64,000 nucleotides of DNA from the NCBI GenBank assembly GCA_002368195.1, contig AP018178.1, positions 5,145,286-5,209,285 on the forward strand, written 5' to 3'. The notes below the pieces were generated by a model that saw only the letters and a list, made by a program, of their open reading frames with translations, had not been told where the DNA came from and made no database searches. This DNA comes from Calothrix sp. NIES-2100 (GTDB lineage Bacteria > Cyanobacteriota > Cyanobacteriia > Cyanobacteriales > Nostocaceae). The position numbers were made by a program, and so were the translations under genes. Positions 1-64,000 of the stretch are shown piece after piece. The first letter of the stretch is position 1. Every line of letters begins with the position of its first letter.

Positions 1-518
1 CTTATTTGATTGATGATTTTACGCTGTAATTCTTGATATTGTTGTTCTGTGATCAATTTAGAATCGTATAGTCTTTTAATTTCTCTTAGTTGGTTTTCTA
101 TATTTGGACTCCCTTGGGTTTGTGTATTATCTATTTGGCAAGAATCTGGTTTAAAGGCTATTTTTCTCACAGGATGATCCCACCACTTAGAAAACTGAGT
201 TAACCAATTAGTAGTTCTGGTTGTATGTATGACTCTTACTTGATTATCACTAATTTCTAAACGAACCCAATCAGTAGACCTTTTTTGTATCAAACCCCCA
301 AATCCCCAAGTGATAACGCTACCTACTGAAACACCACTATCGGCTAGACGAAGTTTAATCACTTTTGGTGGTATAGCTTGTACTATTTTCCCTGGTGTCT
401 GATTTAGAGAACTAATATCATTAGCAATCAAACTACTATTTTTTTCTATGGCAGAGGATGGATTTAGTGCTATAGAATTAGCCAACAATACTGCTGATAT
501 GAAAATTTTTACTTTCAT
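1..518 (-). CDS. Secreted hypothetical protein, 3'-partial (runs off the window start); C-terminus resembles a SHOCT-like motif (LITEQQYQELQRKI)
   Basis: ATG at 516-518 on minus strand. N-terminal signal-peptide-like MKVKIFISAVLLANSIALNPSSA. Open frame continues to position 1 with no stop. Absent from the supplied ORF track, consistent with it running off the window edge. Confidence 0.45.
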   Translation of the reverse strand, partial: MKVKIFISAVLLANSIALNPSSAIEKNSSLIANDISSLNQTPGKIVQAIPPKVIKLRLADSGVSVGSVITWGFGGLIQKRSTDWVRLEISDNQVRVIHTTRTTNWLTQFSKWWDHPVRKIAFKPDSCQIDNTQTQGSPNIENQLREIKRLYDSKLITEQQYQELQRKIINQI

Positions 519-595
519 TATTTATTAATGTGTTTTAGTTTGCATGATTTATACTTTTAAGAAGTTTACAATATACCAGTAAAATCAGCAACAAG

Positions 596-650
596 GGGTA
601 AAGGTTGCAGCTGTCACCAGCCGCGAGGCGACGGCTGCAACCTTTACCCA
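596..650 (-). terminator. Long perfect hairpin (15-bp stem ggtaaaggttgcagc / gctgcaacctttacc) downstream of the LysR gene
   Basis: Inverted repeat read directly in the sequence, about 130 nt 3' of the minus-strand LysR stop. Confidence 0.4.
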
Positions 651-782
651 GAATTAATTACATCAAAATTGTTGAAATTTTTATGCCACATCAAGTTCTA
701 AACGTTCGTTCAGATCCAACCTAAAAATCAGGCTTTGAGCTTCATTAACGAGGCTTTGTTACTCGTGAATGAGCTTTTGATA

Positions 783-1679
783 TTATAAATAAGCGGATTT
801 AGCCAGACTATAAAAGTCAAATTTATTCAGCATTTCTAAAAACGTGAATACCGCCGGAATCTGAAGACCATTAGCTAAAATCGCAACTCCCATGACTCTT
901 TCTAGGGGTGTTGGTAAACTATATACTTGGACATTGTGCGGAATCGGTACAGCTGCTAGCTGGGGAATAATAGCAGCTCTTAGTCCCTGATTTACCAGGC
1001 TGACAATAGTAGAGTCTTCCTGAATATCACTAATAGTATGAATGAAATTTGCTACAACCTTCATGTGGCTGTGGAGATTGCGTCCGCAGGGTAAACAAGA
1101 CAGCAAAACTGGTGAATAGACAGCTATGTCTTCCCAAGTAATTTTCGGAGTGCTAACTTTGGCGGTTGGTGGTAGCAAAGCCACATACTCATCTCTAATA
1201 ATTTCCCATACTTCAAACTCATCACTAGTCGGTAAATAAGTCACCCCAATATCAGCCCGTCCTTCGCGCAAACAATGTTCTACCTCCAGGTAAGAAAGAC
1301 ACTCGATGATTGTTACAGCCACTTCTGGGAATTGATCGTGAAACTGAGCGATCGCTTTTGGTAATAAATGAGTAGCAACACTGCGAAAAGCTGCAACCCG
1401 CACATGTCCACCATGTAACCCTTTATACATATTCGCTTCCTGTTGCATCATCTCTAGATGTTGCAATGACTGACGGGCATGGTATAAAATGCGCTCTCCC
1501 GCAGGTGTGAGTACCGCACCATGACGACCTCTCGTAAATAAGGGGACACCCAATTCTGCTTCTAAGGTGGCGATCGCATGGCTAATTGCTGGTTGTGAAA
1601 GTTGCAATTCCAAAGCTGCCTCACTAAAGTTACCACAATCTGCTACAGCAACTACGGCTCGAAGTTGGGAGAGTTTCAT
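783..1679 (-). CDS. LysR-family transcriptional regulator
   Basis: N-terminal HTH MKLSQLRAVVAVADCGNFSEAALELQLSQPAISHAI...LFTR typical of LysR; about 300 aa with a C-terminal substrate-binding domain. Confidence 0.85.
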   Translation of the reverse strand: MKLSQLRAVVAVADCGNFSEAALELQLSQPAISHAIATLEAELGVPLFTRGRHGAVLTPAGERILYHARQSLQHLEMMQQEANMYKGLHGGHVRVAAFRSVATHLLPKAIAQFHDQFPEVAVTIIECLSYLEVEHCLREGRADIGVTYLPTSDEFEVWEIIRDEYVALLPPTAKVSTPKITWEDIAVYSPVLLSCLPCGRNLHSHMKVVANFIHTISDIQEDSTIVSLVNQGLRAAIIPQLAAVPIPHNVQVYSLPTPLERVMGVAILANGLQIPAVFTFLEMLNKFDFYSLAKSAYL

Positions 1680-1856
1680 GGCGAATTGAAAAGATAAGAG
1701 TGAGAAAAATCCTGACTCAATTGTGTCAAAAATATTCTATTCGGATTTTTGATATCTATAAATGGCATTTATAGAAACTATACAAGCCATGTTTTGATTA
1801 TTCACTCAAGGGTTGTTACAGTTTTGTTGTAATGAGCATCTATCGGAAATAATGCT

Positions 1857-2132
1857 ATGAGAAATGATATTAGATGCATGCAACCCGAAGAGATAAAAAT
1901 AACTTCTAAAACTAGTAATATCCTCGCGTCAATCGGGCAAGCATTGCATGGTTTATGGGACAATACCGTAAAAACACTACTAGCAGACCCTCAAGAATTA
2001 CAAGTTATCCAAAAAGTAGACCGACACGGTAATATCTATTGGCAAGCTTACGATCCTGTAACCGGAAAGTCCTACGCTTCCGGTTCAGAAGTTGATGTAA
2101 CTATGTGGATTGAGCAGCTTTACAGACAGTAA
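1857..2132 (+). CDS. Hypothetical small protein
   Basis: 91-aa ORF divergent from LysR; no recognisable motif. Confidence 0.3.
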   Translation: MRNDIRCMQPEEIKITSKTSNILASIGQALHGLWDNTVKTLLADPQELQVIQKVDRHGNIYWQAYDPVTGKSYASGSEVDVTMWIEQLYRQ

Positions 2133-2140
2133 AAATCAAC

Positions 2141-2794
2141 ATGACGCAACTTACCTTAGTAATTGGTAATAAAAATTATTCATCTTGGTCATTACGTCCT
2201 TGGTTAGCTTTAAAGCAATTCGGGGTGGAATTCGAGGAAATTTGCATTCCTCTCTACACCCCTGAAACTGCATCAAAAATTCAGCAATATTCGCCTTCAA
2301 AAAAAGTACCAGTGCTTTTACATAATCATCAAAGCATCTGGGACTCTCTAGCGATTTGCGAATACCTAGCAGAAGAATTCCCCGATATGGATTGGTGGTC
2401 AGAAGATAAAATAAATAGAGCATTAGCTCGTTCTATTAGTGCAGAAATGCACTCAGGATTTCAAAATCTCCGGCAAAATATGCCCATGAATTGCCGAGCT
2501 AAATTACCAGGTAAAGGGTTAACACCAGAAGTGCAAAAAGATATTGACCGCATTACCAGCATTTGGCAACAATTCCGGTCAAAATTTGCAGCCGATGGGG
2601 ATATGTTATTTGGCAAATTCACAATTGCTGATGCCATGTTTGCCCCAGTCGTATTACGCTTTGTCACTTACGATGTGCAATTAGATAGTATTTCTAGAAA
2701 ATATGTAGAGACAATTTTAGAACTTCCCGCAATTCAAGAATGGATACAAGCAGCCAAAACCGAAACAGAAGTTCTTTCTCAATATGAATTGTAG
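2141..2794 (+). CDS. Glutathione S-transferase family protein
   Basis: GST N-terminal thioredoxin-like region (SWSLRPWLALKQFGVEFEE, VPVLLHN) and alpha-helical C-terminal domain; 217 aa. Confidence 0.75.
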   Translation: MTQLTLVIGNKNYSSWSLRPWLALKQFGVEFEEICIPLYTPETASKIQQYSPSKKVPVLLHNHQSIWDSLAICEYLAEEFPDMDWWSEDKINRALARSISAEMHSGFQNLRQNMPMNCRAKLPGKGLTPEVQKDIDRITSIWQQFRSKFAADGDMLFGKFTIADAMFAPVVLRFVTYDVQLDSISRKYVETILELPAIQEWIQAAKTETEVLSQYEL

Positions 2795-2867
2795 TTTTGA
2801 CTTCCGTCCTCAACGTTCCCTAAATTCGTCTATTAAAATGCAAATTCCCATACATAGGTGAACAACA

Positions 2868-2900
2868 AGATCCCCGACTTCTTAAAGAATTCGGGGATCT
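2868..2900. repeat. Dispersed palindromic element AGATCCCCGACTTCTTnAAGAAnTCGGGGATCT (copy 1 of 3)
   Basis: Near-identical 33-nt hairpin-forming palindrome also found at 23352-23384 and 40848-40880. Confidence 0.8.
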
Positions 2901-3320
2901 GAGTCTATTGAGTCGATTAACGTAGCAGAGACAATTTTTTATTTAATATCTACCTCAACCAATTTCTCTCTGGAGGAGATTTTATCATGAATAGTCATTC
3001 TACATGCCAGCGCGAAGCCGCGCGAAGCCATAGTGTAGAATAGACCTCTTGCAAAAGTCCTTTTTGCAAGAGGGGGGAAAAGGGTAAAGGTTAAAGGTAA
3101 AGGGGATAATACAAAACCTTTTCCCCTTCCCCCTACCCCTAATCCCCACGAAGTGGGGCCCCGAGTTCCCCTTTTCCCGACTTATGCAAGAAGTCTAATA
3201 ACTAGTAACTTGAGTTAAACTTTTGCTAGGATGTCATCCACAGTAGTACACAGTTTGCACCGAAAAAATGTCAGCTGTTATGAAATACTTATGCTGCGGA
3301 TGACTTATAAATAAGCGCAG

Positions 3321-4118
3321 ATGAAACACCTTAAATCGCGTTCTCAAGATTTGCGGAGTTTGTTTGAGAACAACATCACCATTGAATACGTCGCAGAACC
3401 GCTGAAAGCAGTTGCGGCTGAAGCCGAGGTAACAGAAGTGCTGCATTGGATGCAAGCACGGGATTTTGATGTGATTGGTGTGGAGTCGGGAGATACTATC
3501 ACTGGCTATGTAGAACGCACCAGCCTGATAAAAGCCACATCAGGTAAGTGCAGCGATTATCAGCGAGTGTTTCATCCCAAAGAACTCATCGCTATTTCCA
3601 CCCCACTGATGAAATTGTTACCCATTCTGCAACAAACTCCCCGATTATTTGTGCTTGACTGCAATCAAGTAACGGGAATTATTACCTGTGGCGATTTGCA
3701 AAAAGCACCTGCAAGAATGCTGCTGTTTGGCTTAGTAACACTGCTAGAAATGAATCTGCTGCGACTCGTGCGGCTTTACTATCCTCAAGATTCATGGCAA
3801 GAAGTATTAAAACCAGAACGTTTACAAGTTGCTCAAAGATTATGGCGAGAAAGCCAAGAAAGAAACGAAGCCACAGATTTGTTAGATTATCTGCAATTTT
3901 GTGATAAGCGAGAGTTAGTTTTAAATCAACCAGAACTTCTTGAGCAACTGGGACTAAAATCTAAGCGATTTGGAGAGCGTTTTCTCAAATCTGCCGAACA
4001 GCTACGCAACCGATTAGCGCACGCACAAAATTTAGTCAGTGGTTCCTCTTGGACAGACTTAATTTCCCTAGCAGAAGCGATGGAAACATTATTAATTCGT
4101 TGTGAAGAAATTGAGTGA
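3321..4118 (+). CDS. CBS-pair / HEPN-domain fusion protein (predicted ligand-gated RNase)
   Basis: Two CBS-like motifs (FDVIGVESGDTITGYVERTSL; RLFVLDCNQVTGIITCGDLQK). C-terminal LRNRLAHAQN matches the HEPN R-x4-H(R-N-x-x-x-H) catalytic motif. Confidence 0.5.
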   Translation: MKHLKSRSQDLRSLFENNITIEYVAEPLKAVAAEAEVTEVLHWMQARDFDVIGVESGDTITGYVERTSLIKATSGKCSDYQRVFHPKELIAISTPLMKLLPILQQTPRLFVLDCNQVTGIITCGDLQKAPARMLLFGLVTLLEMNLLRLVRLYYPQDSWQEVLKPERLQVAQRLWRESQERNEATDLLDYLQFCDKRELVLNQPELLEQLGLKSKRFGERFLKSAEQLRNRLAHAQNLVSGSSWTDLISLAEAMETLLIRCEEIE

Positions 4119-4245
4119 TGATTGCTAATGTGTCATTTCTCATTACAAAGGATAGAGAAATTACAGCAGATTGTACAGATAATTGTCAGGGCAGTGCCCA
4201 TACGTGTCAACTTAATCATGGGACAGACCATTAAGCCGATAGCTT

Positions 4246-4347
4246 CCGGTTTATTGAATTCGGGTAGTCGTTTATTGAATTGGGGTAGTCGTTTATTGAA
4301 TTCGGGTAGTCGTTTATTGAATTGGGGTAGTCGTTTATTGAATTCGG
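4246..4347. repeat. Tandem 21-bp direct repeat x5 (TAGTCGTTTATTGAATT[C/G]GGG)
   Basis: Five head-to-tail copies alternating C/G at one position. The overlapping ORFs 4122..4355 and 4231..4458 translate to low-complexity repeats. Confidence 0.85.
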
Positions 4348-4913
4348 GTCAGTAACAGGATAAGTCAACTTCATCTCCTGCGAATGAACTTTGCCGACTT
4401 GTGTGTACATCGTAGCTCCCTTGGAAGAGGGAAGATGAGGGCAAAACGTTGTCACCAAGTGGGTTTCGTGTTAAGTTGACACCAATGGGCAGTGCCGTGC
4501 CCCTACCGGCGTACCTCATTTACCTGAAATGCGCTGTATGATATTTTTTCTCTGGAATACTTTTGCTTAGTGCGTGAGGTAAATTATACCAATTAAATAA
4601 AAGAAGGCGACAGATACGTAGGTTGGGTAGAACGAAGTGAAACCCAATACATACAAGGTTTTAAACTGTTGGGTTGCGTTCTTCAACGCAATTTTAATAT
4701 CATAAAGTGATTGATATAGCTAGGAAAATCACAAAATTTTACAATACTTAATAACGCCTAAAAAAGCAGTAGGGGCACAACGACCGTTGCACCCCTAGCA
4801 TGTGTTTGATTTCAACAAAAAACGCGATGTCTGGCGACAAGCCCTCCGGGTTCAGCAGTTGCTTCAAGTCGGGGAACCCGCCCAACGCACTGCTTCACCG
4901 CTTTGTGTCTACA

Positions 4914-6098
4914 CTATCTGTCAACAGAACCCATAATCACGTCAATACTGCCGAGAATTACCACAATATCTGCCACCTTCATTCCGCGTAATAAATGAGG
5001 CAGAATTTGTAGGTTGTTGAAATCGGCGGCGCGAATCTTCCAGCGTGCGGGGAAGACGTTATCATCACCCACTAAATAAATGCCCAGTTCACCTTTACCG
5101 CTTTCGACACGGGCGTAAATTTCTCCTTTGGGAATCTTAAAAGAAGGAGAAACTTTTTTACCAATATACTGGTAATCAAAAGCATCCCATTCTGATTTTT
5201 TCCCAGCAGCTAAACGCTTCGCTTCTAGGTTTTCATAAGGGCCACCGGGAAGTCCTTTAATTGCTTGGCGAATAATTTTCACAGATTCGCGCATTTCCCG
5301 CATCCGCACTACGTAACGGGCAAAGCAATCACCAGCAGTTTCCCACTGCACATCCCAATCAAAGTCATCGTAGCATTCGTAGTGGTCTACTTTGCGCAAG
5401 TCCCACTTCACCCCAGAAGCGCGTAACATGGGGCCAGAAAGTCCCCAGTTAATTGCTTCTTCGCGGGTGATTGTGCCAATACCTTCAACCCGACGACGGA
5501 AAATGGGGTTATTGGTAACCAACTTTTCGTACTCGTCTATTTTAGGTAGCAAGTAATCGCAGAATTCTGAGCACTTATCTACCCAACCGTAAGGTAAATC
5601 AACCGCCACGCCACCAACGCGGAAGTAATTGTTATTTACCATCCGATAACCAGTAGCAGCTTCCCACAAATCATAAATCATCTCCCGTTCGCGGAACTGG
5701 TAGAAGAAGGGAGTTTGCGCGCCCACGTCAGCGAGGAAGGGCCCAAACCACAACAAGTGGTTGGCGATTCGGTTCAATTCCAGCATAATCACGCGGATGT
5801 AGCTGGCGCGTTTGGGTACAGCCACACCTGCCAATTTTTCTGGGGCGTTGACAGTGACGGCTTCATTGAACATCCCCGCTGCGTAGTCCCACCGACTCAC
5901 GTAGGGAACATACATAATCGTGGTGCGGTTTTCCGCGATTTTTTCCATTCCCCGGTGCAGGTAGCCAATTACTGGTTCACAATCAATAACATCCTCGCCA
6001 TCCAGGGTAACAATTAACCGCAGAACCCCGTGCATTGAGGGATGGTGCGGTCCCATATTCAGCACCATAGGTTCAGTGCGGGTTTCTATTCTGGCCAT
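4914..6098 (-). CDS. ndhH: NAD(P)H-quinone oxidoreductase (NDH-1) subunit H
   Basis: [28 protein letters not shown]... is the canonical NdhH/NuoD N-terminus; 394 aa. Confidence 0.95.
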
Positions 6099-6460
6099 AG
6101 ATTATAGTGTTCTCCCGTTCATGAAAATTTAGAATTGGATCGCGTAGATGCCAACCAGACCCAATTTATATTGTCTGCCACAATCAGACTCTTGAGAGTA
6201 ATGGGTTTAGGTTGGAAAGAAGATGGCAGCCGAGGGATTTTGGTTGATGTTTAATTTTGTTGCACTTCTTCAATTATTATATGGAATCCGCAATAAGTTA
6301 TTGACTGGACTCGGAAAATAGGATTATCTTCAAAATATCTGCTACTAAATGCCTTAATAGTGATTTAATATCGTTAAATTCCTCTTATATAGTGCATTTT
6401 AGCTATATATACCAAAATTAAGTTTAAAAACTGAGTATAAATCTTACCTAAAAAACTTTT

Positions 6461-7711
6461 GTGCGATTACGGATTTCTTGTGTAATAGGGGGTTTGTTTG
6501 GTGTCATTTTGTCAGTGTTTCTGCTGCTCTTACAGTCTCATTTTGTTGTAGCAGCCTCTGATACAGTAGTTTATGACAAAGCCCAGAAAGCACAATCAGG
6601 CTTTTTGGCGATACTGGAAACCCTCGTCAACATTGATTCAGCAACGGGCGATCAACAGGGGCTGACTCAGGTGGAAAACCTTGTGATTGAGCAGCTGAAA
6701 TCCGTAGATGCTGACGTTAAAACTATAGATGCAACGCCTAGCGCTGGACGGAACATCCTGGCAACAATTCAAGGTACTGGCAAACGCAAGATTCTGCTTC
6801 TTGCCCACACTGATACCGTATTCGACAAAGAAAAAGCAGCTCAACATCCTTTTAAAATTGTTGATGGCAAAGCCTACGGTCTAGGGGTGATGGATGACAA
6901 AGGCGGAATTCTCTTAGGTATCGAAGCACTGAAAATTTTGCGAGAACTGAATTTTCAGGAATTTGGCACGATTACCTTTTTAATTAATCCAGATGAAGAA
7001 AAAGGATCGTTGGGTTCACGGGAATTGATCAAAGAAACTGCGAAAAAACATGATATCGCGCTGGTGTTAGAATTTGGCTCCCCAGAAGATAAGGTAACCT
7101 CATGGCGCAAGGGAATTGGTTACTATGGACTTGAAGTCAAAGGTCGAGCAGCCCATGCGGGGGCTGAACCAGAAAAAGGCTGTAATGCTCTATTGGAGGC
7201 AGCTTTCCAAACTTTGCAACTGAGAAACCTTGGCGATCGCAACAAACAGACGACAGTTAATTTTACTGTTTTCCAGGCAGGCGATCGCAGAAATATAATT
7301 CCCGATTCTGCCAAGGTTCAGGCAGATGTGCGGGTACTCCAAGCCCAAGAGTACACTCGCCTCGAACGTGACTTTACGCGGTTATCACAAAACAAACTGT
7401 TGCCTTGCACTGAAATCAAGGTGATCTCAGAACGAGGTCGTCCACCGTTTCCACCCAATGCCAAAACCGATGCGTTAGTTAAAAAAGCTCAAGCCATTTA
7501 TCAAACAATTGGTCTCAAGCTGGGAGTTGAAGGCAGTGGCGGTGGTACTGATGGTAACTACGCTGCCTCCGTGGGCACATCCACACTTGATGCACTTGGG
7601 CCTGTAGGTGGGGGTGCGCATAGTCCAGATGAATATATCAATTTGGATCGGATTGCACCGCGAATTTACTTACTCACCAAGCTGTTAATGGATTTGGGAT
7701 CTGCAAACTAG
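6461..7711 (+). CDS. Peptidase M20 family (glutamate carboxypeptidase-like), secreted
   Basis: Signal peptide and M20 motifs (LLLAHTDTV, GVMDDKGG, NPDEEKGS, metal-binding H/D/E); 416 aa. Start codon uncertain (GTG at 6461). Confidence 0.8.
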   Translation: MRLRISCVIGGLFGVILSVFLLLLQSHFVVAASDTVVYDKAQKAQSGFLAILETLVNIDSATGDQQGLTQVENLVIEQLKSVDADVKTIDATPSAGRNILATIQGTGKRKILLLAHTDTVFDKEKAAQHPFKIVDGKAYGLGVMDDKGGILLGIEALKILRELNFQEFGTITFLINPDEEKGSLGSRELIKETAKKHDIALVLEFGSPEDKVTSWRKGIGYYGLEVKGRAAHAGAEPEKGCNALLEAAFQTLQLRNLGDRNKQTTVNFTVFQAGDRRNIIPDSAKVQADVRVLQAQEYTRLERDFTRLSQNKLLPCTEIKVISERGRPPFPPNAKTDALVKKAQAIYQTIGLKLGVEGSGGGTDGNYAASVGTSTLDALGPVGGGAHSPDEYINLDRIAPRIYLLTKLLMDLGSAN

Positions 7712-7740
7712 TCAATTGTCAATTGTCATAGTAATTTCTC

Positions 7741-7812
7741 CCTGTCCCCTCTGCCCCCCTGCCCCCCTGCTCCCACCCTCTCCCACACTCCCCCATCCCC
7801 CTCACCAAAATA
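7741..7812. repeat. C-rich STRR-like octamer repeat block (CCCCTG/CCCCTC units)
   Basis: ccctgtcccctctgcccccctgcccccctgctcccaccctctccc... read directly. Confidence 0.6.
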
Positions 7813-7825
7813 ATGGGTCTGAAGC

Positions 7826-7850
7826 CTCGCCCTTCTAGGGCGACTTTTTA
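7826..7850 (+). terminator. Intrinsic terminator hairpin (tcgccc-ttcta-gggcga) plus T-run after the M20 peptidase gene
   Basis: Stem-loop followed by TTTTTATT on the plus strand. Confidence 0.5.
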
Positions 7851-7975
7851 TTAATTTTTAACTTCCTAACTAATTCTCTGAGTACATCAGACTTTGTTCT
7901 TTTAGTTGCTTGGCAATAGTCTTCAAGATGTGCTAGCTCTTCCTCTGTTAATCGAAAAAATACGCTTTTATTCAT
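7835..7975 (-). CDS. Small ribbon-helix-helix (CopG/Arc-like) protein, 46 aa, not in the ORF track
   Basis: Manual translation gives MNKSVFFRLTEEELAHLEDYCQATKRTKSDVLRELVRKLKINKKSP. FRLTEEE...SDVLRELV is a classic RHH beta-strand plus two-helix signature. Divergent from tnpB. Confidence 0.45.
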   Translation of the reverse strand: MNKSVFFRLTEEELAHLEDYCQATKRTKSDVLRELVRKLKINKKSP

Positions 7976-8027
7976 TGTTTTGTATATCTTGATGATATAC
8001 AATCATCACAAACCAAGAGGAAAATTA

Positions 8028-9173
8028 GTGAAAGCAAGATACCAGTATCGCTTCTATCCAACACCACAACAGCAACAAAGCCTAGCTCAGTTGTTTGGAT
8101 GTGTACGTGTTGTATATAACGATGCTTTGGCTATCTGCAAGCAGTCCGAAAAACTTCCCAAGAACAGCGAATTACAAAAGCTTGTAATTACACAAGCCAA
8201 AAAGACTGATGAACGCTCATGGTTGTCTGATGTTTCAGTAACTCCATTGCAACAGTCAGTTGCCGATTTAGGCGTTGCCTACAAGAACTTTTTTGATTTT
8301 CTTAAGGGTAAGCGAAAAGGGAAAAAAGCAGGAACTCCGCGATTCAAAAAGAAGACAAGTAAGCAGGGAGCAAGGTTTACGCTCAACAGTTTTTCAATTA
8401 AAGGTACGTTCGTATATCTAGCCAAAATTGGTAACGTTAAGCCTATTTGGTCTAGACGTTTACCGTCATCCCCGTCAAGCGTAACAGTCATCAAAGACTG
8501 CGAAGACCGCTATTTTCTTAGCTTTGTTGTAGAAATAGAACCTATTCATATTGATGCCAAAAACCAAAGCATTGGTATTGATTTAGGAATTCAAACTTTT
8601 GCAGTTATGAGCAATGGGGACAAAGCAGCAAGTCCCGATTACTCAAAAAAAGACCGCAAAATCCGCAAATTACAACGCAAGCTAGCAAGGCAACAGAAAG
8701 GGTCTCAACGTCGTGAACGTACTCGCATAAGAATTGCCAACAGACACAATCAAATTGCGGATACCCGCAAAGATTTCTTGCACAAGCTATCAACCAAAGT
8801 AGTTAGTGAGAACCAAACTATTGTTTTGGAAGATTTGAATGTGTCGGGAATGGTTAAAAATCGCAAGTTGGCAAGGGCGATTAGCTTGCAGGGATGGCGA
8901 GAATTTCGGGTATTATGCGAGGCTAAATGTGAAAAATTTAGTCGAGATTTCAGAGTAATTAATAGATGGGAACCCACCAGCCAAACTTGTTCTTGTTGTG
9001 GGTATCGATGGGGCAAGATTGATTTATCTGTTCGTTCAGTGTTGTGCTTGAATTGCAACACTGAACACGACAGAGATGATAATGCGTCCCGAAATATAGA
9101 AATGGTCGGCATGGGGCATCGGCACGACCTTAAACGGACGGGGAGCGACCATAAGACTACGAAGAGTAGCTAG
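8028..9173 (+). CDS. tnpB: IS200/IS605-family TnpB (OrfB) RNA-guided nuclease-like transposase accessory protein
   Basis: KARYQYRFYPTPQQ N-terminus, RuvC-like core and C-terminal zinc finger CSCCGY...CLNCNTEHDRDDNASRNI. Likely GTG start at 8028 (track ORF begins at TTG 7980). Confidence 0.85.
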   Translation: MKARYQYRFYPTPQQQQSLAQLFGCVRVVYNDALAICKQSEKLPKNSELQKLVITQAKKTDERSWLSDVSVTPLQQSVADLGVAYKNFFDFLKGKRKGKKAGTPRFKKKTSKQGARFTLNSFSIKGTFVYLAKIGNVKPIWSRRLPSSPSSVTVIKDCEDRYFLSFVVEIEPIHIDAKNQSIGIDLGIQTFAVMSNGDKAASPDYSKKDRKIRKLQRKLARQQKGSQRRERTRIRIANRHNQIADTRKDFLHKLSTKVVSENQTIVLEDLNVSGMVKNRKLARAISLQGWREFRVLCEAKCEKFSRDFRVINRWEPTSQTCSCCGYRWGKIDLSVRSVLCLNCNTEHDRDDNASRNIEMVGMGHRHDLKRTGSDHKTTKSS

Positions 9174-9245
9174 TTGCTGGGAGCCGTCAAGAATCGCCGA
9201 CGTTCTACGTCGGTGAGTATGTCAATGCGGCGGTCTCGCGCAAGG
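9174..9245 (+). ncRNA. Putative omega-RNA (reRNA) / right-end region of the TnpB element
   Basis: Located immediately 3' of tnpB, where TnpB guide RNAs are encoded. Contains a palindromic stem CCGACGTTCTACGTCGG typical of IS605 right-end hairpins. Confidence 0.3.
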
Positions 9246-9788
9246 TGAGTCAGTTGTAGTAGAAGTATCAGGAAATACAGCTAAAGTATGATACTCCGGG
9301 CTGTCATCACCATATAAAACTCGGAATGTATACAATTTAGTTTTTTCTGACCCTTCGGTAATTACTGTTAATAATGTATTGTTAGTATAAGGTAAACCGG
9401 GAATTGGCAGCTTTTTAATCCGTCTGAGTTGCATGACGTTTGCTGAAGAATTTTGGCAATCTCCTGTATTACCTCCTTGACCGAACTGCATACACATCGG
9501 CCCGTCAAAATCTATGGTTACCTGTGACGGGTCATTTAACCAAACTTTTTTAATTTTTTCTCCCGCCGGAATAAAACTGAGGTTTGTACCCTGCTGATAC
9601 CAAACTTTAATAGTAGGTACTACTCCGCTTAAACCTTGAGCTTGACAGGAAAAAATCGATCGCAGAACAGCATTCTCAGCTACAGCGCGTCCTGCTAATA
9701 AGATTGCAGCCACAAAACCTAAAGAAGCCAGAGGTAGAAAATAAGAATTATTTAAGATATTTGCGCGAAAATTGCTGTTTTTCTTCAT
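9222..9788 (-). CDS. Secreted hypothetical protein (possible outer T4SS component, VirB9/VirB7-like by position)
   Basis: Real start at internal ATG (MKKNSNFRAN..., signal peptide LASLGFVAAILLAGRAVA). The upstream PCPPC part of the track ORF is translated STRR repeat. Confidence 0.45.
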   Translation of the reverse strand: MKKNSNFRANILNNSYFLPLASLGFVAAILLAGRAVAENAVLRSIFSCQAQGLSGVVPTIKVWYQQGTNLSFIPAGEKIKKVWLNDPSQVTIDFDGPMCMQFGQGGNTGDCQNSSANVMQLRRIKKLPIPGLPYTNNTLLTVITEGSEKTKLYTFRVLYGDDSPEYHTLAVFPDTSTTTDSPCARPPH

Positions 9789-9789
9789 G

Positions 9790-9930
9790 GCTGAACTGGG
9801 AAGGAGTGGGCAGGGGGGCAGGGGGCAGGAGGGACAAGGGGGACAAGGGAGACAAGGAGGACAAGGAGAACAAGGATGATAAATAAGAAATATCCAATGC
9901 CCAATGCCCAATGCCCAATGCCCATTAATC
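9790..9930. repeat. STRR block: (GGGACAAGG)n octamers followed by (ATGCCCA)4 heptamers
   Basis: Tandem short repeats read directly; generate spurious ORFs 9704..9886 and the N-terminus of 9222..9911. Confidence 0.8.
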
Positions 9931-9931
9931 C

Positions 9932-11512
9932 TTAAAATTCCATTGTCTGATTGATATAGATTTCAACTTCTGTACCGGCTGGTAAAAACCAAACGTTGGT
10001 TCGCTGCATCATGTCGGAGATTGCTTGTTGATTGCGTTGGGCAATTTGCGGGACTACGGTGTTCATCCCACCTTCTAAGGCTGCTGCGATCATGTTGCGT
10101 TCTGGGTTATTAGTGCTAACCACAGTACCGCCTGCATTAGTTGTGACAACTTGGGATTCAGTCCGATTCATTAACTCGGCGGCTTTACCTAAACCACCCA
10201 AAACAAACAGTCCTATATCCATACTGGCAATGGATGATCCACGATTAGGATATTGTCTTGCTACCAGCGGTTTACCTTGGGAACCGCGAATCATGATGGC
10301 ATTTGGCGGTAAGCTATTTTCAGATATTCCATTACTATCTTTAGCGATCGCTTTCACCACATTTAGCTGTAGTAACCCTTGTTCGGAAAGAGTACGAATT
10401 TCTGTTAATAACTCCGTACCCGCAGGTATAGCAACGTTTCCATCTACACCTTTTAAAGGTTCTTGTAACCGCACGACAAATGTATTTTTGGCGGTTTCCT
10501 CGCCATTATTAGCGGCGGAATTAGAGGTTTCGCCAAATACAGCTGTGGCTAGCACAGCTTTAGCGCTACTCCCGACTGCTAAGGATTTGGAACCCTGCTT
10601 TGTTTGTTTATTTGCAATCAGAGTTGAGTCTTCTGTTGTGCTTGCATTCTGAGTTCCTGGCTCTGGGGTTGATTCAGGCTGAGGGTTAGTTGCCTGTTGC
10701 TGTATGTTGGGATTATTGGCAGTTTCAGCATTATTGACATTTGCTGTCTGTTGATTTTGGCTTACCTGACCATAACTACCTAACTTAGCTAGATTTGTCC
10801 ACATTTGATAGGGATCTAGTTTAGGTTTGGGAGTTTCTTTGATTGCTGGGGGAATATCCGGTTTGACAGCTAAAAGCTGGGGTTGGGATGGTGGTAAAGG
10901 TTGAGAGGGTGGTAAAGGTAGAGAGGCGATCGCTTGTTGTGGAGGTTGCGGTACATTAACGATGCGTTCAACTGTGACTATTTTCGGTGCGTTGCTTTTT
11001 GGCGTTTGTTTTGCGGCTATTGACTGTGGTTGAATTTGTGTATTTCTCAGTTGTTGTTGTGCTAGTTTCACCGCCTCTGCTTGTTCGGTGAGTGCTAATT
11101 TAGTTTTCAACTTTTCGATTTCTAACTCTTGCGGTGGAGATTCATTTACTATCGGCGTTTTCACTGGGGAAGTAATATTCTTCCTTTTTGGTTTTTGATT
11201 GTTGCTACTCATCATCTGAGTTAAAAACCCACCAGCAAACAGAACCACAGCGAAAGTCGCTGTACCTACTAAGCCTAATTTAGCAAAGGGATTTCCGGCA
11301 AAAGATTGCTCCGTTTTTACTTCTGATGGTTGCGAAATTTCAGGCTCTGAGATACCTGATTCTTCTATTGTTTCATCGCGGTCAAAGGAGAATTCTCCAT
11401 TTTCTAACCCGACTAATTTTGCCATTCTTAATTCCCAATCTTGAGAATCAATTTCTTCTAGTTGGCAATTCTTACTTGCAGAAATTTTTGCTGAACTTGA
11501 ATAGGGAGTCAT
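9932..11512 (-). CDS. VirB10/TrbI-like type IV secretion protein
   Basis: N-terminal TM helix, long Pro/Gln-rich linker, C-terminal beta-rich domain with IPAGTEL...LQLNVVKAI...GT.V.IYINQT pattern typical of TrbI/VirB10. Confidence 0.65.
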   Translation of the reverse strand: MTPYSSSAKISASKNCQLEEIDSQDWELRMAKLVGLENGEFSFDRDETIEESGISEPEISQPSEVKTEQSFAGNPFAKLGLVGTATFAVVLFAGGFLTQMMSSNNQKPKRKNITSPVKTPIVNESPPQELEIEKLKTKLALTEQAEAVKLAQQQLRNTQIQPQSIAAKQTPKSNAPKIVTVERIVNVPQPPQQAIASLPLPPSQPLPPSQPQLLAVKPDIPPAIKETPKPKLDPYQMWTNLAKLGSYGQVSQNQQTANVNNAETANNPNIQQQATNPQPESTPEPGTQNASTTEDSTLIANKQTKQGSKSLAVGSSAKAVLATAVFGETSNSAANNGEETAKNTFVVRLQEPLKGVDGNVAIPAGTELLTEIRTLSEQGLLQLNVVKAIAKDSNGISENSLPPNAIMIRGSQGKPLVARQYPNRGSSIASMDIGLFVLGGLGKAAELMNRTESQVVTTNAGGTVVSTNNPERNMIAAALEGGMNTVVPQIAQRNQQAISDMMQRTNVWFLPAGTEVEIYINQTMEF

Positions 11513-11521
11513 AAGTACGTC

Positions 11522-12214
11522 TTAGGGTGAATTTTCCGAACAACTTTTATCTTTCATGTCACAAATCTTGTAGATTTGTAATCTAGCCGAACCTAGGCGG
11601 TAAGCAGCCTGTTGCAAAGGAATTGCAGACTGAGGTAAAGAAGTAACTTGTTCATCTGTAGCTTGGACATAAATTTGTTGATTAACGGGAATCGACTCGC
11701 CAAGTCTATCTGCACCCTGAAAAACTAATTGATGAGCAACCATTTCGACTTTCCACTTACCCTCAGCTATTTTTTCGGGTTGAGAAATTCTCTGGATCGC
11801 TAATAGCTGCTCATCTGATTGATTGTAGTTATTTAATTTTTTATTGGGATTTAAGTTATTAATTTTGGTTTGTAATTTGGGCTGAAAATCTTCAGTTACT
11901 AATTGAGAACTAATTTCCCAAACAGTATTTTGTGGTTGCTGCTGTGACCAAGTTAACATTAAAGTCATTGTTTCGCCCACAAATCGCCGAATTGTTTGTT
12001 GATCTCGTTCTAAATTTTCTTGTGGGTTGACTGTAATTGCCCGACCATCAGCCAATTGTACCAAACTTGGCAATGTTGTTTGCCGATTTAATCGCTGCAA
12101 AATCGACCAGTGAAACATCAATACCAACAAAGTTAACAGATGTACTCCCAATGTGCCAATGGCAAACAATGGTAAGATATTAGTCTTTTTATTTTCTGTT
12201 TTCAGTATTTGCAT
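11522..12214 (-). CDS. Bitopic membrane protein, VirB8-like candidate (paralog A)
   Basis: N-terminal TM; clear paralogy with 12218..13042 (FAIxTxG..LL, QLxDGxA, RDxxAIRxF, TMTL..WS, GKWxVxMVA, LxIYE). Confidence 0.4.
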   Translation of the reverse strand: MQILKTENKKTNILPLFAIGTLGVHLLTLLVLMFHWSILQRLNRQTTLPSLVQLADGRAITVNPQENLERDQQTIRRFVGETMTLMLTWSQQQPQNTVWEISSQLVTEDFQPKLQTKINNLNPNKKLNNYNQSDEQLLAIQRISQPEKIAEGKWKVEMVAHQLVFQGADRLGESIPVNQQIYVQATDEQVTSLPQSAIPLQQAAYRLGSARLQIYKICDMKDKSCSENSP

Positions 12215-12217
12215 TGT

Positions 12218-13042
12218 TTATCTAGTAAAATTGCCAGATTTTTGTTCGGTTTCACATTGAGTTGATTTTGCTCCTTCCAAATTATCATACTTATCAATTA
12301 AACATAAATTCCGCATCTCATAAATTTCTAATCTCTCAGCCCGCACCAAATAAATTGCTTTTTGTAAAACTGTTAGTTGTTCAGATTGGGGATAATCAAA
12401 GTAATCTACTGCTTGCACCAATATATCTTTATTAAAAGGAACAATTAACTTTTTGCCATCAGCTTTTTTAGTTTGAATCAAGTCAGCTACCATCCCCACT
12501 TGCCATTTACCTGGTGAAATTTCTTTCGGGGGATAAACCCGTTTAATTACTAATTGTCCTGAGATAATTTGTTGCGGATTATTGGCGAAAACTTCTGGTG
12601 GTGTCATCAGCGCAATTTGACCTAAAAACCCTTTGCGGAAATCTTCAGCAAAGGCAAAACTAGCTATCCAACTACTAGTAGTCACTTTTTGACTACCACC
12701 ATTGGGGGTTTTAATTAGTATTCCCAAATCTGGTTTAGGCTTACCAAATTCTTCCAGGGATTGTGGCGGTAAAGTTCCTGACCAGTCAAAGATTAATGTC
12801 ATCGTTTTACTAATGAATTGGCGAATTGCTTCGCTATCTCTAACTAAATCATCACCAGAATCAACAGCTTTACCATCAACCATCTGCACAAAATTCGGCT
12901 GTTTTCTCACACTCAGTTGGCGAATATTCAAGCCTTGGGCGATTAAAAACAGCAACAGTAATAGCTGCAATCCAAAAGTAGCGATCGCAAAAATTGTTAA
13001 AATACTGGCAGTACGTTGTTTTTTCTCTAATAACCGTACCAT
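12218..13042 (-). CDS. Bitopic membrane protein, VirB8-like candidate (paralog B)
   Basis: Same architecture and conserved blocks as 11522..12214; tandem duplication. Confidence 0.4.
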   Translation of the reverse strand: MVRLLEKKQRTASILTIFAIATFGLQLLLLLFLIAQGLNIRQLSVRKQPNFVQMVDGKAVDSGDDLVRDSEAIRQFISKTMTLIFDWSGTLPPQSLEEFGKPKPDLGILIKTPNGGSQKVTTSSWIASFAFAEDFRKGFLGQIALMTPPEVFANNPQQIISGQLVIKRVYPPKEISPGKWQVGMVADLIQTKKADGKKLIVPFNKDILVQAVDYFDYPQSEQLTVLQKAIYLVRAERLEIYEMRNLCLIDKYDNLEGAKSTQCETEQKSGNFTR

Positions 13043-14089
13043 TTATACCCTCTCTTTCACCCAAGAAGCTGTATTCCCAATCGCATTAAAAACTGCAAAT
13101 CCTCCCGCCGCTGCTACTAATAAAGATAAAATCGGTGCTAAAATTCCTAAGAAAATCATGAACCACATTAAATCAGGGTCAGCATTGGGATCTTGGGCTG
13201 GGCCATTCACAATCACAGCAGCAGTTAACACAGCAATAATATTGAATGAAATTTTGGCAATCCCTAAAGATATAAACCCAGTCAGCCATGCAAAAATCGG
13301 TTTACCTGCTACTGGTAGTAAGGAACCACCCACCGCTAAAGGCCCTAAAGCTGCTATCAGCAACATCGTCGCCTCGATTAAATTTTGAAAAGCATATTGT
13401 AAGGAAACTAAAAAGTTTTTTATACTAGTTTGTACCGTAGAACCTAACAATGCATTAAAAGAACCTTCCGAGATATATCCTGTGCCATAGCTAATCTGAT
13501 TTACCTTATTTTCTAAGCGTTCAATCCAGACTTTATTACCATATAAATTTTTATATTCTTGCCAGAGATTATTAATTTTTTCTGATGCTTTAGTAAAGCA
13601 TTGAGATTGTTGTTCACCATTCAAAGATTGACAAGGACGTAGTAAAGCACCAGCCACCTCTTCCGCCACACTCATATTTAGCGCCTGCTGATAAACCGAG
13701 TTAGCATCTGCTGTGGCGATTACTTGCTGATTTACCGAATTGATAAAGTTGCGTACCCCTAAAGTCAAACTAGAAAGAATACTGCCATCTCCAGAATTAT
13801 TTAACAAAATCACCACCACAAACGGCCATATCATAGATGATATGGGACGAGAAAATTCACCTTCTAGGACATCTTTCAACCATTGCATGAGGAAAAATAA
13901 TAAAGTTCCCACCGCAAAAAATATACCTAAATTTGTTAAAGCGCCATAAATATTTTCACTGGGATTTTTTTGTAATAAATCTAGCCATTGATTCTCCCAG
14001 CTTTCGGCAATACTTTGGGCAGTTGTCGCGCCATTGCCGATAAATTCTCTAATGCCTGTATCCGCAGGAACTTGTAAAATATACTGCAT
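13043..14089 (-). CDS. Polytopic membrane protein, VirB6/TrbL-like candidate
   Basis: 348 aa with at least 5 predicted TM helices and a hydrophilic N-terminal region; positioned in the T4SS-like cluster. Confidence 0.45.
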   Translation of the reverse strand: MQYILQVPADTGIREFIGNGATTAQSIAESWENQWLDLLQKNPSENIYGALTNLGIFFAVGTLLFFLMQWLKDVLEGEFSRPISSMIWPFVVVILLNNSGDGSILSSLTLGVRNFINSVNQQVIATADANSVYQQALNMSVAEEVAGALLRPCQSLNGEQQSQCFTKASEKINNLWQEYKNLYGNKVWIERLENKVNQISYGTGYISEGSFNALLGSTVQTSIKNFLVSLQYAFQNLIEATMLLIAALGPLAVGGSLLPVAGKPIFAWLTGFISLGIAKISFNIIAVLTAAVIVNGPAQDPNADPDLMWFMIFLGILAPILSLLVAAAGGFAVFNAIGNTASWVKERV

Positions 14090-14118
14090 TTTAAGGTTTA
14101 AATTAGGGCATGGGGCAT

Positions 14119-14290
14119 GGGGCTTCTCTGCGAGACGCTGCGCGTAGCTTGCTTCCCGTAGGGTACGACTTCGCTCAGCCTACCAGGAATTGGGCATTGG
14201 GCTTCTCTGCGAGACGCTGCGCGTAGCTTGCTTCCCGTAGGGTACGACTTCGCGATAGTTGAGCGTAGTCGAAACTCAGCCTACCAGGTA
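14119..14290. repeat. Tandem duplicated ~77-bp element (GGGCTTCTCTGCGAGACGCTGCGCGTAGCTTGCTTCCCGTAGGGTACGACTTCGC...) flanked by (ATGGGGC)/(ATTGGGC) and (TGACAAA)n STRR
   Basis: Two copies read directly; 5' part recurs at 57112-57135 downstream of nifH. Confidence 0.7.
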
Positions 14291-14341
14291 TTGGGCATTG
14301 GGCAACTGACAAATGACAAATGACAAATGACAAATGACTAT

Positions 14342-15133
14342 TCACTTTTTAATTTCCTTCCTCCCAAATAAATCCATTTGCGAAGTTGTGCGTAACAGCC
14401 TTGCAGCTTCCGCCGATGAATCAACTCGCCGCGCCCGATTGTTTTCTTCCATTTGTTGAGAAATGCTGGCTAAATTTAAGTTAGAATATTGCATAAAATG
14501 GTTGACTTGCATCGTCTGAGCTAGGGTTTCTCCTGCAATTTTGGATTGCTGACTTTGAATTTTGAGAGTTTTTAGTTGTAAATCAGATTGACCACTGAAT
14601 AACGAACCTAAACCCGGAATACTTGCAGCACCTGCTTGAGTGAGTTGTGATGGTAAGCCATTAAGAATACTTTGATAGCTTTGATCTGCCTCTTGTGCGA
14701 TTTGAGCAATATTTTCTAGAGTGTCTTGAGTTTCTTGTAACTTGAGTTTTGTTCTAATTTGTCCATTTTTACCCAAAACACTGGCTACAGAACTGCGAGT
14801 AACTAGGCGATTAATTTCATTAGTAGCGACTGTAGATTTGAGCGCCGGATTATTATCGAATTTATCTGAGATGGAATTGACAATCACCACATTTCCTAAC
14901 CTATCTCCCGCTGCGACTGGATTGGGTAAGTTCAACTGTCCTGTAGATTCATTAATTGCATTTTGAGACTGCATTTCTACAGGCTTTAATGTGGTGCTTA
15001 AATTATTTTTGAGATAGTTTTGTAATTCGGCGGAGTAGGATTGAAAATCAACTAAAACATTGCCTAATTCTGCCATTGCTGGTAGTGTTACTAGCAATCC
15101 TAAACCGAGGGTAAAAATAATAGTTTTTTTCAT
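14342..15133 (-). CDS. Secreted alpha-helical protein, VirB5/TrbJ-like candidate
   Basis: Signal peptide MKKTIIFTLGLGLLVTLPAMA, Gln/Ser-rich helical sequence, 263 aa; sits between VirB4-like and VirB6-like genes. Confidence 0.35.
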   Translation of the reverse strand: MKKTIIFTLGLGLLVTLPAMAELGNVLVDFQSYSAELQNYLKNNLSTTLKPVEMQSQNAINESTGQLNLPNPVAAGDRLGNVVIVNSISDKFDNNPALKSTVATNEINRLVTRSSVASVLGKNGQIRTKLKLQETQDTLENIAQIAQEADQSYQSILNGLPSQLTQAGAASIPGLGSLFSGQSDLQLKTLKIQSQQSKIAGETLAQTMQVNHFMQYSNLNLASISQQMEENNRARRVDSSAEAARLLRTTSQMDLFGRKEIKK

Positions 15134-15139
15134 AGGTTT

Positions 15140-15262
15140 GTTATTTGTCAGTTGTCAGTTGTTAGTTGTCATTTGTCATTTGTTTTTCACTGTGTCCCTG
15201 CGTCTCCCTCATCCTCCTTGTCCCCCTTGTCCCCCTTGTCCCCCTTGTCCCTTCCCCTACCT
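15140..15262. repeat. STRR block (TTGTCAG/TTGTCAT heptamers then CCCCTTGT octamers)
   Basis: Read directly; produces spurious PCPPCPPC ORFs 15060..15281 and 15152..15379. Confidence 0.8.
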
Positions 15263-15263
15263 C

Positions 15264-18008
15264 TCAACTCCCGCGCAATGAGGCTACTAATTGACGCGCA
15301 AATACAGAAATTGCTTCATATTTATCTCGGTGTCGTTGCATTGATTGTTGGCGTGCAGATTGTTCGTGGGGATTGTTAGCAACTACAGCCAATTGTTCGT
15401 AACCTGGGTAGTAGCGACAGAATGTATAAATCCCGTTATCATCTAGCAACCACTGGCTATAAATCCCCTCTTTGCGAGGGAAGAAGCTTTCGGAAGCATT
15501 ACGGGCGATAATTTCTTTGGGATATTTCAAGATATCGACAAAACTATCCACCGCTACTGGCTGAATTCGACCGATTAATCTGGTGGTGAGGTTTTGTAAA
15601 ATTTTCGATGCAGCTTTGGATTTGGCGATGGTATCGGGGTCTTGTGCAGATAAAATGACGCGAATCCCCGCTTTTGCACCGTTAGCACAAATTCTGCCGA
15701 CTAAATTGGCGATTTGGTCAAATTCAAACAAAATTGGGGCTTCATCAATAAAGAATATCGAGGCGGGACTGCTGAGGGCGCGGCGTAAGGCGGCGGAGTA
15801 AGCACTCAAGGAAAGTACGGCTGCATCTTCGCTATCGGAGAGGTTGCGCAGTGCAAATACTAAAAGTTTGGCATCTGTGCGGAAGCTGGATGGGGCGGAA
15901 ATGGCTTGTCCGACGCGACTAGAAAGCCAAAATCGCAAGCGTAGCTGAATTTGACTCAATGCATCTTCAACTCTGCTGCTAAGGGAGTCGAGTTCTAAAT
16001 GTTCTGGGGAACAGAAATAGAGGAAATCTTTGAGAGTTGGGGTTTTTTGCCAAGCTAGAGAACCAAAACCCCCGTCCATTGCATCTTGATAACGCTGTTT
16101 GATACCGCGATCGCTAAAAAATGCCGCTAATGCTAAATTTATTAAGGAGCGTACAGTTTGTCCTAGCAGTGGGCTTTCTGTGGCTGACCCCAATACCATT
16201 GTCAGCAAAGCTGATTCCAAGAATGCGGTATAATCAAGCATTCTGTCCCGTTGTTCTTCTTCACTTAAAGAACGCAAATCTGGCTGCTCAAATAAGTTAT
16301 TCGATTGTTTAGAAATATCAAAGTAGGCTCCATTCTCCTCCATGAATTCTGTATAATCTGTGAAGGTGGATGTGCCATCGGGTTTCGGAAAGTCTAAGGC
16401 GACCACCGGAATATTATGAGCTAAAGCTTGGGTTAAAATTCCCGACACCAACACCGATTTTCCGGCTCTGGTTGTGGCAAATAATGCTAAATTTTTGTGT
16501 TGGGTAAATAAATCTAAATGTATCGGTGTACCCCCTTCCGAGGCAATTAATTCAAAGCCTTGACTATCACCTTTTCTAGTTAATACCAAAGGCATTAATC
16601 CGGGAACTTCGCTAGTTAAATATAACTGTCGCCGATTAAAGGGTTTGACTAATAAACCTTCCCAAACTATCGGCAACGATTGTAACCAAATCTTCCAAGC
16701 ATATTCGGTTTCTCTAATTACCTTGGCTGGGCGTTGAAAACAGTTTTCAATATATCTTGTGGCTGCATCCAATTGTTCAACACTAGAACGATGGACGAAC
16801 ATAGCTATCCCTGTATATATAGGTACGGCTCCTTCAAACAATTGTTCTTGGGCTGCTACGGATTTCTTTAATTTTAATTGGGCATTGACATCAATTGTTC
16901 TACTTTTTTCTTGAGCCATGAGGGCTGTCATATTTGACTGCTTCAGGACTCGTTGTAAGGTAGTCTTTACTAATGCCGGATTTGCGGCTGTTAACTGACA
17001 AAATATCTCTGTATCTACTACAGTTTCTCTGGATAATACTTCCCATAAATAGCGCAGTTGGGAGGATTTATTTGCCCAGCCACCGGGTTTATCTAAAAAT
17101 GTGAGTGCGCCAATATAGCGATTGTTGACATTCACCCACCGCCTGTCTGCACAAGGAACACCAGATTCCATCAGTAAGGTGGTACTGTGAATATTCTCGA
17201 CTAAAAGTTTCGTACTCGGCAAGTCGGAATAAACTTGTTCGTGCAGTCCGCTTTCATCTAAGGTGAGCAATTGGGGAATCTCTATCGGGGGCGTATCGTT
17301 AAATCTTCTCCAGATTTCTCCCCATAGTTGTGTGGCGGTTAATGGCTTAATATCTAAGCCCATTTTGTTAGATAACAGTTGTTCCCAACGACTAAAACCT
17401 TGTTTATAGGCGTTGGTAATTACGGTTTCTAGGCGCTGGTTTTCTACTTCGGCAATATCCCCTTTAAATTTCAACCACCAAGCTTCGGTTCTGGCTAAAA
17501 ATTTCTCAATTACATCATCTGCATTGGCAGCATTTGGTTCCACGGTGTATGTGACATAAATCCGCAGAAATTTTGGTTTGCGAATCCCGGAATTTGTCAA
17601 TTCTTTAGTTCTGGCTCGTTCTGCCATTAACAAGTATTTGATATCCCGAGAACTGCTATTTCTGGCTAAATCGGCTAATTCTTGTTGTCGTTCTTTGTCG
17701 TCAATAAATGACCCCAAATGCAACGTCATTTTTTCGCCGCTGGGGATGTCTTTTAATCCGGCTTCGATGTTGTCAAAAATTGTATCGATTTGTTCTCTTC
17801 TCAAGGTGCTATGAATGCCACGACATTCAAACCCAAACACAAAGCAAAATCTATCTTTTTGGTTGCCTTTGGTTAAAATATAAGCGCCGATATCTCGTCT
17901 ATTAAAGGAGACGCGCAGCATTGTGGCTAGGTGTAAGGCATCTTCAAACGGTGTTAACCTGGCGTTGCCGGCGGTACCGATGCTTTGTTTTCCGATTTTT
18001 TGCTTCAT
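15264..18008 (-). CDS. VirB4/TrbE/CagE-like type IV secretion ATPase
   Basis: 914 aa; Walker A FATTRAGKSV and Walker B-like FFIDEAP in the C-terminal half; size and layout match VirB4-family ATPases. Confidence 0.65.
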   Translation of the reverse strand: MKQKIGKQSIGTAGNARLTPFEDALHLATMLRVSFNRRDIGAYILTKGNQKDRFCFVFGFECRGIHSTLRREQIDTIFDNIEAGLKDIPSGEKMTLHLGSFIDDKERQQELADLARNSSSRDIKYLLMAERARTKELTNSGIRKPKFLRIYVTYTVEPNAANADDVIEKFLARTEAWWLKFKGDIAEVENQRLETVITNAYKQGFSRWEQLLSNKMGLDIKPLTATQLWGEIWRRFNDTPPIEIPQLLTLDESGLHEQVYSDLPSTKLLVENIHSTTLLMESGVPCADRRWVNVNNRYIGALTFLDKPGGWANKSSQLRYLWEVLSRETVVDTEIFCQLTAANPALVKTTLQRVLKQSNMTALMAQEKSRTIDVNAQLKLKKSVAAQEQLFEGAVPIYTGIAMFVHRSSVEQLDAATRYIENCFQRPAKVIRETEYAWKIWLQSLPIVWEGLLVKPFNRRQLYLTSEVPGLMPLVLTRKGDSQGFELIASEGGTPIHLDLFTQHKNLALFATTRAGKSVLVSGILTQALAHNIPVVALDFPKPDGTSTFTDYTEFMEENGAYFDISKQSNNLFEQPDLRSLSEEEQRDRMLDYTAFLESALLTMVLGSATESPLLGQTVRSLINLALAAFFSDRGIKQRYQDAMDGGFGSLAWQKTPTLKDFLYFCSPEHLELDSLSSRVEDALSQIQLRLRFWLSSRVGQAISAPSSFRTDAKLLVFALRNLSDSEDAAVLSLSAYSAALRRALSSPASIFFIDEAPILFEFDQIANLVGRICANGAKAGIRVILSAQDPDTIAKSKAASKILQNLTTRLIGRIQPVAVDSFVDILKYPKEIIARNASESFFPRKEGIYSQWLLDDNGIYTFCRYYPGYEQLAVVANNPHEQSARQQSMQRHRDKYEAISVFARQLVASLRGS

Positions 18009-18336
18009 GATTTACTTCCAACAAGCTTTGATAACGTGCAAAGCCTCTTGTCCATGCAGGAACACCAATAAATTTACTTAAAAAGCTCCAACTTCTACCA
18101 CCAGTTAAGATCCACCAGGTTGCCATTCCCCAAGCGGCGATTAGGAATGTCCACATCCATTTTTTAAATTCATCTTGAAATAGTCCGCCAAAGATGCCGT
18201 TAATTATAAAATAGGCTGCTAGGGCAATGACTGTCCACGGTAAGATTTGATCTGCTGGTATGGGGCCGAGGGATGGTTGAGAGCCTAAAATTTGATTGAC
18301 TGGACGAAAGTCTTTGTCTGGTTCTTGAGACATCAC
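17944..18336 (-). CDS. Small membrane protein, VirB3-like candidate
   Basis: 130 aa, two TM helices, immediately upstream of and overlapping the VirB4-like gene as in virB3-virB4 arrangements. Confidence 0.4.
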   Translation of the reverse strand: MMSQEPDKDFRPVNQILGSQPSLGPIPADQILPWTVIALAAYFIINGIFGGLFQDEFKKWMWTFLIAAWGMATWWILTGGRSWSFLSKFIGVPAWTRGFARYQSLLEVNHEAKNRKTKHRYRRQRQVNTV

Positions 18337-18347
18337 AAATCGCTCAA

Positions 18348-19001
18348 TTACTTACTATTATTATTGCCAATGACAAAGCCTGTTAATACATCCGCGATGG
18401 TGACAGCAACCACAACTAATAAGGGGGTTCTGGCGATGTTTTGCCAATCTTCGTCTTTTCGCACGGCGTTAACTACGCCAATCAGGGCGACAGCTATATA
18501 TAGTAGGTATAGTGCCCGTAAGACGTTAAAGACTAATCCTACTGCTAGTTGGGTACCTCCAGCGTTGCTTGTGCCTTGAGTCAGGGTGTTTTGAAAGAAG
18601 TCTTCCGCTTTTTTGAAAAATTGCCCTTGTGCTGGCGCGGCGAAGTAATCTAGCCAGAATATGCTCAACAGGGTGACTGCTGCTAATATTTGCAGTGGGA
18701 TTAGTTGGCTTTTTGGTATTGTTATTGCCTCTCCTAAGCGCTGTATTACTATTGTGATTAAACTCCCCATGAGTAAACAAAAAAGTAACACAGGGCTTTT
18801 CAGGCTAATAACGCTTAATAGTACTGCGCAGGCTAGCAAAAAGGGTATTGATTCAATTAGCTGCAACCACCAGTATTTCAGCGTCCCTCGAAATTGATTG
18901 ACTGCTTTCATCATGCTCCTAGGTAAGGTTGTGAAGAAGTTCCGCTGATGGGAACGTTGCTTGAACATTTGAGCAATTTCCCCATTGATGATTAATCTCA
19001 A
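18348..19001 (-). CDS. Polytopic membrane protein (first gene of the T4SS-like cluster; VirB2/VirB6-like candidate)
   Basis: 217 aa with 4-5 hydrophobic helices. Confidence 0.35.
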   Translation of the reverse strand: MRLIINGEIAQMFKQRSHQRNFFTTLPRSMMKAVNQFRGTLKYWWLQLIESIPFLLACAVLLSVISLKSPVLLFCLLMGSLITIVIQRLGEAITIPKSQLIPLQILAAVTLLSIFWLDYFAAPAQGQFFKKAEDFFQNTLTQGTSNAGGTQLAVGLVFNVLRALYLLYIAVALIGVVNAVRKDEDWQNIARTPLLVVVAVTIADVLTGFVIGNNNSK

Positions 19002-19566
19002 ATAGCTCTGTCCTACAGAAACTATTATTTCATCTATGCGCGATCGCCAGATTTTTACTTATTTCCGTGCGATTTCCCACCCCTAGGTGTTCTTTTTCCC
19101 TTAACATCTTCATAATCTTTTCTACCTCCATGTAGCTGATGAATTTGATATACACGTAAAAGTTGTTTGTCGCGAGCCGCTACAACAAACTTATTACACT
19201 TAGATTAGTTCAAAATCAATTTGACTAAAATTCTGCGTAAATTTACGGTGGTAAATGCCAAATATCAGGGGAATTAGTTTATCAAAATTAAACTTAACTA
19301 TTTTCCCATACCCTGGAGTATCTTATTCAGGCCTAGTTTAATACCTGAACACCCTAATTCAAATAAGCAAAAATGCCTATTGACACAGATATACCCATTG
19401 TAAATTGCTACTCATTTCCGGCAAGTAAAATCCGCAAATCCCGTCTGTGTCAATATGTCATCCATCCGCAGAACTAAACTAAATCTTCCAAAAAACTTTA
19501 TCAAATCCTCAAAATTGCAATTTGTTAAGTTTTTCTTTACCATTTCTTAAAGACACAAAAATCAAC

Positions 19567-20463
19567 ATGAACTTAGATTCGCAAAATCTACTGGATGCAG
19601 AAGCAGGGATGTTTTCCCATATTCCCGTATTGAGTCGGGAGCTAATTGCAGGTTTAGAGGTGCATCCTGGTGGACATTATTTAGATGCAACGGTAGGTGG
19701 TGGTGGTCACACTCGCCTATTGTTAGAAGCGGCGTTGAATGTACAGGTAACAGCCATCGATCAAGATGGGGATGCTTTAGCCGCAGCACAAAAGTCTTTA
19801 GCTGCATATGAAGATCAAGTAAAGTTCATTCGTTGCAACTTTGCCGCTTATGAATTTACCAACGGTACTTTTGATGGTATAATAGCAGATTTAGGAGTTA
19901 GCTCTTACCATTTGGATACACCGGAGCGCGGTTTTAGCTTTCGCCACGCCGCTAGCTTAGATATGCGAATGGATCAAAGACAATCATTAACTGCGGCTGA
20001 TGTAATTAATGATTGGGATGAAGGAGAATTAGCAGAAATATTTTTTAAATACGGCGAGGAAAGATTATCGCGGCGCATTGCCAGACGCATTGTCGAACGG
20101 CGACCTTTACATACTACTGTGGAATTAGCTTCGGCGATCGCCTCCAGTGTGCCGCCAAAATATCGTTATGGCAGAATTCACCCAGCTACCAGGGTTTTTC
20201 AAGCACTGCGAATAGTAGTCAACGACGAGTTAAAATCCCTCGAAACCTTCTTGGAACAAGCACCAAACGCCCTTCTCCCTGGTGGGAGAATTGCGATTAT
20301 CAGTTTTCACAGCTTAGAAGATCGCTTGGTAAAACATGGGTTACGAAATTCCCCATCGTTGCGAGTTTTGACCAAAAAGCCAATTATAGCCGAAGAAGCA
20401 GAAATTGCGCAAAATCCGCGATCGCGCTCTGCCAAGCTGAGGATAGCACAGAGGAGCGAGTGA
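19567..20463 (+). CDS. rsmH: 16S rRNA (cytosine1402-N4)-methyltransferase
   Basis: HIPVL...[17 protein letters not shown]-binding motif and whole-length RsmH/MraW similarity. Start at ATG 19567 (track ORF starts earlier). Confidence 0.9.
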
Positions 20464-20560
20464 GGGGATGAGGGGGATGGGGGCTAGGGGCTAAGGGAGA
20501 CAATGACAAATGACAACTGACAAATGACCATTGACCAATGACAATTGACTATTGACGAAT
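20461..20560. repeat. STRR block (GGGGATG / GGGGCTA / TGACAAA / TGACCAA heptamers)
   Basis: Read directly. Confidence 0.7.
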
Positions 20561-22036
20561 TAATTTAATTTTTTTTGGTAATTCGATGTGAAAGGTGGAG
20601 CCTTCACCGAGGTGGCTGGTGACACCGATTGTACCTTGCATCATTTTGACTAATGATTTGGTAATCGCTAGTCCCAAACCGATACCTTCATACTGACGAC
20701 TGTTACTTTGATCGACTTGTCGGAATTGCTCAAAAATACTCTCTAGGTGATCGGGCGCAATACCAATACCTGTATCTTGAACGGCGATCGCAATTCTGTC
20801 AACGGAAATTTCCCCAACTTTGACTTTGACCCTACCTGTGGCGGTGAATTTGATGGCGTTTAACAACAGCTTGGCTAATACCTGTCGCAGGCGATCGCTA
20901 TCATTGACCATCAATGGACAAGTAAGATTAATATCTACTTGCAAATCTAATAACTTTTCCTCGGCTAGAGAACGGTGTTCAGCAACGGTTGTTAAGACTA
21001 AAGTTTTTAAGTTAAATTCTTCTGGATGAAATGATACATTCCCCGCTGCGACATTAGCCAAGTCAAGCATATCTTCAATAATCGATAGTAAGTGATTACC
21101 ATTATTGAGAATGCGTTGCACCATTTCTATTTGTTGCTCGGACAAGGTGGAGGTACGCTGACGCAACAACACTTGTGATAACCCCAAAATTACATTTAGG
21201 GGAGTGCGGAGTTCATGGGAGGTGGTAGCTAAAAATTGTGACTTTAACTCTGCTGCTTCTAAAAGTTGCAAGTTTTGTTGCTGAATTTGCTGACGGATTT
21301 GTTCTAGTTCGTGATTTTGCGCTAACAAAATTTCGTTTTGTCTGGCTAAGCGTTCTTCCCGTTCCTGCAAAACTTGCAGCATCATCGTATTGTTAATTGC
21401 GATCGCCGCTACCTCACCCAATGCATCTAAAAGGTGCTGTGAAGCTGCATTAAAAGCATAAGGATTTTCCCAGTTACCAATAGCCAGCACTCCCAATCGT
21501 CCTGCTTGTGCTGATGTAATAGCTACAGCATACATGCAAGCGGGTGTGAAAGCTGAATATACTGGGGCGCAGGAAATTAAAGGACATAAGGGTAAGTCAT
21601 CAATAACGCAGTCTATCTGCTCCCTAGTTCCGTGAAATAGTTGGGATACACCAGTAGCAAATACCTGAGTTAGTAAACTTGAATTACTATGAAACGGCTG
21701 ATCACCACAGATGGATTTTTCAGGCCAATTCCAGAGGTTATCCTGAGTTCTAATATTGCCATTTAGTTGGATAAAAGGCAATTTTTCCGCACCTATTCCC
21801 GTTGTGCTGCTTAATTCTAACTGTTGCGTTTGGGTGTTATATAAGGATATTAGACAAAACTGAGCGCTATCAATCGCCTGACGCACTTCCCTAGCGATCG
21901 CTTCTAATAGATCGGGTAAATGGGTAAGTCGATCCTTTGTAAGGTTAGTTAGTAGCTGGAGTATCCCCAGTTGTTGAGGTAGTTGGGGAGCGATTGATTC
22001 TTTCCCCATATCGGTGTGCTGTCCAGTTAAAATCAT
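20549..22036 (-). CDS. GAF-domain sensor histidine kinase
   Basis: N-terminal GAF-like region, coiled coil, H-box SHELRTPLN, HATPase_c G-boxes (DTGIGI, GIGLGL). Confidence 0.85.
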   Translation of the reverse strand: MILTGQHTDMGKESIAPQLPQQLGILQLLTNLTKDRLTHLPDLLEAIAREVRQAIDSAQFCLISLYNTQTQQLELSSTTGIGAEKLPFIQLNGNIRTQDNLWNWPEKSICGDQPFHSNSSLLTQVFATGVSQLFHGTREQIDCVIDDLPLCPLISCAPVYSAFTPACMYAVAITSAQAGRLGVLAIGNWENPYAFNAASQHLLDALGEVAAIAINNTMMLQVLQEREERLARQNEILLAQNHELEQIRQQIQQQNLQLLEAAELKSQFLATTSHELRTPLNVILGLSQVLLRQRTSTLSEQQIEMVQRILNNGNHLLSIIEDMLDLANVAAGNVSFHPEEFNLKTLVLTTVAEHRSLAEEKLLDLQVDINLTCPLMVNDSDRLRQVLAKLLLNAIKFTATGRVKVKVGEISVDRIAIAVQDTGIGIAPDHLESIFEQFRQVDQSNSRQYEGIGLGLAITKSLVKMMQGTIGVTSHLGEGSTFHIELPKKIKLIRQ

Positions 22037-23351
22037 GTTTACCTAACGACGTTCCATATCCGTTGGTGTTGCTTTCTATTAGCGACTTCAGCCCACAAAC
22101 TGCTACCACAAATTTTTCCTCATTCCGGCTGGATTTACTTGTGGCAAAGTTTGGATCATATCTACTTTGCAGACACACAACGGCTGATCCTTAGAAATCT
22201 TTGCTTTACATACCCTGGCTACTGACAATTGCATTGATCAACCAGATTTTTGCCATATAATTGCGTTTTCTAGCCTTTACTGCATCGGCGTTCACCAATA
22301 AGTTTCTCAAACTTCTTTCTCTTGGAATTATTTTATCAGCTTATTTCAATGCATACACTAGTTTTTTGTCCGTGATTATACTGGTTTTTTTATTGATTTT
22401 TCTTGATACTTTATCCAAAAAGGGTTTCATTTTTTGTAAAGTATTTAACCATAAATATATTAATTTTTTTATCAAATTTAACTTGAATTGCCATGACAAA
22501 TTTGTATATTAAAACGGCATAATATAGGGAGATAATTTTATGTATAAATTCCCCAAATATAGGCAGATATTAGGATATAAGTGAGCTATTAGCTCTTAAT
22601 CTCACTCTATTATTACTAATTAGCGCCACCTATACATGAAACACCAGGTTATTTTTAATTCTTTAAAGAGATAACAATTCACAGGATATGTAATGCATTT
22701 TGTTAATTTTTTAGCAGTAATACATAATATAATTTATGCCTGAGTCAAATGTTTAAAGTTTTGTTATTTAAACAATCCGCAATTTTAAAATTTTTACAAA
22801 TTTACCATTAATAATAAAACATAGACTTTGATTTTTATGCAATAGAGAAAATATAATTGTGAATATTCTCAATTAATTATCTCTTTTGATGTCTGGAGCA
22901 ATAGGCAACAACTAAGTTTTTGCAAAAAACCGCATCACAAAACTACCTCACTGACTTGGAGGTAAATAATAATATCTTTGAGCAGATTGCTATTTTGCAC
23001 CCAACTCCAGGTGGTTAAGTGCCGATGTATCTAATTTGTATATCTCGGCTGAGACTGAGCTTTTTGTAACATAAGAGGCTGGGCGGGGGTCAAGACCTCC
23101 TAGGGGTATAACACCCTACCAATTTAAACAGCACTCTAACCCGCTTTATACAAGGGATTATCAGTGAAAGCGATCGCTCAATCCGGAAATAAACAACTAA
23201 ATTTATATAATTTCTTCATTATTAGAGAGTTCAAAAATAAGCTCTAGTTGAGAATTTATCCAGGTGTCAATGGTTATTTCTTCCCCAGATTTCTTATCCC
23301 CCTTTTTCCCTAATCCCTGGTGGTTTTAAGGATTAATGTTGCTAAGTTGCA

Positions 23352-23384
23352 AGATCCCCGACTTCTTCAAGAAATCGGGGATCT
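23352..23384. repeat. Dispersed palindromic element AGATCCCCGACTTCTTCAAGAAATCGGGGATCT (copy 2 of 3)
   Basis: Same element as 2868-2900 and 40848-40880. Confidence 0.8.
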
Positions 23385-23696
23385 GAGCAACTCCAAGCAT
23401 TCAAAATTAATGCGATAGACCAATAGTGTAGGTACACAGGAATGCTCATAGATGTCAACTTAACGTGAAACCCTTGCCAGGATGTGATTTGATACAAAAT
23501 CACGTACCACCAAGATCCGCGCTACCCCACCCCAGTTTTGTCTAAAAGCCAAAACGTCCCCTCCCCGCAAGCGGGGAGGGGATTAAGGGGTGGGGTAAAA
23601 TGCCTGTGGAATAAGCGTTTTGACTTAAGTTGACACCAATGAGGAATGCTTTGTCCCTACACTAGATGGGGTTCAAATAGGCGAAAACTACTGTAA

Positions 23697-25319
23697 TTAT
23701 TCCCACTCGATGGTTCCAGGTGGCTTGGAGGTGATATCGTAAACCACCCGATTCACACCTTTAACCTCGTTGACAATTCGGTTAGAAATTACTTCCAACA
23801 CATCGTAAGGTACACGCGCCCAGTCAGCAGTCATACCATCTTCGCTGGTGACAATCCGCAAAACGATGGGGTAGGCGTAGGTACGTTGATCGCCCATGAC
23901 ACCGACACTACGAATGGGTAGCAATACGGCGAATGCTTGCCAAACATCATGATACAAGCCGCGTTGGTTAATTTCTTGCCGGACAATCAAATCCGCATCG
24001 CGTAAAATATTCAACCTATCAGCGGTGACTTCACCGAGAATGCGAATCGCTAAACCGGGGCCGGGGAAAGGTTGGCGTTGAACGATTTCTTCTGGTAAGC
24101 CAATAGAACGCCCGACTTTGCGGACTTCATCTTTAAACAGTTTCCGCAGTGGTTCTATAAGTTTAAATCTTAGGTCTTTGGGTAGTCCACCAACGTTGTG
24201 ATGACTCTTGATTTTCACAGCTACCCGTTCACCGGTTTGGGGATCGACGTTGGTATCTGCTGATTCAATCACATCTGGATACAGTGTACCTTGAGCTAGA
24301 TAGTCAAAATGACCGAGGCGTTTAGAGGTTTCTTCAAATACACTAATAAATTCATGACCGATGCGACGACGCTTTTCTTCGGGGTCGGTGACACCAAGCA
24401 TCATATTCAGGAAGCGATCGCGGGCATTGACATACTCTACCGGAATATGAAACTGTTCTTGGAATAGCTTGACCAATCTTTCTGGCTCATACTTTCGCAT
24501 AAAGCCTTGATCTATAAATACACAAGTTAGCTGATCGCCAATGGCTTTATGGAGTAAGAAAGCCAGGGTAGAAGAATCGACTCCGCCTGACAGAGCTAAT
24601 AACACACGCTTATCACCGACTCTAGCGCGAATTTCCCGCACTGCTTCCTCCACAAAAGCGGCTGTTGTCCAGGTGGGTTCGCACTCGCAGATATGATAAA
24701 CAAAGTTGCGGATTAAAGCCAATCCTCCCAGAGAATGGACTACTTCTGGATGGAACTGTACACCATAAAGTTTCTTCTCATGATCGGCGATCGCTGCACA
24801 AGGGGTATTTTCTGTATGTGCTAACAATTCAAATCCTGATGGCATTTTTGTTACAGAGTCGCCATGACTCATCCACATCGTCGTGCCATCTTCGACGTTA
24901 GTCAGCAAGTCTGTGGGATCATCTATATATAGTGAGGCTTTACCATACTCACCGCGATCGGCCTTTGCTACTTCCCCACCCAGCTGATTGACCATCAGTT
25001 GCATACCATAGCACACACCCAGAATGGGGATTCCCAAATTCCAAATTTCTGGGTCACAATGGGGAGCTTTTTCTCCATAAACTGAACTAGGACCACCAGA
25101 GAGGATAATTCCTTTGGGATTAAGTTGCCGTAAATGCTCAGCTGTCGTACGATAGGACAGGACTTCAGAGTATACTTGGGTCTCGCGGATGCGACGGGCA
25201 ATTAGCTCAGAATACTGAGAACCGAAGTCGAGGATCACAATTATTTGGCGATTGAGCCTTCCCCAATTCTCTGTGACTTGGGGTGCTTGTTCAGTTAGTA
25301 GAGTCACCGCTGTATTCAT
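23697..25319 (-). CDS. guaA: GMP synthase (glutamine-hydrolysing)
   Basis: GATase class I N-terminal domain ([16 protein letters not shown]), ATP-PPase SGGVDSS motif, C-terminal ...PPGTIEWE. Confidence 0.95.
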
Positions 25320-25547
25320 GATGGCAAGAGAGTGTGTGTTAGGATAGATGGTCGCTCTGTGGTCTAAGTGCTACCATTTTTTGGGCTGATTCAGCTTAAT
25401 AATGGTAAATAAATCCCCTACAAACGCGCTTGTTAAACGCGTCAGTTTAGCCTCGGAATCTGGACTGGTATTAAAAAGACAAAATTACCCTAGAGTTGCT
25501 GCTGAAAAACTTATTTATTGGGATTATTTATGATTATTCATATTAAG

Positions 25548-26669
25548 TTAACATAATTTTCCGGATATCATACAAGCAGTTTTGCTCTTCACGATAATTT
25601 TGCGATCGCGGTCAAATAGTACCGAACCACAGACTGTGGTGGAGATACCAGTATTGCTATGATTTTGGATATATTCTTGGGAACGCTCATCAATTGCTTC
25701 GGCGATCGCATTATAAACTTGGTTTACCCAATCACTACCTGTTGTCGCATCTATAGATCTCAGGTATGTTAGTGCGGCTTCCGCCGTGGGACTTTCAAAC
25801 ACGACTTGGATATCTGATTGCTTTAATCCCGCTAAACTACAGTAAGTAGTGAGAATTTCTCGACGACCATCGGCAAGGTGATGATGGGTATGAAAGATTC
25901 CCCCTGCCAATTTCATCAGTTTTCCATGATACCCGAACAATAAGATTTCTTTAACACCGAGAATATCAGCTTCTACTAACATTGGCCCCAGCCAATTAGC
26001 AGTTTTGACTAATCTTTCCGGATTAATACCGATTTTTCGCGCTAAATCTAACCCATTTTCACCAATACAAAATACCAAGCTATCAAATTGACTGGCTTTT
26101 TGTTGTAAGTCAGTACGGAAAGCTGTGAGTTGTTCTGGTGTACTTAAAGGTTGGGAAATTCCCGAAGTTCCCAAAAGCGAAAGTCCTTCAACTACACCAA
26201 AAGCAGCGTTAGAAGTGCGAACAGCGAGCGATCGCCCTTCTGGTAAAATAATTGTGACTGTAATTCTTTGGTTTGGTGCTAGCAGTCGCCGTAAGTTCTC
26301 TTGCAAGAGCCTCTGGGCATAAGCGTAAATAGCCGCTTTACCCTCACCATTCTCCTGCTTACCAATCCCCTCTCCCCCTTGAATAATTACCGCTTCCCCT
26401 TCTCCCTCCAGCCATTCCACCATTGCCCAAATTGGTGTATTTTTAGTCAGATCCAGATTATCACCAGGATCGCTGCGGGTAATTGCCAAAGCCAGATTTT
26501 CAGATAACCCTGCTACCTGTTCAATGGGGATTTCCGCCACTTGGGCTGGTTCAATTAAATCTACGGTTACTACTGTTAAGGGTTGACGATAGCGTAACCA
26601 GTGTAAAGCCGCGATCGCAGAAGCACAAGCAAAAACGGGAAGAGTGTATCCAGAACGGGAAATTGTCAT
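25548..26669 (-). CDS. cbiD: Cobalt-precorrin-5B (C1)-methyltransferase
   Basis: MTISRSGYTLPVFACASAIAAL... CbiD family N-terminus and length (373 aa). Confidence 0.85.
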   Translation of the reverse strand: MTISRSGYTLPVFACASAIAALHWLRYRQPLTVVTVDLIEPAQVAEIPIEQVAGLSENLALAITRSDPGDNLDLTKNTPIWAMVEWLEGEGEAVIIQGGEGIGKQENGEGKAAIYAYAQRLLQENLRRLLAPNQRITVTIILPEGRSLAVRTSNAAFGVVEGLSLLGTSGISQPLSTPEQLTAFRTDLQQKASQFDSLVFCIGENGLDLARKIGINPERLVKTANWLGPMLVEADILGVKEILLFGYHGKLMKLAGGIFHTHHHLADGRREILTTYCSLAGLKQSDIQVVFESPTAEAALTYLRSIDATTGSDWVNQVYNAIAEAIDERSQEYIQNHSNTGISTTVCGSVLFDRDRKIIVKSKTACMISGKLC

Positions 26670-26800
26670 TTGTCAGTTGTCATTGGGCATGGGGCTATTG
26701 GGCATTGGGCAATAGTCATTTATTATTTCTCTTTATCCCCTCTGCCCCTCTGCTTCCTTGTCTCCCTTGTCTTCCTCATCCCCTTATCCCCAATGTCTTT
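26670..26800. repeat. STRR block (TTGTCAG, ATTGGGC, then C-rich octamers)
   Basis: Read directly; spurious ORFs 26483..26827 and 26670..26873 lie in it. Confidence 0.7.
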
Positions 26801-26809
26801 GCTGGCTAC

Positions 26810-27106
26810 TCACACTCCTACTTTTAATAATAGAGCTTCCATGTCTTCCCACAATAATCCTTGTTGGATATAAAGAGGCGCTTCAGGATCGTAAGGAGTC
26901 GCTACTCGATCAATACTGATAATTTTAGCTCCATCTGGCAGCACGGGTACATCTGGATCAAATGCTGTTGGGCGCACTAAGGAACTAGAAAAGCCCTTAA
27001 ATATAGCAATTGTATCTTCTTCGCTACCAACTGCCACGTTGACAATTAAGACTTCTTGGGGGCGTTTGACAGTATATTGTTCCAGTCGCTTGCCAATGGA
27101 ATTCAT
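26810..27106 (-). CDS. Conserved hypothetical protein (98 aa)
   Basis: Clean ORF with good codon usage; no motif recognised. Confidence 0.4.
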   Translation of the reverse strand: MNSIGKRLEQYTVKRPQEVLIVNVAVGSEEDTIAIFKGFSSSLVRPTAFDPDVPVLPDGAKIISIDRVATPYDPEAPLYIQQGLLWEDMEALLLKVGV

Positions 27107-27155
27107 TTTTTTGAATAGAGAATTTGTAGACGACTGTGGGCTATTTTCAATAGGA

Positions 27156-27779
27156 TCACTGTAGGGTGGCGGAACGTCCCTGCTTACCTAGTTTAATTAA
27201 GACAAAGTAGCTCAAGTAAAGCACGTAAAAGATTAAGCCCATGATGCCAAGAAAGCCGAGAAATGCAGGCTTACTATTGGCATGAAAATATTCTTTAAAT
27301 AGCAATGGGGCTTCTAACCAAACGCGACAATAGGGAGTTTTGAGTGCAGTGGCAGAAAAAGCACAACCCAAAAAAGGTAAGAAAGCTATGGTACCTAAAA
27401 TCCCATATATAGTCATAGCCCAACGCCAAGAAGTTAAAATTAGTTTTAACGTCCCGCTAGCTTGATACTCGATTTCATCATTTAGATCTACCCAGAACCA
27501 CAAAGAAATGGGGATCAAGATGCGACCTATCAATCCAGAGAGAAAACTTACCCCAAAACCACCAATCATTAAATAAACGGTAATTGTCAATAAACTCGAT
27601 ACTCGCCAGTAAATTGTTAATAAGCGTTGTACTCCTTCGGCTTTTTGTACAAATGCCCAAATTAGAAGAATTAGGGGAATAATCACCATAAATATCAGCG
27701 CCAGTCTGTAGTCAAGCCACACAAATTGGCGAAACCAAACATCATTTTCCATAGTTTTTAGTTTTTGGTACTCCCTCAT
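27156..27779 (-). CDS. Hypothetical polytopic membrane protein
   Basis: 207 aa with 5-6 hydrophobic helices. Confidence 0.5.
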   Translation of the reverse strand: MREYQKLKTMENDVWFRQFVWLDYRLALIFMVIIPLILLIWAFVQKAEGVQRLLTIYWRVSSLLTITVYLMIGGFGVSFLSGLIGRILIPISLWFWVDLNDEIEYQASGTLKLILTSWRWAMTIYGILGTIAFLPFLGCAFSATALKTPYCRVWLEAPLLFKEYFHANSKPAFLGFLGIMGLIFYVLYLSYFVLIKLGKQGRSATLQ

Positions 27780-28112
27780 GGGATACTTAACAGCTACTAG
27801 CTAGCTAATAGCCGTTACATGATAGCTAACAGTTTACATAAAACCAACAATTTCGATACTAGATAAAGCTAATTCTTTTGATATTGATAAGTTTTAACAT
27901 TCTTAATCGCTGTCGTTAGGGCAACGCAGACAATGTAAAATATTGTTCCACACGAAAAAAAGCTGGAAAATGCTTCGCTACAGTAGCTTTAGCTTTTAGC
28001 CACACCTCCCATTTCTCATGGGAGGTGTGGCTAGAAGTCTTGGCTCACTTTTAGTCAAATCGATCCTGCTTACTTGCCTAGCAGACAAAAAGCAAGTTTA
28101 GCAATTCCATTT

Positions 28113-28334
28113 TCAGTCATCGTAAACCCGGCATTCAACTGCGTCTGGATTGTCATCACAGTATTTTTCTAAAGAATTTTTTGGCTTACTTTGGCGCTGA
28201 TGAGAGGCTTCAGCTTGCAATTCTTCAACTGCATCCCAAGCCGCAGCACATTCAGCCGAGTTGCTACCTGTAATGTCACAGACAGCACGAGCTTGTTCAA
28301 CTTCTTCTTGGATTTTTTCTTGGATGTCGCTCAT
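28113..28334 (-). CDS. cp12: Calvin-cycle regulator CP12
   Basis: 73 aa, AWDAVEEL core motif, N-terminal (CDITGSNSAEC) and C-terminal (CDDNPDAVEC) cysteine pairs. Confidence 0.85.
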   Translation of the reverse strand: MSDIQEKIQEEVEQARAVCDITGSNSAECAAAWDAVEELQAEASHQRQSKPKNSLEKYCDDNPDAVECRVYDD

Positions 28335-28714
28335 AGCTTTAGTTTCGTTGTGTGGTGTTAATACCAGTATAGAAAAATCTCAAAAATGACGGTTTTTGGG
28401 TGTATCGTTCACCATTCTAACCACTTAGCTGTTAAGTTAGTGTTTTAGTCTGATGATATATAACTAATACAATAAACGATGGCATATGTACTAAATCTAT
28501 TTTTATCTTTGAAGATTTTGTAGAGTCGGTACTACAAAAGTATAATCATACAATATATTTAATAAATCTAGTAGGGAATCAAAACCCTAGCTGCCTGGGA
28601 TAGACAGGTTACTGAGAACAGAGAAATTAAATCGGGGTCAACTCTTGTCGCATAGAATTCTACCCAGGAGCAAAAGTCAACAACAGCCCAACTCCAGAAA
28701 GAAGCCTAAAACTC

Positions 28715-29947
28715 ATGGCAGATCAAATGCAATGGACAAATGCCCTGTCAACCCGTCCTTCTTTAGAAGCAGCTATTACAGATGTGGTAGAACGGGCTGT
28801 CTCATCGTTAACAGCACCACCAGATCTTGGGCTAGTATTCATTTCCTCTGCATTTGCTAGCGAGTATTCCCGGCTGTTACCTTTGCTGGCTGAGAAACTT
28901 TCCGTACCTATACTTATTGGCTGTAGTGGCGGTGGTGTGGTTGGCACCACAACTAAGGGACAAACTCAAGAACTGGAAGCAGAAGCAGCCTTAAGCCTGA
29001 CTTTGGCACATCTACCAGGGGTGGATCTCAAAGTCTTTCATGTGCTGGCTGAAGAATTACCTGACTTGGATAGCTCACCAGATGCTTGGATTGATTTGAT
29101 TGGCGTACCACCATCACCAACACCCCAGTTTATCTTGCTGTGTGGTTCCTTTGCTTCGGGAATTAACGATTTATTGCAGGGGCTAGATTTTGCTTATCCT
29201 GGATCGGTAACGGTGGGAGGACAGGCTAGCGCTGGCTCTATGAGTGGTCGCATGGCTCTGTTTTGTAACGATCGCCTGTATCGCGAAGGCACAGTAGGAT
29301 TGGCTTTGAGTGGCAATATTGTCTTAGAAACCATCGTGGCTCAAGGATGCCGACCAATTGGCTCTCCGATGCAAGTCACCAAAGCCGAACGCAATATCAT
29401 CTTAGAACTAGATGAGCAAGTACCGTTAATGATATTGCGGGAACTAATTGCCAATCTCAGCGAACAAGAGCGGATTTTAGCCCAACATTCTCTGTTTGTG
29501 GGGGTAGCAATGGATGGATTTAAGCCTTCTTTGCAGCAGGGAGACTTTTTAATTCGCGGTATTTTGGGCGTAGATCCAACAGCCGGTGCGATCGCAATTG
29601 GCGATCGCGTGCGTCCCGGTCAACGCCTGCAATTTCACCTGCGCGATGCTGAAGCTTCCGCAGAAGATTTAGAATTTCTCCTCCAACAGTATCAAAACCG
29701 ACCAGCAGCTTCAGTTGCTGCCGCAGGTGCTTTAATGTTTTCCTGTGTGGGACGTGGCGAAGGACTCTACGGCAAACCTAATTTTGATTCTGAGCTATTT
29801 AGGCGCTACATCAAAGATATCCCGGTCGGAGGTTTTTTCTGTAACGGCGAAATTGGCCCTGTTGCTGGTAGCACATTTTTACATGGTTACACCTCAGTAT
29901 TTGGCATTTGCCGCGCATTGGATAAAGAAGGTGAGAAGATGGGGTAA
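28715..29947 (+). CDS. FIST-domain (N+C) signalling protein candidate
   Basis: About 410 aa soluble protein with the layout of FIST_N/FIST_C proteins; assignment from overall pattern only. Confidence 0.45.
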   Translation: MADQMQWTNALSTRPSLEAAITDVVERAVSSLTAPPDLGLVFISSAFASEYSRLLPLLAEKLSVPILIGCSGGGVVGTTTKGQTQELEAEAALSLTLAHLPGVDLKVFHVLAEELPDLDSSPDAWIDLIGVPPSPTPQFILLCGSFASGINDLLQGLDFAYPGSVTVGGQASAGSMSGRMALFCNDRLYREGTVGLALSGNIVLETIVAQGCRPIGSPMQVTKAERNIILELDEQVPLMILRELIANLSEQERILAQHSLFVGVAMDGFKPSLQQGDFLIRGILGVDPTAGAIAIGDRVRPGQRLQFHLRDAEASAEDLEFLLQQYQNRPAASVAAAGALMFSCVGRGEGLYGKPNFDSELFRRYIKDIPVGGFFCNGEIGPVAGSTFLHGYTSVFGICRALDKEGEKMG

Positions 29948-30062
29948 TGGGCATGGGGCATAAGTCATTTCTGATTTATCTTTTTTGTCCTCCTTGTCCC
30001 CCTCATTCCCCGCGTCCCCCCATCTCCGCGTCCCCGCGTCCTCCTCATCCCCCCGTCTTCTC
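29946..30062. repeat. STRR block (ATGGGGC/ATGGGCA then C-rich octamers)
   Basis: Read directly; spurious ORF 29947..30138 lies in it. Confidence 0.7.
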
Positions 30063-31208
30063 TAGCAAGATGGTGCTGTTGTTGTCAATGAAAGTTGGAG
30101 TACCACCGGTGGCGATCGCACCATATTTTTGGATATAGCGACGCACTTTGCTGGGAAATTGGGGAAAATCTAATAATGCATCCCCATTGGCAATGGTTGC
30201 CCAAAAATCACGCAAACTCGGCGCTAGTTCTTCTGCTTGCTGAGTTGGTAAGTTTAATGGCGGTAGAGTTAATAATTTCATCAAGAAGGGAAAAGAGCGA
30301 TCGCCCATCCATTGTCTAGACAGCTTTTGCAAATTGGGAAAATCTGGTACTGACTCGACACGATGTGACAAAATTTGCAGCCATTGCCTGCCGAGATGAT
30401 CGCTGTGATACTCCAACACCCTGTAAGGATGGGGATAACTGACTAAGGAACCAGTAGTTATATCGTATACCCCTCCTGAATGGGCAACATCCTGAACATG
30501 TAAATGTCCTGTGAATACTAAATTAACTCCATAGTGCTGTAGCAACTGTACGAGTTCCCGCGCGTTTTCCAACATATAGCGATTTGCCATTGGATGGCAG
30601 GATTGATTAGGCAGATGTTCAACCACATTGTGATGCACCATAACCAACACTAATTCATTCGTGGTTGCTGCTAGCACTTCTTCTAACCAACGGAACTGTT
30701 GATTATCCAAACGCCCTATCTGTTGACCTTGGTCATTAAAATTGTTGGAATTTAGCCCAATCAGCCTAACTCCAGGCAGTAATTGACTAGTGTAGTAAAG
30801 TTGATTTGGATTTTCATAACCAAACTTGTGGTAATAGTTAGGAAAATCAGCAAAAGCGATCGACTGCTGATCTGCCATTAGTACGGGAACATCATGATTA
30901 CCAGGGACGACATATACAGGAAAAGGTAACTTCGCTAAACGTTGTTGCAACCAAGCGTGATTATCTGGTTCGCCATGTTGGGTTAAGTCTCCTGGGAGGA
31001 GAACAAAATCTAAATCGAGTTGTGTTAAATGTTCTAATACACTTTCAAAAGCTGGGATGCTGACCTCCACTAAATGAAATCGGCTGGGATGATCCCAGAT
31101 AGTGTGGGGAAGCGCGATGTGTAAATCACTAACTATGGCAAAACGAAAATTTAGAGCCATTGATTTCAGGATACTTTTAAAAGTAGGGTTAAAACAAGCC
31201 TTTTCCAA
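30045..31208 (-). CDS. Calcineurin-like metallophosphoesterase
   Basis: Motifs D-x-H (VSDLHIA), GDLTQHGE, VPGNHD, GHLH. Confidence 0.75.
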   Translation of the reverse strand: MEKACFNPTFKSILKSMALNFRFAIVSDLHIALPHTIWDHPSRFHLVEVSIPAFESVLEHLTQLDLDFVLLPGDLTQHGEPDNHAWLQQRLAKLPFPVYVVPGNHDVPVLMADQQSIAFADFPNYYHKFGYENPNQLYYTSQLLPGVRLIGLNSNNFNDQGQQIGRLDNQQFRWLEEVLAATTNELVLVMVHHNVVEHLPNQSCHPMANRYMLENARELVQLLQHYGVNLVFTGHLHVQDVAHSGGVYDITTGSLVSYPHPYRVLEYHSDHLGRQWLQILSHRVESVPDFPNLQKLSRQWMGDRSFPFLMKLLTLPPLNLPTQQAEELAPSLRDFWATIANGDALLDFPQFPSKVRRYIQKYGAIATGGTPTFIDNNSTILLEKTGG

Positions 31209-31579
31209 AGAGTATAACTCTTGCTTTGTAACCCTGGGCAGGATCGCTTTTGCTTAACATTTATACACATTAAGCTCTTGTGATCCCGACATAAAAATAT
31301 CTGAAAAATTTAGCAGCTATACCTTGAGACATATGATGTTGGTCATAGATGTTTATTTATAGTCGGCAGGCTCACATCTGGCATTAGTGACTCTATGGCA
31401 AGTTTTGTATAGTTAGCAATATTTATCGAACAAGTAAAAAATTCCCAGGCATTCATACACAAGAAATACTGAATATTTTTTGTTTTTCCTGGTTAAGGTG
31501 TCTGCATTGCCCTAACTAAAGCTATTGAGAATGGTGTAAAATATTAGATCCTATATTGTGACGTCAAGGAGAGTCTATT

Positions 31580-32227
31580 TTGTCCCCGGTGCGAGTACGT
31601 CAACATGTTAATCCACTTGCCCAAAAGTATCAAACACCAGTCAAATCACTTGACTGGGAAAAAGTTTATTCCCAACCTCACCAACCACTACATTTAGATA
31701 TTGGTAGCGCTAGGGGCAGGTTTTTGTTGAATATGGCAAAGATAGAAACTAACTGGAATTTTCTCGGTTTGGAGATTAGAGAACCGCTGGTGATCGAGGC
31801 TAATCAGTTGTGTTCAGATTTAGGTTTAACAAACCTTCACTATTTGTTTTGTAATGTGAATAAATCTTTGAAAACCCTTTTATCTTCTCTGCCTGCTGGT
31901 ACTTTACAGCGCGTGACAATTCAATTTCCTGATCCTTGGTTTAAAAGTCGCCATGCTAAACGGCGAATAGTGCAACCAGAATTAGTCTCAGATTTAGCGA
32001 ATTATCTAGCTGTTGGTGGTGTTGTATTTCTGCAATCAGATATAGAATCTTTAGCCTTAGAAATGCGCAATAACTTTTCCCAAAATCCAGCTTTTCAGAA
32101 ACTGAGTTCCCAAGAGTGGATGCCAGAAAATCCCTTACCAGTTGCCACAGAAAGGGAAATTGCTACTAAAAATAAGGGGGAACCAATTTATCGAACTTTA
32201 TTTATCAAGCGCGAAATAACAGCGTAA
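31580..32227 (+). CDS. trmB: tRNA (guanine46-N7)-methyltransferase
   Basis: [15 protein letters not shown]-terminus and SAM-MTase core. Start may be TTG 31580 or GTG 31589. Confidence 0.85.
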
Positions 32228-32400
32228 TTCGTAATTCGTAATTCGTAATTCGTAATTACATTTTTTAGTTATCTGACGTACAAGTTTATCTGTGTTCATC
32301 TGTATTGACAATAGGGCTAGGGGGATAAGGATGGTGACAAGTAGGACAAGGGAATCAAATGAATAATGACCAATGACCAATGACCAATGACCAATGACAT
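32225..32400. repeat. STRR block ((ATTCGTA)5 ... (TGACCAA)4)
   Basis: Read directly. Confidence 0.75.
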
Positions 32401-32955
32401 TTAGCGAATTTCATGCCATTCATGCATAGGTGCTATGCTTTTGATGACCCATTCAATCATGATGGGAGGCGCTTCTGAGATCATGATGCTGGGGTAAACT
32501 GCTGTACCCCAGTTCGGATGTACTAGTACACGGCATTTATTTTTAATCACCGGGTAATTGAGTAAAGCTTTCACAACTGCGGTGTCGTCATGGGGAACGG
32601 TTCCGGGATGGGAAAGCAAGGGATAGCCGGTGCGGGGATCTATCAGATCTGTTAAATAGTTGCGATCGCGGAGATTAAAGGCCAAATCAAAACCAAACCG
32701 CATAAACTTTTCGCGTAAGCGTTCTTTCTCCGCCTCAACGACTGCGGTACTTTTATCTAGTCGATACTGCGATTGCTGTAAAACAATAACTACCCATAAG
32801 AAAGATTGCTGTTTCCAATCTGGTAATATCCGTTCGCAGTTGGCACAGATATACTGGCTAGGTGAATGAATCGAAATCTGAATAGCTTGTCCCGTTTTGC
32901 CAACCAAATTAATGGGACAGCTTTGCTCCGAAGAGTAAACTTGGAAATAGTTCAC
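32401..32955 (-). CDS. Conserved hypothetical protein (184 aa)
   Basis: Clean ORF; no motif recognised. Confidence 0.4.
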   Translation of the reverse strand: MNYFQVYSSEQSCPINLVGKTGQAIQISIHSPSQYICANCERILPDWKQQSFLWVVIVLQQSQYRLDKSTAVVEAEKERLREKFMRFGFDLAFNLRDRNYLTDLIDPRTGYPLLSHPGTVPHDDTAVVKALLNYPVIKNKCRVLVHPNWGTAVYPSIMISEAPPIMIEWVIKSIAPMHEWHEIR

Positions 32956-33566
32956 TACATTTGTTCGGTTTCTGCAAGTTTTGACTTTAATCCTTGGAAT
33001 TAATAATAACTCTTAAAACTTTATAAAAATCAGCAAATTTCCATAACGTTTGAGTTATTTTACAGATTTGTGGGTGAAGTGTTAAGTTTTAATCAGAATT
33101 TTATCCTTTATTAACTTAATTTCCCATCAAACTGATTCTTTTACTCGCTTTGCGTGCCAGTTGTCACTGGTTTTGGCAGGAGTTTCATACCTTCAATTTT
33201 CGCAGTATAGAGATTCTCTGCAACTGAACCAGTAAGAAAATCAAGAGTCCCGCAAGTAGTGTGGAGAGTTTTAAATTATGAATTTCCACATCTGAAAGTT
33301 TACGTAGGTCAATATTTCATCCATTGTATTGAGTTAACCTACATCCAAAACTATCATATGTATCGTCGGGAAATAGTGCGCACAGCACAAATTATCACAC
33401 TTCCATCTGAGCAGTCATCACTCGTCGTTTGCTCAAGCTAAAAGCGTTAGTAGTGATGTAAAAAAATAAACTATACAAAAACCCTCTTGCCGGCTAGTTG
33501 GGAAAGAGGGGCTAGGGGCTAGGGGCGTTTGGATTAGGGTGAGTTAACTTTTATCTTTTATCTAAA

Positions 33567-33788
33567 TTAATCGAGCTTTAAAGCGTTGACTGGAACATCA
33601 TCCCAAGAATCAACCATCCGCAATTGTGCTACCCAGCCAGCTTGTTTTTGCCTCTCGTTCAAATTATTTTCAAAAGATTCATGACAATCTTTGGCTTGGG
33701 ACTCGTTACAACAGGCAATACAAGCATGAATCATGCCTGACGGATCAATTTGCTCGTTTACCCAAATAGTCATGGACTGTGCCCTCAA
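33567..33788 (-). CDS. Small Cys-rich hypothetical protein
   Basis: 73-aa ORF with HACIACCNESQAKDCH. Confidence 0.3.
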   Translation of the reverse strand: MRAQSMTIWVNEQIDPSGMIHACIACCNESQAKDCHESFENNLNERQKQAGWVAQLRMVDSWDDVPVNALKLD

Positions 33789-34076
33789 AAACTGTAGCGA
33801 AAAAATCTATTTGTACTTCTAGAATAATATTAAATCCGAAAATTGCCGAGTAAGTAAAATTTAACCACTATGTTAAGTTAAGAATCATAAATAGCAAAAA
33901 GACTGATTGTTAAAGGTGAGGCAAAGCCACGGAAATGAAGGGATTAGGTCGACACTATGATAATAAGTGATTAGCCCTGCTTGATATTAATTGATAATAG
34001 TACAATAATTGTAATATTAGGGGAAAAGATTAAAGTTTTACTTTTCCCCAACAATAGAGAAGTTCTTGATAACCTA

Positions 34077-34502
34077 CTATGGTTTTTGAGTAGCGATCGC
34101 TAATTTAGCTCCTTTTACCTGGCGTAATTTATCCATCACAGCCACTACCTGACCGTGAGTAACTCGCTCATCGGCGTTGATAATTACCAAGGCTTCGGGA
34201 GTTGTACCCATCAATGTGCGTACTTGCTCTGATAACACATCGAGAGTAACCGATTTGCGGTTCAAGCTAATTTTTCCATCTGCGTCTACTGTGACATTAA
34301 TTGGCTCACTAGATTTTTGTTGTTGTGCTGATGCTGCTTTGGGTAAATTAACTGGTAAACCTTCTGAGCGAGTTAAAAACAGAGTTGACATGATGAAAAA
34401 TGTCAAAATCGCAAAAATGACATCAATCATCGGCACGATGTTAATCTGGGCTGGGATATCTGGTTCATCTGGTAGGCGCATAGGATTTCTCTCCTCTTTC
34501 AT
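34077..34502 (-). CDS. exbD: Biopolymer transport protein ExbD/TolR
   Basis: 141 aa, single TM after INIVPMIDVIF, periplasmic domain. Confidence 0.75.
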   Translation of the reverse strand: MKEERNPMRLPDEPDIPAQINIVPMIDVIFAILTFFIMSTLFLTRSEGLPVNLPKAASAQQQKSSEPINVTVDADGKISLNRKSVTLDVLSEQVRTLMGTTPEALVIINADERVTHGQVVAVMDKLRQVKGAKLAIATQKP

Positions 34503-35121
34503 AGCGACGGCGGTAGAGTAATTCTAACTGTCCGCCATACTCCTGAATCCAAGCTATCTGGCGCATGTAGAGTCCCCGGAAGGAATTTGCAAAGAAAAGT
34601 GTAAAGATAGCAACAATCAATCCTGCGGCTGTAGATACTAAGGCTTGACTAATTCCACCTGTAACATTCCTTGTTTTCTCACCACCTAAATCACCTGGAG
34701 CATCTAAGGAAGCAAAAGAGATAATTAATCCTAAAACAGTACCAAGAAGTCCTAACAGGGGTGCAAGTCCGATGATGGTATCAAAAATGTTTTGAAAGCG
34801 CTTGATTAAAGGAATTTCGGCTTGTGCTTCACTTTCTAAGGCTAAACGAAATTCTTCTGGGGTTGGTTCTTCTAATTCTAAAGCTGCTAAAAAAATCCGG
34901 GCAATGGGTAAATCAGTATTTTGTTGCAACTTATCTAAAGCGCCAACTACATTATCTAAACGGTAAAGCTGTAATACTTCACGCACTACGCGATTTTGCC
35001 GTTTAGTTATCTTGACCCAAAAAACAACTCGTTCGATAATTAGCGCCACTGCTAATATGGAAAATCCTAACAGTGGCCACATGACCACGCCGCCAGCTGT
35101 AAATAAATTACTAAATGCCAT
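34465..35121 (-). CDS. exbB: MotA/TolQ/ExbB proton-channel protein
   Basis: 218 aa, three TM helices with conserved LGLLGTV.G motif region. Confidence 0.8.
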   Translation of the reverse strand: MAFSNLFTAGGVVMWPLLGFSILAVALIIERVVFWVKITKRQNRVVREVLQLYRLDNVVGALDKLQQNTDLPIARIFLAALELEEPTPEEFRLALESEAQAEIPLIKRFQNIFDTIIGLAPLLGLLGTVLGLIISFASLDAPGDLGGEKTRNVTGGISQALVSTAAGLIVAIFTLFFANSFRGLYMRQIAWIQEYGGQLELLYRRRYERGEKSYAPTR

Positions 35122-35359
35122 CTATTATTTCTCTACTCCTCAACAATCAACAATATTAAACTAAAAAGTTGCTGGTTTAACTAAGCTGGTGTGATAGCTG
35201 CCAAGACATTACTGTGAGTTAATGTATAAGTCAATGTTTGACAATATGTCGAAGTAAAAATATTTATTTTTTGGATATTCAAATTTTAGTTAATTGTAAA
35301 AACTACGTAAGGTGGGCATTGCCCACCCTACATAATGATGTGATTTTTTTACTTAACTC

Positions 35360-36115
35360 TCAATGCATTTTTGTGACAACATCTATGTCATCAGTTTTTA
35401 ATTGCCCATCTTCCATATAAATGATGCGATCCGCAATATCTAGGATACGGTTGTCATGGGTAACTAACAAAATTGTACAGCCTTGTTCTTTAGCTAGCTT
35501 CTGCATCAACTCTACTACATCACGCCCCGATTTTTTATCAAGTGCGGCGGTTGGTTCGTCTGCTAGGACAATTTTCGGATGGCTGACTAAAGCACGGGCG
35601 ATCGCCACTCGTTGCTTTTGTCCCCCAGAAAGGTTTTCGGCGTAGTAATTGACACGTTCTCCCAATCCCACAGTTTCCAGCATGGCGATCGCTTTAGCGT
35701 CAATATCCCGATCAAGATATTGATCGTGTAACTCTAAAGACATCCGCACATTTTCTTTAGCTGTTAAAAAAGTCATCAGGTTATGCGCCTGGAAAATATA
35801 ACCAATCTGGCGACGTAGCTTAGTTAACTGCTGTTTACTAGCAGCGCAGATTTCCTGTCCTAAGATTTTCAGACTACCAGATTGAGCTGATCGCAGTCCA
35901 CCCATGAGAGTTAACAGCGTGGTTTTACCAGATCCTGAGGGTCCGGTCATAATCACAATTTCACCAGCGTTAATCTCTAAATTAATATCAAATAATACTT
36001 GTTTTTTTAGCGTTCCCTCCCCAAAGTAATGATTCAGGTTACTAATATTAATTACTGGTTCTAAAGTTGTTGATGTGGATTCAGGAAACATAAGATTTTC
36101 AGAGTCAATAGTCAA
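35360..36115 (-). CDS. devA: ABC transporter ATP-binding protein, DevA-like
   Basis: Walker A GPSGSGKTT, signature LSGGQKQRVAIARAL, Walker B ILLADEPT. Confidence 0.85.
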   Translation of the reverse strand: MTIDSENLMFPESTSTTLEPVINISNLNHYFGEGTLKKQVLFDINLEINAGEIVIMTGPSGSGKTTLLTLMGGLRSAQSGSLKILGQEICAASKQQLTKLRRQIGYIFQAHNLMTFLTAKENVRMSLELHDQYLDRDIDAKAIAMLETVGLGERVNYYAENLSGGQKQRVAIARALVSHPKIVLADEPTAALDKKSGRDVVELMQKLAKEQGCTILLVTHDNRILDIADRIIYMEDGQLKTDDIDVVTKMH

Positions 36116-36131
36116 TAGTCAACAGTCAAGA

Positions 36132-37298
36132 CTAGAAAATATCTGCTGGGTCAGCAGCGCGGAGTTTACGCATAGCGATCGCCCCAGAAAAACTACACAT
36201 GATAATTGTTAAAATAAATACTTTAAATGCCCGGTCTACCTTCATGGAAATAGGCAACAATGTCGCAGCGTAGGTTAGCTGATATAGTCCCAAAGAGAGG
36301 AAAAATGAGGGTAAAAAACCTAAGATAGCTAAAAATAATGCTTCTTGTAACAGAACTGTGAGTAAATAGCGATCGCTATAACCCATTGCTTTGAGGGTGG
36401 CGTATTCTGGTAGGTGTTCGGAGACATCGGAATAGAGGATTTGGTAAACAATCACAATCCCAACAATGAATCCGACTCCCACACCTAAGCCAAAAATGAA
36501 GCCAATACCAGTACCAGTAGCCCAATAATTTTTTTCAATTTGGGCAAATCCTTCGGTAGTCAGAACTATGACATCATTGGGTAAAATAGCTGCAAGTTGC
36601 GATCGCACTTGTTCCGGATTAGCACCAGGTTTAAGAGTCAGTAAGCCTACCTCAATGCGATCGCTTTGGCGATCAGGGAAAAGTTGCAAAAAGGTAGAAT
36701 CACTAGTAACTACATTTCCATCAGCCGCAAAGGAAGCACCGTTACTAAACACGCCTTTGACATTGATAGCTTTGTTATTTAATTCGGTGGCAAAGTTGCC
36801 TGTTTTCTTGAAGATAGTACCAATATCTCCATATTCCGGCCTACCTGCTTGGTCAAACATGACTTGATATAACTGCTTCAAATCATTTTGATGTTGCTTA
36901 ATCTCCGGGAATAAAAAAGCTGGTTTTGCTGGATCTATACCCCAAACCAAAATGGCGCGATCAAGACGAGTTTCGGGATTTCGCCATTGTCCGGTGCTGA
37001 TGTAAACCGAGTTTACTGATTGCACGCTCTCATGACTTAATGTTTGATATAAGCGTTCACGAGAAAAGCTTTTGACTGAGAATAAAGTTTGAAATTGGGG
37101 ATTAATTAAAACTAAATCTGCCTGTAAATTGCGATGGGGTTGGACGGCTGCATCAAACAGCGCACTTTCAAAACCTAACTGAATAAACATCAGCATATCA
37201 GCAAAGGTAATACCTGCCACTGCTACTGCAAGACGGGTTTTTTCTTTCATTAACTGCCGCCAAGCTAGCGGAGTTTTGCGAAATAATTTTGATAGCAT
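36132..37298 (-). CDS. devC: ABC transporter permease (FtsX-like), DevC-like
   Basis: 388 aa, N-terminal TM, large periplasmic loop, C-terminal 3-TM FtsX region. Confidence 0.8.
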   Translation of the reverse strand: MLSKLFRKTPLAWRQLMKEKTRLAVAVAGITFADMLMFIQLGFESALFDAAVQPHRNLQADLVLINPQFQTLFSVKSFSRERLYQTLSHESVQSVNSVYISTGQWRNPETRLDRAILVWGIDPAKPAFLFPEIKQHQNDLKQLYQVMFDQAGRPEYGDIGTIFKKTGNFATELNNKAINVKGVFSNGASFAADGNVVTSDSTFLQLFPDRQSDRIEVGLLTLKPGANPEQVRSQLAAILPNDVIVLTTEGFAQIEKNYWATGTGIGFIFGLGVGVGFIVGIVIVYQILYSDVSEHLPEYATLKAMGYSDRYLLTVLLQEALFLAILGFLPSFFLSLGLYQLTYAATLLPISMKVDRAFKVFILTIIMCSFSGAIAMRKLRAADPADIF

Positions 37299-37367
37299 AA
37301 GTATTAGTCATTTGTCATTTGTCATTTGTCATTTGTCATTTGTCAACAGTCAACACTTCGGCTTTGC

Positions 37368-38675
37368 TCAGTGACCACGGTCAACAGTCCCCAATTCAAT
37401 CGCTGTTTGTACTTGCAAGTTCGTTAACCCGGAAACGCGCTTGCTATCTTCGGGGTTTAGACGAATTTTTACTTCAATAACTCGACTATCAAGGTTTTCT
37501 CCTGGTTGATTGCTAAAAACGTTTTGTCTATTAACTTGTAAGCCAACCTGGGAAACTTTACCCCTTATTTCTCCAGTAAATGCTTGACCGGTAATTACTG
37601 CTTTTTGTCCCAGTCTTACCTTACTAATGTCAGTTTGATAAACTTCTGCAACTGCAATCATTTGGTCAGTTTGGGCAAAGTCTGCAATACCCGAATCACC
37701 AATTTTTTCACCAGCGCGGTAATGTATTTTGAGAACTTGTCCTGCTGTTGGTGCTTTGATGTATGCTGCTGCTAAATCAGTTTGGGCGTGTTTGAGGGAT
37801 GCGATCGCATTTTCAACTTCTGTTTGAGCTGCGGCTATATCTACGGGACGGACTTCGGCAATACTATTGAGTGTGGCTTTGGCTTCGCTAATTTCTTTGT
37901 TACCAGTGGCGTTAATGCGGTTGAGTGCTACTTTTGCTTCTGCTAGTTGTCTGCTAGCTGTGGTGTTGATGCGGTTGAGAACGGCTTGCGCTTCATCTAG
38001 TTGCTGTTTGGTGGTGTCTACACTCAAACGCCTAGTGTCAAATGCAGAATTAGAAATTGCTCCATCTTTATATAACTGTTGATAACGCAGATATTCTGCT
38101 TGGGCATTGTTGAGTTCGGCTGTCAGTTTTTTAATTGTCGCTTCTTGGGCAATTCTATCACCTTGCCATTGTGCCTCTATGCGGGCGATCGCTTCTTGTT
38201 GACTTTGGCGATCGCCAATCGATTGTGCCTGCAAACGTTCCACTGTTGCTTGCTGTGCTTGAATTTCTCCAGTTTTCGCCCCCGCTTTCACTTGTGCGAG
38301 TTTAGCTTGGGTGACTTGGACTTGTTTTTGCGCTTGGAGTACCGCAGTTTGTAAGCGATCGCGTGCATCTAAAACTGCTATAATTTGTCCGGCTTCGACG
38401 CGATCGCCTTCTTCAACCAGGATTTTCGCAATGCGATCGCCATCTAATGCTAGGGGTGCAGATAACTTAATTACCTCGGCTTCTGGTTGCAGTCTTCCTA
38501 AAGCCGTTACTTTTTGCAAAATTGGCGCAGTTGGTATTTCCTCCGAAGCAGTGCGCCCAACTTGACCAAACTGAGAAATAGCATAAACAGCAATTCCACC
38601 TGTAATCGCAGTAGCAGCAATTCCTAATACAATTAGTCCTCTATTTTTTGGTTTCAATAATAGCCTATAACTCAT
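37368..38675 (-). CDS. devB: Membrane fusion protein (HlyD family), DevB-like
   Basis: N-terminal TM, long coiled coils, beta-barrel C-terminus; devB-devC-devA gene order. Confidence 0.8.
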   Translation of the reverse strand: MSYRLLLKPKNRGLIVLGIAATAITGGIAVYAISQFGQVGRTASEEIPTAPILQKVTALGRLQPEAEVIKLSAPLALDGDRIAKILVEEGDRVEAGQIIAVLDARDRLQTAVLQAQKQVQVTQAKLAQVKAGAKTGEIQAQQATVERLQAQSIGDRQSQQEAIARIEAQWQGDRIAQEATIKKLTAELNNAQAEYLRYQQLYKDGAISNSAFDTRRLSVDTTKQQLDEAQAVLNRINTTASRQLAEAKVALNRINATGNKEISEAKATLNSIAEVRPVDIAAAQTEVENAIASLKHAQTDLAAAYIKAPTAGQVLKIHYRAGEKIGDSGIADFAQTDQMIAVAEVYQTDISKVRLGQKAVITGQAFTGEIRGKVSQVGLQVNRQNVFSNQPGENLDSRVIEVKIRLNPEDSKRVSGLTNLQVQTAIELGTVDRGH

Positions 38676-38783
38676 ATTTCCCCCTCTTTATTAATTTGTC
38701 ATTTGTCATTTGTCATTTGTCATTTGTCAAGAAGGCACTCTTGCAACAGTCAACAGTCAACAGTCTTCCCTAGCCCCTATCCC

Positions 38784-39362
38784 CTATCCCCTCTCTTCAT
38801 CTCGCAAATATGCCGTGAGCATTTTACCTAATAAAGCGCATTGTTCAGTAAAACAAATATTTTCATCACCCCAAAGTTTCTCCAAAATTAAACCATTGAC
38901 GAAACTCAATACAAATGTTGCTAAAACTGAATCTTGAATCCCTAAAAAATCGCAGGCGGCTTGTTGATATCGCTGATTAGCCCGCTTCAAAACACCGTTT
39001 ACCTTTATTTGTTCAGAGTCTTGATGCTGACAAAAATCTACCCAGATGTAAGTCCACTTAATAAAGTAATCTTCGTTTTTTACTAAGTATCTTGCTAATG
39101 CTGCCATTGCCTCTGGTAGTGGTTTTCTCCCACCCAATTCTGCTAAGGCCATCGCCACATCTTGCTGGCTAATTTCTTCTAGTAATTGCTCAAATAAAGC
39201 CTGTTTACTGGGAAAATAATGATACAGCGTCCCCGTTGACACTCCTAAGCCTTGAGCAATTTCCCGCATAGTGATGGCACTGTAGCCTTTTTGGGCAAAT
39301 AAATCGAAGCACTTGCCGAGCAGTTCTTTGCGGTATTGTTCGTGGTCAACAATCTTGGGCAT
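38784..39362 (-). CDS. TetR-family transcriptional regulator
   Basis: HTH ITMREIAQGLGVSTGTLYHYFPSK. Confidence 0.85.
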   Translation of the reverse strand: MPKIVDHEQYRKELLGKCFDLFAQKGYSAITMREIAQGLGVSTGTLYHYFPSKQALFEQLLEEISQQDVAMALAELGGRKPLPEAMAALARYLVKNEDYFIKWTYIWVDFCQHQDSEQIKVNGVLKRANQRYQQAACDFLGIQDSVLATFVLSFVNGLILEKLWGDENICFTEQCALLGKMLTAYLRDEERG

Positions 39363-39640
39363 AACTCAGGCTATTTATATCGAACGCTCGTTATAGATTA
39401 AGATATAATCCTTAACACTGAGTTGTCAAGATACAGTTGATAACTTAAATATTTTTCTTTTTCTAAATCAATTGCAAACCTAAAACAACGGATTGATTGC
39501 CATGCATTTCTGGAGGAGAACTAAGATGCATAATTAGTAAAAGGTGGCAACCTCCGGCGATGGAAAAGCGTCACATCTTTAGTTGTAGATGCGATTACTC
39601 CAAAGCGTCAAACAGATACTAATGTGATTAAACGATTGGC

Positions 39641-40783
39641 ATGAAATTTTCAGTTTTATTTGGCTCTATACTTTCCCAGATTAAAGGACGACATTGGTGG
39701 TTAGGTATTCTCTTGTGGATAGCTTTGGTTGCTCCAGCGCAAGCATCTGTAATCTTACGCATCGCCATTGAGAGAAACGTTAATCAAGTAAAAGTTGGTA
39801 GTTCGACAACTGCAACAGTCAAGGATGGAACGGGGCGGACTCTCGGACAATTACCAGCGATGAGTTCGTTTTATGCCCAAGCTGTTGGTGGTGGTGTAGC
39901 TTTAGATAAATGGCAATCTGGTTTATTTTGGATTGAGCCGACAGGTAAAGGATTCGTTTATATAGGCGATCGCTGGTTTCGCGGTAGAACTCTGGTTGTA
40001 CCCACAGAAAAAGGCTTAACTGCGGTTAACTGGGTAGATACTGAGGAATATCTCTACAGCGTTATCGGTGGAGAAATGGATGCCCAATGGCCCCAAGAAG
40101 CTTTGAAAGCCCAAGCGATCGCCGCCCGCACTTATGCTTTATACGAACGGGAAAGACAGCGCAGTAACCCGATTTACGATTTAGGTGACAGCCCAGATCG
40201 CTGGCAAATTTATAAAGGTGTCAGCAGTGAAACTCCTACTACCTACGCCGCCGTCGATGCTACCGCCGGACAAGTACTAACTTACCAAAACAAAATTATT
40301 CTCTCAGTCTTCCACGCTTGCTCTGGCGGACATACTGAAAATGTTGAAGATGTTTGGGGTAGCAAAGAGCCTTACCTGCGTGCTGTTCAAGACTACGATC
40401 AAAATATTAAAGAGTGTAACTGGGTGAAAACCTTCTCATCTGGGGAAATTAGTTCTATTTCTGGTGTAGGCAATGTCACAGATATGATTGTGGAGGCTCG
40501 CTCACCGTTCCAAAGTGTGAAAGTCCTGAAAATTATCGGCGATCGCGGTACGAAGACACTACAGGGCGAAGAGGTACGTACTGCACTCAGGCTAAAAAGT
40601 ACCCGCTTTAACGTCAGCAAAGGAGCCGATGGTAGTTTTATTCTACAAGGGCTAGGCTATGGTCACGCCATTGGCATGAGTCAATGGGGAGCGTATAATC
40701 TGGCACGAAGAGGTGCAAACCACCTACAAATTTTGGGACATTATTACCAAGGTGTAGCCCTAACACCAATTAAAGCCAAGTAG
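39641..40783 (+). CDS. SpoIID/LytB-domain protein (amidase enhancer)
   Basis: Signal peptide and the conserved SpoIID region (AQAIAARTYAL, FHACSGGHTE, MSQWGA). Confidence 0.75.
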   Translation: MKFSVLFGSILSQIKGRHWWLGILLWIALVAPAQASVILRIAIERNVNQVKVGSSTTATVKDGTGRTLGQLPAMSSFYAQAVGGGVALDKWQSGLFWIEPTGKGFVYIGDRWFRGRTLVVPTEKGLTAVNWVDTEEYLYSVIGGEMDAQWPQEALKAQAIAARTYALYERERQRSNPIYDLGDSPDRWQIYKGVSSETPTTYAAVDATAGQVLTYQNKIILSVFHACSGGHTENVEDVWGSKEPYLRAVQDYDQNIKECNWVKTFSSGEISSISGVGNVTDMIVEARSPFQSVKVLKIIGDRGTKTLQGEEVRTALRLKSTRFNVSKGADGSFILQGLGYGHAIGMSQWGAYNLARRGANHLQILGHYYQGVALTPIKAK

Positions 40784-40847
40784 CTATCTGAAATTAATTC
40801 CAACTAATCTTGGTGCATGGGTTTTGTGAAGAGCTTAGATCCCCGAC

Positions 40848-40880
40848 TTCTTTGAGAAGTCGGGGATCTAAAACTAGCGG
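40848..40880. repeat. Dispersed palindromic element AGATCCCCGACTTCTTTGAGAAGTCGGGGATCT (copy 3 of 3)
   Basis: Same element as 2868-2900 and 23352-23384. Confidence 0.8.
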
Positions 40881-40928
40881 ATTTTTACAACTTCTACACA
40901 GATTGCTAGAGCAAATCGCCTATCATCC

Positions 40929-41309
40929 CTACCTCAGAAATGTTACCTCTTTCTGATAAAATTCACTCAAATGTATAAAGCATACTCTGGGGTCAATATA
41001 TCTTTGTTCAGCACCTATACGCATTCCGATCGTATTTGTGCATAAACCATATCTGTAAAAAGCTAATTGACACCTTCTGTAGCCTGTCCGCAAAGAATAG
41101 TTATTAGGGTTGCTCCTGAGAGCATTTTCGTACCTTCTACACAGAATAGATGCTTGTTGAGTATTTTGCAGACAGTTAAAATCGCATTCATTCTCGCTAC
41201 CTATCGGTGTTTCTGCAACTGCTATTGAAAAATTACTAAAAATCACCATCGCCGCAGTAGAGCAAACTGTGAAAAAACCAATAAAAATTGTCTCAACTGA
41301 TTTATTCAT
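40929..41309 (-). CDS. Secreted Cys-rich hypothetical protein
   Basis: Signal peptide; 6 Cys; 126 aa. Confidence 0.35.
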   Translation of the reverse strand: MNKSVETIFIGFFTVCSTAAMVIFSNFSIAVAETPIGSENECDFNCLQNTQQASILCRRYENALRSNPNNYSLRTGYRRCQLAFYRYGLCTNTIGMRIGAEQRYIDPRVCFIHLSEFYQKEVTFLR

Positions 41310-41440
41310 ATTTATCCTTACCCAGTGTTGTATTTATATAACTTACGCAAGTGTCACAAACAAGTCGTCTTTTTTATTTGTAGTCAGTGGGTCTATTCCT
41401 TATTTCTTTGGTTAAAGTCCTGACTACGAACTTATAGGAA

Positions 41441-41478
41441 TTCCTCGTAGGGGCACAAACAATCTTGTGCCCCGATCG
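41441..41478 (-). terminator. Hairpin GGGGCACAA-acaatc-TTGTGCCCC downstream of the minus-strand 43428..41507 gene pair
   Basis: 9-bp perfect stem read directly. Confidence 0.4.
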
Positions 41479-41506
41479 GTGTCCCTCATTAAAAAAGAGA
41501 AATTAG

Positions 41507-42076
41507 CTAAACTCCTTCATCAACAATCTGTCTAAATTTGTTAACAAGTTTGTCTTTCATTTCGATAAAATCGTGAATTTCTTTGTCTAAGTCTTGCTCC
41601 ATTTTTTTCTGAAGGATTGAATTAGTCATTTCTTGCAATCTTTGAGTTTTCTTTTCAATCGCAGTAATGAATTTATCGAAAATTCGGTCTAATTCCTCTT
41701 GGAGTTCCTGTGCTTTTCGCATCAAGAAACTAGCTGTTTCTGCTCGACCCGCAGCTTTGGCTTTGACTAAATACTGATTGCAAGTTTCTCGTAAGGCTTG
41801 GACATGGGTTTCTCGCACCATTGCTAAGGCTTTTTTGCGAAACTCAAACTCAGTTTTAATAATTTCGAGTTCGCCCATTTTTGCTGCACGTTGTACTGGA
41901 TCGGGGAACAATTTTGTGAGGAATGTCTCACGTTTTGCCATATTATTATCAACAACGATTTCGGCATAACGTGCGACTGCTTCAACGCTGGAAGATTTGG
42001 CGATTTGGTTATCTGCTGAAACCCTGGTCAGCGAATTATTACTTTTATCAATGTAATCAGACATAATTAACCTCAT
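41507..42076 (-). CDS. All-helical hypothetical protein, partner of the DUF4407-like membrane protein
   Basis: 189 aa, coiled-coil-rich; 75 nt downstream of 42151..43428 on the same strand. Confidence 0.45.
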   Translation of the reverse strand: MRLIMSDYIDKSNNSLTRVSADNQIAKSSSVEAVARYAEIVVDNNMAKRETFLTKLFPDPVQRAAKMGELEIIKTEFEFRKKALAMVRETHVQALRETCNQYLVKAKAAGRAETASFLMRKAQELQEELDRIFDKFITAIEKKTQRLQEMTNSILQKKMEQDLDKEIHDFIEMKDKLVNKFRQIVDEGV

Positions 42077-42150
42077 TTAAATTGTGTTACTTGCATTCAT
42101 CTGGAACTGATTGCTAATTTGGTGGAGGTCTTGCCTCTGTAGGAGATAAT

Positions 42151-43428
42151 TTAATTACTTTCATAGTCCTGTCCAAACTTTTTCAAAGGTTCTAGGTCTT
42201 TAAATAATCGGTCTACTTCTGCTTCTGTTACAACATGAGCAACTTTATTTCTCAGTTTGTTGTTGAGAATATCTGCTTTAATTTGGTTCAACTGTTCCTC
42301 AATTTCCACACCAGTCATCTTGATTTGACTAAATTGTTTCATCATTTCATTTTCGATATTTGTTGCAATTAATTTAACTATATTTTTCCGAATCTCAGCT
42401 AAATCAGCGCTTTGAGTTGTTTCCTCTAAGACGACTGTAAATTGATGCGTGAGGAATTCTTCTATTCTTTCCCGTGTGTTTGCTCTGACTGCTTCGCGGA
42501 CTTTGCGTTTATTCTCGATTTGTTCGTCAATCTCTTGTTTAGCATCCGCTAAATGTTGCGTGTGGTAATATATACTTTTACCTTCTATAGCTTCAATAGC
42601 TGCATCGTAAGCACTGTATTCTGACATCAATTTCCCTAAGATCGGAGAAATTTCTATCATGACAAACAGTAATGTAATAAATAAGTTAATTTTGTCAATT
42701 ATTGGGTCTGTTTCAGCTAGCTTTTCTAGTATCTCAAGCTGCTTTGATAATCCTATATGTGGCAGTTGGGGATTGCTGCGAAGGTTTTTACTTTTATCTA
42801 ATTGTTGTTGCTTTTTTTTGAGAGTAGATTTGATGTCATCAATTTCCGCTGCGGTACGTGGAGCCTGAGCTTTCTTTTCTGGATTAGCAGAAATTAACTG
42901 TTCTTTATAGTATTTGTCTTTTTCTTGTAATTCACTATGTAAAGATTTAATTTCACTATCTATTTCTTGAATTTCTCCTTGAAATTTAGTTGTTTCTTCT
43001 TTTAAGATTACTTCCTTAATATTTGACTCGAACATCTTTAATTCGAGTGGCTTACTGATACCAACTGCTAAAACACCAGCCAATGCTAAACGTGGTGTTA
43101 ATACTTTGAGTTGTCCGAAGAAATGATTTCTCTTTTTTTTAGCGCTTAAAATGAAGAATCTATCTAAGTTATAAATGTTTAACCCCCAGAAACAGCCTAA
43201 TCCAACTGCAACTGGAACTGAAGCAAATACGATATACAATGCGTAGAAAGCTGACAACGCAGATGTGGAAGCGGTAAGGAAAAGCATTATGGCGATCGCT
43301 TCTTGCTTACCTCTTTCGGTTTGGCAATCATTCCGTGATAGAATTTCTGGGTTTGCACCTGCACAATGCCACCACAACCGTCGTAGTATGCTAACGGATG
43401 ATTTTTGCTGTTTCTCAGGCTTGCTCAT
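42151..43428 (-). CDS. Membrane-anchored coiled-coil protein (DUF4407-like architecture)
   Basis: Two TM helices near the N-terminus, a long coiled coil, a further TM pair, then a C-terminal coiled coil. Confidence 0.5.
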   Translation of the reverse strand: MSKPEKQQKSSVSILRRLWWHCAGANPEILSRNDCQTERGKQEAIAIMLFLTASTSALSAFYALYIVFASVPVAVGLGCFWGLNIYNLDRFFILSAKKKRNHFFGQLKVLTPRLALAGVLAVGISKPLELKMFESNIKEVILKEETTKFQGEIQEIDSEIKSLHSELQEKDKYYKEQLISANPEKKAQAPRTAAEIDDIKSTLKKKQQQLDKSKNLRSNPQLPHIGLSKQLEILEKLAETDPIIDKINLFITLLFVMIEISPILGKLMSEYSAYDAAIEAIEGKSIYYHTQHLADAKQEIDEQIENKRKVREAVRANTRERIEEFLTHQFTVVLEETTQSADLAEIRKNIVKLIATNIENEMMKQFSQIKMTGVEIEEQLNQIKADILNNKLRNKVAHVVTEAEVDRLFKDLEPLKKFGQDYESN

Positions 43429-43685
43429 CTCGCACCTCTATGGCTTGTAGAAGACTGATTGTTTATCTGAGTAACATTCAATCTTCTCGATCCGTGTCTT
43501 TAGCCTGAAGTTATATGAGTTCAGCCTGAGTTACATGAGTTCAGTCTTAATTCTGTCACAGGAAAGAAAATAAGTGTATTGATCAATACCTTCGCCAAAT
43601 CGAAACATGCCACAATGCGTAGATTGGGTTGAGGAACGAAACCCAACCTACAAAAAAATGCTGAAGGTATTGTTGGTGAAAGCAA

Positions 43686-45197
43686 CTACAAATTCTGAAA
43701 ATATTGACGGTATAACTCAGAACTTAATGTTATTTCATCACCTTGCAGTTTTACTAATCCAAGTGCGCGTAATTTATACCTAACTTCGTTATTAAATACT
43801 GGCGAATTAGCAGAAAAAAGTAACTCTTTCATTGCTGCTTCTAATTGAGGCTGTTGTTTCAAAATTGACTCTATACGACGGAGATAATTACTGAAAATTC
43901 CAGATGTAGTGGATGCTGTTTGCAAGAGTTGAGATATAGTTGTCTCTTGATTGGCAATTTTATACAGAGCTAAACGGATTAAAAATGGTTGTCCTCCTAC
44001 CATTTCTATCAATCTTTCAATCTCTGCATCACTCAAATTGAGTTGGTGTCGTTGAGCTAAATCTTTAACTTGCTCTTGTGTAAATTCTGGTAGTTCCACT
44101 ACTAAACCAACGTTGAATGGTGATTGATGAATATTCATCGGGACGTAAGCTTCGGTAGAGTGTACTATCACCAGTCGTAGCTTTGTCCAAATATCCCGGC
44201 GTTTTGCTTCTTCGTGGAGAGAACGCAGTAAACCAAAAAAGTCTTTATAAATTTTTGGGTATTCAAATACTTTATCTACTTCTTCTAATGCCAAAGTTAA
44301 CCTTTGAGGGATTTCTGGAAACAGATATTGCTCGAAATACTCCATGCAAGTTTTCATGCTACCGATACGTCGAGCTAAGTTCCAATGTTCATCTAATTGT
44401 GACAGCAGCTTTGTTTGTAGTTCCTGATTTTCTTTTGTTATTTCTAGAATTAGATTGTCGCAAAACCAGCGTAAAAACGTGTTTAATTCACCGAAAAGTT
44501 CAGACTCTGCAAGTCGAAAGTCTATAGTTACACTCATGTCACCTTGACTGTTAGCTTGATGAAGAATTTTTACTAACAGCGAAGATTTGCCCGTTTGTTG
44601 GGGTGCTTTAATACGAATTAGAGAACCAGGTTTGGAAATTTCCTCGTAACAACGTTGTTCGATGGGGAAACGCTGAATATAAAAGTAAGAATTTAGGGGT
44701 ACTTCTCCTTCTGGGTATTCGAGGGAATCAGCAGGGGTGTTCTCAGCCGCTATATCTAGCCTGCTAACACTTAACGCTTTGCAAATTTCATCAAAGTTAT
44801 TGCGATCGATAGCTTTACCTCTAAAAAAGCTGTTGATTGTTGACTCAGACAGTCCCAAATGTCCTGCTAAATCTGTCTGACTAATGAAGCCATTTCGCAA
44901 AAGGGCTTTCTTCAAATCATCAATACATTCTTTCTTTACGTATAATGACCTTTTCGGGGAATTGAGAGAGGAATTATCAGTTGTTATTGCTATATCTTGT
45001 CTGTTAATATTTAACGCTTCACAAATTTTATCAAAGTTTTCTTTATCAATAGCTGTCCCTCGGAAAAAGCTGTCAATTGTTGCTTTGGAGAGCTTCAAAG
45101 CTTCAGCTAATTTTGAGTTACTAGCAAAGTTACTTTGCAGCAGGGTATTTTTCACATCATCAATACGCTCAGTACGTACTCTGAATGACCTTCCCAT
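43686..45197 (-). CDS. Tandem HTH-like N-domains fused to an AAA-like (Pfam AAA_35-type) NTPase domain
   Basis: Two roughly 75-aa repeats (...LKLSKATIDSFFRGTAIDKENFDKICEALNI...) then a P-loop QQTGKSSLLVKIL. Paralogous to the N-terminus of 45336..48944. Confidence 0.6.
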   Translation of the reverse strand: MGRSFRVRTERIDDVKNTLLQSNFASNSKLAEALKLSKATIDSFFRGTAIDKENFDKICEALNINRQDIAITTDNSSLNSPKRSLYVKKECIDDLKKALLRNGFISQTDLAGHLGLSESTINSFFRGKAIDRNNFDEICKALSVSRLDIAAENTPADSLEYPEGEVPLNSYFYIQRFPIEQRCYEEISKPGSLIRIKAPQQTGKSSLLVKILHQANSQGDMSVTIDFRLAESELFGELNTFLRWFCDNLILEITKENQELQTKLLSQLDEHWNLARRIGSMKTCMEYFEQYLFPEIPQRLTLALEEVDKVFEYPKIYKDFFGLLRSLHEEAKRRDIWTKLRLVIVHSTEAYVPMNIHQSPFNVGLVVELPEFTQEQVKDLAQRHQLNLSDAEIERLIEMVGGQPFLIRLALYKIANQETTISQLLQTASTTSGIFSNYLRRIESILKQQPQLEAAMKELLFSANSPVFNNEVRYKLRALGLVKLQGDEITLSSELYRQYFQNL

Positions 45198-45335
45198 AGC
45201 TAATAATAAAAAATTTACTAAATGGAGATAAAAACTAAGTATTTGTATAGTACAGTAAAATACAAATCAATGTGAACTCAAATTTCTCCAAACTAAACTC
45301 ACGTTGAGTCATGTTTTGATGCGATTAGCCACTTC

Positions 45336-48300
45336 TTGTATATCGGTGATGAAATCATGACTGGAAGCTATGAGTATAAAACTGGTGGAAGTTTAGGAGA
45401 AGCTGCTCCCAGTTACGTTGTGCGACAAGCGGATGATGAGTTTTATCGCTGGTTAAAAGCTGGTGAGTTTTGTTATATTTTTAACTCTCGGCAAATGGGT
45501 AAGACGAGCTTGCTAGTCCGTGCAATGAAACGACTGGAAGCTGAGGGCTATGCCTGTATAACAATCGATGCTACAGAGCAGGGTAGTCAAGAAGTTGATA
45601 TTGAAATGTGGTATGGCGGAATTGCTTACACTTTAGTAACTCGTTTAAAGGTTCTTGATATCAGAGAGTTTGATGCATGGTGGGATGAACGGATGAAAAT
45701 CTCTCCCGTACAGCGTTTAGGGAGTTTTATTGAAGAAATATTGTTGCCCAAATTTACTAAAAATATCATTATTTCTATTGACGAAATAGACACTTTTATC
45801 AATTTAAATTTTCCCACAGATGATTTTTTTGCCCTCATTAGAAGCTTTTATGAAAAACGCAATCTCAATCCAGATTTTCACAGGTTAACTTTTGCTTTAG
45901 TTGGCGTAGCTACACCCTCGGATTTAATTCAAGACGAACGACGCACACCTTTTAATATTGGTAAAGCAATTGAATTGACTGGGTTTAAGTTAGAAGAAAC
46001 CCATCCCCTCGCCCAGGGTTTAGCTACCAAAACTAATAATCCAATGGTAGTAATGGAAGCAATATTAAGCTGGACGGGAGGACAACCTTTTTTAACCCAA
46101 AAAGTCTGCTCGTTAATTTTTAATGCTGATTTTGCAATTCCTAATTATGAGGTTACACGGTGGGTAGAAGAATTGATACAAGCAAATATAATTTATAACT
46201 GGGAAGCCCAAGATGAACCAGAGCATTTAAAGACGATACGCAACTGGATATTAGGAGGGGAACAAGTTGCTGGGCGTTGGTTGGGATGGTATCAGCAAAT
46301 TTTGCAAAACGGTGATATTGCAATTGACGATATGAAATTTCGCCTGACTGGTTTGGTGGTGAAACAGCAGGGCAGGTGGAAGGTTTATAACCAAATTTAT
46401 GCTCATGTTTTTAATTTAAATTGGGTTGAAAAAGAGTTATCTAAACTGCGCCCCTATGCTGAAAGTTTTAATGCATGGAAGAGTAGTAACTTTCAAGATA
46501 ATTCGCAGCTATTAAGGGGAAAAGAGTTAGAGAATGTCTCAAAGTGGGCGACTGATAAAAGTTTGAGTGATGAGGATTATCGATTTTTATCTACCAGCCA
46601 GAACTATGAATTGAAGCAAGTGCAACAGAAGACTCAGCGACAGATTCGATTAGGTTCTGGGTTTTTGGTTGTAGTGGCTATTGTTGCAGGAACCCTAGCT
46701 ATTATTGCAAATAAACAACGTTTAGAAGCCCAAGAAGGTATAAATCTTGAAAAAACGGGATCTGCTGCTTTACGCCAATTTGACTCTGAACCTTTAAAAG
46801 CTTTAGTCACAGCGATGGAGACAGCACAAAAATTAAAAGAAATAGTCAAAGATAACCGCCCTTTAGAAAAATATCCTGCTACTAGTCCTATTGTCACTTT
46901 GCAAACTATGCTGGATGATATTCATGAAAGCAATCAACTTGAAGGGCATGAGGGCGAAGTCTATAGTGCCACATTTAGTCCTAATGGACAGCGTATAATT
47001 TCTGCATCGGCTGACCACACTGTTAAAGTTTGGAATAGCCAAGGTAAGTGGCTTTTTGACCTCAAAGGACATCAAGGAAAAGTCTACCGTGCCAGTTTTA
47101 GTCCTGATGGACAGCGTATTGTTACTGCATCTGAAGATAAAACTGCTAAAGTTTGGAATAGTCAAGGTCAATGGCTTTTTGACCTCAAAGGACATCAGGG
47201 TCAAGTCTATGCTGCTAGCTTTAGTCCTGATGGACAGCGTATTGTTACTGCATCTGAAGATAGAACAGCTAAAGTGTGGAATAGCCAAGGTCAGTGGCTT
47301 TTTGACCTCAAAGGACATCAGGGTCAAGTCTATAGTGCCAACTTTAGTCGTGATGGACAGCGTATTGTTACTGCATCTGAAGATAGAACAGCTAAAGTGT
47401 GGAATAGCCAAGGTCAATTGCTTTTTGACCTGAAAGAACATCAGGCTCCAATCTACAGTGCCAGCTTTAGTCCTAATGGACAGCGTATTGTTACAGCATC
47501 TGAAGATAATGAGGTAAATATTTGGGAAATTAAAAATAATTCACTAAATCCCCATCCTGACCCTCTATTTATTAAACCGTTAAGCAATTATAATGTTATG
47601 AATGCTAATTTTAGTCCAGATGGAAGACGCATTGTTGTTACTTTTAATAACGGCAATGCTGAAATTTATCCTTTACTAGATATTGAACACCCTGATGATT
47701 TTATTGGTAATTTTAAGAGCTTTTCAAGCCCATTAAATATCCTTAAAGGTCATCAAAAAGCTGTCAATTATGCCAGTTACAGTCCTGATGGACAGCGTAT
47801 GGTTACTGCATCTAGTGATAAAAGTGTTAGGGTTTGGAACATAAAAGAAAAAAACAACATTTACCTCAAGAACAAAAATATCAGCTCCCTTGCATTCGGT
47901 AGAGTAGACCGTATAGTTGTTGGATTTAAAGACGGTAAAGCCCAAATATTAGACGTAAAAGGGAACTTAGTAGCTGAACTCAAAGGTCATCAAAAGGATG
48001 TTAACAAAACTGTTTTAAGTGACGACGGACAGTATGCTCTCACTATCTCAAGAGATGCTGTAAAATTATGGGACATGAAGGGCAATTTATTAGCCGATAT
48101 CAAAGAAAATATAAAGGATGTCACAAATGGTACAGTTAGCGATAAAGGAAAGTATATTATCACCACCATTCCAGATCAAGGAATTATCAAGATATGGGAT
48201 AGTAAAGGTAATTTGCTAGCTGACTTTAAAGGGCATGAAAAAAATATTAACAATTTCAAGTTTAGCCCTGACGAAAAACACATAATTACAGTATCGGATG

Positions 48301-48944
48301 ACCACATAGCAAAAGTATGGGATATCAAGGGTAAATTACTAACTGAGCTTAAGGGACATCAAGATGCAGTCACCAGTGCTATATTTAGTCCTGATGGACA
48401 GCGCATTGTCACCACTTCACGCGATCAAACGGCAAAAATTTGGGATATGAAGGGTAAATTACTAGCTGACCTCAAAGGATATCAGGATATAGTTACCCTT
48501 GCTGAATTTAGCTCCGATGGACAGCACATCGTTACCACATCAAACGAGCGTATTGCTAAAATATGGGATATTAAGGGGAACTTAGTGGCTGATCTTAAAG
48601 GACATCAGGATATAGTCACCCGTGCCAGTTTTAGCCCTGATGGACAGCGTATTGTTACTACTTCAGCTGACTTGACTGCTAAGTTATGGGATTTAAATGG
48701 CATTTTGCTAGCAGATTTTAAAGAATATCATAAGTCAAATGTTGCTGGTGCGCGCTTTATTGATGATGGACAGCGTATTGTGACTGTATCTGTTGAAAGG
48801 GGGTTTGATGGAGATCAAAGAGTTAGCATTGGAACATTTTTTGTTGGAGACTTGGATAACTTACTAACCCGTGGCTGCAACTGGCTGCAAGATTATCTTT
48901 CCACCCATCCTGAAGTGCGGGAAAGGTTAAAGGTGTGTAAGTAA
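45336..48944 (+). CDS. AAA-like NTPase / transmembrane / WD40-repeat protein (1202 aa)
   Basis: P-loop RQMGKTSLLVRAM, internal TM (FLVVVAIVAGTLAIIA), then about 14 WD40 repeats (GHxxxVxxAxFSPDGQRIVTAS.D.TAKVW). Confidence 0.8.
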   Translation: MYIGDEIMTGSYEYKTGGSLGEAAPSYVVRQADDEFYRWLKAGEFCYIFNSRQMGKTSLLVRAMKRLEAEGYACITIDATEQGSQEVDIEMWYGGIAYTLVTRLKVLDIREFDAWWDERMKISPVQRLGSFIEEILLPKFTKNIIISIDEIDTFINLNFPTDDFFALIRSFYEKRNLNPDFHRLTFALVGVATPSDLIQDERRTPFNIGKAIELTGFKLEETHPLAQGLATKTNNPMVVMEAILSWTGGQPFLTQKVCSLIFNADFAIPNYEVTRWVEELIQANIIYNWEAQDEPEHLKTIRNWILGGEQVAGRWLGWYQQILQNGDIAIDDMKFRLTGLVVKQQGRWKVYNQIYAHVFNLNWVEKELSKLRPYAESFNAWKSSNFQDNSQLLRGKELENVSKWATDKSLSDEDYRFLSTSQNYELKQVQQKTQRQIRLGSGFLVVVAIVAGTLAIIANKQRLEAQEGINLEKTGSAALRQFDSEPLKALVTAMETAQKLKEIVKDNRPLEKYPATSPIVTLQTMLDDIHESNQLEGHEGEVYSATFSPNGQRIISASADHTVKVWNSQGKWLFDLKGHQGKVYRASFSPDGQRIVTASEDKTAKVWNSQGQWLFDLKGHQGQVYAASFSPDGQRIVTASEDRTAKVWNSQGQWLFDLKGHQGQVYSANFSRDGQRIVTASEDRTAKVWNSQGQLLFDLKEHQAPIYSASFSPNGQRIVTASEDNEVNIWEIKNNSLNPHPDPLFIKPLSNYNVMNANFSPDGRRIVVTFNNGNAEIYPLLDIEHPDDFIGNFKSFSSPLNILKGHQKAVNYASYSPDGQRMVTASSDKSVRVWNIKEKNNIYLKNKNISSLAFGRVDRIVVGFKDGKAQILDVKGNLVAELKGHQKDVNKTVLSDDGQYALTISRDAVKLWDMKGNLLADIKENIKDVTNGTVSDKGKYIITTIPDQGIIKIWDSKGNLLADFKGHEKNINNFKFSPDEKHIITVSDDHIAKVWDIKGKLLTELKGHQDAVTSAIFSPDGQRIVTTSRDQTAKIWDMKGKLLADLKGYQDIVTLAEFSSDGQHIVTTSNERIAKIWDIKGNLVADLKGHQDIVTRASFSPDGQRIVTTSADLTAKLWDLNGILLADFKEYHKSNVAGARFIDDGQRIVTVSVERGFDGDQRVSIGTFFVGDLDNLLTRGCNWLQDYLSTHPEVRERLKVCK

Positions 48945-49035
48945 GAAAATTGAGGGGTATTAAGGTGCGATCTCAGTACCAGTTTTCATGCACTTCAATT
49001 AGGTTATTGTGGCTATGCGTTAGCGCAGCTTCAAT

Positions 49036-49210
49036 TAGCGATCTCTCTTTTGTTTGAGAGGATAAAGTGCGATCGCCCAGCTTCACCATGCGATCGCCTT
49101 TTTGTTTGAGTTGATGGAGTGCGATCGCCCAGCTTCATCAAGCGATCGCCTTTTTGTTTGAGTTGATGGAGTGTGATCACCCAGCTTCATCAAGCGATCG
49201 CTTTTTTCAG
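49036..49210. repeat. Tandem ~58-bp repeat x3 containing HIP1 sites (..TTTGTTTGAGTTGATGGAGTGCGATCGCCCAGCTTCATCAAGCGATCGCCTTT..)
   Basis: Three head-to-tail copies read directly downstream of the WD40 gene. Confidence 0.7.
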
Positions 49211-49276
49211 CCACCGAGATACAGTTAACATTAAAAAGCATTCCACACTTACAAAGTTCTTGAATCTCAAGTAATT

Positions 49277-49828
49277 ATGCTGAAACTTTACGGTGGTACT
49301 CGTACTCGTGCGTCAATCATCGAGTGGTATTTACAAGAATTGGGAATTCCCTACGAATTTGTACTCCTAGATATGCAATCAGGTGAACATCTTCAGCCTG
49401 AGTATTTGAAACTTAACCCAATGGGGAAAGTTCCAGCATTAGTGGATGGGGACTTCCAGATTTGGGAATCAGGGGCAATTTTGTTGTATCTTGCCGATAA
49501 ATATGGCAAAACACCACTTTCACCTGAGGAACGTGGTGTTTTGTCGCAGTGGGTATTTTTTGCCAATGCTACTCTGGGGCCTGGAATTTTTGGGGAAGAG
49601 AATCGAAAACGGGAAATGACTCGTTTGTTAACTCCCTTGAATAACATTTTTGAACAGCAACCTTTTTTATTGGGTAATGAATTTAGTGTTGCTGATGTAG
49701 CTGTGGGATCTATCCTAAATTACTTTTTGCTTTTGCTGAAGCTAGATTTGAGTTCTTATCCAGCCGTATTGGATTATATCAAACGCATATCTGAACGTCC
49801 GGCATTTTCCATTGGTAAAAGAGCTTAA
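49277..49828 (+). CDS. Glutathione S-transferase
   Basis: MLKLYGG..., VPALVDGDFQIWESGAILLYLADKYGK GST N-domain. Confidence 0.75.
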   Translation: MLKLYGGTRTRASIIEWYLQELGIPYEFVLLDMQSGEHLQPEYLKLNPMGKVPALVDGDFQIWESGAILLYLADKYGKTPLSPEERGVLSQWVFFANATLGPGIFGEENRKREMTRLLTPLNNIFEQQPFLLGNEFSVADVAVGSILNYFLLLLKLDLSSYPAVLDYIKRISERPAFSIGKRA

Positions 49829-50704
49829 CTAAATCGTTTCATTGACATAAATCCCCACGCTTCAAGGGTGGGGATCGCACTACCTATTTCCATCAACTTC
49901 AATTAGCGATCGCCCATAACACTACCGAATTTACCTAACCAAAATTAGCGATCGCATCGACAAAACATCATACCTGACGACAAGCCGAACACTTTAACTC
50001 TCCAGTGCTGTTAACCACGACTGCAAATCAGCCAAGCTGATAAAATCAAGTAAAGCTTCGCTCCAATCTTCGAGAACAGGTAAGGGCAAACTAAAAATTT
50101 GCGATCGCACTTCTGGAAATATTTCTCCAAAGCGCTTAGTTAACTTTCGGGTAATCTAATTAGCTGTTGCTTCTTGTCTTCCTTCTTCCTTGATTTCCCG
50201 GTAAACTCTCGTTTCTTTCAGTGTTATTCCTAGTTCTCCATTCTATAATTCTATGCACCCTCATATAAGTAGAACGTCGTGAATATTTATAATCGGGATT
50301 AGGCAGGAGGCAGAAGGAAAGAGGGTTTTATCTCTTTTACCTTTCTTAACATACATTGATTTTTCCCAACGACTTACTTAAAATCAGTATAAGTATTTAC
50401 TATGTGTATCCTATTTGATTTATCTGAAGCTAGGTACACTTTTATTCTTATTTCCCTGTTAAGATTTCCCTATTCCCTGTTTCCTCCCTAAGCAAACAAT
50501 TTCCCAAATAAAACCGGATTGCTATATAAAACCTTGTTTTTTGGATTTATTTGGCAAAAAGGAAATTGGTATTAATTTAAATAAGTTTAAAAGCTTAAAT
50601 TATGTTATGGTTAGAAAAAAGAGAAATATTTTTGGTCAAGGTAAGGACTATATAGACGCTATCCAAATATAAATTTCAACATCCTCTATATGGGGAAATA
50701 TGCT

Positions 50705-50959
50705 ATGTCAGTTTATATTGGTAATTTATCCCATGAAATTGAAGATGAAGACATCAGACAAGTCTTTTTAATGTATGGGTCTGTGAGGAAAATTCTAGTA
50801 TCTACGAATCAAAAAACAGGTGAGAAGAGGGGATTTGCAGTTGTAGAAATGGAAACAGACGCCCAAGAAGTAGCAGCAATTAATGGATTAAGAGGTGCTG
50901 AATGGATGGGTTATAGCCTGAAGGTGAATAGAGCTAAGACAATTGTAGACGTAGCTTAA
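50705..50959 (+). CDS. rbp: RRM-type RNA-binding protein (short, no Gly tail)
   Basis: MSVYIGNLS RNP2 and KRGFAVVEM RNP1-like motifs; likely start at second ATG 50705. Confidence 0.7.
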   Translation: MSVYIGNLSHEIEDEDIRQVFLMYGSVRKILVSTNQKTGEKRGFAVVEMETDAQEVAAINGLRGAEWMGYSLKVNRAKTIVDVA

Positions 50960-51067
50960 TCTGTCCTTAATGCATATTTTCTGCGCTCAGTGGTTGAATT
51001 CTCGTAGTGGTTACATACAACCTCAGAGAGATTCCCACAAAAAGAAGGCAAAAAATCCCATAAATAT

Positions 51068-51316
51068 ATGAAGGTTGAGATGAATAACTATAGTAGAGAG
51101 GAGAAATTGAAAATTAAAGCGTTGGATGTCAAAGCTGGCGATCGCATCGTTGCCTACTGCAAGAACAAACGGCAGATTTGTAAAGTGAAGCAAATTTTAG
51201 ATCTCAGTCAGACTAATGTCACACTCTCAGTATTCACAACTGAGCATTATCGTGGCTGCTTAGTCTCATGTGTAGTCAGGTTCCAGTGGGACGCTTTAGT
51301 CGAATTAGTCAGCTAG
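51068..51316 (+). CDS. Hypothetical small protein
   Basis: 82-aa ORF between two rbp genes; no motif. Confidence 0.25.
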   Translation: MKVEMNNYSREEKLKIKALDVKAGDRIVAYCKNKRQICKVKQILDLSQTNVTLSVFTTEHYRGCLVSCVVRFQWDALVELVS

Positions 51317-51495
51317 TATATAATATTTTTTCCCCTCGTCCACCTAAAAGTTGATTTCTATGTCATAATAGAAGATGAGAATTAATTCGGTTAACAGCGT
51401 TTGTTTTTAGTATTGACAGGCTTTTTGTTTTTGGTATTTACAAACTTTTCTCCGAAATCTAAATCTCTACACATTTACAATTTCGGAGACAATCT

Positions 51496-51804
51496 ATGTC
51501 AGTTTATGTAGGCAATCTTTCTTACGAAGTTACAGAAGAGAGTTTGAATGCTGTGTTTGCAGAATATGGTTCTGTCAAGCGGGTTCAGCTACCTACCGAT
51601 CGGGAAACCGGTCGTGTACGCGGCTTTGGTTTTGTGGAAATGGGTACTGATGCAGAAGAAACTGCCGCCATTGAAGCGCTTGATGGTGCAGAGTGGATGG
51701 GAAGAGACCTAAAAGTAAATAAGGCTAAGCCCAAGGAAGATAGAGGAGGTTCGTTTGGTGGTGGTGGAAACCGTAGCAATTACGGTGGACGTAACCGTTA
51801 CTAA
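51496..51804 (+). CDS. rbp: RRM-type RNA-binding protein with Gly-rich C-terminus
   Basis: MSVYVGNLSYEVT RNP2, RGFGFVEM RNP1, GGSFGGGGNRSNYGGRNRY tail. Confidence 0.85.
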   Translation: MSVYVGNLSYEVTEESLNAVFAEYGSVKRVQLPTDRETGRVRGFGFVEMGTDAEETAAIEALDGAEWMGRDLKVNKAKPKEDRGGSFGGGGNRSNYGGRNRY

Positions 51805-51866
51805 GCTTCACTAATTTAGTTATTTGACCTAAACCGTTAGTTCAACAAATTAACTTGATGTATTAG

Positions 51867-51897
51867 CGGCTCAGGCATTACTGCTTGAGCCTTTTTG
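51867..51897 (+). terminator. Intrinsic terminator after rbp (GGCTCAGG-cattactg-CTTGAGCC plus TTTTT)
   Basis: Hairpin plus T-run read directly. Confidence 0.55.
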
Positions 51898-51965
51898 CTA
51901 CAGAGTTTAGACTGCCAACGAAAATGTCACCTTGAGAAGCTAAAACCCTTTTTCTGGAATTCTTT

Positions 51966-52271
51966 ATGACAAACTTAACCTTGACCATTCAACCTGCTGT
52001 TCTGATCACTATCATAGGTGAAACAGTCTTGAAAGAAAAGATTGTGAAGCTGCTAAAAAGCCATAGTGTAAGCGGTTACACCATTAGTCAAGTACAAGGT
52101 GAGGGTGGACATGGAAAACGCTTGGCAGATATGGCAGGTTACAACACTAATATTGAAATAAAAACTCTTGTTTCATCAGAAGACTCTGATGCTATCTTTG
52201 AGGCACTAAAAGAGGAGCAAGGCAAGCACGCCTTAATTGCCTTTCGGCACAAAGTAGAAGCCTTCTATTGA
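51966..52271 (+). CDS. PII-like (GlnB-fold) small protein
   Basis: 101 aa; beta-alpha-beta pattern and GYTISQVQGEGGHGKR resembling the PII T-loop region; family not resolved. Confidence 0.45.
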   Translation: MTNLTLTIQPAVLITIIGETVLKEKIVKLLKSHSVSGYTISQVQGEGGHGKRLADMAGYNTNIEIKTLVSSEDSDAIFEALKEEQGKHALIAFRHKVEAFY

Positions 52272-52381
52272 TTAACTCTTTTTCATCAATTTGAGGTGAA
52301 AGATTGAATCTTCGTTGCCTAAAATGTCGTCGAAAATTCTTTTTTTTTTGAAATTTCAGTTTAATAGTGAGGAATTAAAAA

Positions 52382-52714
52382 ATGTCTACTGAAACTGATG
52401 TAGTTGCCTACATTCAAGAAAGTGAATTTGATAGTCTATTAAGTCAAGAAAAAGTTGTTGTAGTGGACTTTACTGCTACTTGGTGTGGCCCTTGTCGTCT
52501 GATCAGTCCATTAATGGATCAACTCGCCGAAGAATACAAAGGCCGCGCTAAAGTCGTTAAAGTAGACGTGGATAACAACAAACCGATGTTCAAAAAATTC
52601 GGTCTTCGCAGTATTCCAGCGGTTTTAATTTTCAAAGATGGTGAGTTAGTAGAAACTATCGTCGGAGTTTCTCCTTACGAACAATTTAGCAGTGCTGTTT
52701 TGCAGCTGCTTTAG
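52382..52714 (+). CDS. trxA: Thioredoxin
   Basis: WCGPC active site; 110 aa. Confidence 0.9.
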   Translation: MSTETDVVAYIQESEFDSLLSQEKVVVVDFTATWCGPCRLISPLMDQLAEEYKGRAKVVKVDVDNNKPMFKKFGLRSIPAVLIFKDGELVETIVGVSPYEQFSSAVLQLL

Positions 52715-52723
52715 CTTGTTTTT

Positions 52724-52752
52724 GGGGAGATTTCTAGTTCTCCCATTTTTTT
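52724..52752 (+). terminator. Intrinsic terminator after trxA (GGGGAGA-tttctagt-TCTCCC plus TTTTTTT)
   Basis: Hairpin plus T-run read directly. Confidence 0.5.
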
Positions 52753-52832
52753 GGGAGGTACTCAACCATAATTCTATTACCCCTAAAAATTCTCCTACAC
52801 ATACAATCTACACAATACTAGGTGTAGTAACC

Positions 52833-53342
52833 ATGAACCCAGAAGCCAAACAAATTGTTAGTGAACTAAGGCGTGAATTCTACTCTCTATTTGCTGCTGC
52901 TATGAAGAAACCAGTGAGCATAAGTAGCACATCCTATAGTAGTAATTCTCCTATTGCATCTTGGATAGATGAAAGGCAGCAACTGAATTATGTAAATATA
53001 TATGCTTACATGGCACCTGACGAATTTAACCCATTGCGCCCGTTCATTCTGCGGCTGGCGATTAATAAAAGCGCTCTTCAATTCATGATGGGAAAAAAGT
53101 TCCAACAATCCCGAGGACTTAATCTGGTATGGGACTTTGAGTTAACTGTATTGCCAAGAGAAATTTTAGATTTTCTGCCTTGGATAGTTAGCTTAGTTGA
53201 ATCCCACGAGCAAGTTGCACCCTTAAGACTACAGTCACCACCCCATCCCTTTGAATTAAAAGTACCGGCGCTTGAGTTATGTAATAACGCATGGACTCTT
53301 GAAGCTTCTTGCCTCCTCACAAAAATGATGCAGCCAGTATAG
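52833..53342 (+). CDS. Hypothetical protein (169 aa from ATG 52833)
   Basis: Track ORF 52692..53342 has an N-terminal extension that overlaps the trxA terminator; internal ATG is preceded by a plausible RBS region. Confidence 0.4.
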   Translation: MNPEAKQIVSELRREFYSLFAAAMKKPVSISSTSYSSNSPIASWIDERQQLNYVNIYAYMAPDEFNPLRPFILRLAINKSALQFMMGKKFQQSRGLNLVWDFELTVLPREILDFLPWIVSLVESHEQVAPLRLQSPPHPFELKVPALELCNNAWTLEASCLLTKMMQPV

Positions 53343-53382
53343 TATTTTAGTTAACGCAGTCAAACACAACCACAATTGATAA

Positions 53383-53796
53383 TTACTGCAAGTTTTCTGT
53401 GCTTATATCTCTATTCACATCTACTGAGCCATTTGCATCCACACTTGCTGCTTCTTTGGTAAAATACTTTAAAGTTGAAGCTAAAGCTAGTTGAGAAGCT
53501 ACTTGATAAGCTACCTCTTTCGAGATTTCCTGTTGTTGATTTAACAACTCAAGAAAGCTTTCAAAATCACGCATCACACAATATCTGTGTAATGCAGATT
53601 TTTTTTCTATTAGATTAAATTTTTCGTCAATCTTATCTTTTGCTTCTTTTTCTGCCTCAGCAATTGAATTGACGAATCCGCCATTATGACATAATTCACC
53701 AAAAATTTTATAGTAATAAGCTTTTCTACTTAATGATTCCTCTTCAATGTGAATTGAATGAAACTTGTATTCAATTTTGAATTTTTTAGATTCCAT
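53383..53796 (-). CDS. Hypothetical protein in an AT-rich island
   Basis: 137-aa Lys/Glu-rich ORF; local GC is clearly lower than the flanks. Confidence 0.35.
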   Translation of the reverse strand: MESKKFKIEYKFHSIHIEEESLSRKAYYYKIFGELCHNGGFVNSIAEAEKEAKDKIDEKFNLIEKKSALHRYCVMRDFESFLELLNQQQEISKEVAYQVASQLALASTLKYFTKEAASVDANGSVDVNRDISTENLQ

Positions 53797-53992
53797 AAAT
53801 AGATGTCATCACATGATTAACTAAAAATAATCTTGAATTTGTAGTTTTTTTTTGTTCATCGTTCCCAACGATAATTTTCTACCCCCACATTGGTGGTGCA
53901 GGGGATTTATGACTATTATCACGTTAAAGTTGCAATTTTTAATTTGCTCTCCGAGCACTTATAAGGATAGAGAGATGATACAAACTTGAGAC

Positions 53993-54181
53993 TCATTTGC
54001 GAAAATTTCTCTTATTTTGTCTGTGCCGAGCAACTTCTTTGCGCTTACGTTTTTGCTCTGGCGTTTCAAAATGACGATTCTTTTTCATGTCAGGAAAAAT
54101 ACCTGCCTTAGAAACTTTGCGCTTAAAACGACGCAAGGCAGATTCAATTCCTTCATGATCGTCTACGATTATTTGAGTCAT
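53993..54181 (-). CDS. rpsU: 30S ribosomal protein S21
   Basis: [29 protein letters not shown]...KRKRK...: canonical S21. Confidence 0.9.
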
Positions 54182-54301
54182 TCTATGTCCTTACTTAAGT
54201 AGTACTGGTGAGTGTTAATCCATGCAGTAAATCTGAGAAAAAAAGGACAGACTCATTGTCTGCCCTGAAGACGTTAGAGTTTAAATTTCTGAGTTGAGAT
54301 T

Positions 54302-54601
54302 TTAGTAACGGTTGCGAAAGCCGGAGTTATTTCGGTTCCCACCAAAGGAACCTCTGTCTTCTCTGGGTCTAGCTTTGTTCACTTTCAAGTTACGTCCCAT
54401 CCACTCAGCACCATCAAGAGCTTCAATGGCAGCATTTTCTTCTGCATCTGTACCCATTTCTACAAAAGCAAAACCACGCAAACGACCTGTTTCACGATCA
54501 GTGGGTAGCGAAATCTGCTTTACAGAACCATATTCTGCAAAAACACTATTTAAAGTCTCTTGTGTAACTTCATATGAGAGATTACCTACGTAAAGTGACA
54601 T
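54302..54601 (-). CDS. rbp: RRM-type RNA-binding protein with Gly-rich C-terminus
   Basis: MSLYVGNLSYEVT, RGFAFVEM, GSFGGNRNNSGFRNRY. Confidence 0.85.
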   Translation of the reverse strand: MSLYVGNLSYEVTQETLNSVFAEYGSVKQISLPTDRETGRLRGFAFVEMGTDAEENAAIEALDGAEWMGRNLKVNKARPREDRGSFGGNRNNSGFRNRY

Positions 54602-55908
54602 AAATTGCTTCCAAAATTAAAAGTGTGTAGAGATTTAAATTTCGGAGACAACCCTGTCAATAACAAAGAGTAAAAGCCTGTTAATAATAAAAACAAAATT
54701 TGTGTCCGATTTTTATTCTCATATTCAACCTTAACACGATATTCAATTACTCTACAGAATATATTTCTAAAGTCTGAGTTGTAGATTGTACAAAGATCAG
54801 TTTTTTATTAAAAGCTTAATTTTAGGCGAACTATTGTGAACCTGCGCTATATCCTAAGTATATATAAAGTAATTTATATAACTTGCTCTACGTGTCTCTT
54901 TCAGTTTAGATGAGCGCGATGCTAAAGCGTTTCACTCAAAAAAATTGCTAAAATTCATACTTTATATCGGGAAATAAAGTTAATAAAATATAAATAAGTT
55001 TGATGTGAGCAATAATGACAAAATTGGAAAACAATATGATGGCAAGTGAAAAAATAATTTTCCTCAGGAAAAATAAATTAGTAAATCTGTGTTAATCTAA
55101 AAACAGGAATCAAAAAGTAAGAATGCAAAAAGACTTCAAGACAATATTGAGGTAAACTCAATAAAGTCCTTTTGCTCTGGTAAGTCCGCTTCAATATCGT
55201 TATGATTTTTAGTAACGATAACAAAAGCCAGATCAGCAAGATAAACACCTTAGTAAGGGCTTGAAGTCAATCATAGCTTGCTTAGGTAATAGCCAGTAAT
55301 GTTTGGCTATACTAGTTAGTTAAACCACCAGATTCAATTACTCTTAGAGTCGCAGGAGAAAGACTCTTAGTACATCCTGGTAATCCGAAATAAATTAGAA
55401 CAGTTACTGAACTTGGTAGAAGCAATATTAACTATTTTCATTGCTCCAACTATGTTTTAGCAGCTGCTTACTGGGAAATTAAAACTTCCAGCAAGTAGAT
55501 ACTGTTCCACAAAATTCAGGAATTTAACTAGATTGTCAAAATTAACCAATACACTGCCTAAACCATAGTGTTAAAGGTTGTAAATGCAGAGATTTATCTT
55601 GTAATTGAGGACTTATTTCGCTGCATTAAGAGCAATAGGATTAGGTGATTTTTTAGGAATAAATCGAAGAAACACCAAGAAGCGATCGCTCGGTATTTTA
55701 GGATATCGAATGGGGCAATTATGGCAAAAGCAACATTAGGAAAGTTGTAGCAACCATTAAGAGTAAACTGCAATTTTGGTTGGTTGGGTGCAGGGCAAAA
55801 ACCCTGTAAAGTTTGATATTGCCACTGTAAAAACTCTGAAGGCTTGAGCAACCGATGGGGATTTAGTTACAACAACCTACAATGCTGATGTCAAAGTTCT
55901 CCTGATAG

Positions 55909-57012
<1,104 letters not shown>

Positions 57013-57020
57013 GTAAAAAA

Positions 57021-57050
57021 ACTCCATCCTCAAGGGGGTGGAGTTTTTGT
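57021..57050 (+). terminator. Strong intrinsic terminator after nifH (ACTCCATCC-tcaagg-GGGTGGAGT plus TTTTT)
   Basis: 9-bp stem plus T-run 9 nt after the nifH stop. Confidence 0.75.
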
Positions 57051-57109
57051 CAATGGTCGGTTGTCAGTGGTAAAACAACTAACAACCGCCCACAAACAAA
57101 TGACATGCA

Positions 57110-57200
57110 TAAAGCCTTCTCTTCGAGACGCTGCGCGAACGGCATAGCTATCTCCTGTCGGAGAGGCTGCGCCCTAAGCGAAGCTATGCCGTAGGCTTTA
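57110..57200. repeat. Dispersed repeat copy (CTTCTCTTCGAGACGCTGCGCG...) with internal inverted repeats
   Basis: Shares a 22-nt core with the duplicated element at 14119-14290. Confidence 0.5.
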
Positions 57201-57240
57201 CGCTTAGCGCGGAACGTCCCGCTCTTAAGCGCAATAAAAA

Positions 57241-57282
57241 AATTCCCGTTGTCAACTTAGTAACAACGGGAATTTATATAAT
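57241..57282 (-). terminator. Hairpin AATTCCCGTTG-tcaacttagtaa-CAACGGGAATT with A/T runs on both sides (bidirectional terminator)
   Basis: 11-bp perfect stem; T-run follows on the minus strand just 3' of the 57298..58632 gene. Confidence 0.55.
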
Positions 57283-57297
57283 TTTATATAAACTCAA

Positions 57298-58632
57298 CTA
57301 GCGAGAGGCGAGTTGTGGATTCGCCCAAACATCTGTAAACTTTTGACCAAAAGTAATTGGCTGATCTGTATCAGTATTGATATTTACAATCTTGCCATCA
57401 ATTGCTACTTTCACTAATGGCCAGTCTTCATCACCTAATTCGCCAGCACGGAAGAGTACGTGATCGGGTTGACCTTTACTCCAACCTAATAACACTGCAA
57501 TCTTTTCATGCTCATCTGCTTCACTTACAGGAGAAACAGTGTTAGCTTGATTGTTTTGCCGATCCCAAATCACTGCGCGATCTGTTGCATCAGCTGTATT
57601 GAATATACCTTCAAAGCGACGTGCTAAGAAGCGATCGCCTTTTTCCGACCAGCTTACAGGAACTAATACGCCAATTTTACCATTGCTCTCTGTTGCTTCC
57701 TGAGTCTGTGCTTTTGTTTGTAATAAAGGATCGCCCAGGACAGAAGTAGAAGCAATTACCCTTAACTTCTTGGTTTGTACCTCTTCGACAAACAACACAC
57801 TCGTAACACGGCTGTTGTGCATTTCGGGTTTTACTTCTAGTCGCACCCTACTATACACAACATACTTCCCATCGGGAGAAGCTACAGGAACACTGCGATA
57901 GTAACGTACTCCACCTCCCTTAGAACCAATAGCCTCCTGAGTAGCTAAAATCCATTTCCAAGGAATGGGATGAGGGCTACCTATGGGATCTGCTGCTACT
58001 TGCTCTGGGCCTGGTTGTTCCGCAACAGGTATATCTGAGTTGGTGTTTGGTTGTGATTCCCTTAAAATTGGTGTAACTTGAGTTGCTGCCAATGATTGAG
58101 TAACAATTATTTCCTTGGGCTGAAAATTATTTGCAGCTTTCAAAGACTTGATTTTCGAGCCTTTTAACTTTTGCAATAAACCTGATTGACTAGAAGAGAC
58201 TTTTGTCGATGGTGCGATTTCCACGACTGCTAATGGATCTGATTCAGGTACATTGCTGCTAGAAACAGTATGGTCTTCTTTGAGAATACTTTCTGTTCCT
58301 GCCAAAGAATCAATATTGTCTGCTGGTGATAATTGTGATTCTCCAACAGTAGCCATTCCTTCCATCTGAGAGTCAGATTCTCTCGTTGGGGTGTTATTTG
58401 GATCTGCTGTTAATATATCAGCTAATAAATCATGTTCCCTAACAGCAGCAATTTCTATGCCAGTTGAACCTGAATTTCCATTTTCAGAAGTGATATTTGC
58501 TACTTCTGATTGCTTAGCTGAGGTAGAGTGACCTGATGCTGCTACTAGAGGTGCGATCAGTATCGCAATCACAGCATATTTGATAAATGGTTGTACGCGA
58601 AACCATCCTGACAGCAAAAGAGGTTTAAACAT
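57298..58632 (-). CDS. Secreted/membrane-anchored Ser/Thr-rich hypothetical protein
   Basis: N-terminal TM/signal anchor, low-complexity linker, C-terminal globular region; 444 aa. Confidence 0.5.
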   Translation of the reverse strand: MFKPLLLSGWFRVQPFIKYAVIAILIAPLVAASGHSTSAKQSEVANITSENGNSGSTGIEIAAVREHDLLADILTADPNNTPTRESDSQMEGMATVGESQLSPADNIDSLAGTESILKEDHTVSSSNVPESDPLAVVEIAPSTKVSSSQSGLLQKLKGSKIKSLKAANNFQPKEIIVTQSLAATQVTPILRESQPNTNSDIPVAEQPGPEQVAADPIGSPHPIPWKWILATQEAIGSKGGGVRYYRSVPVASPDGKYVVYSRVRLEVKPEMHNSRVTSVLFVEEVQTKKLRVIASTSVLGDPLLQTKAQTQEATESNGKIGVLVPVSWSEKGDRFLARRFEGIFNTADATDRAVIWDRQNNQANTVSPVSEADEHEKIAVLLGWSKGQPDHVLFRAGELGDEDWPLVKVAIDGKIVNINTDTDQPITFGQKFTDVWANPQLASR

Positions 58633-59469
58633 GGGTTGACTCTCTAGAGGGCGGTTGCTGTGTGAGAAGCAGACCTGTGCAGCAATGAGGTAGGCTATGG
58701 ATATAGGTATAACAAGAAACTAAAAGCTTTAACGAGAGAATTTCTTGAAAGTTATTACAGATTTACAAAGCTTAAGTATCATAGTTAACCTCTTTCGACC
58801 TTTAGTATACTGACTCGATACAGATAATCTGTTATTAGGTAATAACACAGATTAATTAAGGAATATAAAGAACAAGACAAACTGATTCAGCATTTGACAC
58901 TCAACTCTACCTAGGGGTAGTAGTCAATTAGTCTTCAGCTGAACCACTTAAGCCGTTAATAACTAAAGCCGAGATACAAATCACGCTTACTGTTAGGAGT
59001 TGTGTTGAGGATAGCTAACCCGCAGGCTGCTTCCCTACCTATAACCTGCGACAATAGCGCAGAATCACAAATCACGGTAAATTTGAGACGTTACCGCCAA
59101 AGCTGACGCGCAACATATTTCCTACTAAAAAACCAAATACTAGTATCTACCTAACTACATAAATTGTCACCTGCTCTACATTAATTGTGAGGACACAGTG
59201 ACATTTGGATGTAAATACACCTAAAGCTTAATTCTAGGAAACACAACAAAACGATATTTAGCAGGTAGAGGCACAGCCGATTGTCGTCCGACATCGACCA
59301 ATAATTGAGTTACGCTAGAAGTAAAAGCAGTTATTACTAGCTTATCTGCTGGCTAACTTAGACTTAATTATAAGTCTATCAAGGAATTTTTGGTTTCACC
59401 ATTATCAAATCACTTTAGCATCAAAAAACTCATTTCTGGAAAGATTATTTCGCAATAGTTAAAAGTCAA

Positions 59470-59546
59470 AAGTCCATAATCCATAATCGATTGACTATTG
59501 ACCAATGACCATTGACCAATGACCATTGACTATTGTCCATTGACAA
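59470..59546. repeat. STRR block (TTGACCA/TTGACTA heptamers)
   Basis: Read directly upstream of fmt. Confidence 0.7.
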
Positions 59547-59555
59547 TTGACTAAC

Positions 59556-60557
59556 ATGAAAATTGTATTTTTTGGTACTCCACAGTTTGCTGTCCCAACT
59601 CTAGAAAAATTACTGAACCACAAAGATATTGAAGTATTGGCAGTTGTTACGCAACCCGATAAACGCCGAGAAAGAGGGAATAAACTAACACCTTCACCAG
59701 TAAAAACACTTGCTAGTTCTGTTAACCTACCAGTATGGCAACCCCAGCGCCTAAAAAAACATACAGCAACCTTAACTAAACTTAAACAATCAGATGCAGA
59801 TGCGTTTGTTGTTGTCGCCTATGGGCAAATTTTATCACCCCAAATTTTAGAAATGCCAAAGTTGGGCTGCATTAACGTGCATGGCTCGATTTTGCCTAAA
59901 TACCGGGGTGCAGCGCCCATTCAATGGTGTTTGTATAATGGCGAGTCCGAAACGGGGATCACCACAATGTTAATGGATGCAGGGATGGACACAGGGGCGA
60001 TGCTGCTTAAAGCCACAACACCGATTGGATTACTGGATAATACCTATAATTTAGCCGAGAGGCTAGCCGACATTGGTGCAGATTTATTGCTGGAAACCTT
60101 ATGTACACTAGAACGCCAGCAAATCACAGCAATTCCTCAGGATCATTCCCAAGCGACTTATGCACCTTTAATTCAAAAGCAGGATTACGGGTTAGATTGG
60201 TCAAAAAGTGCTGTACAATTACACAATCAAATCAGAGGCTTTTACCCTAACTGCACTGCGAGTTTTCGTAATCAAGTGCTGAAAATTACGGCTACCGTTC
60301 CCCTTGGTTCTGCTTACAGCCATGAGCTACCAGCAGAATTAGAAAACATAATACATAAATTGCCTGATTTGTCAACTTTGTCCGGTAGTCCGGGAGAAGT
60401 GGTAAGCATTACCAAGGGAATTGGCGCGATCGTCCAAACAGGCGTTGGTATGTTGTTGTTGCGAGAAGTTCAGTTAGCTGGTAAACGTCCTCAGTCGGGC
60501 TGGGATTTTGTTAATGGTACCCGTTTAACTGTAGGAGAAGTGTTTGAAAAAGGATGA
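59556..60557 (+). CDS. fmt: Methionyl-tRNA formyltransferase
   Basis: [20 protein letters not shown]..., formyl transferase N-domain and C-terminal domain; start ATG 59556. Confidence 0.9.
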
Positions 60558-60567
60558 AGTATGAAAT

Positions 60568-60933
60568 TCATCCTTGGTCTTTCATCCTTTCATAGAAACG
60601 GCAAGATATACAAGGGCCAGTGGGATTGACTGCACAACGGACGATTTCGGAATGAGCATTATAGCTACAGGTAGCATCGCCAATTACCCATCGTCCCTCT
60701 ACCAAACTTTTCTCAGCTGGTCTTTGAGCAGACTGTACGTAAAGGGCGATATTATGCAAACGGTAGCGCCCTGCTTTTAATTGGTATTTGTGGCGGCGCT
60801 CTAAAACTGCGTAAGTTTTCCCGTCAAAATCGAGATAATTTCCTGGTTGGGGTGTCCAATCAAGTTGCGCTCGACCGAGGGATTGACGCGGATGCGTCAA
60901 AATCACCTCGGTTGGTAAAGAGTCTGGCTCCAT
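60568..60933 (-). CDS. Conserved hypothetical protein (121 aa)
   Basis: Clean ORF converging on fmt; no motif. Confidence 0.4.
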   Translation of the reverse strand: MEPDSLPTEVILTHPRQSLGRAQLDWTPQPGNYLDFDGKTYAVLERRHKYQLKAGRYRLHNIALYVQSAQRPAEKSLVEGRWVIGDATCSYNAHSEIVRCAVNPTGPCISCRFYERMKDQG

Positions 60934-61039
60934 AGGCTTATGTGATTTGATTTACATTATAAGAATAGTATCGCACTCACCTCTTTTAGCTTACCGAATC
61001 TAGACTATAATTAATAGTTTGCTAAATTTACTCGCTGCG

Positions 61040-61160
61040 CGGGTCAATTGTCATTGGTCATTTGTCAATGGTCATTGGTCATTTGTCATTGGTCAATGGT
61101 CAGTGGTCATAAGTAATTTATCCCCACACTCCCCACACTCCCCCACACTCCCCTCTCTCC
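61040..61160. repeat. STRR block ((TTGGTCA/TTTGTCA)n then (CCCCACACT)n)
   Basis: Read directly upstream of psaC. Confidence 0.75.
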
Positions 61161-61512
61161 CCATCTCATCATCCAATGCTGATCGCACTTCAAATTAGCA
61201 TTGACAAAATGCTATGATTGGCATCGAAATCAATCCAGGCGATCGCTTAGTCAGTTCTTCAGTTGAGTTTTTCCATCCCGACTTAACCTCCTGCTAAGTA
61301 CCACCGCCGAATCCCCTGTCTGCTCGTTGGCTGTTAAATCTAGATTGGATTTAAATTCATAAATCTTCACAAAGGCCAAGCAGCCCTAGGGAATCGGTGA
61401 GGTAAATTTCTGCTGATGATGTGGTTGATTTATCGGGGAATCAGGCGATAGAGACCGATATGAACAAGGCAAATAATTTTAGATGCCTATTACATTGTTT
61501 AAAGTTATGTAG

Positions 61513-61851
<339 letters not shown>

Positions 61852-61960
61852 TTTCTCATTTTGCTCGCAATCAACTGTTTTAGTTAGCAAGCACTTTTAG
61901 CATCGTAGGGTGGGAACTTGCCACCCTACAGTATCGTTCTTTAAAAAGAATTCAGTATTA

Positions 61961-61984
61961 AGGAGTAATATACTCCTTTTTTCT
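61961..61984 (+). terminator. Intrinsic terminator after psaC (AGGAGTA-ata-TACTCCT plus TTTTTT)
   Basis: Hairpin plus T-run; an additional 9-bp hairpin GTAGGGTGG/CCACCCTAC at 61905-61929. Confidence 0.5.
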
Positions 61985-62057
61985 TTGCTAAAATTGACAC
62001 TTCTATGATACCAACTTGTCGAGTTGGTATCATCTTCAACAGAGAGGGGTGGACGAA

Positions 62058-63935
62058 ATGTGCGGCATTGTGGGGTATATTGGCACTCAAGCGGCGACAG
62101 AAATTCTCTTATCTGGTTTAGAGAAATTGGAGTATCGGGGCTATGATTCTGCGGGAATCGCTACTATCTGGGAAGGTGATGTGCAATGCGTGCGGGCTAA
62201 GGGCAAACTCCAGAACTTACGTTCTAAACTCGAACAAGTAGAAACTCCCGCGCAAATTGGTATCGGTCACACTCGCTGGGCGACTCATGGTAAACCAGAA
62301 GAGTATAATGCCCATCCCCACCTAGATACGGCAAGGCGAGTAGCGGTAGTGCAAAATGGCATTATTGAGAACTATCGTGAGTTGCGAGAGGAACTAAAAG
62401 CCAAAGGACATGTGTTTCGTTCCGAAACAGATACAGAAGTTATTCCGCACCTGATTGCCGAAATTTTTAAAACATCTCCCTCTTCCTTATTAGAAGCGGT
62501 TCGTCAAGCTGTAAACCACCTACAAGGCGCATTTGCGATCGCAGTGATTTCAGCAGACTACCCAGATGAATTGATTGCTGTTCGGCAACAAGCACCCTTG
62601 GTAATTGGATTTGGGCAAGGAGAGTTATTTTGCGCTTCCGATACGCCGGCGATCGTTGCTTATACCCGGGCAGTGCTACCATTAGAAAATGGAGAAATTG
62701 CGTGCCTGACACCTCTGGGTGTGGAAATTTACAACTTTGCTGGCGATCGCCTCAAAAAGCAACCCCGATTACTCAACTTGAATCCCACAATGGTAGAAAA
62801 GCAGGGATTCAAGCACTTCATGCTCAAAGAAATTTACGAGCAACCAGGAGTGGTACGTGCTAGTTTAGAAGCTTACTTTAGTAATGATGCTAATACCAGT
62901 CAGCCTACCCAGTCACCAATTAATCTTGGGTTACCTCCAGAATTCTACGCAGATATAGAACAAATTCAAATCGTTGCTTGTGGTACTAGTTGGCACGCCG
63001 CATTGGTAGGAAAATACTTGCTCGAACAACTAGCAGGGATTTCTACCCAGGTACACTATGCTTCCGAATATCGCTATGCCCCATCACCTTTAATACCCAA
63101 TACATTGATTATTGGTGTGACGCAATCAGGGGAAACAGCTGATACTTTGGCAGCTTTAGCAATGGAAAAAGAACGCCGTCAAGGTAAAGAAAGCAAATAT
63201 CAAGCGCGATTGTTGGGTATTACCAATCGTCCAGAAAGCAGCCTCGGTCATATGGTTCCCCATATTATTAATACTTTAGCAGGAATTGAAATTGGTGTAG
63301 CGGCGACAAAAACCTTTATTGCCCAATTAATGGCATTTTACGCCTTAGCCTTGGATTTAGCTGCCCATCGTCAAACAATTTCCCCAGATAAAATCGCAGA
63401 AATTATTGAAGGCTTGCGACAAGTTCCCAAAGAAATTGAAGCCACTTTAGAAATTCAAGAAGGTTTAACCGAACAATTAGCACACGAGTTTGCAGAAACC
63501 CAAGATTGTATCTTTTTGGGAAGGGGGATTAACTTCCCCATCGCCTTAGAAGGCGCATTGAAATTAAAAGAAATTAGCTATATTCACGCCGAAGGATATC
63601 CAGCCGGCGAAATGAAACACGGCCCGATCGCCCTTTTGGATGCTAAAGTACCAGTAGTGGCGATCGCTGTTCCTGGTAGTGTTTACGAAAAAGTGATTTC
63701 TAATGCCCAAGAAGCCAAAGCTAGAGATTCGCGGTTAATTGGGGTAACACCTGTAAAAGATGGCGAAGCAGCCGAAATCTTTAACGATTTATTACCAGTA
63801 CCAACTGTAGATGAATTACTCTCTCCCATCCTCACAGTCATACCTCTGCAATTATTGGCTTATCACATCGCGGCGCGTCGCGGTTTAGATGTCGATCAGC
63901 CCCGGAACCTCGCAAAATCGGTGACTGTGGAATAG
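62058..63935 (+). CDS. glmS: Glutamine--fructose-6-phosphate aminotransferase (isomerising)
   Basis: MCGIVGYIG N-terminal nucleophile, two SIS domains, C-terminal ...KSVTVE. Confidence 0.95.
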   Translation: MCGIVGYIGTQAATEILLSGLEKLEYRGYDSAGIATIWEGDVQCVRAKGKLQNLRSKLEQVETPAQIGIGHTRWATHGKPEEYNAHPHLDTARRVAVVQNGIIENYRELREELKAKGHVFRSETDTEVIPHLIAEIFKTSPSSLLEAVRQAVNHLQGAFAIAVISADYPDELIAVRQQAPLVIGFGQGELFCASDTPAIVAYTRAVLPLENGEIACLTPLGVEIYNFAGDRLKKQPRLLNLNPTMVEKQGFKHFMLKEIYEQPGVVRASLEAYFSNDANTSQPTQSPINLGLPPEFYADIEQIQIVACGTSWHAALVGKYLLEQLAGISTQVHYASEYRYAPSPLIPNTLIIGVTQSGETADTLAALAMEKERRQGKESKYQARLLGITNRPESSLGHMVPHIINTLAGIEIGVAATKTFIAQLMAFYALALDLAAHRQTISPDKIAEIIEGLRQVPKEIEATLEIQEGLTEQLAHEFAETQDCIFLGRGINFPIALEGALKLKEISYIHAEGYPAGEMKHGPIALLDAKVPVVAIAVPGSVYEKVISNAQEAKARDSRLIGVTPVKDGEAAEIFNDLLPVPTVDELLSPILTVIPLQLLAYHIAARRGLDVDQPRNLAKSVTVE

Positions 63936-64000
63936 TATAAAATTATACTTTATATTTTATATGAAAATAGCTTCTTAGCAAGTTATGTAGCTTGCAAGAG

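Follow-up and report, generated by a model that had tools for sequence, protein, structure and literature searches.

Arc-containing IS605-family elements, known from Petroclostridium xylanilyticum and Clostridium botulinum, were first noted by Zedaveinyte et al. (10.1101/2023.11.20.567912). The clostridial Arc proteins are small ribbon-helix-helix (RHH) proteins. ChIP-seq, mutagenesis and reporter assays demonstrate that they, including those of arc+tnpB-only elements, attach to the promoter in the divergent intergenic region and repress transcription from the tnpB promoter (Moon, Zedaveinyte, Wiegand and Sternberg, bioRxiv 10.64898/2026.09.24.754181). The published Arc clade has WP_003367503.1 as its seed, and some of the published Arc proteins are 50 aa or less and were overlooked by annotation. 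In cyanobacterial type V-K CASTs the repressor genes cvkR, Arc_1 and Arc_2 are positioned divergently upstream of cas12k, the cvkR and cas12k mRNAs are leaderless, and several unrelated regulator types have been acquired independently (Ziemann et al. 2023, PMC9938897). A third arrangement is that of the archaeal RHH/MazE-TnpB pairs, which are immobile loci for which a toxin-antitoxin role has been suggested (Altae-Tran et al. 2023, PMC10691335).

Here we describe an IS200/IS605-family transposon in a 64-kb stretch of DNA from Calothrix sp. NIES-2100 (64,000 nucleotides, referred to below as the window). Our preferred reading, which we hold at a probability of roughly 75%, is that this is a non-autonomous IS605 element with a predicted intact TnpB and omega-RNA, and with a 46-aa RHH protein that would repress both tnpB and its own gene. 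Like the Arc elements, it has a small RHH gene within the transposon boundaries and divergent from tnpB, and inverted motifs overlie putative promoter elements in the intergenic region; arc+tnpB-only architectures also occur among the Arc elements. It differs in that the host is a cyanobacterium, none being mentioned in the Arc papers, and in that the clostridial elements often carry arc and tnpA together on one strand, whereas here the RHH gene and tnpA exclude each other. The operator sequence also differs from those of the Arc elements, and the RHH gene is likened to arc by architecture, with repression as its putative function. Because an RHH-plus-TnpB arrangement is already in the literature, the locus is less novel than a preliminary description of it implied, although the cyanobacterial case is new.

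The other described systems are related in different ways. The V-K CASTs come from the same phylum and share the layout of a small repressor gene that points away from the TnpB-derived effector gene across a short intergenic region, but the effector is nuclease-dead Cas12k in a Tn7-like element. The archaeal pairs similarly have a small RHH-type protein genetically linked to a TnpB that is predicted to be active. Like IS608 and ISDra2, the element has subterminal hairpins, is inserted 3' of a tetra- or pentanucleotide without duplicating the target, and encodes an omega-RNA that overlaps the 3' end of tnpB; it differs from them in having no tnpA, an extra regulator gene, and TCAC as its TAM (the family majority is TGAC). 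The tnpB-only IS1341 group also has no transposase gene, and standard pipelines would file the element there, although it contains two genes; with no transposase gene, its movement would depend on TnpA supplied in trans.

Boundaries of the element and its insertion site

The boundaries were set from about 90 related loci and one empty site, and the main features are as follows.

7806–9225: transposon of the IS200/IS605 family, 1,420 bp, in the chromosome of Calothrix sp. NIES-2100, defined by locus comparison and the empty site
7802–7805, + strand: TAM/target tetranucleotide TCAC, in the flank directly 5' of the left end
9222–9788, − strand: host gene, conserved hypothetical, 188 aa, adjoining a trbI-like gene and 100% identical to NIES2100_41640

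On the right, similarity to about 60 related loci ends sharply at 9225. The terminus there, ...GAGTATGTCAA, is common to 62 related loci with just two single deviations (TTTCAA in L040 and a TATATG insertion in L020), and the DNA 3' of it is unrelated between loci. On the left, similarity begins at about 7798–7807 in the RHH-type loci, and the position is refined by the empty site in Tolypothrix FACHB-123 (L085). This reads CCGCCGCAGTAAGGG, and the window flanks, once joined, read CCGCCGCA followed by GTGAGGG; the comparison places the insertion point between 7805 and 7806, 3' of TCAC, with no target duplication. Calothrix NIES-2098 was considered as a clean empty site and rejected; the M20 peptidase gene between the locus and ndhH is also missing there. 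The empty site and the related loci together delimit the element to 7806–9225, and the interval first assigned to it, 7835–9245, needs correction at both ends. The start is 7806 and not 7835 because the left end reaches 29 nt past the stop codon of the RHH gene, and the end is 9225, with 9226–9245 being flanking DNA that supplies the guide.

The insertion sits at the stop codon of the conserved host gene. As a result, the final codon of the gene reads CAT (H) instead of CAG (Q), the orthologues ending in ...PCVRPPQ and a stop, and the stop codon TGA of the host gene now comes from the right-end terminus of the element.

Left and right ends

Both ends have subterminal hairpins, in place of terminal inverted repeats.

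7806–7850, + strand: left end (LE), starting CAAAATAATGGG, with a hairpin and then a T-run; conserved in 50 loci
7821–7824, + strand: LE guide box GAAG
7827–7843, + strand: LE hairpin TCGCCCT-TCT-AGGGCGA, with compensatory stem changes across loci
9191–9225, + strand: right end (RE), with a GAAT box at 9191–9194, terminus ...GTATGTCAA and cleavage tetranucleotide TCAA at 9222–9225
9195–9215, + strand: RE hairpin CGCCGACG-TTCTA-CGTCGGTG, conserved and with compensatory stem changes

The LE stem occurs in different loci as CGTCC/GGACG, CGCCC/GGGCG, CGTGC/GCACG and CGTCG/CGACG, and the hairpin with its T-run is rated terminator-like on the + strand. The palindromic hairpin 3' of tnpB, noted from the outset as resembling a right end, is that at 9195–9215, just inside the common terminus. 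The copy in the window has two private changes from the RE consensus, CGCC for CACC (in which a G-U pair is kept) and CTGGGAG for CTGTGAG.

In IS608, each cleavage site has a matching guide box inside the element, on the 5' side of the hairpin. The corresponding pairing in the window element is of GAAG with TCAC on the left and of GAAT with TCAA on the right; the two right-end boxes are those of IS608, and the left-end pairing is like its AAAG/TTAC. About 50 loci have a TAM-like tetranucleotide just before the left end, and these tetranucleotides covary with the LE box, as TGAC/CAAG (n=29), TTAT/AAAA (n=13), TCAC/GAAG (n=3) and TTAC/AAAG (n=2).

TnpB and the omega-RNA

The right-hand part of the element contains tnpB and, overlapping its 3' end, the proposed omega-RNA.

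8028–9173, + strand: tnpB, gene for a 381-aa RNA-guided endonuclease; likely start GTG at 8028, frame open from 7980
About 9104–9225, + strand: omega-RNA scaffold, proposed from covariation, overlapping the tnpB 3' end and the RE
9104–9129, + strand: omega-RNA helix 1
9137–9141 with 9184–9188, + strand: omega-RNA helix 2
9145–9150 with 9172–9177, + strand: omega-RNA helix 3
9157–9160 with 9166–9169, + strand: omega-RNA helix 4
9194–9216, + strand: omega-RNA helix 5 (the right-end hairpin)
9226–9241, + strand: omega-RNA guide segment TGCGGCGGTCTCGCGC, in flank DNA, directly 3' of the TAM in the empty site

The preliminary description of a full-length TnpB with an intact zinc finger is borne out by several comparisons. 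The protein contains the Pfam domains HTH_OrfB_IS605, OrfB_IS605 and Cas12f1-like_TNB, scores 304 bits with the NCBIfam model guided_TnpB against a cut-off of 100, and aligns end to end with ISDra2 TnpB (8bf8, 8exa and 8h1j; E ~1e-57). The RuvC D/E/D residues are in the motifs IDLG, LEDLN and DRDDNA, both CxxC pairs of the zinc finger (CSCC and CLNC) are present, and deviations are seen at 4 of 191 columns with 93% conservation, none of them catalytic. A putative tnpB ribosome-binding site, AAGAGGA, is located at 8015–8021. TnpB is thus apparently intact and predicted to be active as a nuclease.

An omega-RNA scaffold at about 9104–9225, in the 3' region where one had been expected, is strongly supported by sequence covariation. 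In an alignment of 49 loci, 21 of 32 pairs have compensatory changes and 97.1% of the cells are paired; sliding the partners by 1–3 columns gives at most 8 compensatory pairs, and none of 500 shuffles matches the observed values. Folded as a single sequence the region is not significant alone (z = -1.5). Covariance-model searching, which had been suggested as a means of recognising the RNA, found no relevant family, a scan of 7000–10500 with Rfam 15 at E ≤ 1 giving no family match besides a chance microRNA hit; this probably reflects missing models rather than missing RNA. The sequence after 9225 is different in every locus, as for variable guides that follow a common scaffold, and a guide length of 16 nt is assumed by analogy with ISDra2.

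The 46-aa RHH gene

The small gene at the left of the element has the following position.

7835–7975, − strand: RHH (Arc/CopG-like) gene, 46 aa, MNKSVFFRLTEEELAHLEDYCQATKRTKSDVLRELVRKLKINKKSP, with its stop codon within the left-end hairpin

That this frame encodes a genuine RHH protein was proposed previously and is in good agreement with our data. It scores 21.6 bits with Pfam RHH_1 (gathering score 20.5) and has 38 homologues of 63–98% identity, all from cyanobacteria or metagenomes; in other genomes they carry the annotation CopG-family. An AlphaFold2 model (mean pLDDT 79) has an extended N-terminus, corresponding to a strand, followed by two helices, and a Foldseek comparison with the PDB places ParG, CopA, CopG and Arc at the top, about 38 top matches all being RHH proteins, at non-significant E-values of 0.2 or more. 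A sequence search of the PDB gave spurious helical hits only, none significant. The lines of support for the predicted RHH fold are consistent but individually weak.

The frame is very short, its Pfam score is barely over the threshold, its last codons overlap conserved left-end DNA that would be preserved whatever their function, and damaged copies are found in two loci (L011 and L038), all as might be expected of a chance or decaying frame left without function after loss of tnpA. We regard such an origin as highly improbable, since the median dN/dS is 0.068 (about 0.07) with dS near saturation, apart from the left-end codons common to both, no similarity to TnpA is detectable, and the predicted fold is that of an RHH protein. 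The start, the length and 15 invariant residues (including K3, FFRL at 6–9 and RxKSDVLR at 26–33) are also kept from Nostocales to Cyanobacterium stanieri. Judged from these comparisons, the RHH gene is real, conserved in other genomes and under purifying selection.

Two possible relationships of the RHH protein were considered and rejected. As an internally deleted tnpA it should resemble the transposase, and BLASTP gave trivial matches of 5–7 residues (E 0.3–3.3); at the DNA level, only the final ~8 codons, where gene and left end overlap, are similar to the tnpA-type siblings. Kinship to the CAST proteins Arc_1 and Arc_2 is unsupported, with hhalign probabilities of 5.8% and 0.6%, respectively. 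More generally, functional genes of 46 codons are easily overlooked under ORF-length cut-offs.

The RHH gene occupies the position of tnpA

Most sibling elements have a divergent Y1 transposase gene (132 aa; Y1_Tnp, 132 bits) between the left end and tnpB. Since the element extends over 7806–9225, the RHH gene falls within its left end and takes the place that tnpA has in these siblings. It is divergent from tnpB, as the preliminary description stated, but is not a neighbour of the element, being inside the transposon boundaries. Nor is the element strictly 'TnpB-only', since the RHH gene fills the slot of the missing tnpA. No tnpA, second copy or solo left or right end was found in the 64-kb window, and a single 17-aa tblastn match at about 27.3 kb is without a left-end motif. 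With no tnpA in either the element or the window, we consider it a non-autonomous derivative, and because its close relatives are autonomous IS605-type copies, it is a derivative by cassette replacement and not a bare tnpB element.

The pairing of RHH and TnpB recurs in at least 13 loci. Among 58 intact loci, none has both tnpA and the RHH gene, and on the TnpB tree the different cargo types are intermingled. Elements of the RHH46 type are present as one copy per genome wherever they are seen; variants of the family with other cargo have several copies, four for example in Nostocales HT-58-2.

The single copies, the lack of tnpA within the window, the constraint on both the RHH gene and tnpB, and the exapted TnpB lineages on record together raise the question of whether TnpB and RHH form an immobilised, domesticated pair here, with a host job such as RNA-guided regulation or defence. 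We consider this improbable. The element is at a different site with a different guide in every species, an orthologous empty site exists, and the guide matches the element's own insertion site only. Features of use to TnpA only, namely the LE and RE hairpins and the pairing of TAM and box, are conserved and covarying, and the catalytic residues are preserved, whereas most of the known exapted TnpBs have been inactivated. These observations fit better with the non-autonomous transposon that we propose.

A candidate operator in the divergent intergenic region

The two genes are separated by a 52-bp divergent intergenic region with a single prominent feature.

7980–8002, no strand assigned: candidate operator, a perfect palindrome TTGTATATC-N5-GATATACAA

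The palindrome overlaps -10-like boxes in both directions, TACAAT at 7998–8003 for tnpB and TATACA on the minus strand for the RHH gene. Its arms are kept in all 13 of the aligned RHH-bearing loci, with 1–2 substitutions in L011, L029 and L003 and a spacer that is free to vary, and it is unique in the window, where 0.01 matches are expected by chance. It is missing from the intergenic regions of the tnpA-type siblings, which have other motifs. The core TATATC-N5-GATATA accompanies the RHH gene beside a TnpB of only 29% identity (L088), and the full palindrome is retained in a remnant that has lost tnpB (L086). Because it co-travels with the RHH gene even where tnpB is distant or missing, the palindrome is likely the operator of the RHH protein.

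A scan with the sigma-70 consensus reported no promoter in the intergenic region, and for this reason both promoters are putative; our own -10/-35 assignments are weak, the -35 sequence TTGTTT matching at 3 of 6 positions. The palindrome ends just 4 nt from the ATG of the RHH gene, so its mRNA may be leaderless.

A model for the control of TnpB

Regulation of tnpB, one of two roles put forward for the RHH protein in the preliminary description, is the most likely one, and has precedent in the clostridial Arc proteins. We infer that RHH dimers would occupy both half-sites of the palindrome and occlude the two divergent -10-like boxes, such as to repress both tnpB and the RHH gene itself. Repression of tnpB would also lower the level of omega-RNA, which would be made from the tnpB transcript, and the nuclease would thereby be kept low in an element that is unable to transpose alone. 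Movement would need Y1 TnpA provided in trans, from an autonomous sibling whose left-end specificity matches. By analogy with what has been shown for other IS605 elements, TnpB and the omega-RNA would then cut the vacated TCAC+TGCGGCGG... site following excision, and homologous recombination would restore the copy.

The second suggested role, that of an orphan antitoxin-like repressor, is not favoured, the gene being divergent and not operonic, the protein having 46 aa and no toxin-binding tail, and the gene travelling together with the palindrome. A related proposal is that the RHH protein acts on the TnpB protein and not on DNA, as an antitoxin-like or anti-nuclease partner. By binding TnpB, alone or in complex with the omega-RNA, it would prevent cleavage, and the two would form a toxin-antitoxin-like module. 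RHH proteins are common among type II antitoxins, the NCBIfam models for a RelB-like antitoxin and for aCcr1 match the protein weakly, an archaeal RHH/MazE-TnpB pair has been proposed as a toxin-antitoxin system (PMC10691335), and an interaction of Arc with TnpB and omega-RNA has been proposed in the literature. However, the archaeal RHH genes are upstream of tnpB and in the same orientation, in a predicted operon, whereas the genes here are divergent and not co-transcribed, and the RuvC-III site is rearranged in the archaeal clade (D to H) whereas that of the Calothrix TnpB is the canonical DRDDNA. In addition, the modelled protein stops right after helix 2, leaving no toxin-binding tail, the RHH gene and palindrome persist in the absence of tnpB (L086) or with the 29%-identical TnpB (L088), and close relatives of TnpB (86% identity) manage without the RHH gene. 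Direct partnership with the nuclease therefore seems to us a poor fit and improbable, and transcriptional repression through the palindrome is the role that we prefer.

Discussion

The best reading of the element is as a cyanobacterial case of a recently described kind, an IS605 transposon with an RHH repressor gene. It is a cleanly delimited natural example of a putative pairing between a micro-repressor and an RNA-guided nuclease, in which a candidate operator has been mapped along with the TAM, both ends, the guide and the helices of the omega-RNA, and it comes from a phylum outside the experimental Arc work. If the RHH protein and its operator work as the model supposes, they would constitute a compact, portable switch for TnpB expression.

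A broader and more tentative interpretation, which we think possible but do not favour, is that the tnpA position is an exchangeable cassette slot in this cyanobacterial IS605 lineage, with at least three unrelated small-protein cassettes that alternate with tnpA, without ever co-occurring with it, on tnpB/omega-RNA backbones of close kinship, and that cross between distant TnpB lineages. Portable modules of repressor and operator would then have turned autonomous elements, time and again, into silenced guide-RNA nucleases with no transposase. As part of this same interpretation, each cassette would carry its own palindromic motif over a -10-like box.

Cassette 1: 46-aa RHH protein; palindrome TATATC-N5-GATATA
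Cassette 2: 48-aa RHH/NikA-like protein; motif AGTATACT
Cassette 3: 57–61-aa protein, no fold assigned; motif GGTATACT

If this is true, the divergent arrangement of repressor gene and cas12k in cyanobacterial type V-K CASTs may have evolved from modules of this kind. For the family itself, these loci would illustrate how autonomous IS605 elements become silenced and non-autonomous, with the transposase swapped for a regulator cassette.

Ends of the element and its target site

A scan with TnpB, in which each species was represented by one genome, yielded 80 related loci, nearly all cyanobacterial (numbered with the prefix L, each with its own coordinates). At about 60 of the 80, DNA similarity to the window ends at 9225 or 9226, and all 62 of the right ends that were retrieved have the form ...CACCGnnnn-loop-nnnnCGGTGAGTATGTCAA before running into unrelated sequence, with single deviations in L040 (TTTCAA) and L020 (TATATG insertion). 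A left-end block is present in 50 loci: (flank)-T[G/C/T]A[C/T], the boundary, then C[A/G]AAA...GGGATACAAGCCCCGTCC-TTCTA-GGACGGCTTTTT. The orthologous gene of Tolypothrix sp. FACHB-123, an empty site, ends ...CCGCCGCAGTAAGGGAAGG, and the window flanks joined across the element read ...CCGCCGCA followed by GTGAGGGGGATGG. These three comparisons therefore set the element at 7806–9225; its parts are listed with it.

7806–9225: the element (1,420 bp)
7835–7975, minus strand: RHH gene, 46 aa, encoding MNKSVFFRLTEEELAHLEDYCQATKRTKSDVLRELVRKLKINKKSP
7980–8002: palindrome between the two start codons
8028–9173, plus strand: tnpB, 381 aa, GTG start at 8028, AAGAGGA ahead at 8015–8021
9104–9216: five predicted omega-RNA helices

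Comparison with the empty site places the insertion point directly after TCAC (7802–7805), the target tetranucleotide or TAM, with no duplication. The neighbouring 188-aa gene (100% identical to NIES2100_41640 of Calothrix sp. NIES-2100) is split by the insertion within its final sense codon, which changes from CAG (Q) to CAT (H); the right-end TCAA, read on the opposite strand, supplies a new TGA stop (9222–9227), such that the host gene is left essentially intact. The 3' box-and-terminus pair, GAAT...TCAA, is the same as in IS608. Changes in the TAM are matched by changes in the four bases that precede the left-end hairpin on its 5' side (window 7821–7824; left ends of L001–L083). This is the IS608-type recognition rule, and it implies that the ends are kept up for a Y1 transposase. 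Element architecture and insertion chemistry can thus be read from comparison of sequences.

Co-variation of TAM and left-end box
TGAC, box CAAG: 29 loci
TTAT, box AAAA: 13 loci
TCAC, box GAAG: 3 loci, the window among them
TTAC, box AAAG: 2 loci

The left-end hairpin and T-run (window 7827–7853, plus strand) score as an intrinsic terminator, and the T-run is kept in all left ends; such a terminator could keep transcripts of the upstream M20 peptidase gene from running on into the element. Short tandem repeats of 7–10 nt (GTCAATT, CCCTGCCC, AGGGGGACA, CCAATGC) border the element and its neighbouring gene (window 7711–7795 and 9808–9924). Many related copies directly follow TAM-containing heptamer arrays, such as TGACCAA-type repeats (left flanks of L009, L013, L070 and L073), and these arrays may serve as landing pads.

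A ribbon-helix-helix gene occupies the transposase slot

In most relatives the 430–470 bp between the left end and tnpB hold a divergent 132-aa Y1 transposase gene (Y1_Tnp, 132 bits). The window and at least 12 other scanned loci have the 46-aa ribbon-helix-helix (RHH) gene in this slot; tnpA and the RHH gene occur together in none of the 58 loci with intact TnpB. On a neighbour-joining tree of these 58 TnpBs the cargo types are interleaved, and where TnpB is 86% identical to that of the window the slot holds tnpA or nothing. The preliminary description had noted the lack of an adjacent tnpA, and indeed neither a tnpA, nor a second element copy, nor a stray element end is found within the 64-kb window. 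Its label of a TnpB-only element is nonetheless wrong: between the element ends the RHH gene takes the place of tnpA as internal cargo, and the result is a non-autonomous derivative, with two genes, of the IS605 type of element. The RHH gene was also considered as a deleted tnpA and this was rejected, there being no similarity except for codons shared via the left end.

Other relatives carry almost nothing in the slot, or different small ORFs. One of 57–61 aa (MPFQKKHKLGFTSD...), with its own GGTATACT motif and no match in Pfam or NCBIfam, is present in L052, L053, L054, L056 (about 2774–2959) and L035, all from Nostocales cyanobacterium HT-58-2, and further in L014, L026, L051 and L075. HT-58-2 also holds a tnpA-bearing copy; four near-identical copies with the 57–61-aa ORF lie at different sites, and this cargo variant has therefore been recently mobile. 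A 48-aa RHH/NikA-like ORF (MKTEKIFLRV...) is seen in L024 and L028 (2613–2795, Baaleninema simplex PCC 7105) and also in L022, with a AGTATACT palindrome ahead of TATAAT and C-rich short repeats between ORF and tnpB. The left-end hairpin overlaps the final codons of every slot occupant, and for this reason all of them finish in ...K(K/E)(P/S)(S/P)*.

The divergent 46-aa ORF was recognised in the preliminary description by its RHH signature, and this identification stands: the protein narrowly passes Pfam RHH_1 (21.6 bits versus 20.5) and has 38 homologues (63–98% identity), many annotated as CopG-family, in Nostocales, Oscillatoriales, Leptolyngbya-like taxa and Cyanobacterium stanieri. No variation is seen in the start, the length or 15 of the residues, among them FFRL (predicted strand) and RxKSDVLR (start of helix 2), and median pairwise dN and dS are 0.10 and 1.35 (dN/dS 0.068). 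Modelled by AlphaFold2 with the homologue alignment, the protein has an extended N-terminus followed by helices at 11–24 and 28–41 (mean pLDDT 79). The best PDB matches of this model in Foldseek are ParG, CopA, CopG, Arc and RHH antitoxins, with E values of at least 0.2, as is expected for 46 residues. The conservation pattern indicates a functional gene under constraint.

TnpB and its omega-RNA

The plus strand is uninterrupted as a tnpB reading frame from 7980 to 9173, and GTG 8028 was chosen as the start because homologues begin at MKARYQYRF and AAGAGGA precedes it. TnpB is full-length with its zinc finger, as first described: Pfam reports HTH_OrfB_IS605, OrfB_IS605 and a Cas12f1-like zinc-ribbon, NCBIfam guided_TnpB matches at 304 bits (cut-off 100), and ISDra2 TnpB structures align over the full length (E ~1e-57). 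The RuvC residues (IDLG, LEDLN, DRDDNA) and both CxxC pairs are present, and of 191 columns with conservation of 93% or more among 57 relatives the protein departs at just 4, none of them catalytic. By comparison, then, the nuclease appears intact.

When the final 240 nt of 49 elements are aligned, the tnpB 3' end is conserved at the nucleotide level beyond coding needs, and RNAalifold predicts five helices, the last being the right-end hairpin. The 32 pairs show standard pairing in 97.1% of cells, and 21 of them change on both sides, values matched by none of 500 shuffles; when the partners are slid by 1–3 columns, no more than 8 pairs change on both sides and pairing does not exceed 44%. G-U pairs are frequent in helices 1 and 3, which favours a structure in RNA over one in DNA. 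These helices strongly support the omega-RNA proposed at the tnpB 3' end and right end. A covariance-model search, also suggested in the preliminary description, found no Rfam family matching the region, and the window sequence folded alone is unremarkable. The last scaffold position is 9225. The guide runs from 9226 (TGCGGCGGTCTCGCGC), a sequence directly 3' of the TAM in the empty site; by comparison, the guide scaffold is intact. L029 has a 55-nt insertion (about 4119–4173) directly upstream of helix 1.

A candidate operator tracks the RHH gene

The 52-bp gap between the start codons contains a perfect palindrome, TTGTATATC-TTGAT-GATATACAA, found once in the window against a chance expectation of 0.01 matches. 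Its arms are kept in all 13 aligned RHH-bearing loci (with 1–2 substitutions in a few), and the 5-nt spacer is free to vary. The intergenic region of tnpA-type siblings differs, with a TATAAT box and (C/T)AGACCAAT repeated twice, and other cargo types carry short palindromes of their own (GGTATACT, AGTATACT). In Phormidesmis sp. (L088, 1341–2632) a homologue of the RHH protein, with 69% identity over 39 residues, is encoded divergently from a TnpB that shares only 29% identity with that of the window; the core TATATC-N5-GATATA is kept and the left end differs. In two Desertifilum loci (L086, L087; 2473–2680) tnpB is missing, yet the left end is retained together with the whole palindrome and a 46-aa RHH gene that is intact, suggesting that the repressor cassette can outlive the nuclease. 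The palindrome, kept with the RHH gene beside a distant or lost tnpB, therefore tracks the RHH gene and not tnpB. Such co-inheritance with a constrained gene, evident from comparison, is the pattern expected of a repressor and its operator, and we regard the two as a candidate pair.

A -10-like hexamer directed towards tnpB (TACAAT, 7998–8003) overlaps one half-site, and another on the minus strand (TATACA, 5 nt before the RHH ATG) overlaps the other; we infer that both are promoter elements. A consensus scan called no promoter in the 52-bp region. L010 (2771–3727) has an internal duplication of ~196 bp, through which the palindrome and the 5' end of tnpB recur.

Gene content around the insertion

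In Calothrix sp. NIES-2098 (L084 4567–6205, compared with window 4914–7711), ndhH directly follows the 188-aa gene and the M20/M28 peptidase gene (window 6461–7711) is absent, so that gene content at the locus differs apart from the transposon. The genes adjoining the insertion (window 9932–14089, minus strand) form a conserved cluster whose 526-aa member has a Pfam TrbI match in orthologous loci. This suggests an operon resembling those for conjugation or type IV secretion, here within a chromosome.

Relation to known systems and proposed working

The observed features of the preliminary description were confirmed and its interpretation was right in substance, apart from the place of the RHH gene as internal cargo; the kind of system, here in a cyanobacterial element, is also already described. 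A 2026 preprint shows that Arc RHH proteins from inside clostridial IS605 elements bind at the divergent promoter between the genes and act as repressors of the tnpB promoter, and the set includes elements with arc and tnpB only and some unannotated Arc proteins of at most 50 aa (bioRxiv 10.64898/2026.09.24.754181). Arc-like proteins associated with TnpB and Cas12k were noted earlier (10.1101/2023.11.20.567912). Cyanobacterial type V-K CASTs have MerR-type (CvkR) or Arc-type repressor genes, divergent and upstream of cas12k, which are expressed from leaderless mRNAs (PMC9938897); CAST Arc_1 and Arc_2 have no detectable similarity to the window RHH protein. Archaeal RHH/MazE-TnpB pairs were proposed as toxin-antitoxin systems (PMC10691335), but differ from the window pair in orientation and catalytic site.

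In the working that we propose, RHH dimers would bind the palindrome and shut down both divergent promoters, keeping TnpB and omega-RNA limited and making the RHH gene autoregulated. For its mobility the element would rely on an autonomous sibling to provide TnpA in trans, and after excision the vacated TCAC site would be re-cut by TnpB with its omega-RNA.

Two aspects are less expected, both at the level of the loci surveyed: the mutual exclusion of tnpA and several small-protein cassettes, and the movement of an RHH-plus-palindrome cassette between TnpB lineages. The co-variation of TAM and left-end box suggests several target specificities inside one IS family; if so, the TAM preference of TnpB would need to track such changes.

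What the first reader, a model, noticed from the sequence alone, without database searches (positions are those of the whole stretch)
9222..19001. Chromosomal type IV secretion-like gene cluster lacking VirB11, VirD4 and relaxase
Ten co-oriented minus-strand genes encode the following.
- A VirB4/TrbE-like ATPase (914 aa) with Walker A and Walker B motifs.
- A VirB10/TrbI-like protein with TM, Pro-rich linker and C-terminal beta-domain.
- A polytopic VirB6/TrbL-like protein.
- Two tandem bitopic VirB8-like paralogs.
- A small VirB3-like membrane protein overlapping the ATPase gene.
- Two secreted proteins and another polytopic membrane protein.

No VirB11 traffic ATPase, VirD4 coupling protein, relaxase or oriT-like feature is present in the flanks. 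The flanks are tnpB upstream and rsmH downstream. The apparatus therefore cannot be a standard conjugative system. It could be a minimal secretion, DNA-release or cell-cell transfer machine of a filamentous cyanobacterium. STRR blocks split the cluster into modules.
Basis: partly seen in the sequence, partly recalled or inferred. Interest (0 to 1): 0.7.

Follow-up and report, generated by a model that had tools for sequence, protein, structure and literature searches.

The report
Chromosomal relaxase-less cyanobacterial type IV secretion cluster
A nine-gene set for a type IV secretion machine of the cyanobacteria-specific class sits in the chromosome of heterocyst-forming cyanobacteria without the parts needed to transfer DNA. 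It has been kept intact by selection, so it probably serves the host in some still unknown way.

Summary
There are nine genes, not ten, and the two outermost ORFs start later than listed. All nine are collinear homologues of alr7204-alr7211, the model MPF_C (cyanobacterial) type IV secretion locus on plasmid pCC7120alpha.

Component assignments:
- VirB4 and VirB10 are supported by HMMs.
- VirB6 is supported through a plasmid homologue that passes Pfam TrbL.
- VirB9 has weak support. VirB3 rests on gene fusions in plasmid homologues, without sequence similarity to VirB3 itself.
- The pilin and VirB5 roles remain unproven.

No coupling protein, relaxase or VirB11 occurs in the 64-kb window. Plasmid MPF_C loci carry a coupling protein in five of the six full arrays examined, and a relaxase typed on each plasmid.

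The chromosomal version has a duplicated VirB8 and a short VirB9-like protein. It is intact in 63-64 of 64 full-length loci (nearly all Nostocales), with dN/dS of 0.04-0.22. Its VirB4 proteins form a tight, short-branched clade. The Anabaena PCC 7120 orthologues are all0463-all0471, and all0468/all0469 rise about 6-fold after nitrogen step-down in published, unreplicated RNA-seq.

MOBless cyanobacterial T4SSs were mentioned in 2011 but never characterised. Function is unknown. This is a new variant of a known kind.

The parts
18348..18968 (-). Candidate prepilin (alr7204 / all0471 homologue). It has a variable hydrophobic leader and a conserved C-terminal domain of about 100 aa. The mechanical ORF runs on to 19001.
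   Evidence: Orthologues start at M12. The C-terminal domain is conserved across chromosomal and plasmid MPF_C loci. It reads A-x-A-Q|FF, then TM1, then an 'RKDEDWQ..ARTP' loop, then TM2. Four hydrophobic segments are predicted. The hhalign match to VirB2 is only P = 0.01, and there is no PDB hit. The pilin role is inferred.
17944..18336 (-). VirB3-like small membrane protein (alr7205 / all0470 homologue). Its 3' end overlaps virB4 by 65 nt.
   Evidence: It is 38% identical to alr7205. It aligns to the N-terminal ~100 aa of the VirB3-VirB4 fusion proteins of pCC7120gamma and the Oscillatoria plasmid (E = 5e-7 and 5e-18). It has no Pfam hit, and hhalign to VirB3 is not significant.
15264..18008 (-). 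VirB4-family ATPase of the MPF_C clade (alr7206 / all0469 homologue).
   Evidence: NCBIfam TraC-F 1.6e-13 and VirB4_CagE 1.2e-10. hhalign to VirB4 gives 2.7e-12. It is 53% identical to alr7206. Walker A and Walker B motifs are invariant. It sits in the MPF_C clade of an NJ tree. dN/dS is 0.04.
14342..15133 (-). Secreted all-helical protein in the VirB5 position (alr7207 / all0468 homologue).
13043..14089 (-). VirB6/TrbL-like polytopic inner-membrane protein (alr7208 / all0467 homologue).
   Evidence: At least four TM segments are predicted, with a large loop between TM1 and TM2. It is a BLASTP homologue (9e-27) of the pCC7120gamma protein, and that protein passes the Pfam TrbL gathering score (32.7 > 25.9).
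12218..13042 (-). VirB8-like bitopic protein, paralogue 1 (alr7209 / all0466 homologue).
11522..12214 (-). VirB8-like bitopic protein, paralogue 2 (all0465 homologue). This copy is specific to the chromosomal subtype.
   Evidence: It is 28-33% identical to paralogue 1, and orthologues of it match g274 at BLASTP E down to about 1e-27. Both copies are present in 63 of 64 loci and in Gloeothece. Plasmid loci have a single copy.
9932..11512 (-). VirB10/TrbI protein with a TM anchor, a Pro-rich linker and a C-terminal TrbI domain (alr7210 / all0464 homologue).
   Evidence: Pfam TrbI scores 43.5 bits (gathering score 35) and covers profile positions 2-188 of 188. The TM segment lies at residues 76-94.
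9222..9788 (-). Secreted VirB9-N-terminal-domain-like protein (alr7211 / all0463 homologue). It is shorter than its plasmid homologues. The mechanical ORF runs on to 9911.
   Evidence: Orthologues start at M42. hhalign to VirB9 gives P = 5.5e-4 over the N-terminal domain, including the 'TLLTViT..KlYtFrv' motif. One family member gives weak Pfam CagX (0.06) and DUF4138 (0.037) hits. It matches only the first ~140-160 aa of plasmid homologues that are 246-325 aa long.
9808..9924 (.). STRR-type tandem repeats between virB10 and the VirB9-like gene.
14106..14338 (.). STRR-type heptamer repeats between the VirB5-position gene and the VirB6-like gene.
   Evidence: The same heptamers recur at unrelated places in other Nostocales loci.
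15138..15251 (.). STRR-type repeats between virB4 and the VirB5-position gene.

Best explanation
**What it is (shown).** The nine genes encode the structural core of an MPF_C-class type IV secretion apparatus:
- a candidate prepilin;
- VirB3-like, VirB4 ATPase and VirB6-like proteins;
- an unassigned secreted helical protein;
- two VirB8 paralogues, VirB10, and a VirB9-N-domain-like protein.

**What it lacks (shown).** The locus has lost the substrate-recruitment module (the type IV coupling protein and a relaxase) and the alr7212-like gene. Five of the six full plasmid MPF_C arrays examined carry a coupling protein, and each of those plasmids is typed with a relaxase. The locus is vertically inherited and selectively maintained in the chromosomes of heterocyst-forming cyanobacteria.

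**How it probably works (inferred).**
- VirB4 is the only ATPase. It would power assembly of an inner-membrane platform (VirB3/B6/B8/B8') and a VirB10/VirB9 channel across the envelope. It probably also extracts the pilin-like protein from the membrane to build a short surface filament.
- With no coupling protein the machine cannot recruit cytoplasmic relaxase-DNA complexes. It is therefore not a self-transmissible conjugation system.
- It most likely serves a host function. My rough split among the candidates is: a pilus or contact structure about 0.35; export of periplasmic substrates about 0.25; DNA uptake or release about 0.15; trans-acting mating channel about 0.15.
- In Anabaena PCC 7120 its expression rises after nitrogen step-down.
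For: **Class membership.**
- All nine genes are collinear homologues of alr7204-alr7211 of pCC7120alpha.
- Component support: VirB4 and VirB10 by HMM; VirB8 by fold; VirB6 by transitivity; VirB9 by hhalign at P = 5.5e-4.

**Missing functions.**
- No coupling protein, relaxase or VirB11 occurs in the window.
- No other gene of at least 100 aa is shared by more than 48 of the 64 full-length related loci within +/-10 kb. A coupling protein conserved next to the cluster is therefore excluded.
- Five of the six full plasmid MPF_C arrays examined carry a coupling protein next to the array. The Oscillatoria locus shows none in the stretch fetched. All six plasmids are typed with a relaxase.

**Conservation and selection.**
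- All nine genes are intact, in the same order and on the same strand, in 63-64 of 64 full-length loci.
- VirB4 is 83-95% identical across genera.
- dN/dS is 0.04-0.22 and dS is similar to that of flanking guaA, rsmH and cbiD.
- The chromosomal copies form a short-branched clade whose substructure follows taxonomy. It is nested among long-branched plasmid copies.

**Context and expression.**
- The flanks are housekeeping genes. There is no integrase among the flanking genes scanned, no tRNA and no GC anomaly.
- PCC 7120 carries this locus in addition to three plasmid MPF_C systems. Two of these (alpha and gamma) were inspected and have their own coupling proteins, and the beta plasmid matches both VirB4 and the coupling protein.
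- all0463 is listed among genes specific to heterocyst formers and is absent from the obligate symbiont N. azollae (PMC4365693).
Against: - No function has been tested anywhere. Only two papers in the held library mention these locus tags in their main text.
- The RNA-seq is unreplicated, with low counts. all0465, all0470 and all0471 do not respond.
- The pilin and VirB5 assignments are not supported by any significant sequence or fold match.
- A coupling protein encoded elsewhere in the chromosome or on a plasmid could not be excluded, because only 64 kb of this genome was available.
- The short VirB9-like protein raises the question of whether an outer-membrane complex is still formed.
- A rearranged copy in the unicellular Gloeothece argues against a function tied strictly to filaments or heterocysts.
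Confidence: 0.7

Rival explanations
1. **Trans-acting mating channel.** The chromosomal apparatus is still used for conjugation. A coupling protein and relaxase encoded elsewhere, on mobilisable plasmids or genomic islands, dock onto it.
For: - Many cyanobacterial plasmids are typed as mobilisable: they have a relaxase but no mating-pair formation genes (23 of the 134 VirB4-matching plasmids; PMC8600333).
- The core apparatus is complete enough for a channel.
Against: - Five of the six full plasmid MPF_C arrays examined have a coupling protein next to their own set.
- No other gene of at least 100 aa is shared by more than 48 of the 64 full-length chromosomal loci within 10 kb, so no coupling protein is conserved next to the cluster.
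- VirB4 is 83-95% identical across genera and has very short branches. This is atypical of mobile-element machinery, which diverges fast. Plasmid copies are 24-60% identical.
Confidence: 0.12
2. **Decaying remnant of an integrated conjugative element.** The element has lost its relaxase, coupling protein and integrase, and the remaining genes have no function.
For: - The locus is MOBless and lacks a coupling protein.
- A TnpB gene lies next to it.
- Its chromosomal position differs between subclades.
Against: - All nine reading frames are intact in 63-64 of 64 full-length loci.
- dN/dS is 0.04-0.22, like the neighbouring housekeeping genes.
- The catalytic motifs are invariant.
- The genes are transcribed and induced in PCC 7120.
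- There are no attachment-site features: no tRNA and no GC anomaly.
Confidence: 0.03
3. **DNA-uptake or DNA-release machine.** It would be analogous to Helicobacter ComB, a T4SS with VirB2-4 and VirB6-10 but no VirB11, VirD4 or relaxase.
For: The gene content parallels ComB, compared from my own knowledge of the ComB system. T4SSs used for natural transformation are noted in PMC3158045.
Against: - Natural competence in cyanobacteria is known to depend on type IV pili and Com proteins (my own knowledge, not tested here).
- No competence genes are linked to the cluster in any locus.
- The VirB4 belongs to MPF_C and is not related to ComB4 beyond family level.
Confidence: 0.1
4. **The ATPase is not a VirB4.** It would be another FtsK/HerA-type P-loop protein, and the cluster would not be a T4SS.
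For: - A profile search against PDB sequences found only FtsK and HerA P-loop matches (2.6e-5) and no VirB4 chain.
- Pfam gives only a weak DUF87 hit.
- All NCBIfam scores lie far below the curated cut-offs.
Against: - The NCBIfam matches to TraC-F, VirB4_CagE and TrbE cover up to about 450 residues, including the region N-terminal of the P-loop.
- hhalign favours VirB4 (2.7e-12) over VirB11 (6e-7).
- The protein is 53% identical to alr7206, the reference VirB4 of MPF_C in published VirB4 phylogenies (PMC3548315).
- Its neighbours are VirB10, VirB8 and VirB6 homologues.
Confidence: 0.02

Closest known systems
MPF_C conjugative T4SS of cyanobacterial plasmids (model: alr7204-alr7213 of pCC7120alpha; Guglielmini et al. 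2012/2014)
   Same: Eight gene families occur in the same order: candidate pilin, VirB3-like, VirB4, helical secreted protein, VirB6-like, VirB8-like, VirB10 and VirB9-like. Identity ranges from 24% to 53%. Neither version has VirB11.
   Different: - The chromosomal version lacks the coupling protein (alr7213), the alr7212-like gene and a relaxase.
- It has two VirB8 paralogues instead of one.
- Its VirB9-like protein lacks the C-terminal ~80-150 aa.
- It is chromosomal, vertically inherited and slowly evolving.
MOBless T4SSs as defined by Guglielmini et al. 2011 (PMC3158045)
   Same: It is a T4SS gene set with no nearby relaxase. That paper already notes such systems in cyanobacteria and speculates on protein secretion or signalling.
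   Different: That paper gives no description of the locus, its composition, its conservation or its expression. TXSScan recognises protein-secreting T4SSs only in the MPF_T and MPF_I classes (PMC4793230).
Bartonella Trw and Helicobacter ComB systems (T4SSs that work without a coupling protein)
   Same: Both lack the coupling protein and have been co-opted for a host function, adhesion and DNA uptake respectively. Trw has duplicated structural components. These points come from my own knowledge.
   Different: Both belong to MPF_T. Trw keeps VirB11 and amplifies its pilus genes rather than VirB8. There is no evidence here for either adhesion or DNA uptake.
Rickettsiales vir homologue (rvh) T4SS
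   Different: rvh keeps VirD4 and VirB11 and secretes effectors into eukaryotic hosts. It belongs to a different MPF class.

Membership tests
Type IV secretion system (VirB-type apparatus) | VirB4-family ATPase | tested here: met
   NCBIfam TraC-F 1.6e-13 and VirB4_CagE 1.2e-10, both below the curated cut-offs. hhalign to VirB4 gives 2.7e-12. It is 53% identical to alr7206. Walker A and B motifs are invariant.
Type IV secretion system (VirB-type apparatus) | VirB10/TrbI envelope-spanning protein | tested here: met
   Pfam TrbI scores 43.5 bits against a gathering score of 35, with full-length coverage of the profile. It has an N-terminal TM segment and a Pro-rich linker.
Type IV secretion system (VirB-type apparatus) | VirB8: bitopic protein with an NTF2-like periplasmic domain | tested here: met
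   [not shown]
Type IV secretion system (VirB-type apparatus) | VirB6/TrbL polytopic inner-membrane protein | tested here: met
   The match is transitive only. The window protein itself has no TrbL hit. Its BLASTP homologue on pCC7120gamma (9e-27) passes Pfam TrbL (32.7 > 25.9).
Type IV secretion system (VirB-type apparatus) | VirB9 outer-membrane complex protein | tested here: inconclusive
   hhalign gives P = 5.5e-4 over the VirB9 N-terminal domain only. One family member gives weak CagX and DUF4138 hits. There is no PDB hit. The protein lacks the C-terminal part found in its plasmid homologues.
Type IV secretion system (VirB-type apparatus) | VirB3 small membrane protein associated with VirB4 | tested here: inconclusive
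   There is no sequence match to VirB3 or TraL. However, the protein aligns with the N-terminal extension of the fused VirB3-VirB4-type proteins of other MPF_C plasmids. PMC4027160 reports a VirB3 homologue in MPF_C.
Type IV secretion system (VirB-type apparatus) | VirB2-type pilin and VirB5-type minor pilin | tested here: inconclusive
   The pilin-like architecture is conserved, but hhalign gives only P = 0.01 and there is no PDB hit. The protein in the VirB5 position is all-helical and secreted, but no VirB5/TraC fold match was found.
MPF_C class (cyanobacterial T4SS) | VirB4 in the cyanobacteria-specific clade, with collinear homologues of the alr7204-alr7211 families | tested here: met
   All nine genes match in order. 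The VirB4 groups with the plasmid MPF_C VirB4 proteins, apart from MPF_T and MPF_F, in an NJ tree. All plasmid hits are cyanobacterial. All but one of the 80 genome loci are titled as cyanobacteria; L035 is a short MAG contig labelled Acetobacteraceae.
Conjugative element (plasmid or ICE) | Relaxase | tested here: not met
   No relaxase of type MobV, MobF, MobP or MobQ was found in the 64-kb window. Pfam searches of the flanking genes found none either.
Conjugative element (plasmid or ICE) | Type IV coupling protein (VirD4/TraG/TcpA) | tested here: not met
   tblastn with 9 coupling proteins found no hit in the window. No other gene of at least 100 aa is shared by more than 48 of the 64 full-length related loci within 10 kb. 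The rest of the genome was not searchable.
Conjugative element (plasmid or ICE) | Integration module (integrase, tRNA or att flanks) and patchy distribution | tested here: not met
   There is no tRNA, no integrase among the flanking genes scanned and no GC anomaly. The cluster is present in 63-64 of 64 full-length loci with taxonomy-like substructure.
Protein-secreting T4SS (pT4SS, e.g. Ptl, Dot/Icm, Cag) | Linked effector or toxin genes, or a demonstrated secreted substrate | tested here: not met
   No gene beyond the nine structural ones is conserved with the cluster. Secretion itself cannot be tested here.
ComB-type DNA-uptake T4SS | Requirement for natural transformation | not testable with these tools
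   Only the compositional resemblance could be noted: VirB2-4 and VirB6-10, with no VirB11 or VirD4.

The most novel reading that the evidence does not exclude
The locus is the first exapted MPF_C type IV secretion machine. It would be a vertically inherited envelope-spanning apparatus induced by nitrogen starvation, present across heterocyst-forming cyanobacteria (seen here in at least 80 species-level genomes). It would carry out a host function in diazotrophic filaments, for example heterocyst-associated protein export or a surface filament for contact. It would work with VirB4 as its only ATPase and with a heteromeric VirB8 pair.
Probability: 0.3. Interest if true: 0.8.

Novelty: new variant of a known kind. 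Interest (0 to 1): 0.55.

Why it matters
**State of knowledge.** Nothing is known experimentally about MPF_C systems (PMC3548315, PMC5587801). Protein-secreting or otherwise co-opted T4SSs are recognised only in the MPF_T and MPF_I classes (PMC4793230).

**What a host-maintained locus would offer.** A coupling-protein-less MPF_C locus conserved across Nostocales would be a tractable entry point, because orthologues exist in the genetic models Anabaena PCC 7120 (all0463-all0471) and Nostoc punctiforme. It bears on three questions:
1. How a T4SS works with VirB4 as its only ATPase.
2. What T4SS scaffolds are co-opted for in free-living phototrophs.
3. Whether the reported but unexplained non-classical or heterocyst-associated protein export has a dedicated machine. 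That link is speculative.

**Practical point.** Plasmid-typing tools label these loci MPF_T, and genome annotation calls eight of the nine proteins hypothetical.

Tried and rejected
**Searches that gave nothing useful**
- PDB sequence searches found nothing beyond FtsK/HerA P-loop matches. The queries were VirB4 and VirB10 as single sequences, and profiles of the VirB4, VirB10, VirB8-like, VirB9-like, VirB6-like and pilin-like families.
- Pfam scans of every member of the VirB8-like and VirB9-like families gave no significant family.
- PADLOC gave only a mad8 hit for the ATPase (5e-14), which I read as P-loop similarity.

**A test that turned out to be insensitive**
- I ran hhalign locally against four-sequence alignments of canonical VirB1-B11 (pTi, R388, R46, R751) and F Tra proteins.
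- The true VirB10 pair scored only P = 0.042.
- I therefore treat non-matches for VirB3, VirB6 and VirB8 as uninformative. Only VirB4 (2.7e-12) and VirB9 (5.5e-4) count as support.

**The protein in the VirB5 position**
- ClyA-family pore-forming toxin components recurred among the hits, but none was significant.
- The afdb50 library was unavailable.

**Regulatory signals**
- Promoter and terminator scans were not above chance.
- No NtcA consensus (GTAN8TAC) lies in the upstream or intergenic regions of the cluster.

**Other points**
- A tenth gene was looked for and not found.
- Literature searches for a functional study of the locus found none.
- The defective-ICE and "not a VirB4" readings were considered and rejected (see the rival explanations).
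Full report
**Observation**

The region 9222-19001 holds nine co-oriented minus-strand ORFs of 229, 526, 230, 274, 348, 263, 914, 130 and 217 aa. The finding's own list adds up to nine, not ten. No tenth gene of at least 100 aa is conserved in related loci.

Orthologue alignments move two start codons.
- The 229-aa ORF starts at M42 (window 9788, 188 aa). Its Cys/Pro-rich N-terminus is a translated STRR array.
- The 217-aa ORF starts at M12 (window 18968).

Short tandem 7-9-nt repeats lie at 9808-9924, 14106-14338 and 15138-15251. All three are intergenic, and the same heptamers recur at unrelated sites in other Nostocales loci.

The flanks are ordinary chromosomal genes. On one side lie ndhH, an M20 peptidase and tnpB. 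On the other lie rsmH, a GAF histidine kinase, guaA and cbiD. There is no tRNA and no GC anomaly.

The window comes from the 9.9-Mb chromosome of Calothrix sp. NIES-2100, judged by 100%-identical protein hits.

**What the genes are**

*VirB4.* The 914-aa protein matches NCBIfam TraC-F (1.6e-13), VirB4_CagE (1.2e-10) and TrbE (2.9e-6). The matches span up to about 450 residues, although the scores lie far below the curated cut-offs. Walker A (G516-K517-S518) and Walker B (D755-E756) are invariant in a 15-sequence family alignment.

*VirB10.* The 526-aa protein passes the Pfam TrbI gathering score (43.5 against 35) over the whole profile. It has one TM segment followed by a Pro-rich linker.

*The other seven genes.* They have no Pfam or NCBIfam hits.

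*The decisive comparison.* The model locus of the cyanobacteria-specific MPF_C class lies on plasmid pCC7120alpha (PMC4027160, PMC3548315). All nine window genes are collinear homologues of alr7204 to alr7211. Both the 274-aa and the 230-aa proteins match the single alr7209.

*Support for individual roles.*

| Window gene | Proposed role | Evidence | Status |
|---|---|---|---|
| 230 aa | VirB8 paralogue | 28-33% identical to the 274-aa protein | supported |
| 348 aa | VirB6 | BLASTP homologue (9e-27) of a pCC7120gamma protein that passes Pfam TrbL (32.7 against 25.9) | supported by transitivity |
| 130 aa | VirB3 | Aligns with the N-terminal extension of fused VirB3-VirB4-type proteins on other MPF_C plasmids | supported by fusions only |
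| 188 aa | VirB9 N-terminal domain | hhalign P = 5.5e-4, including a 'TLLTViT..KlYtFrv' motif. Covers only the first ~140-160 aa of its 246-325-aa plasmid homologues. | weak |
| 206 aa | pilin | C-terminal 100 aa conserved across all MPF_C loci, with a pilin-like layout: A-x-A-Q|FF, TM1, a charged 'RKDEDWQ' loop, TM2. No significant match to VirB2. | unproven |
| 263 aa | VirB5 (by position) | Secreted and all-helical in the model, pLDDT 73.5. No VirB5 fold match. | unproven |

**What is missing**

I ran tblastn with nine coupling proteins, five relaxases, three VirB11 proteins and the alr7212-like proteins against the window. Nothing scored better than E = 0.09 anywhere in the 64 kb. Pfam scans of the other large ORFs agree.

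Of the six plasmid MPF_C loci with a full gene array that I inspected, five carry a coupling protein after the VirB9-like gene and the gene that follows it. These are alpha, Microchaete p02, Leptolyngbya p1, gamma and Acaryochloris pREC2. The Oscillatoria locus shows none in the stretch fetched. All six plasmids are typed with a relaxase, and in alpha and gamma it lies within the stretch fetched. Each has a single VirB8-like gene.

Absence of VirB11 is normal outside MPF_T (PMC4027160), so it does not distinguish this locus.

**Distribution and evolution**

- A scan of one genome per species returned 280 loci. The best 80 have VirB4 at 83-95% identity. By their record titles they are Nostocales chromosomes or contigs, apart from two MAG contigs labelled Chroococcales and Acetobacteraceae.
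- All nine genes keep their order and strand in 63-64 of 64 full-length loci. The flanks are shared only within subclades.
- Against four close relatives, dN/dS is 0.04 for VirB4 and rises to 0.22 for VirB10. The flanking genes give comparable values: guaA 0.03-0.04, rsmH 0.09-0.12, cbiD 0.12 and the histidine kinase 0.16-0.26. dS values are also similar.
- Plasmid copies are only 24-60% identical to the window VirB4.
- In an NJ tree the chromosomal VirB4 proteins form a tight, short-branched clade whose substructure follows taxonomy. Gloeothece is its sister, and the whole clade nests among long-branched plasmid MPF_C sequences.
- Gloeothece verrucosa PCC 7822, a unicellular cyanobacterium, carries a rearranged copy on an 880-kb linear replicon. 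VirB4 there is 76% identical, two VirB8-like genes are present, and there is no coupling protein in the stretch fetched.

This pattern fits a domesticated, vertically inherited locus. It does not fit a decaying ICE.

**Anabaena PCC 7120 orthologues and expression**

The orthologues are all0471 to all0463. This assignment rests on the source name for all0468, on zupT = all0473, on coordinates in the Flaherty et al. supplement and on the locus structure.

| Gene | 0 h | 6 h | 12 h | 21 h |
|---|---|---|---|---|
| all0469 | 33 | 28 | 194 | 186 |
| all0468 | 9 | 15 | 61 | 60 |
| all0463 | 1 | 3 | 8 | 11 |
| all0464 | 17 | 10 | 43 | 38 |

all0465, all0470 and all0471 change less than 2-fold. The counts are low and the experiment is unreplicated.

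Other mentions of the locus:
- Simm et al. list all0463 among genes found only in heterocyst formers and absent from the obligate symbiont N. azollae (PMC4365693).
- A FurC box is predicted 91 nt upstream of all0465 (PMC10406281).
- Only these two papers in the held library mention all046x, all0470 or all0471 in their main text.
- No NtcA consensus lies in the regulatory regions of the window cluster.

**Mechanism**

*Shown.* The locus is a complete-looking MPF_C scaffold with a single ATPase and no substrate-recruitment module. It is under purifying selection.

*Inferred.* VirB4 would energise assembly of a VirB3/B6/B8/B8' inner-membrane platform and a VirB10/VirB9-like channel. It would probably also drive polymerisation of the pilin-like protein.

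All known conjugative T4SSs need a coupling protein and a relaxase (PMC8600333 introduction; established knowledge). The locus therefore cannot be self-transmissible.

The possible outputs, in my order of likelihood, are:
1. a contact or adhesion filament, as in Bartonella Trw;
2. export of periplasmic substrates, as in Bordetella Ptl;
3. DNA uptake, as in Helicobacter ComB;
4. service as a channel for coupling proteins supplied in trans.

None of these could be tested here.

**Relation to what is known**

Guglielmini et al. (2011) already remarked that cyanobacteria have MOBless T4SSs and speculated on secretion or signalling (PMC3158045). The MPF_C class and its VirB3/6/8/9/10 homologies were defined in 2014. 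Later surveys state that MPF_C has no experimental system and that only MPF_T and MPF_I are linked to protein secretion.

The following are not described in anything I could find:
- the specific chromosomal subtype, with loss of the coupling protein and the alr7212-like gene, a duplicated VirB8 and a short VirB9;
- its conservation across Nostocales genomes;
- its slow evolution;
- its response to nitrogen step-down.

I therefore class it as a new variant of a known kind, of moderate interest.

Noticed in passing
window 7980-9173 (+): An IS200/IS605-type TnpB gene (OrfB_IS605, HTH_OrfB, Cas12f1-like TNB domains) lies directly 3' of the cluster. In three closer relatives (L005, L008, L009) ndhH lies within about 0.6-1.5 kb of the cluster end. 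TnpB and the M20 peptidase gene therefore look like a local insertion or rearrangement in this strain.
   Followed up: partly
window 9789-9911 (-): The N-terminal 41 residues of the mechanical 229-aa ORF (CSPCPPCLPCPPCPSCP...) are a translated STRR array, not protein. Orthologues start at M42.
   Followed up: yes
L085 (Gloeothece verrucosa PCC 7822, NC_014533.1 134983-165721): This is a rearranged copy of the chromosomal subtype on an 880-kb linear replicon of a unicellular cyanobacterium. The VirB6/B8/B8'/B10 block precedes the pilin-like, VirB3 and VirB4 genes. No VirB9-like homologue was detected by BLAST. Two extra hypothetical genes (317 and 455 aa, no Pfam hit) lie upstream.
   Followed up: partly
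L089 12716-15772; L090 12638-15889; L097 4172-7219; L099 11566-14691: In several plasmid MPF_C loci the VirB4 protein is about 100-170 aa longer at its N-terminus than the window's (1015-1083 aa). For pCC7120gamma and the Oscillatoria plasmid, the extension aligns with the window's VirB3-like protein. This is a VirB3-VirB4 gene fusion. For the two Acaryochloris plasmids the fusion is inferred from length only.
   Followed up: partly
L087 (Pseudanabaena sp. ABRG5-3 plasmid, locus 18668-21978): The MPF_C array on this plasmid ends in a truncated VirB10-like gene (265 aa). It is followed on the other strand by a CBASS oligonucleotide cyclase cluster. This looks like a T4SS locus interrupted by a defence island.
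   Followed up: no
PLSDB typing of NC_003276.1, NC_003267.1, NC_019763.1 and others: MOB-suite labels these cyanobacterial MPF_C loci as 'MPF_T'. PGAP annotates the alpha-plasmid VirB4 as a 'type IV secretion system DNA-binding domain-containing protein'. Automated typing therefore misclassifies this class.
   Followed up: no
[not shown]
   Followed up: partly
L084 18712-22748 (PCC 7120 all0462): In Anabaena PCC 7120 a TamB-family gene (1829 aa, an outer-membrane biogenesis translocase family) lies directly downstream of the cluster on the same strand. This neighbour is not present in the window, and no flanking gene is shared by all 64 related loci.
   Followed up: partly
window 43686-48944: A divergent gene pair encodes an HTH-AAA_35 protein (503 aa, minus strand) and an AAA_35-WD40 STAND-type protein (1202 aa, plus strand). 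Window 36132-38675 encodes a DevBC-like FtsX permease plus an HlyD membrane-fusion pair. Both are unrelated to the finding.
   Followed up: no
whole window: The NtcA-type palindrome GTAN8TAC occurs 17 times against 9.95 expected (1 of 100 shuffles reaches 17). None of the sites lies in the regulatory regions of the T4SS cluster.
   Followed up: no
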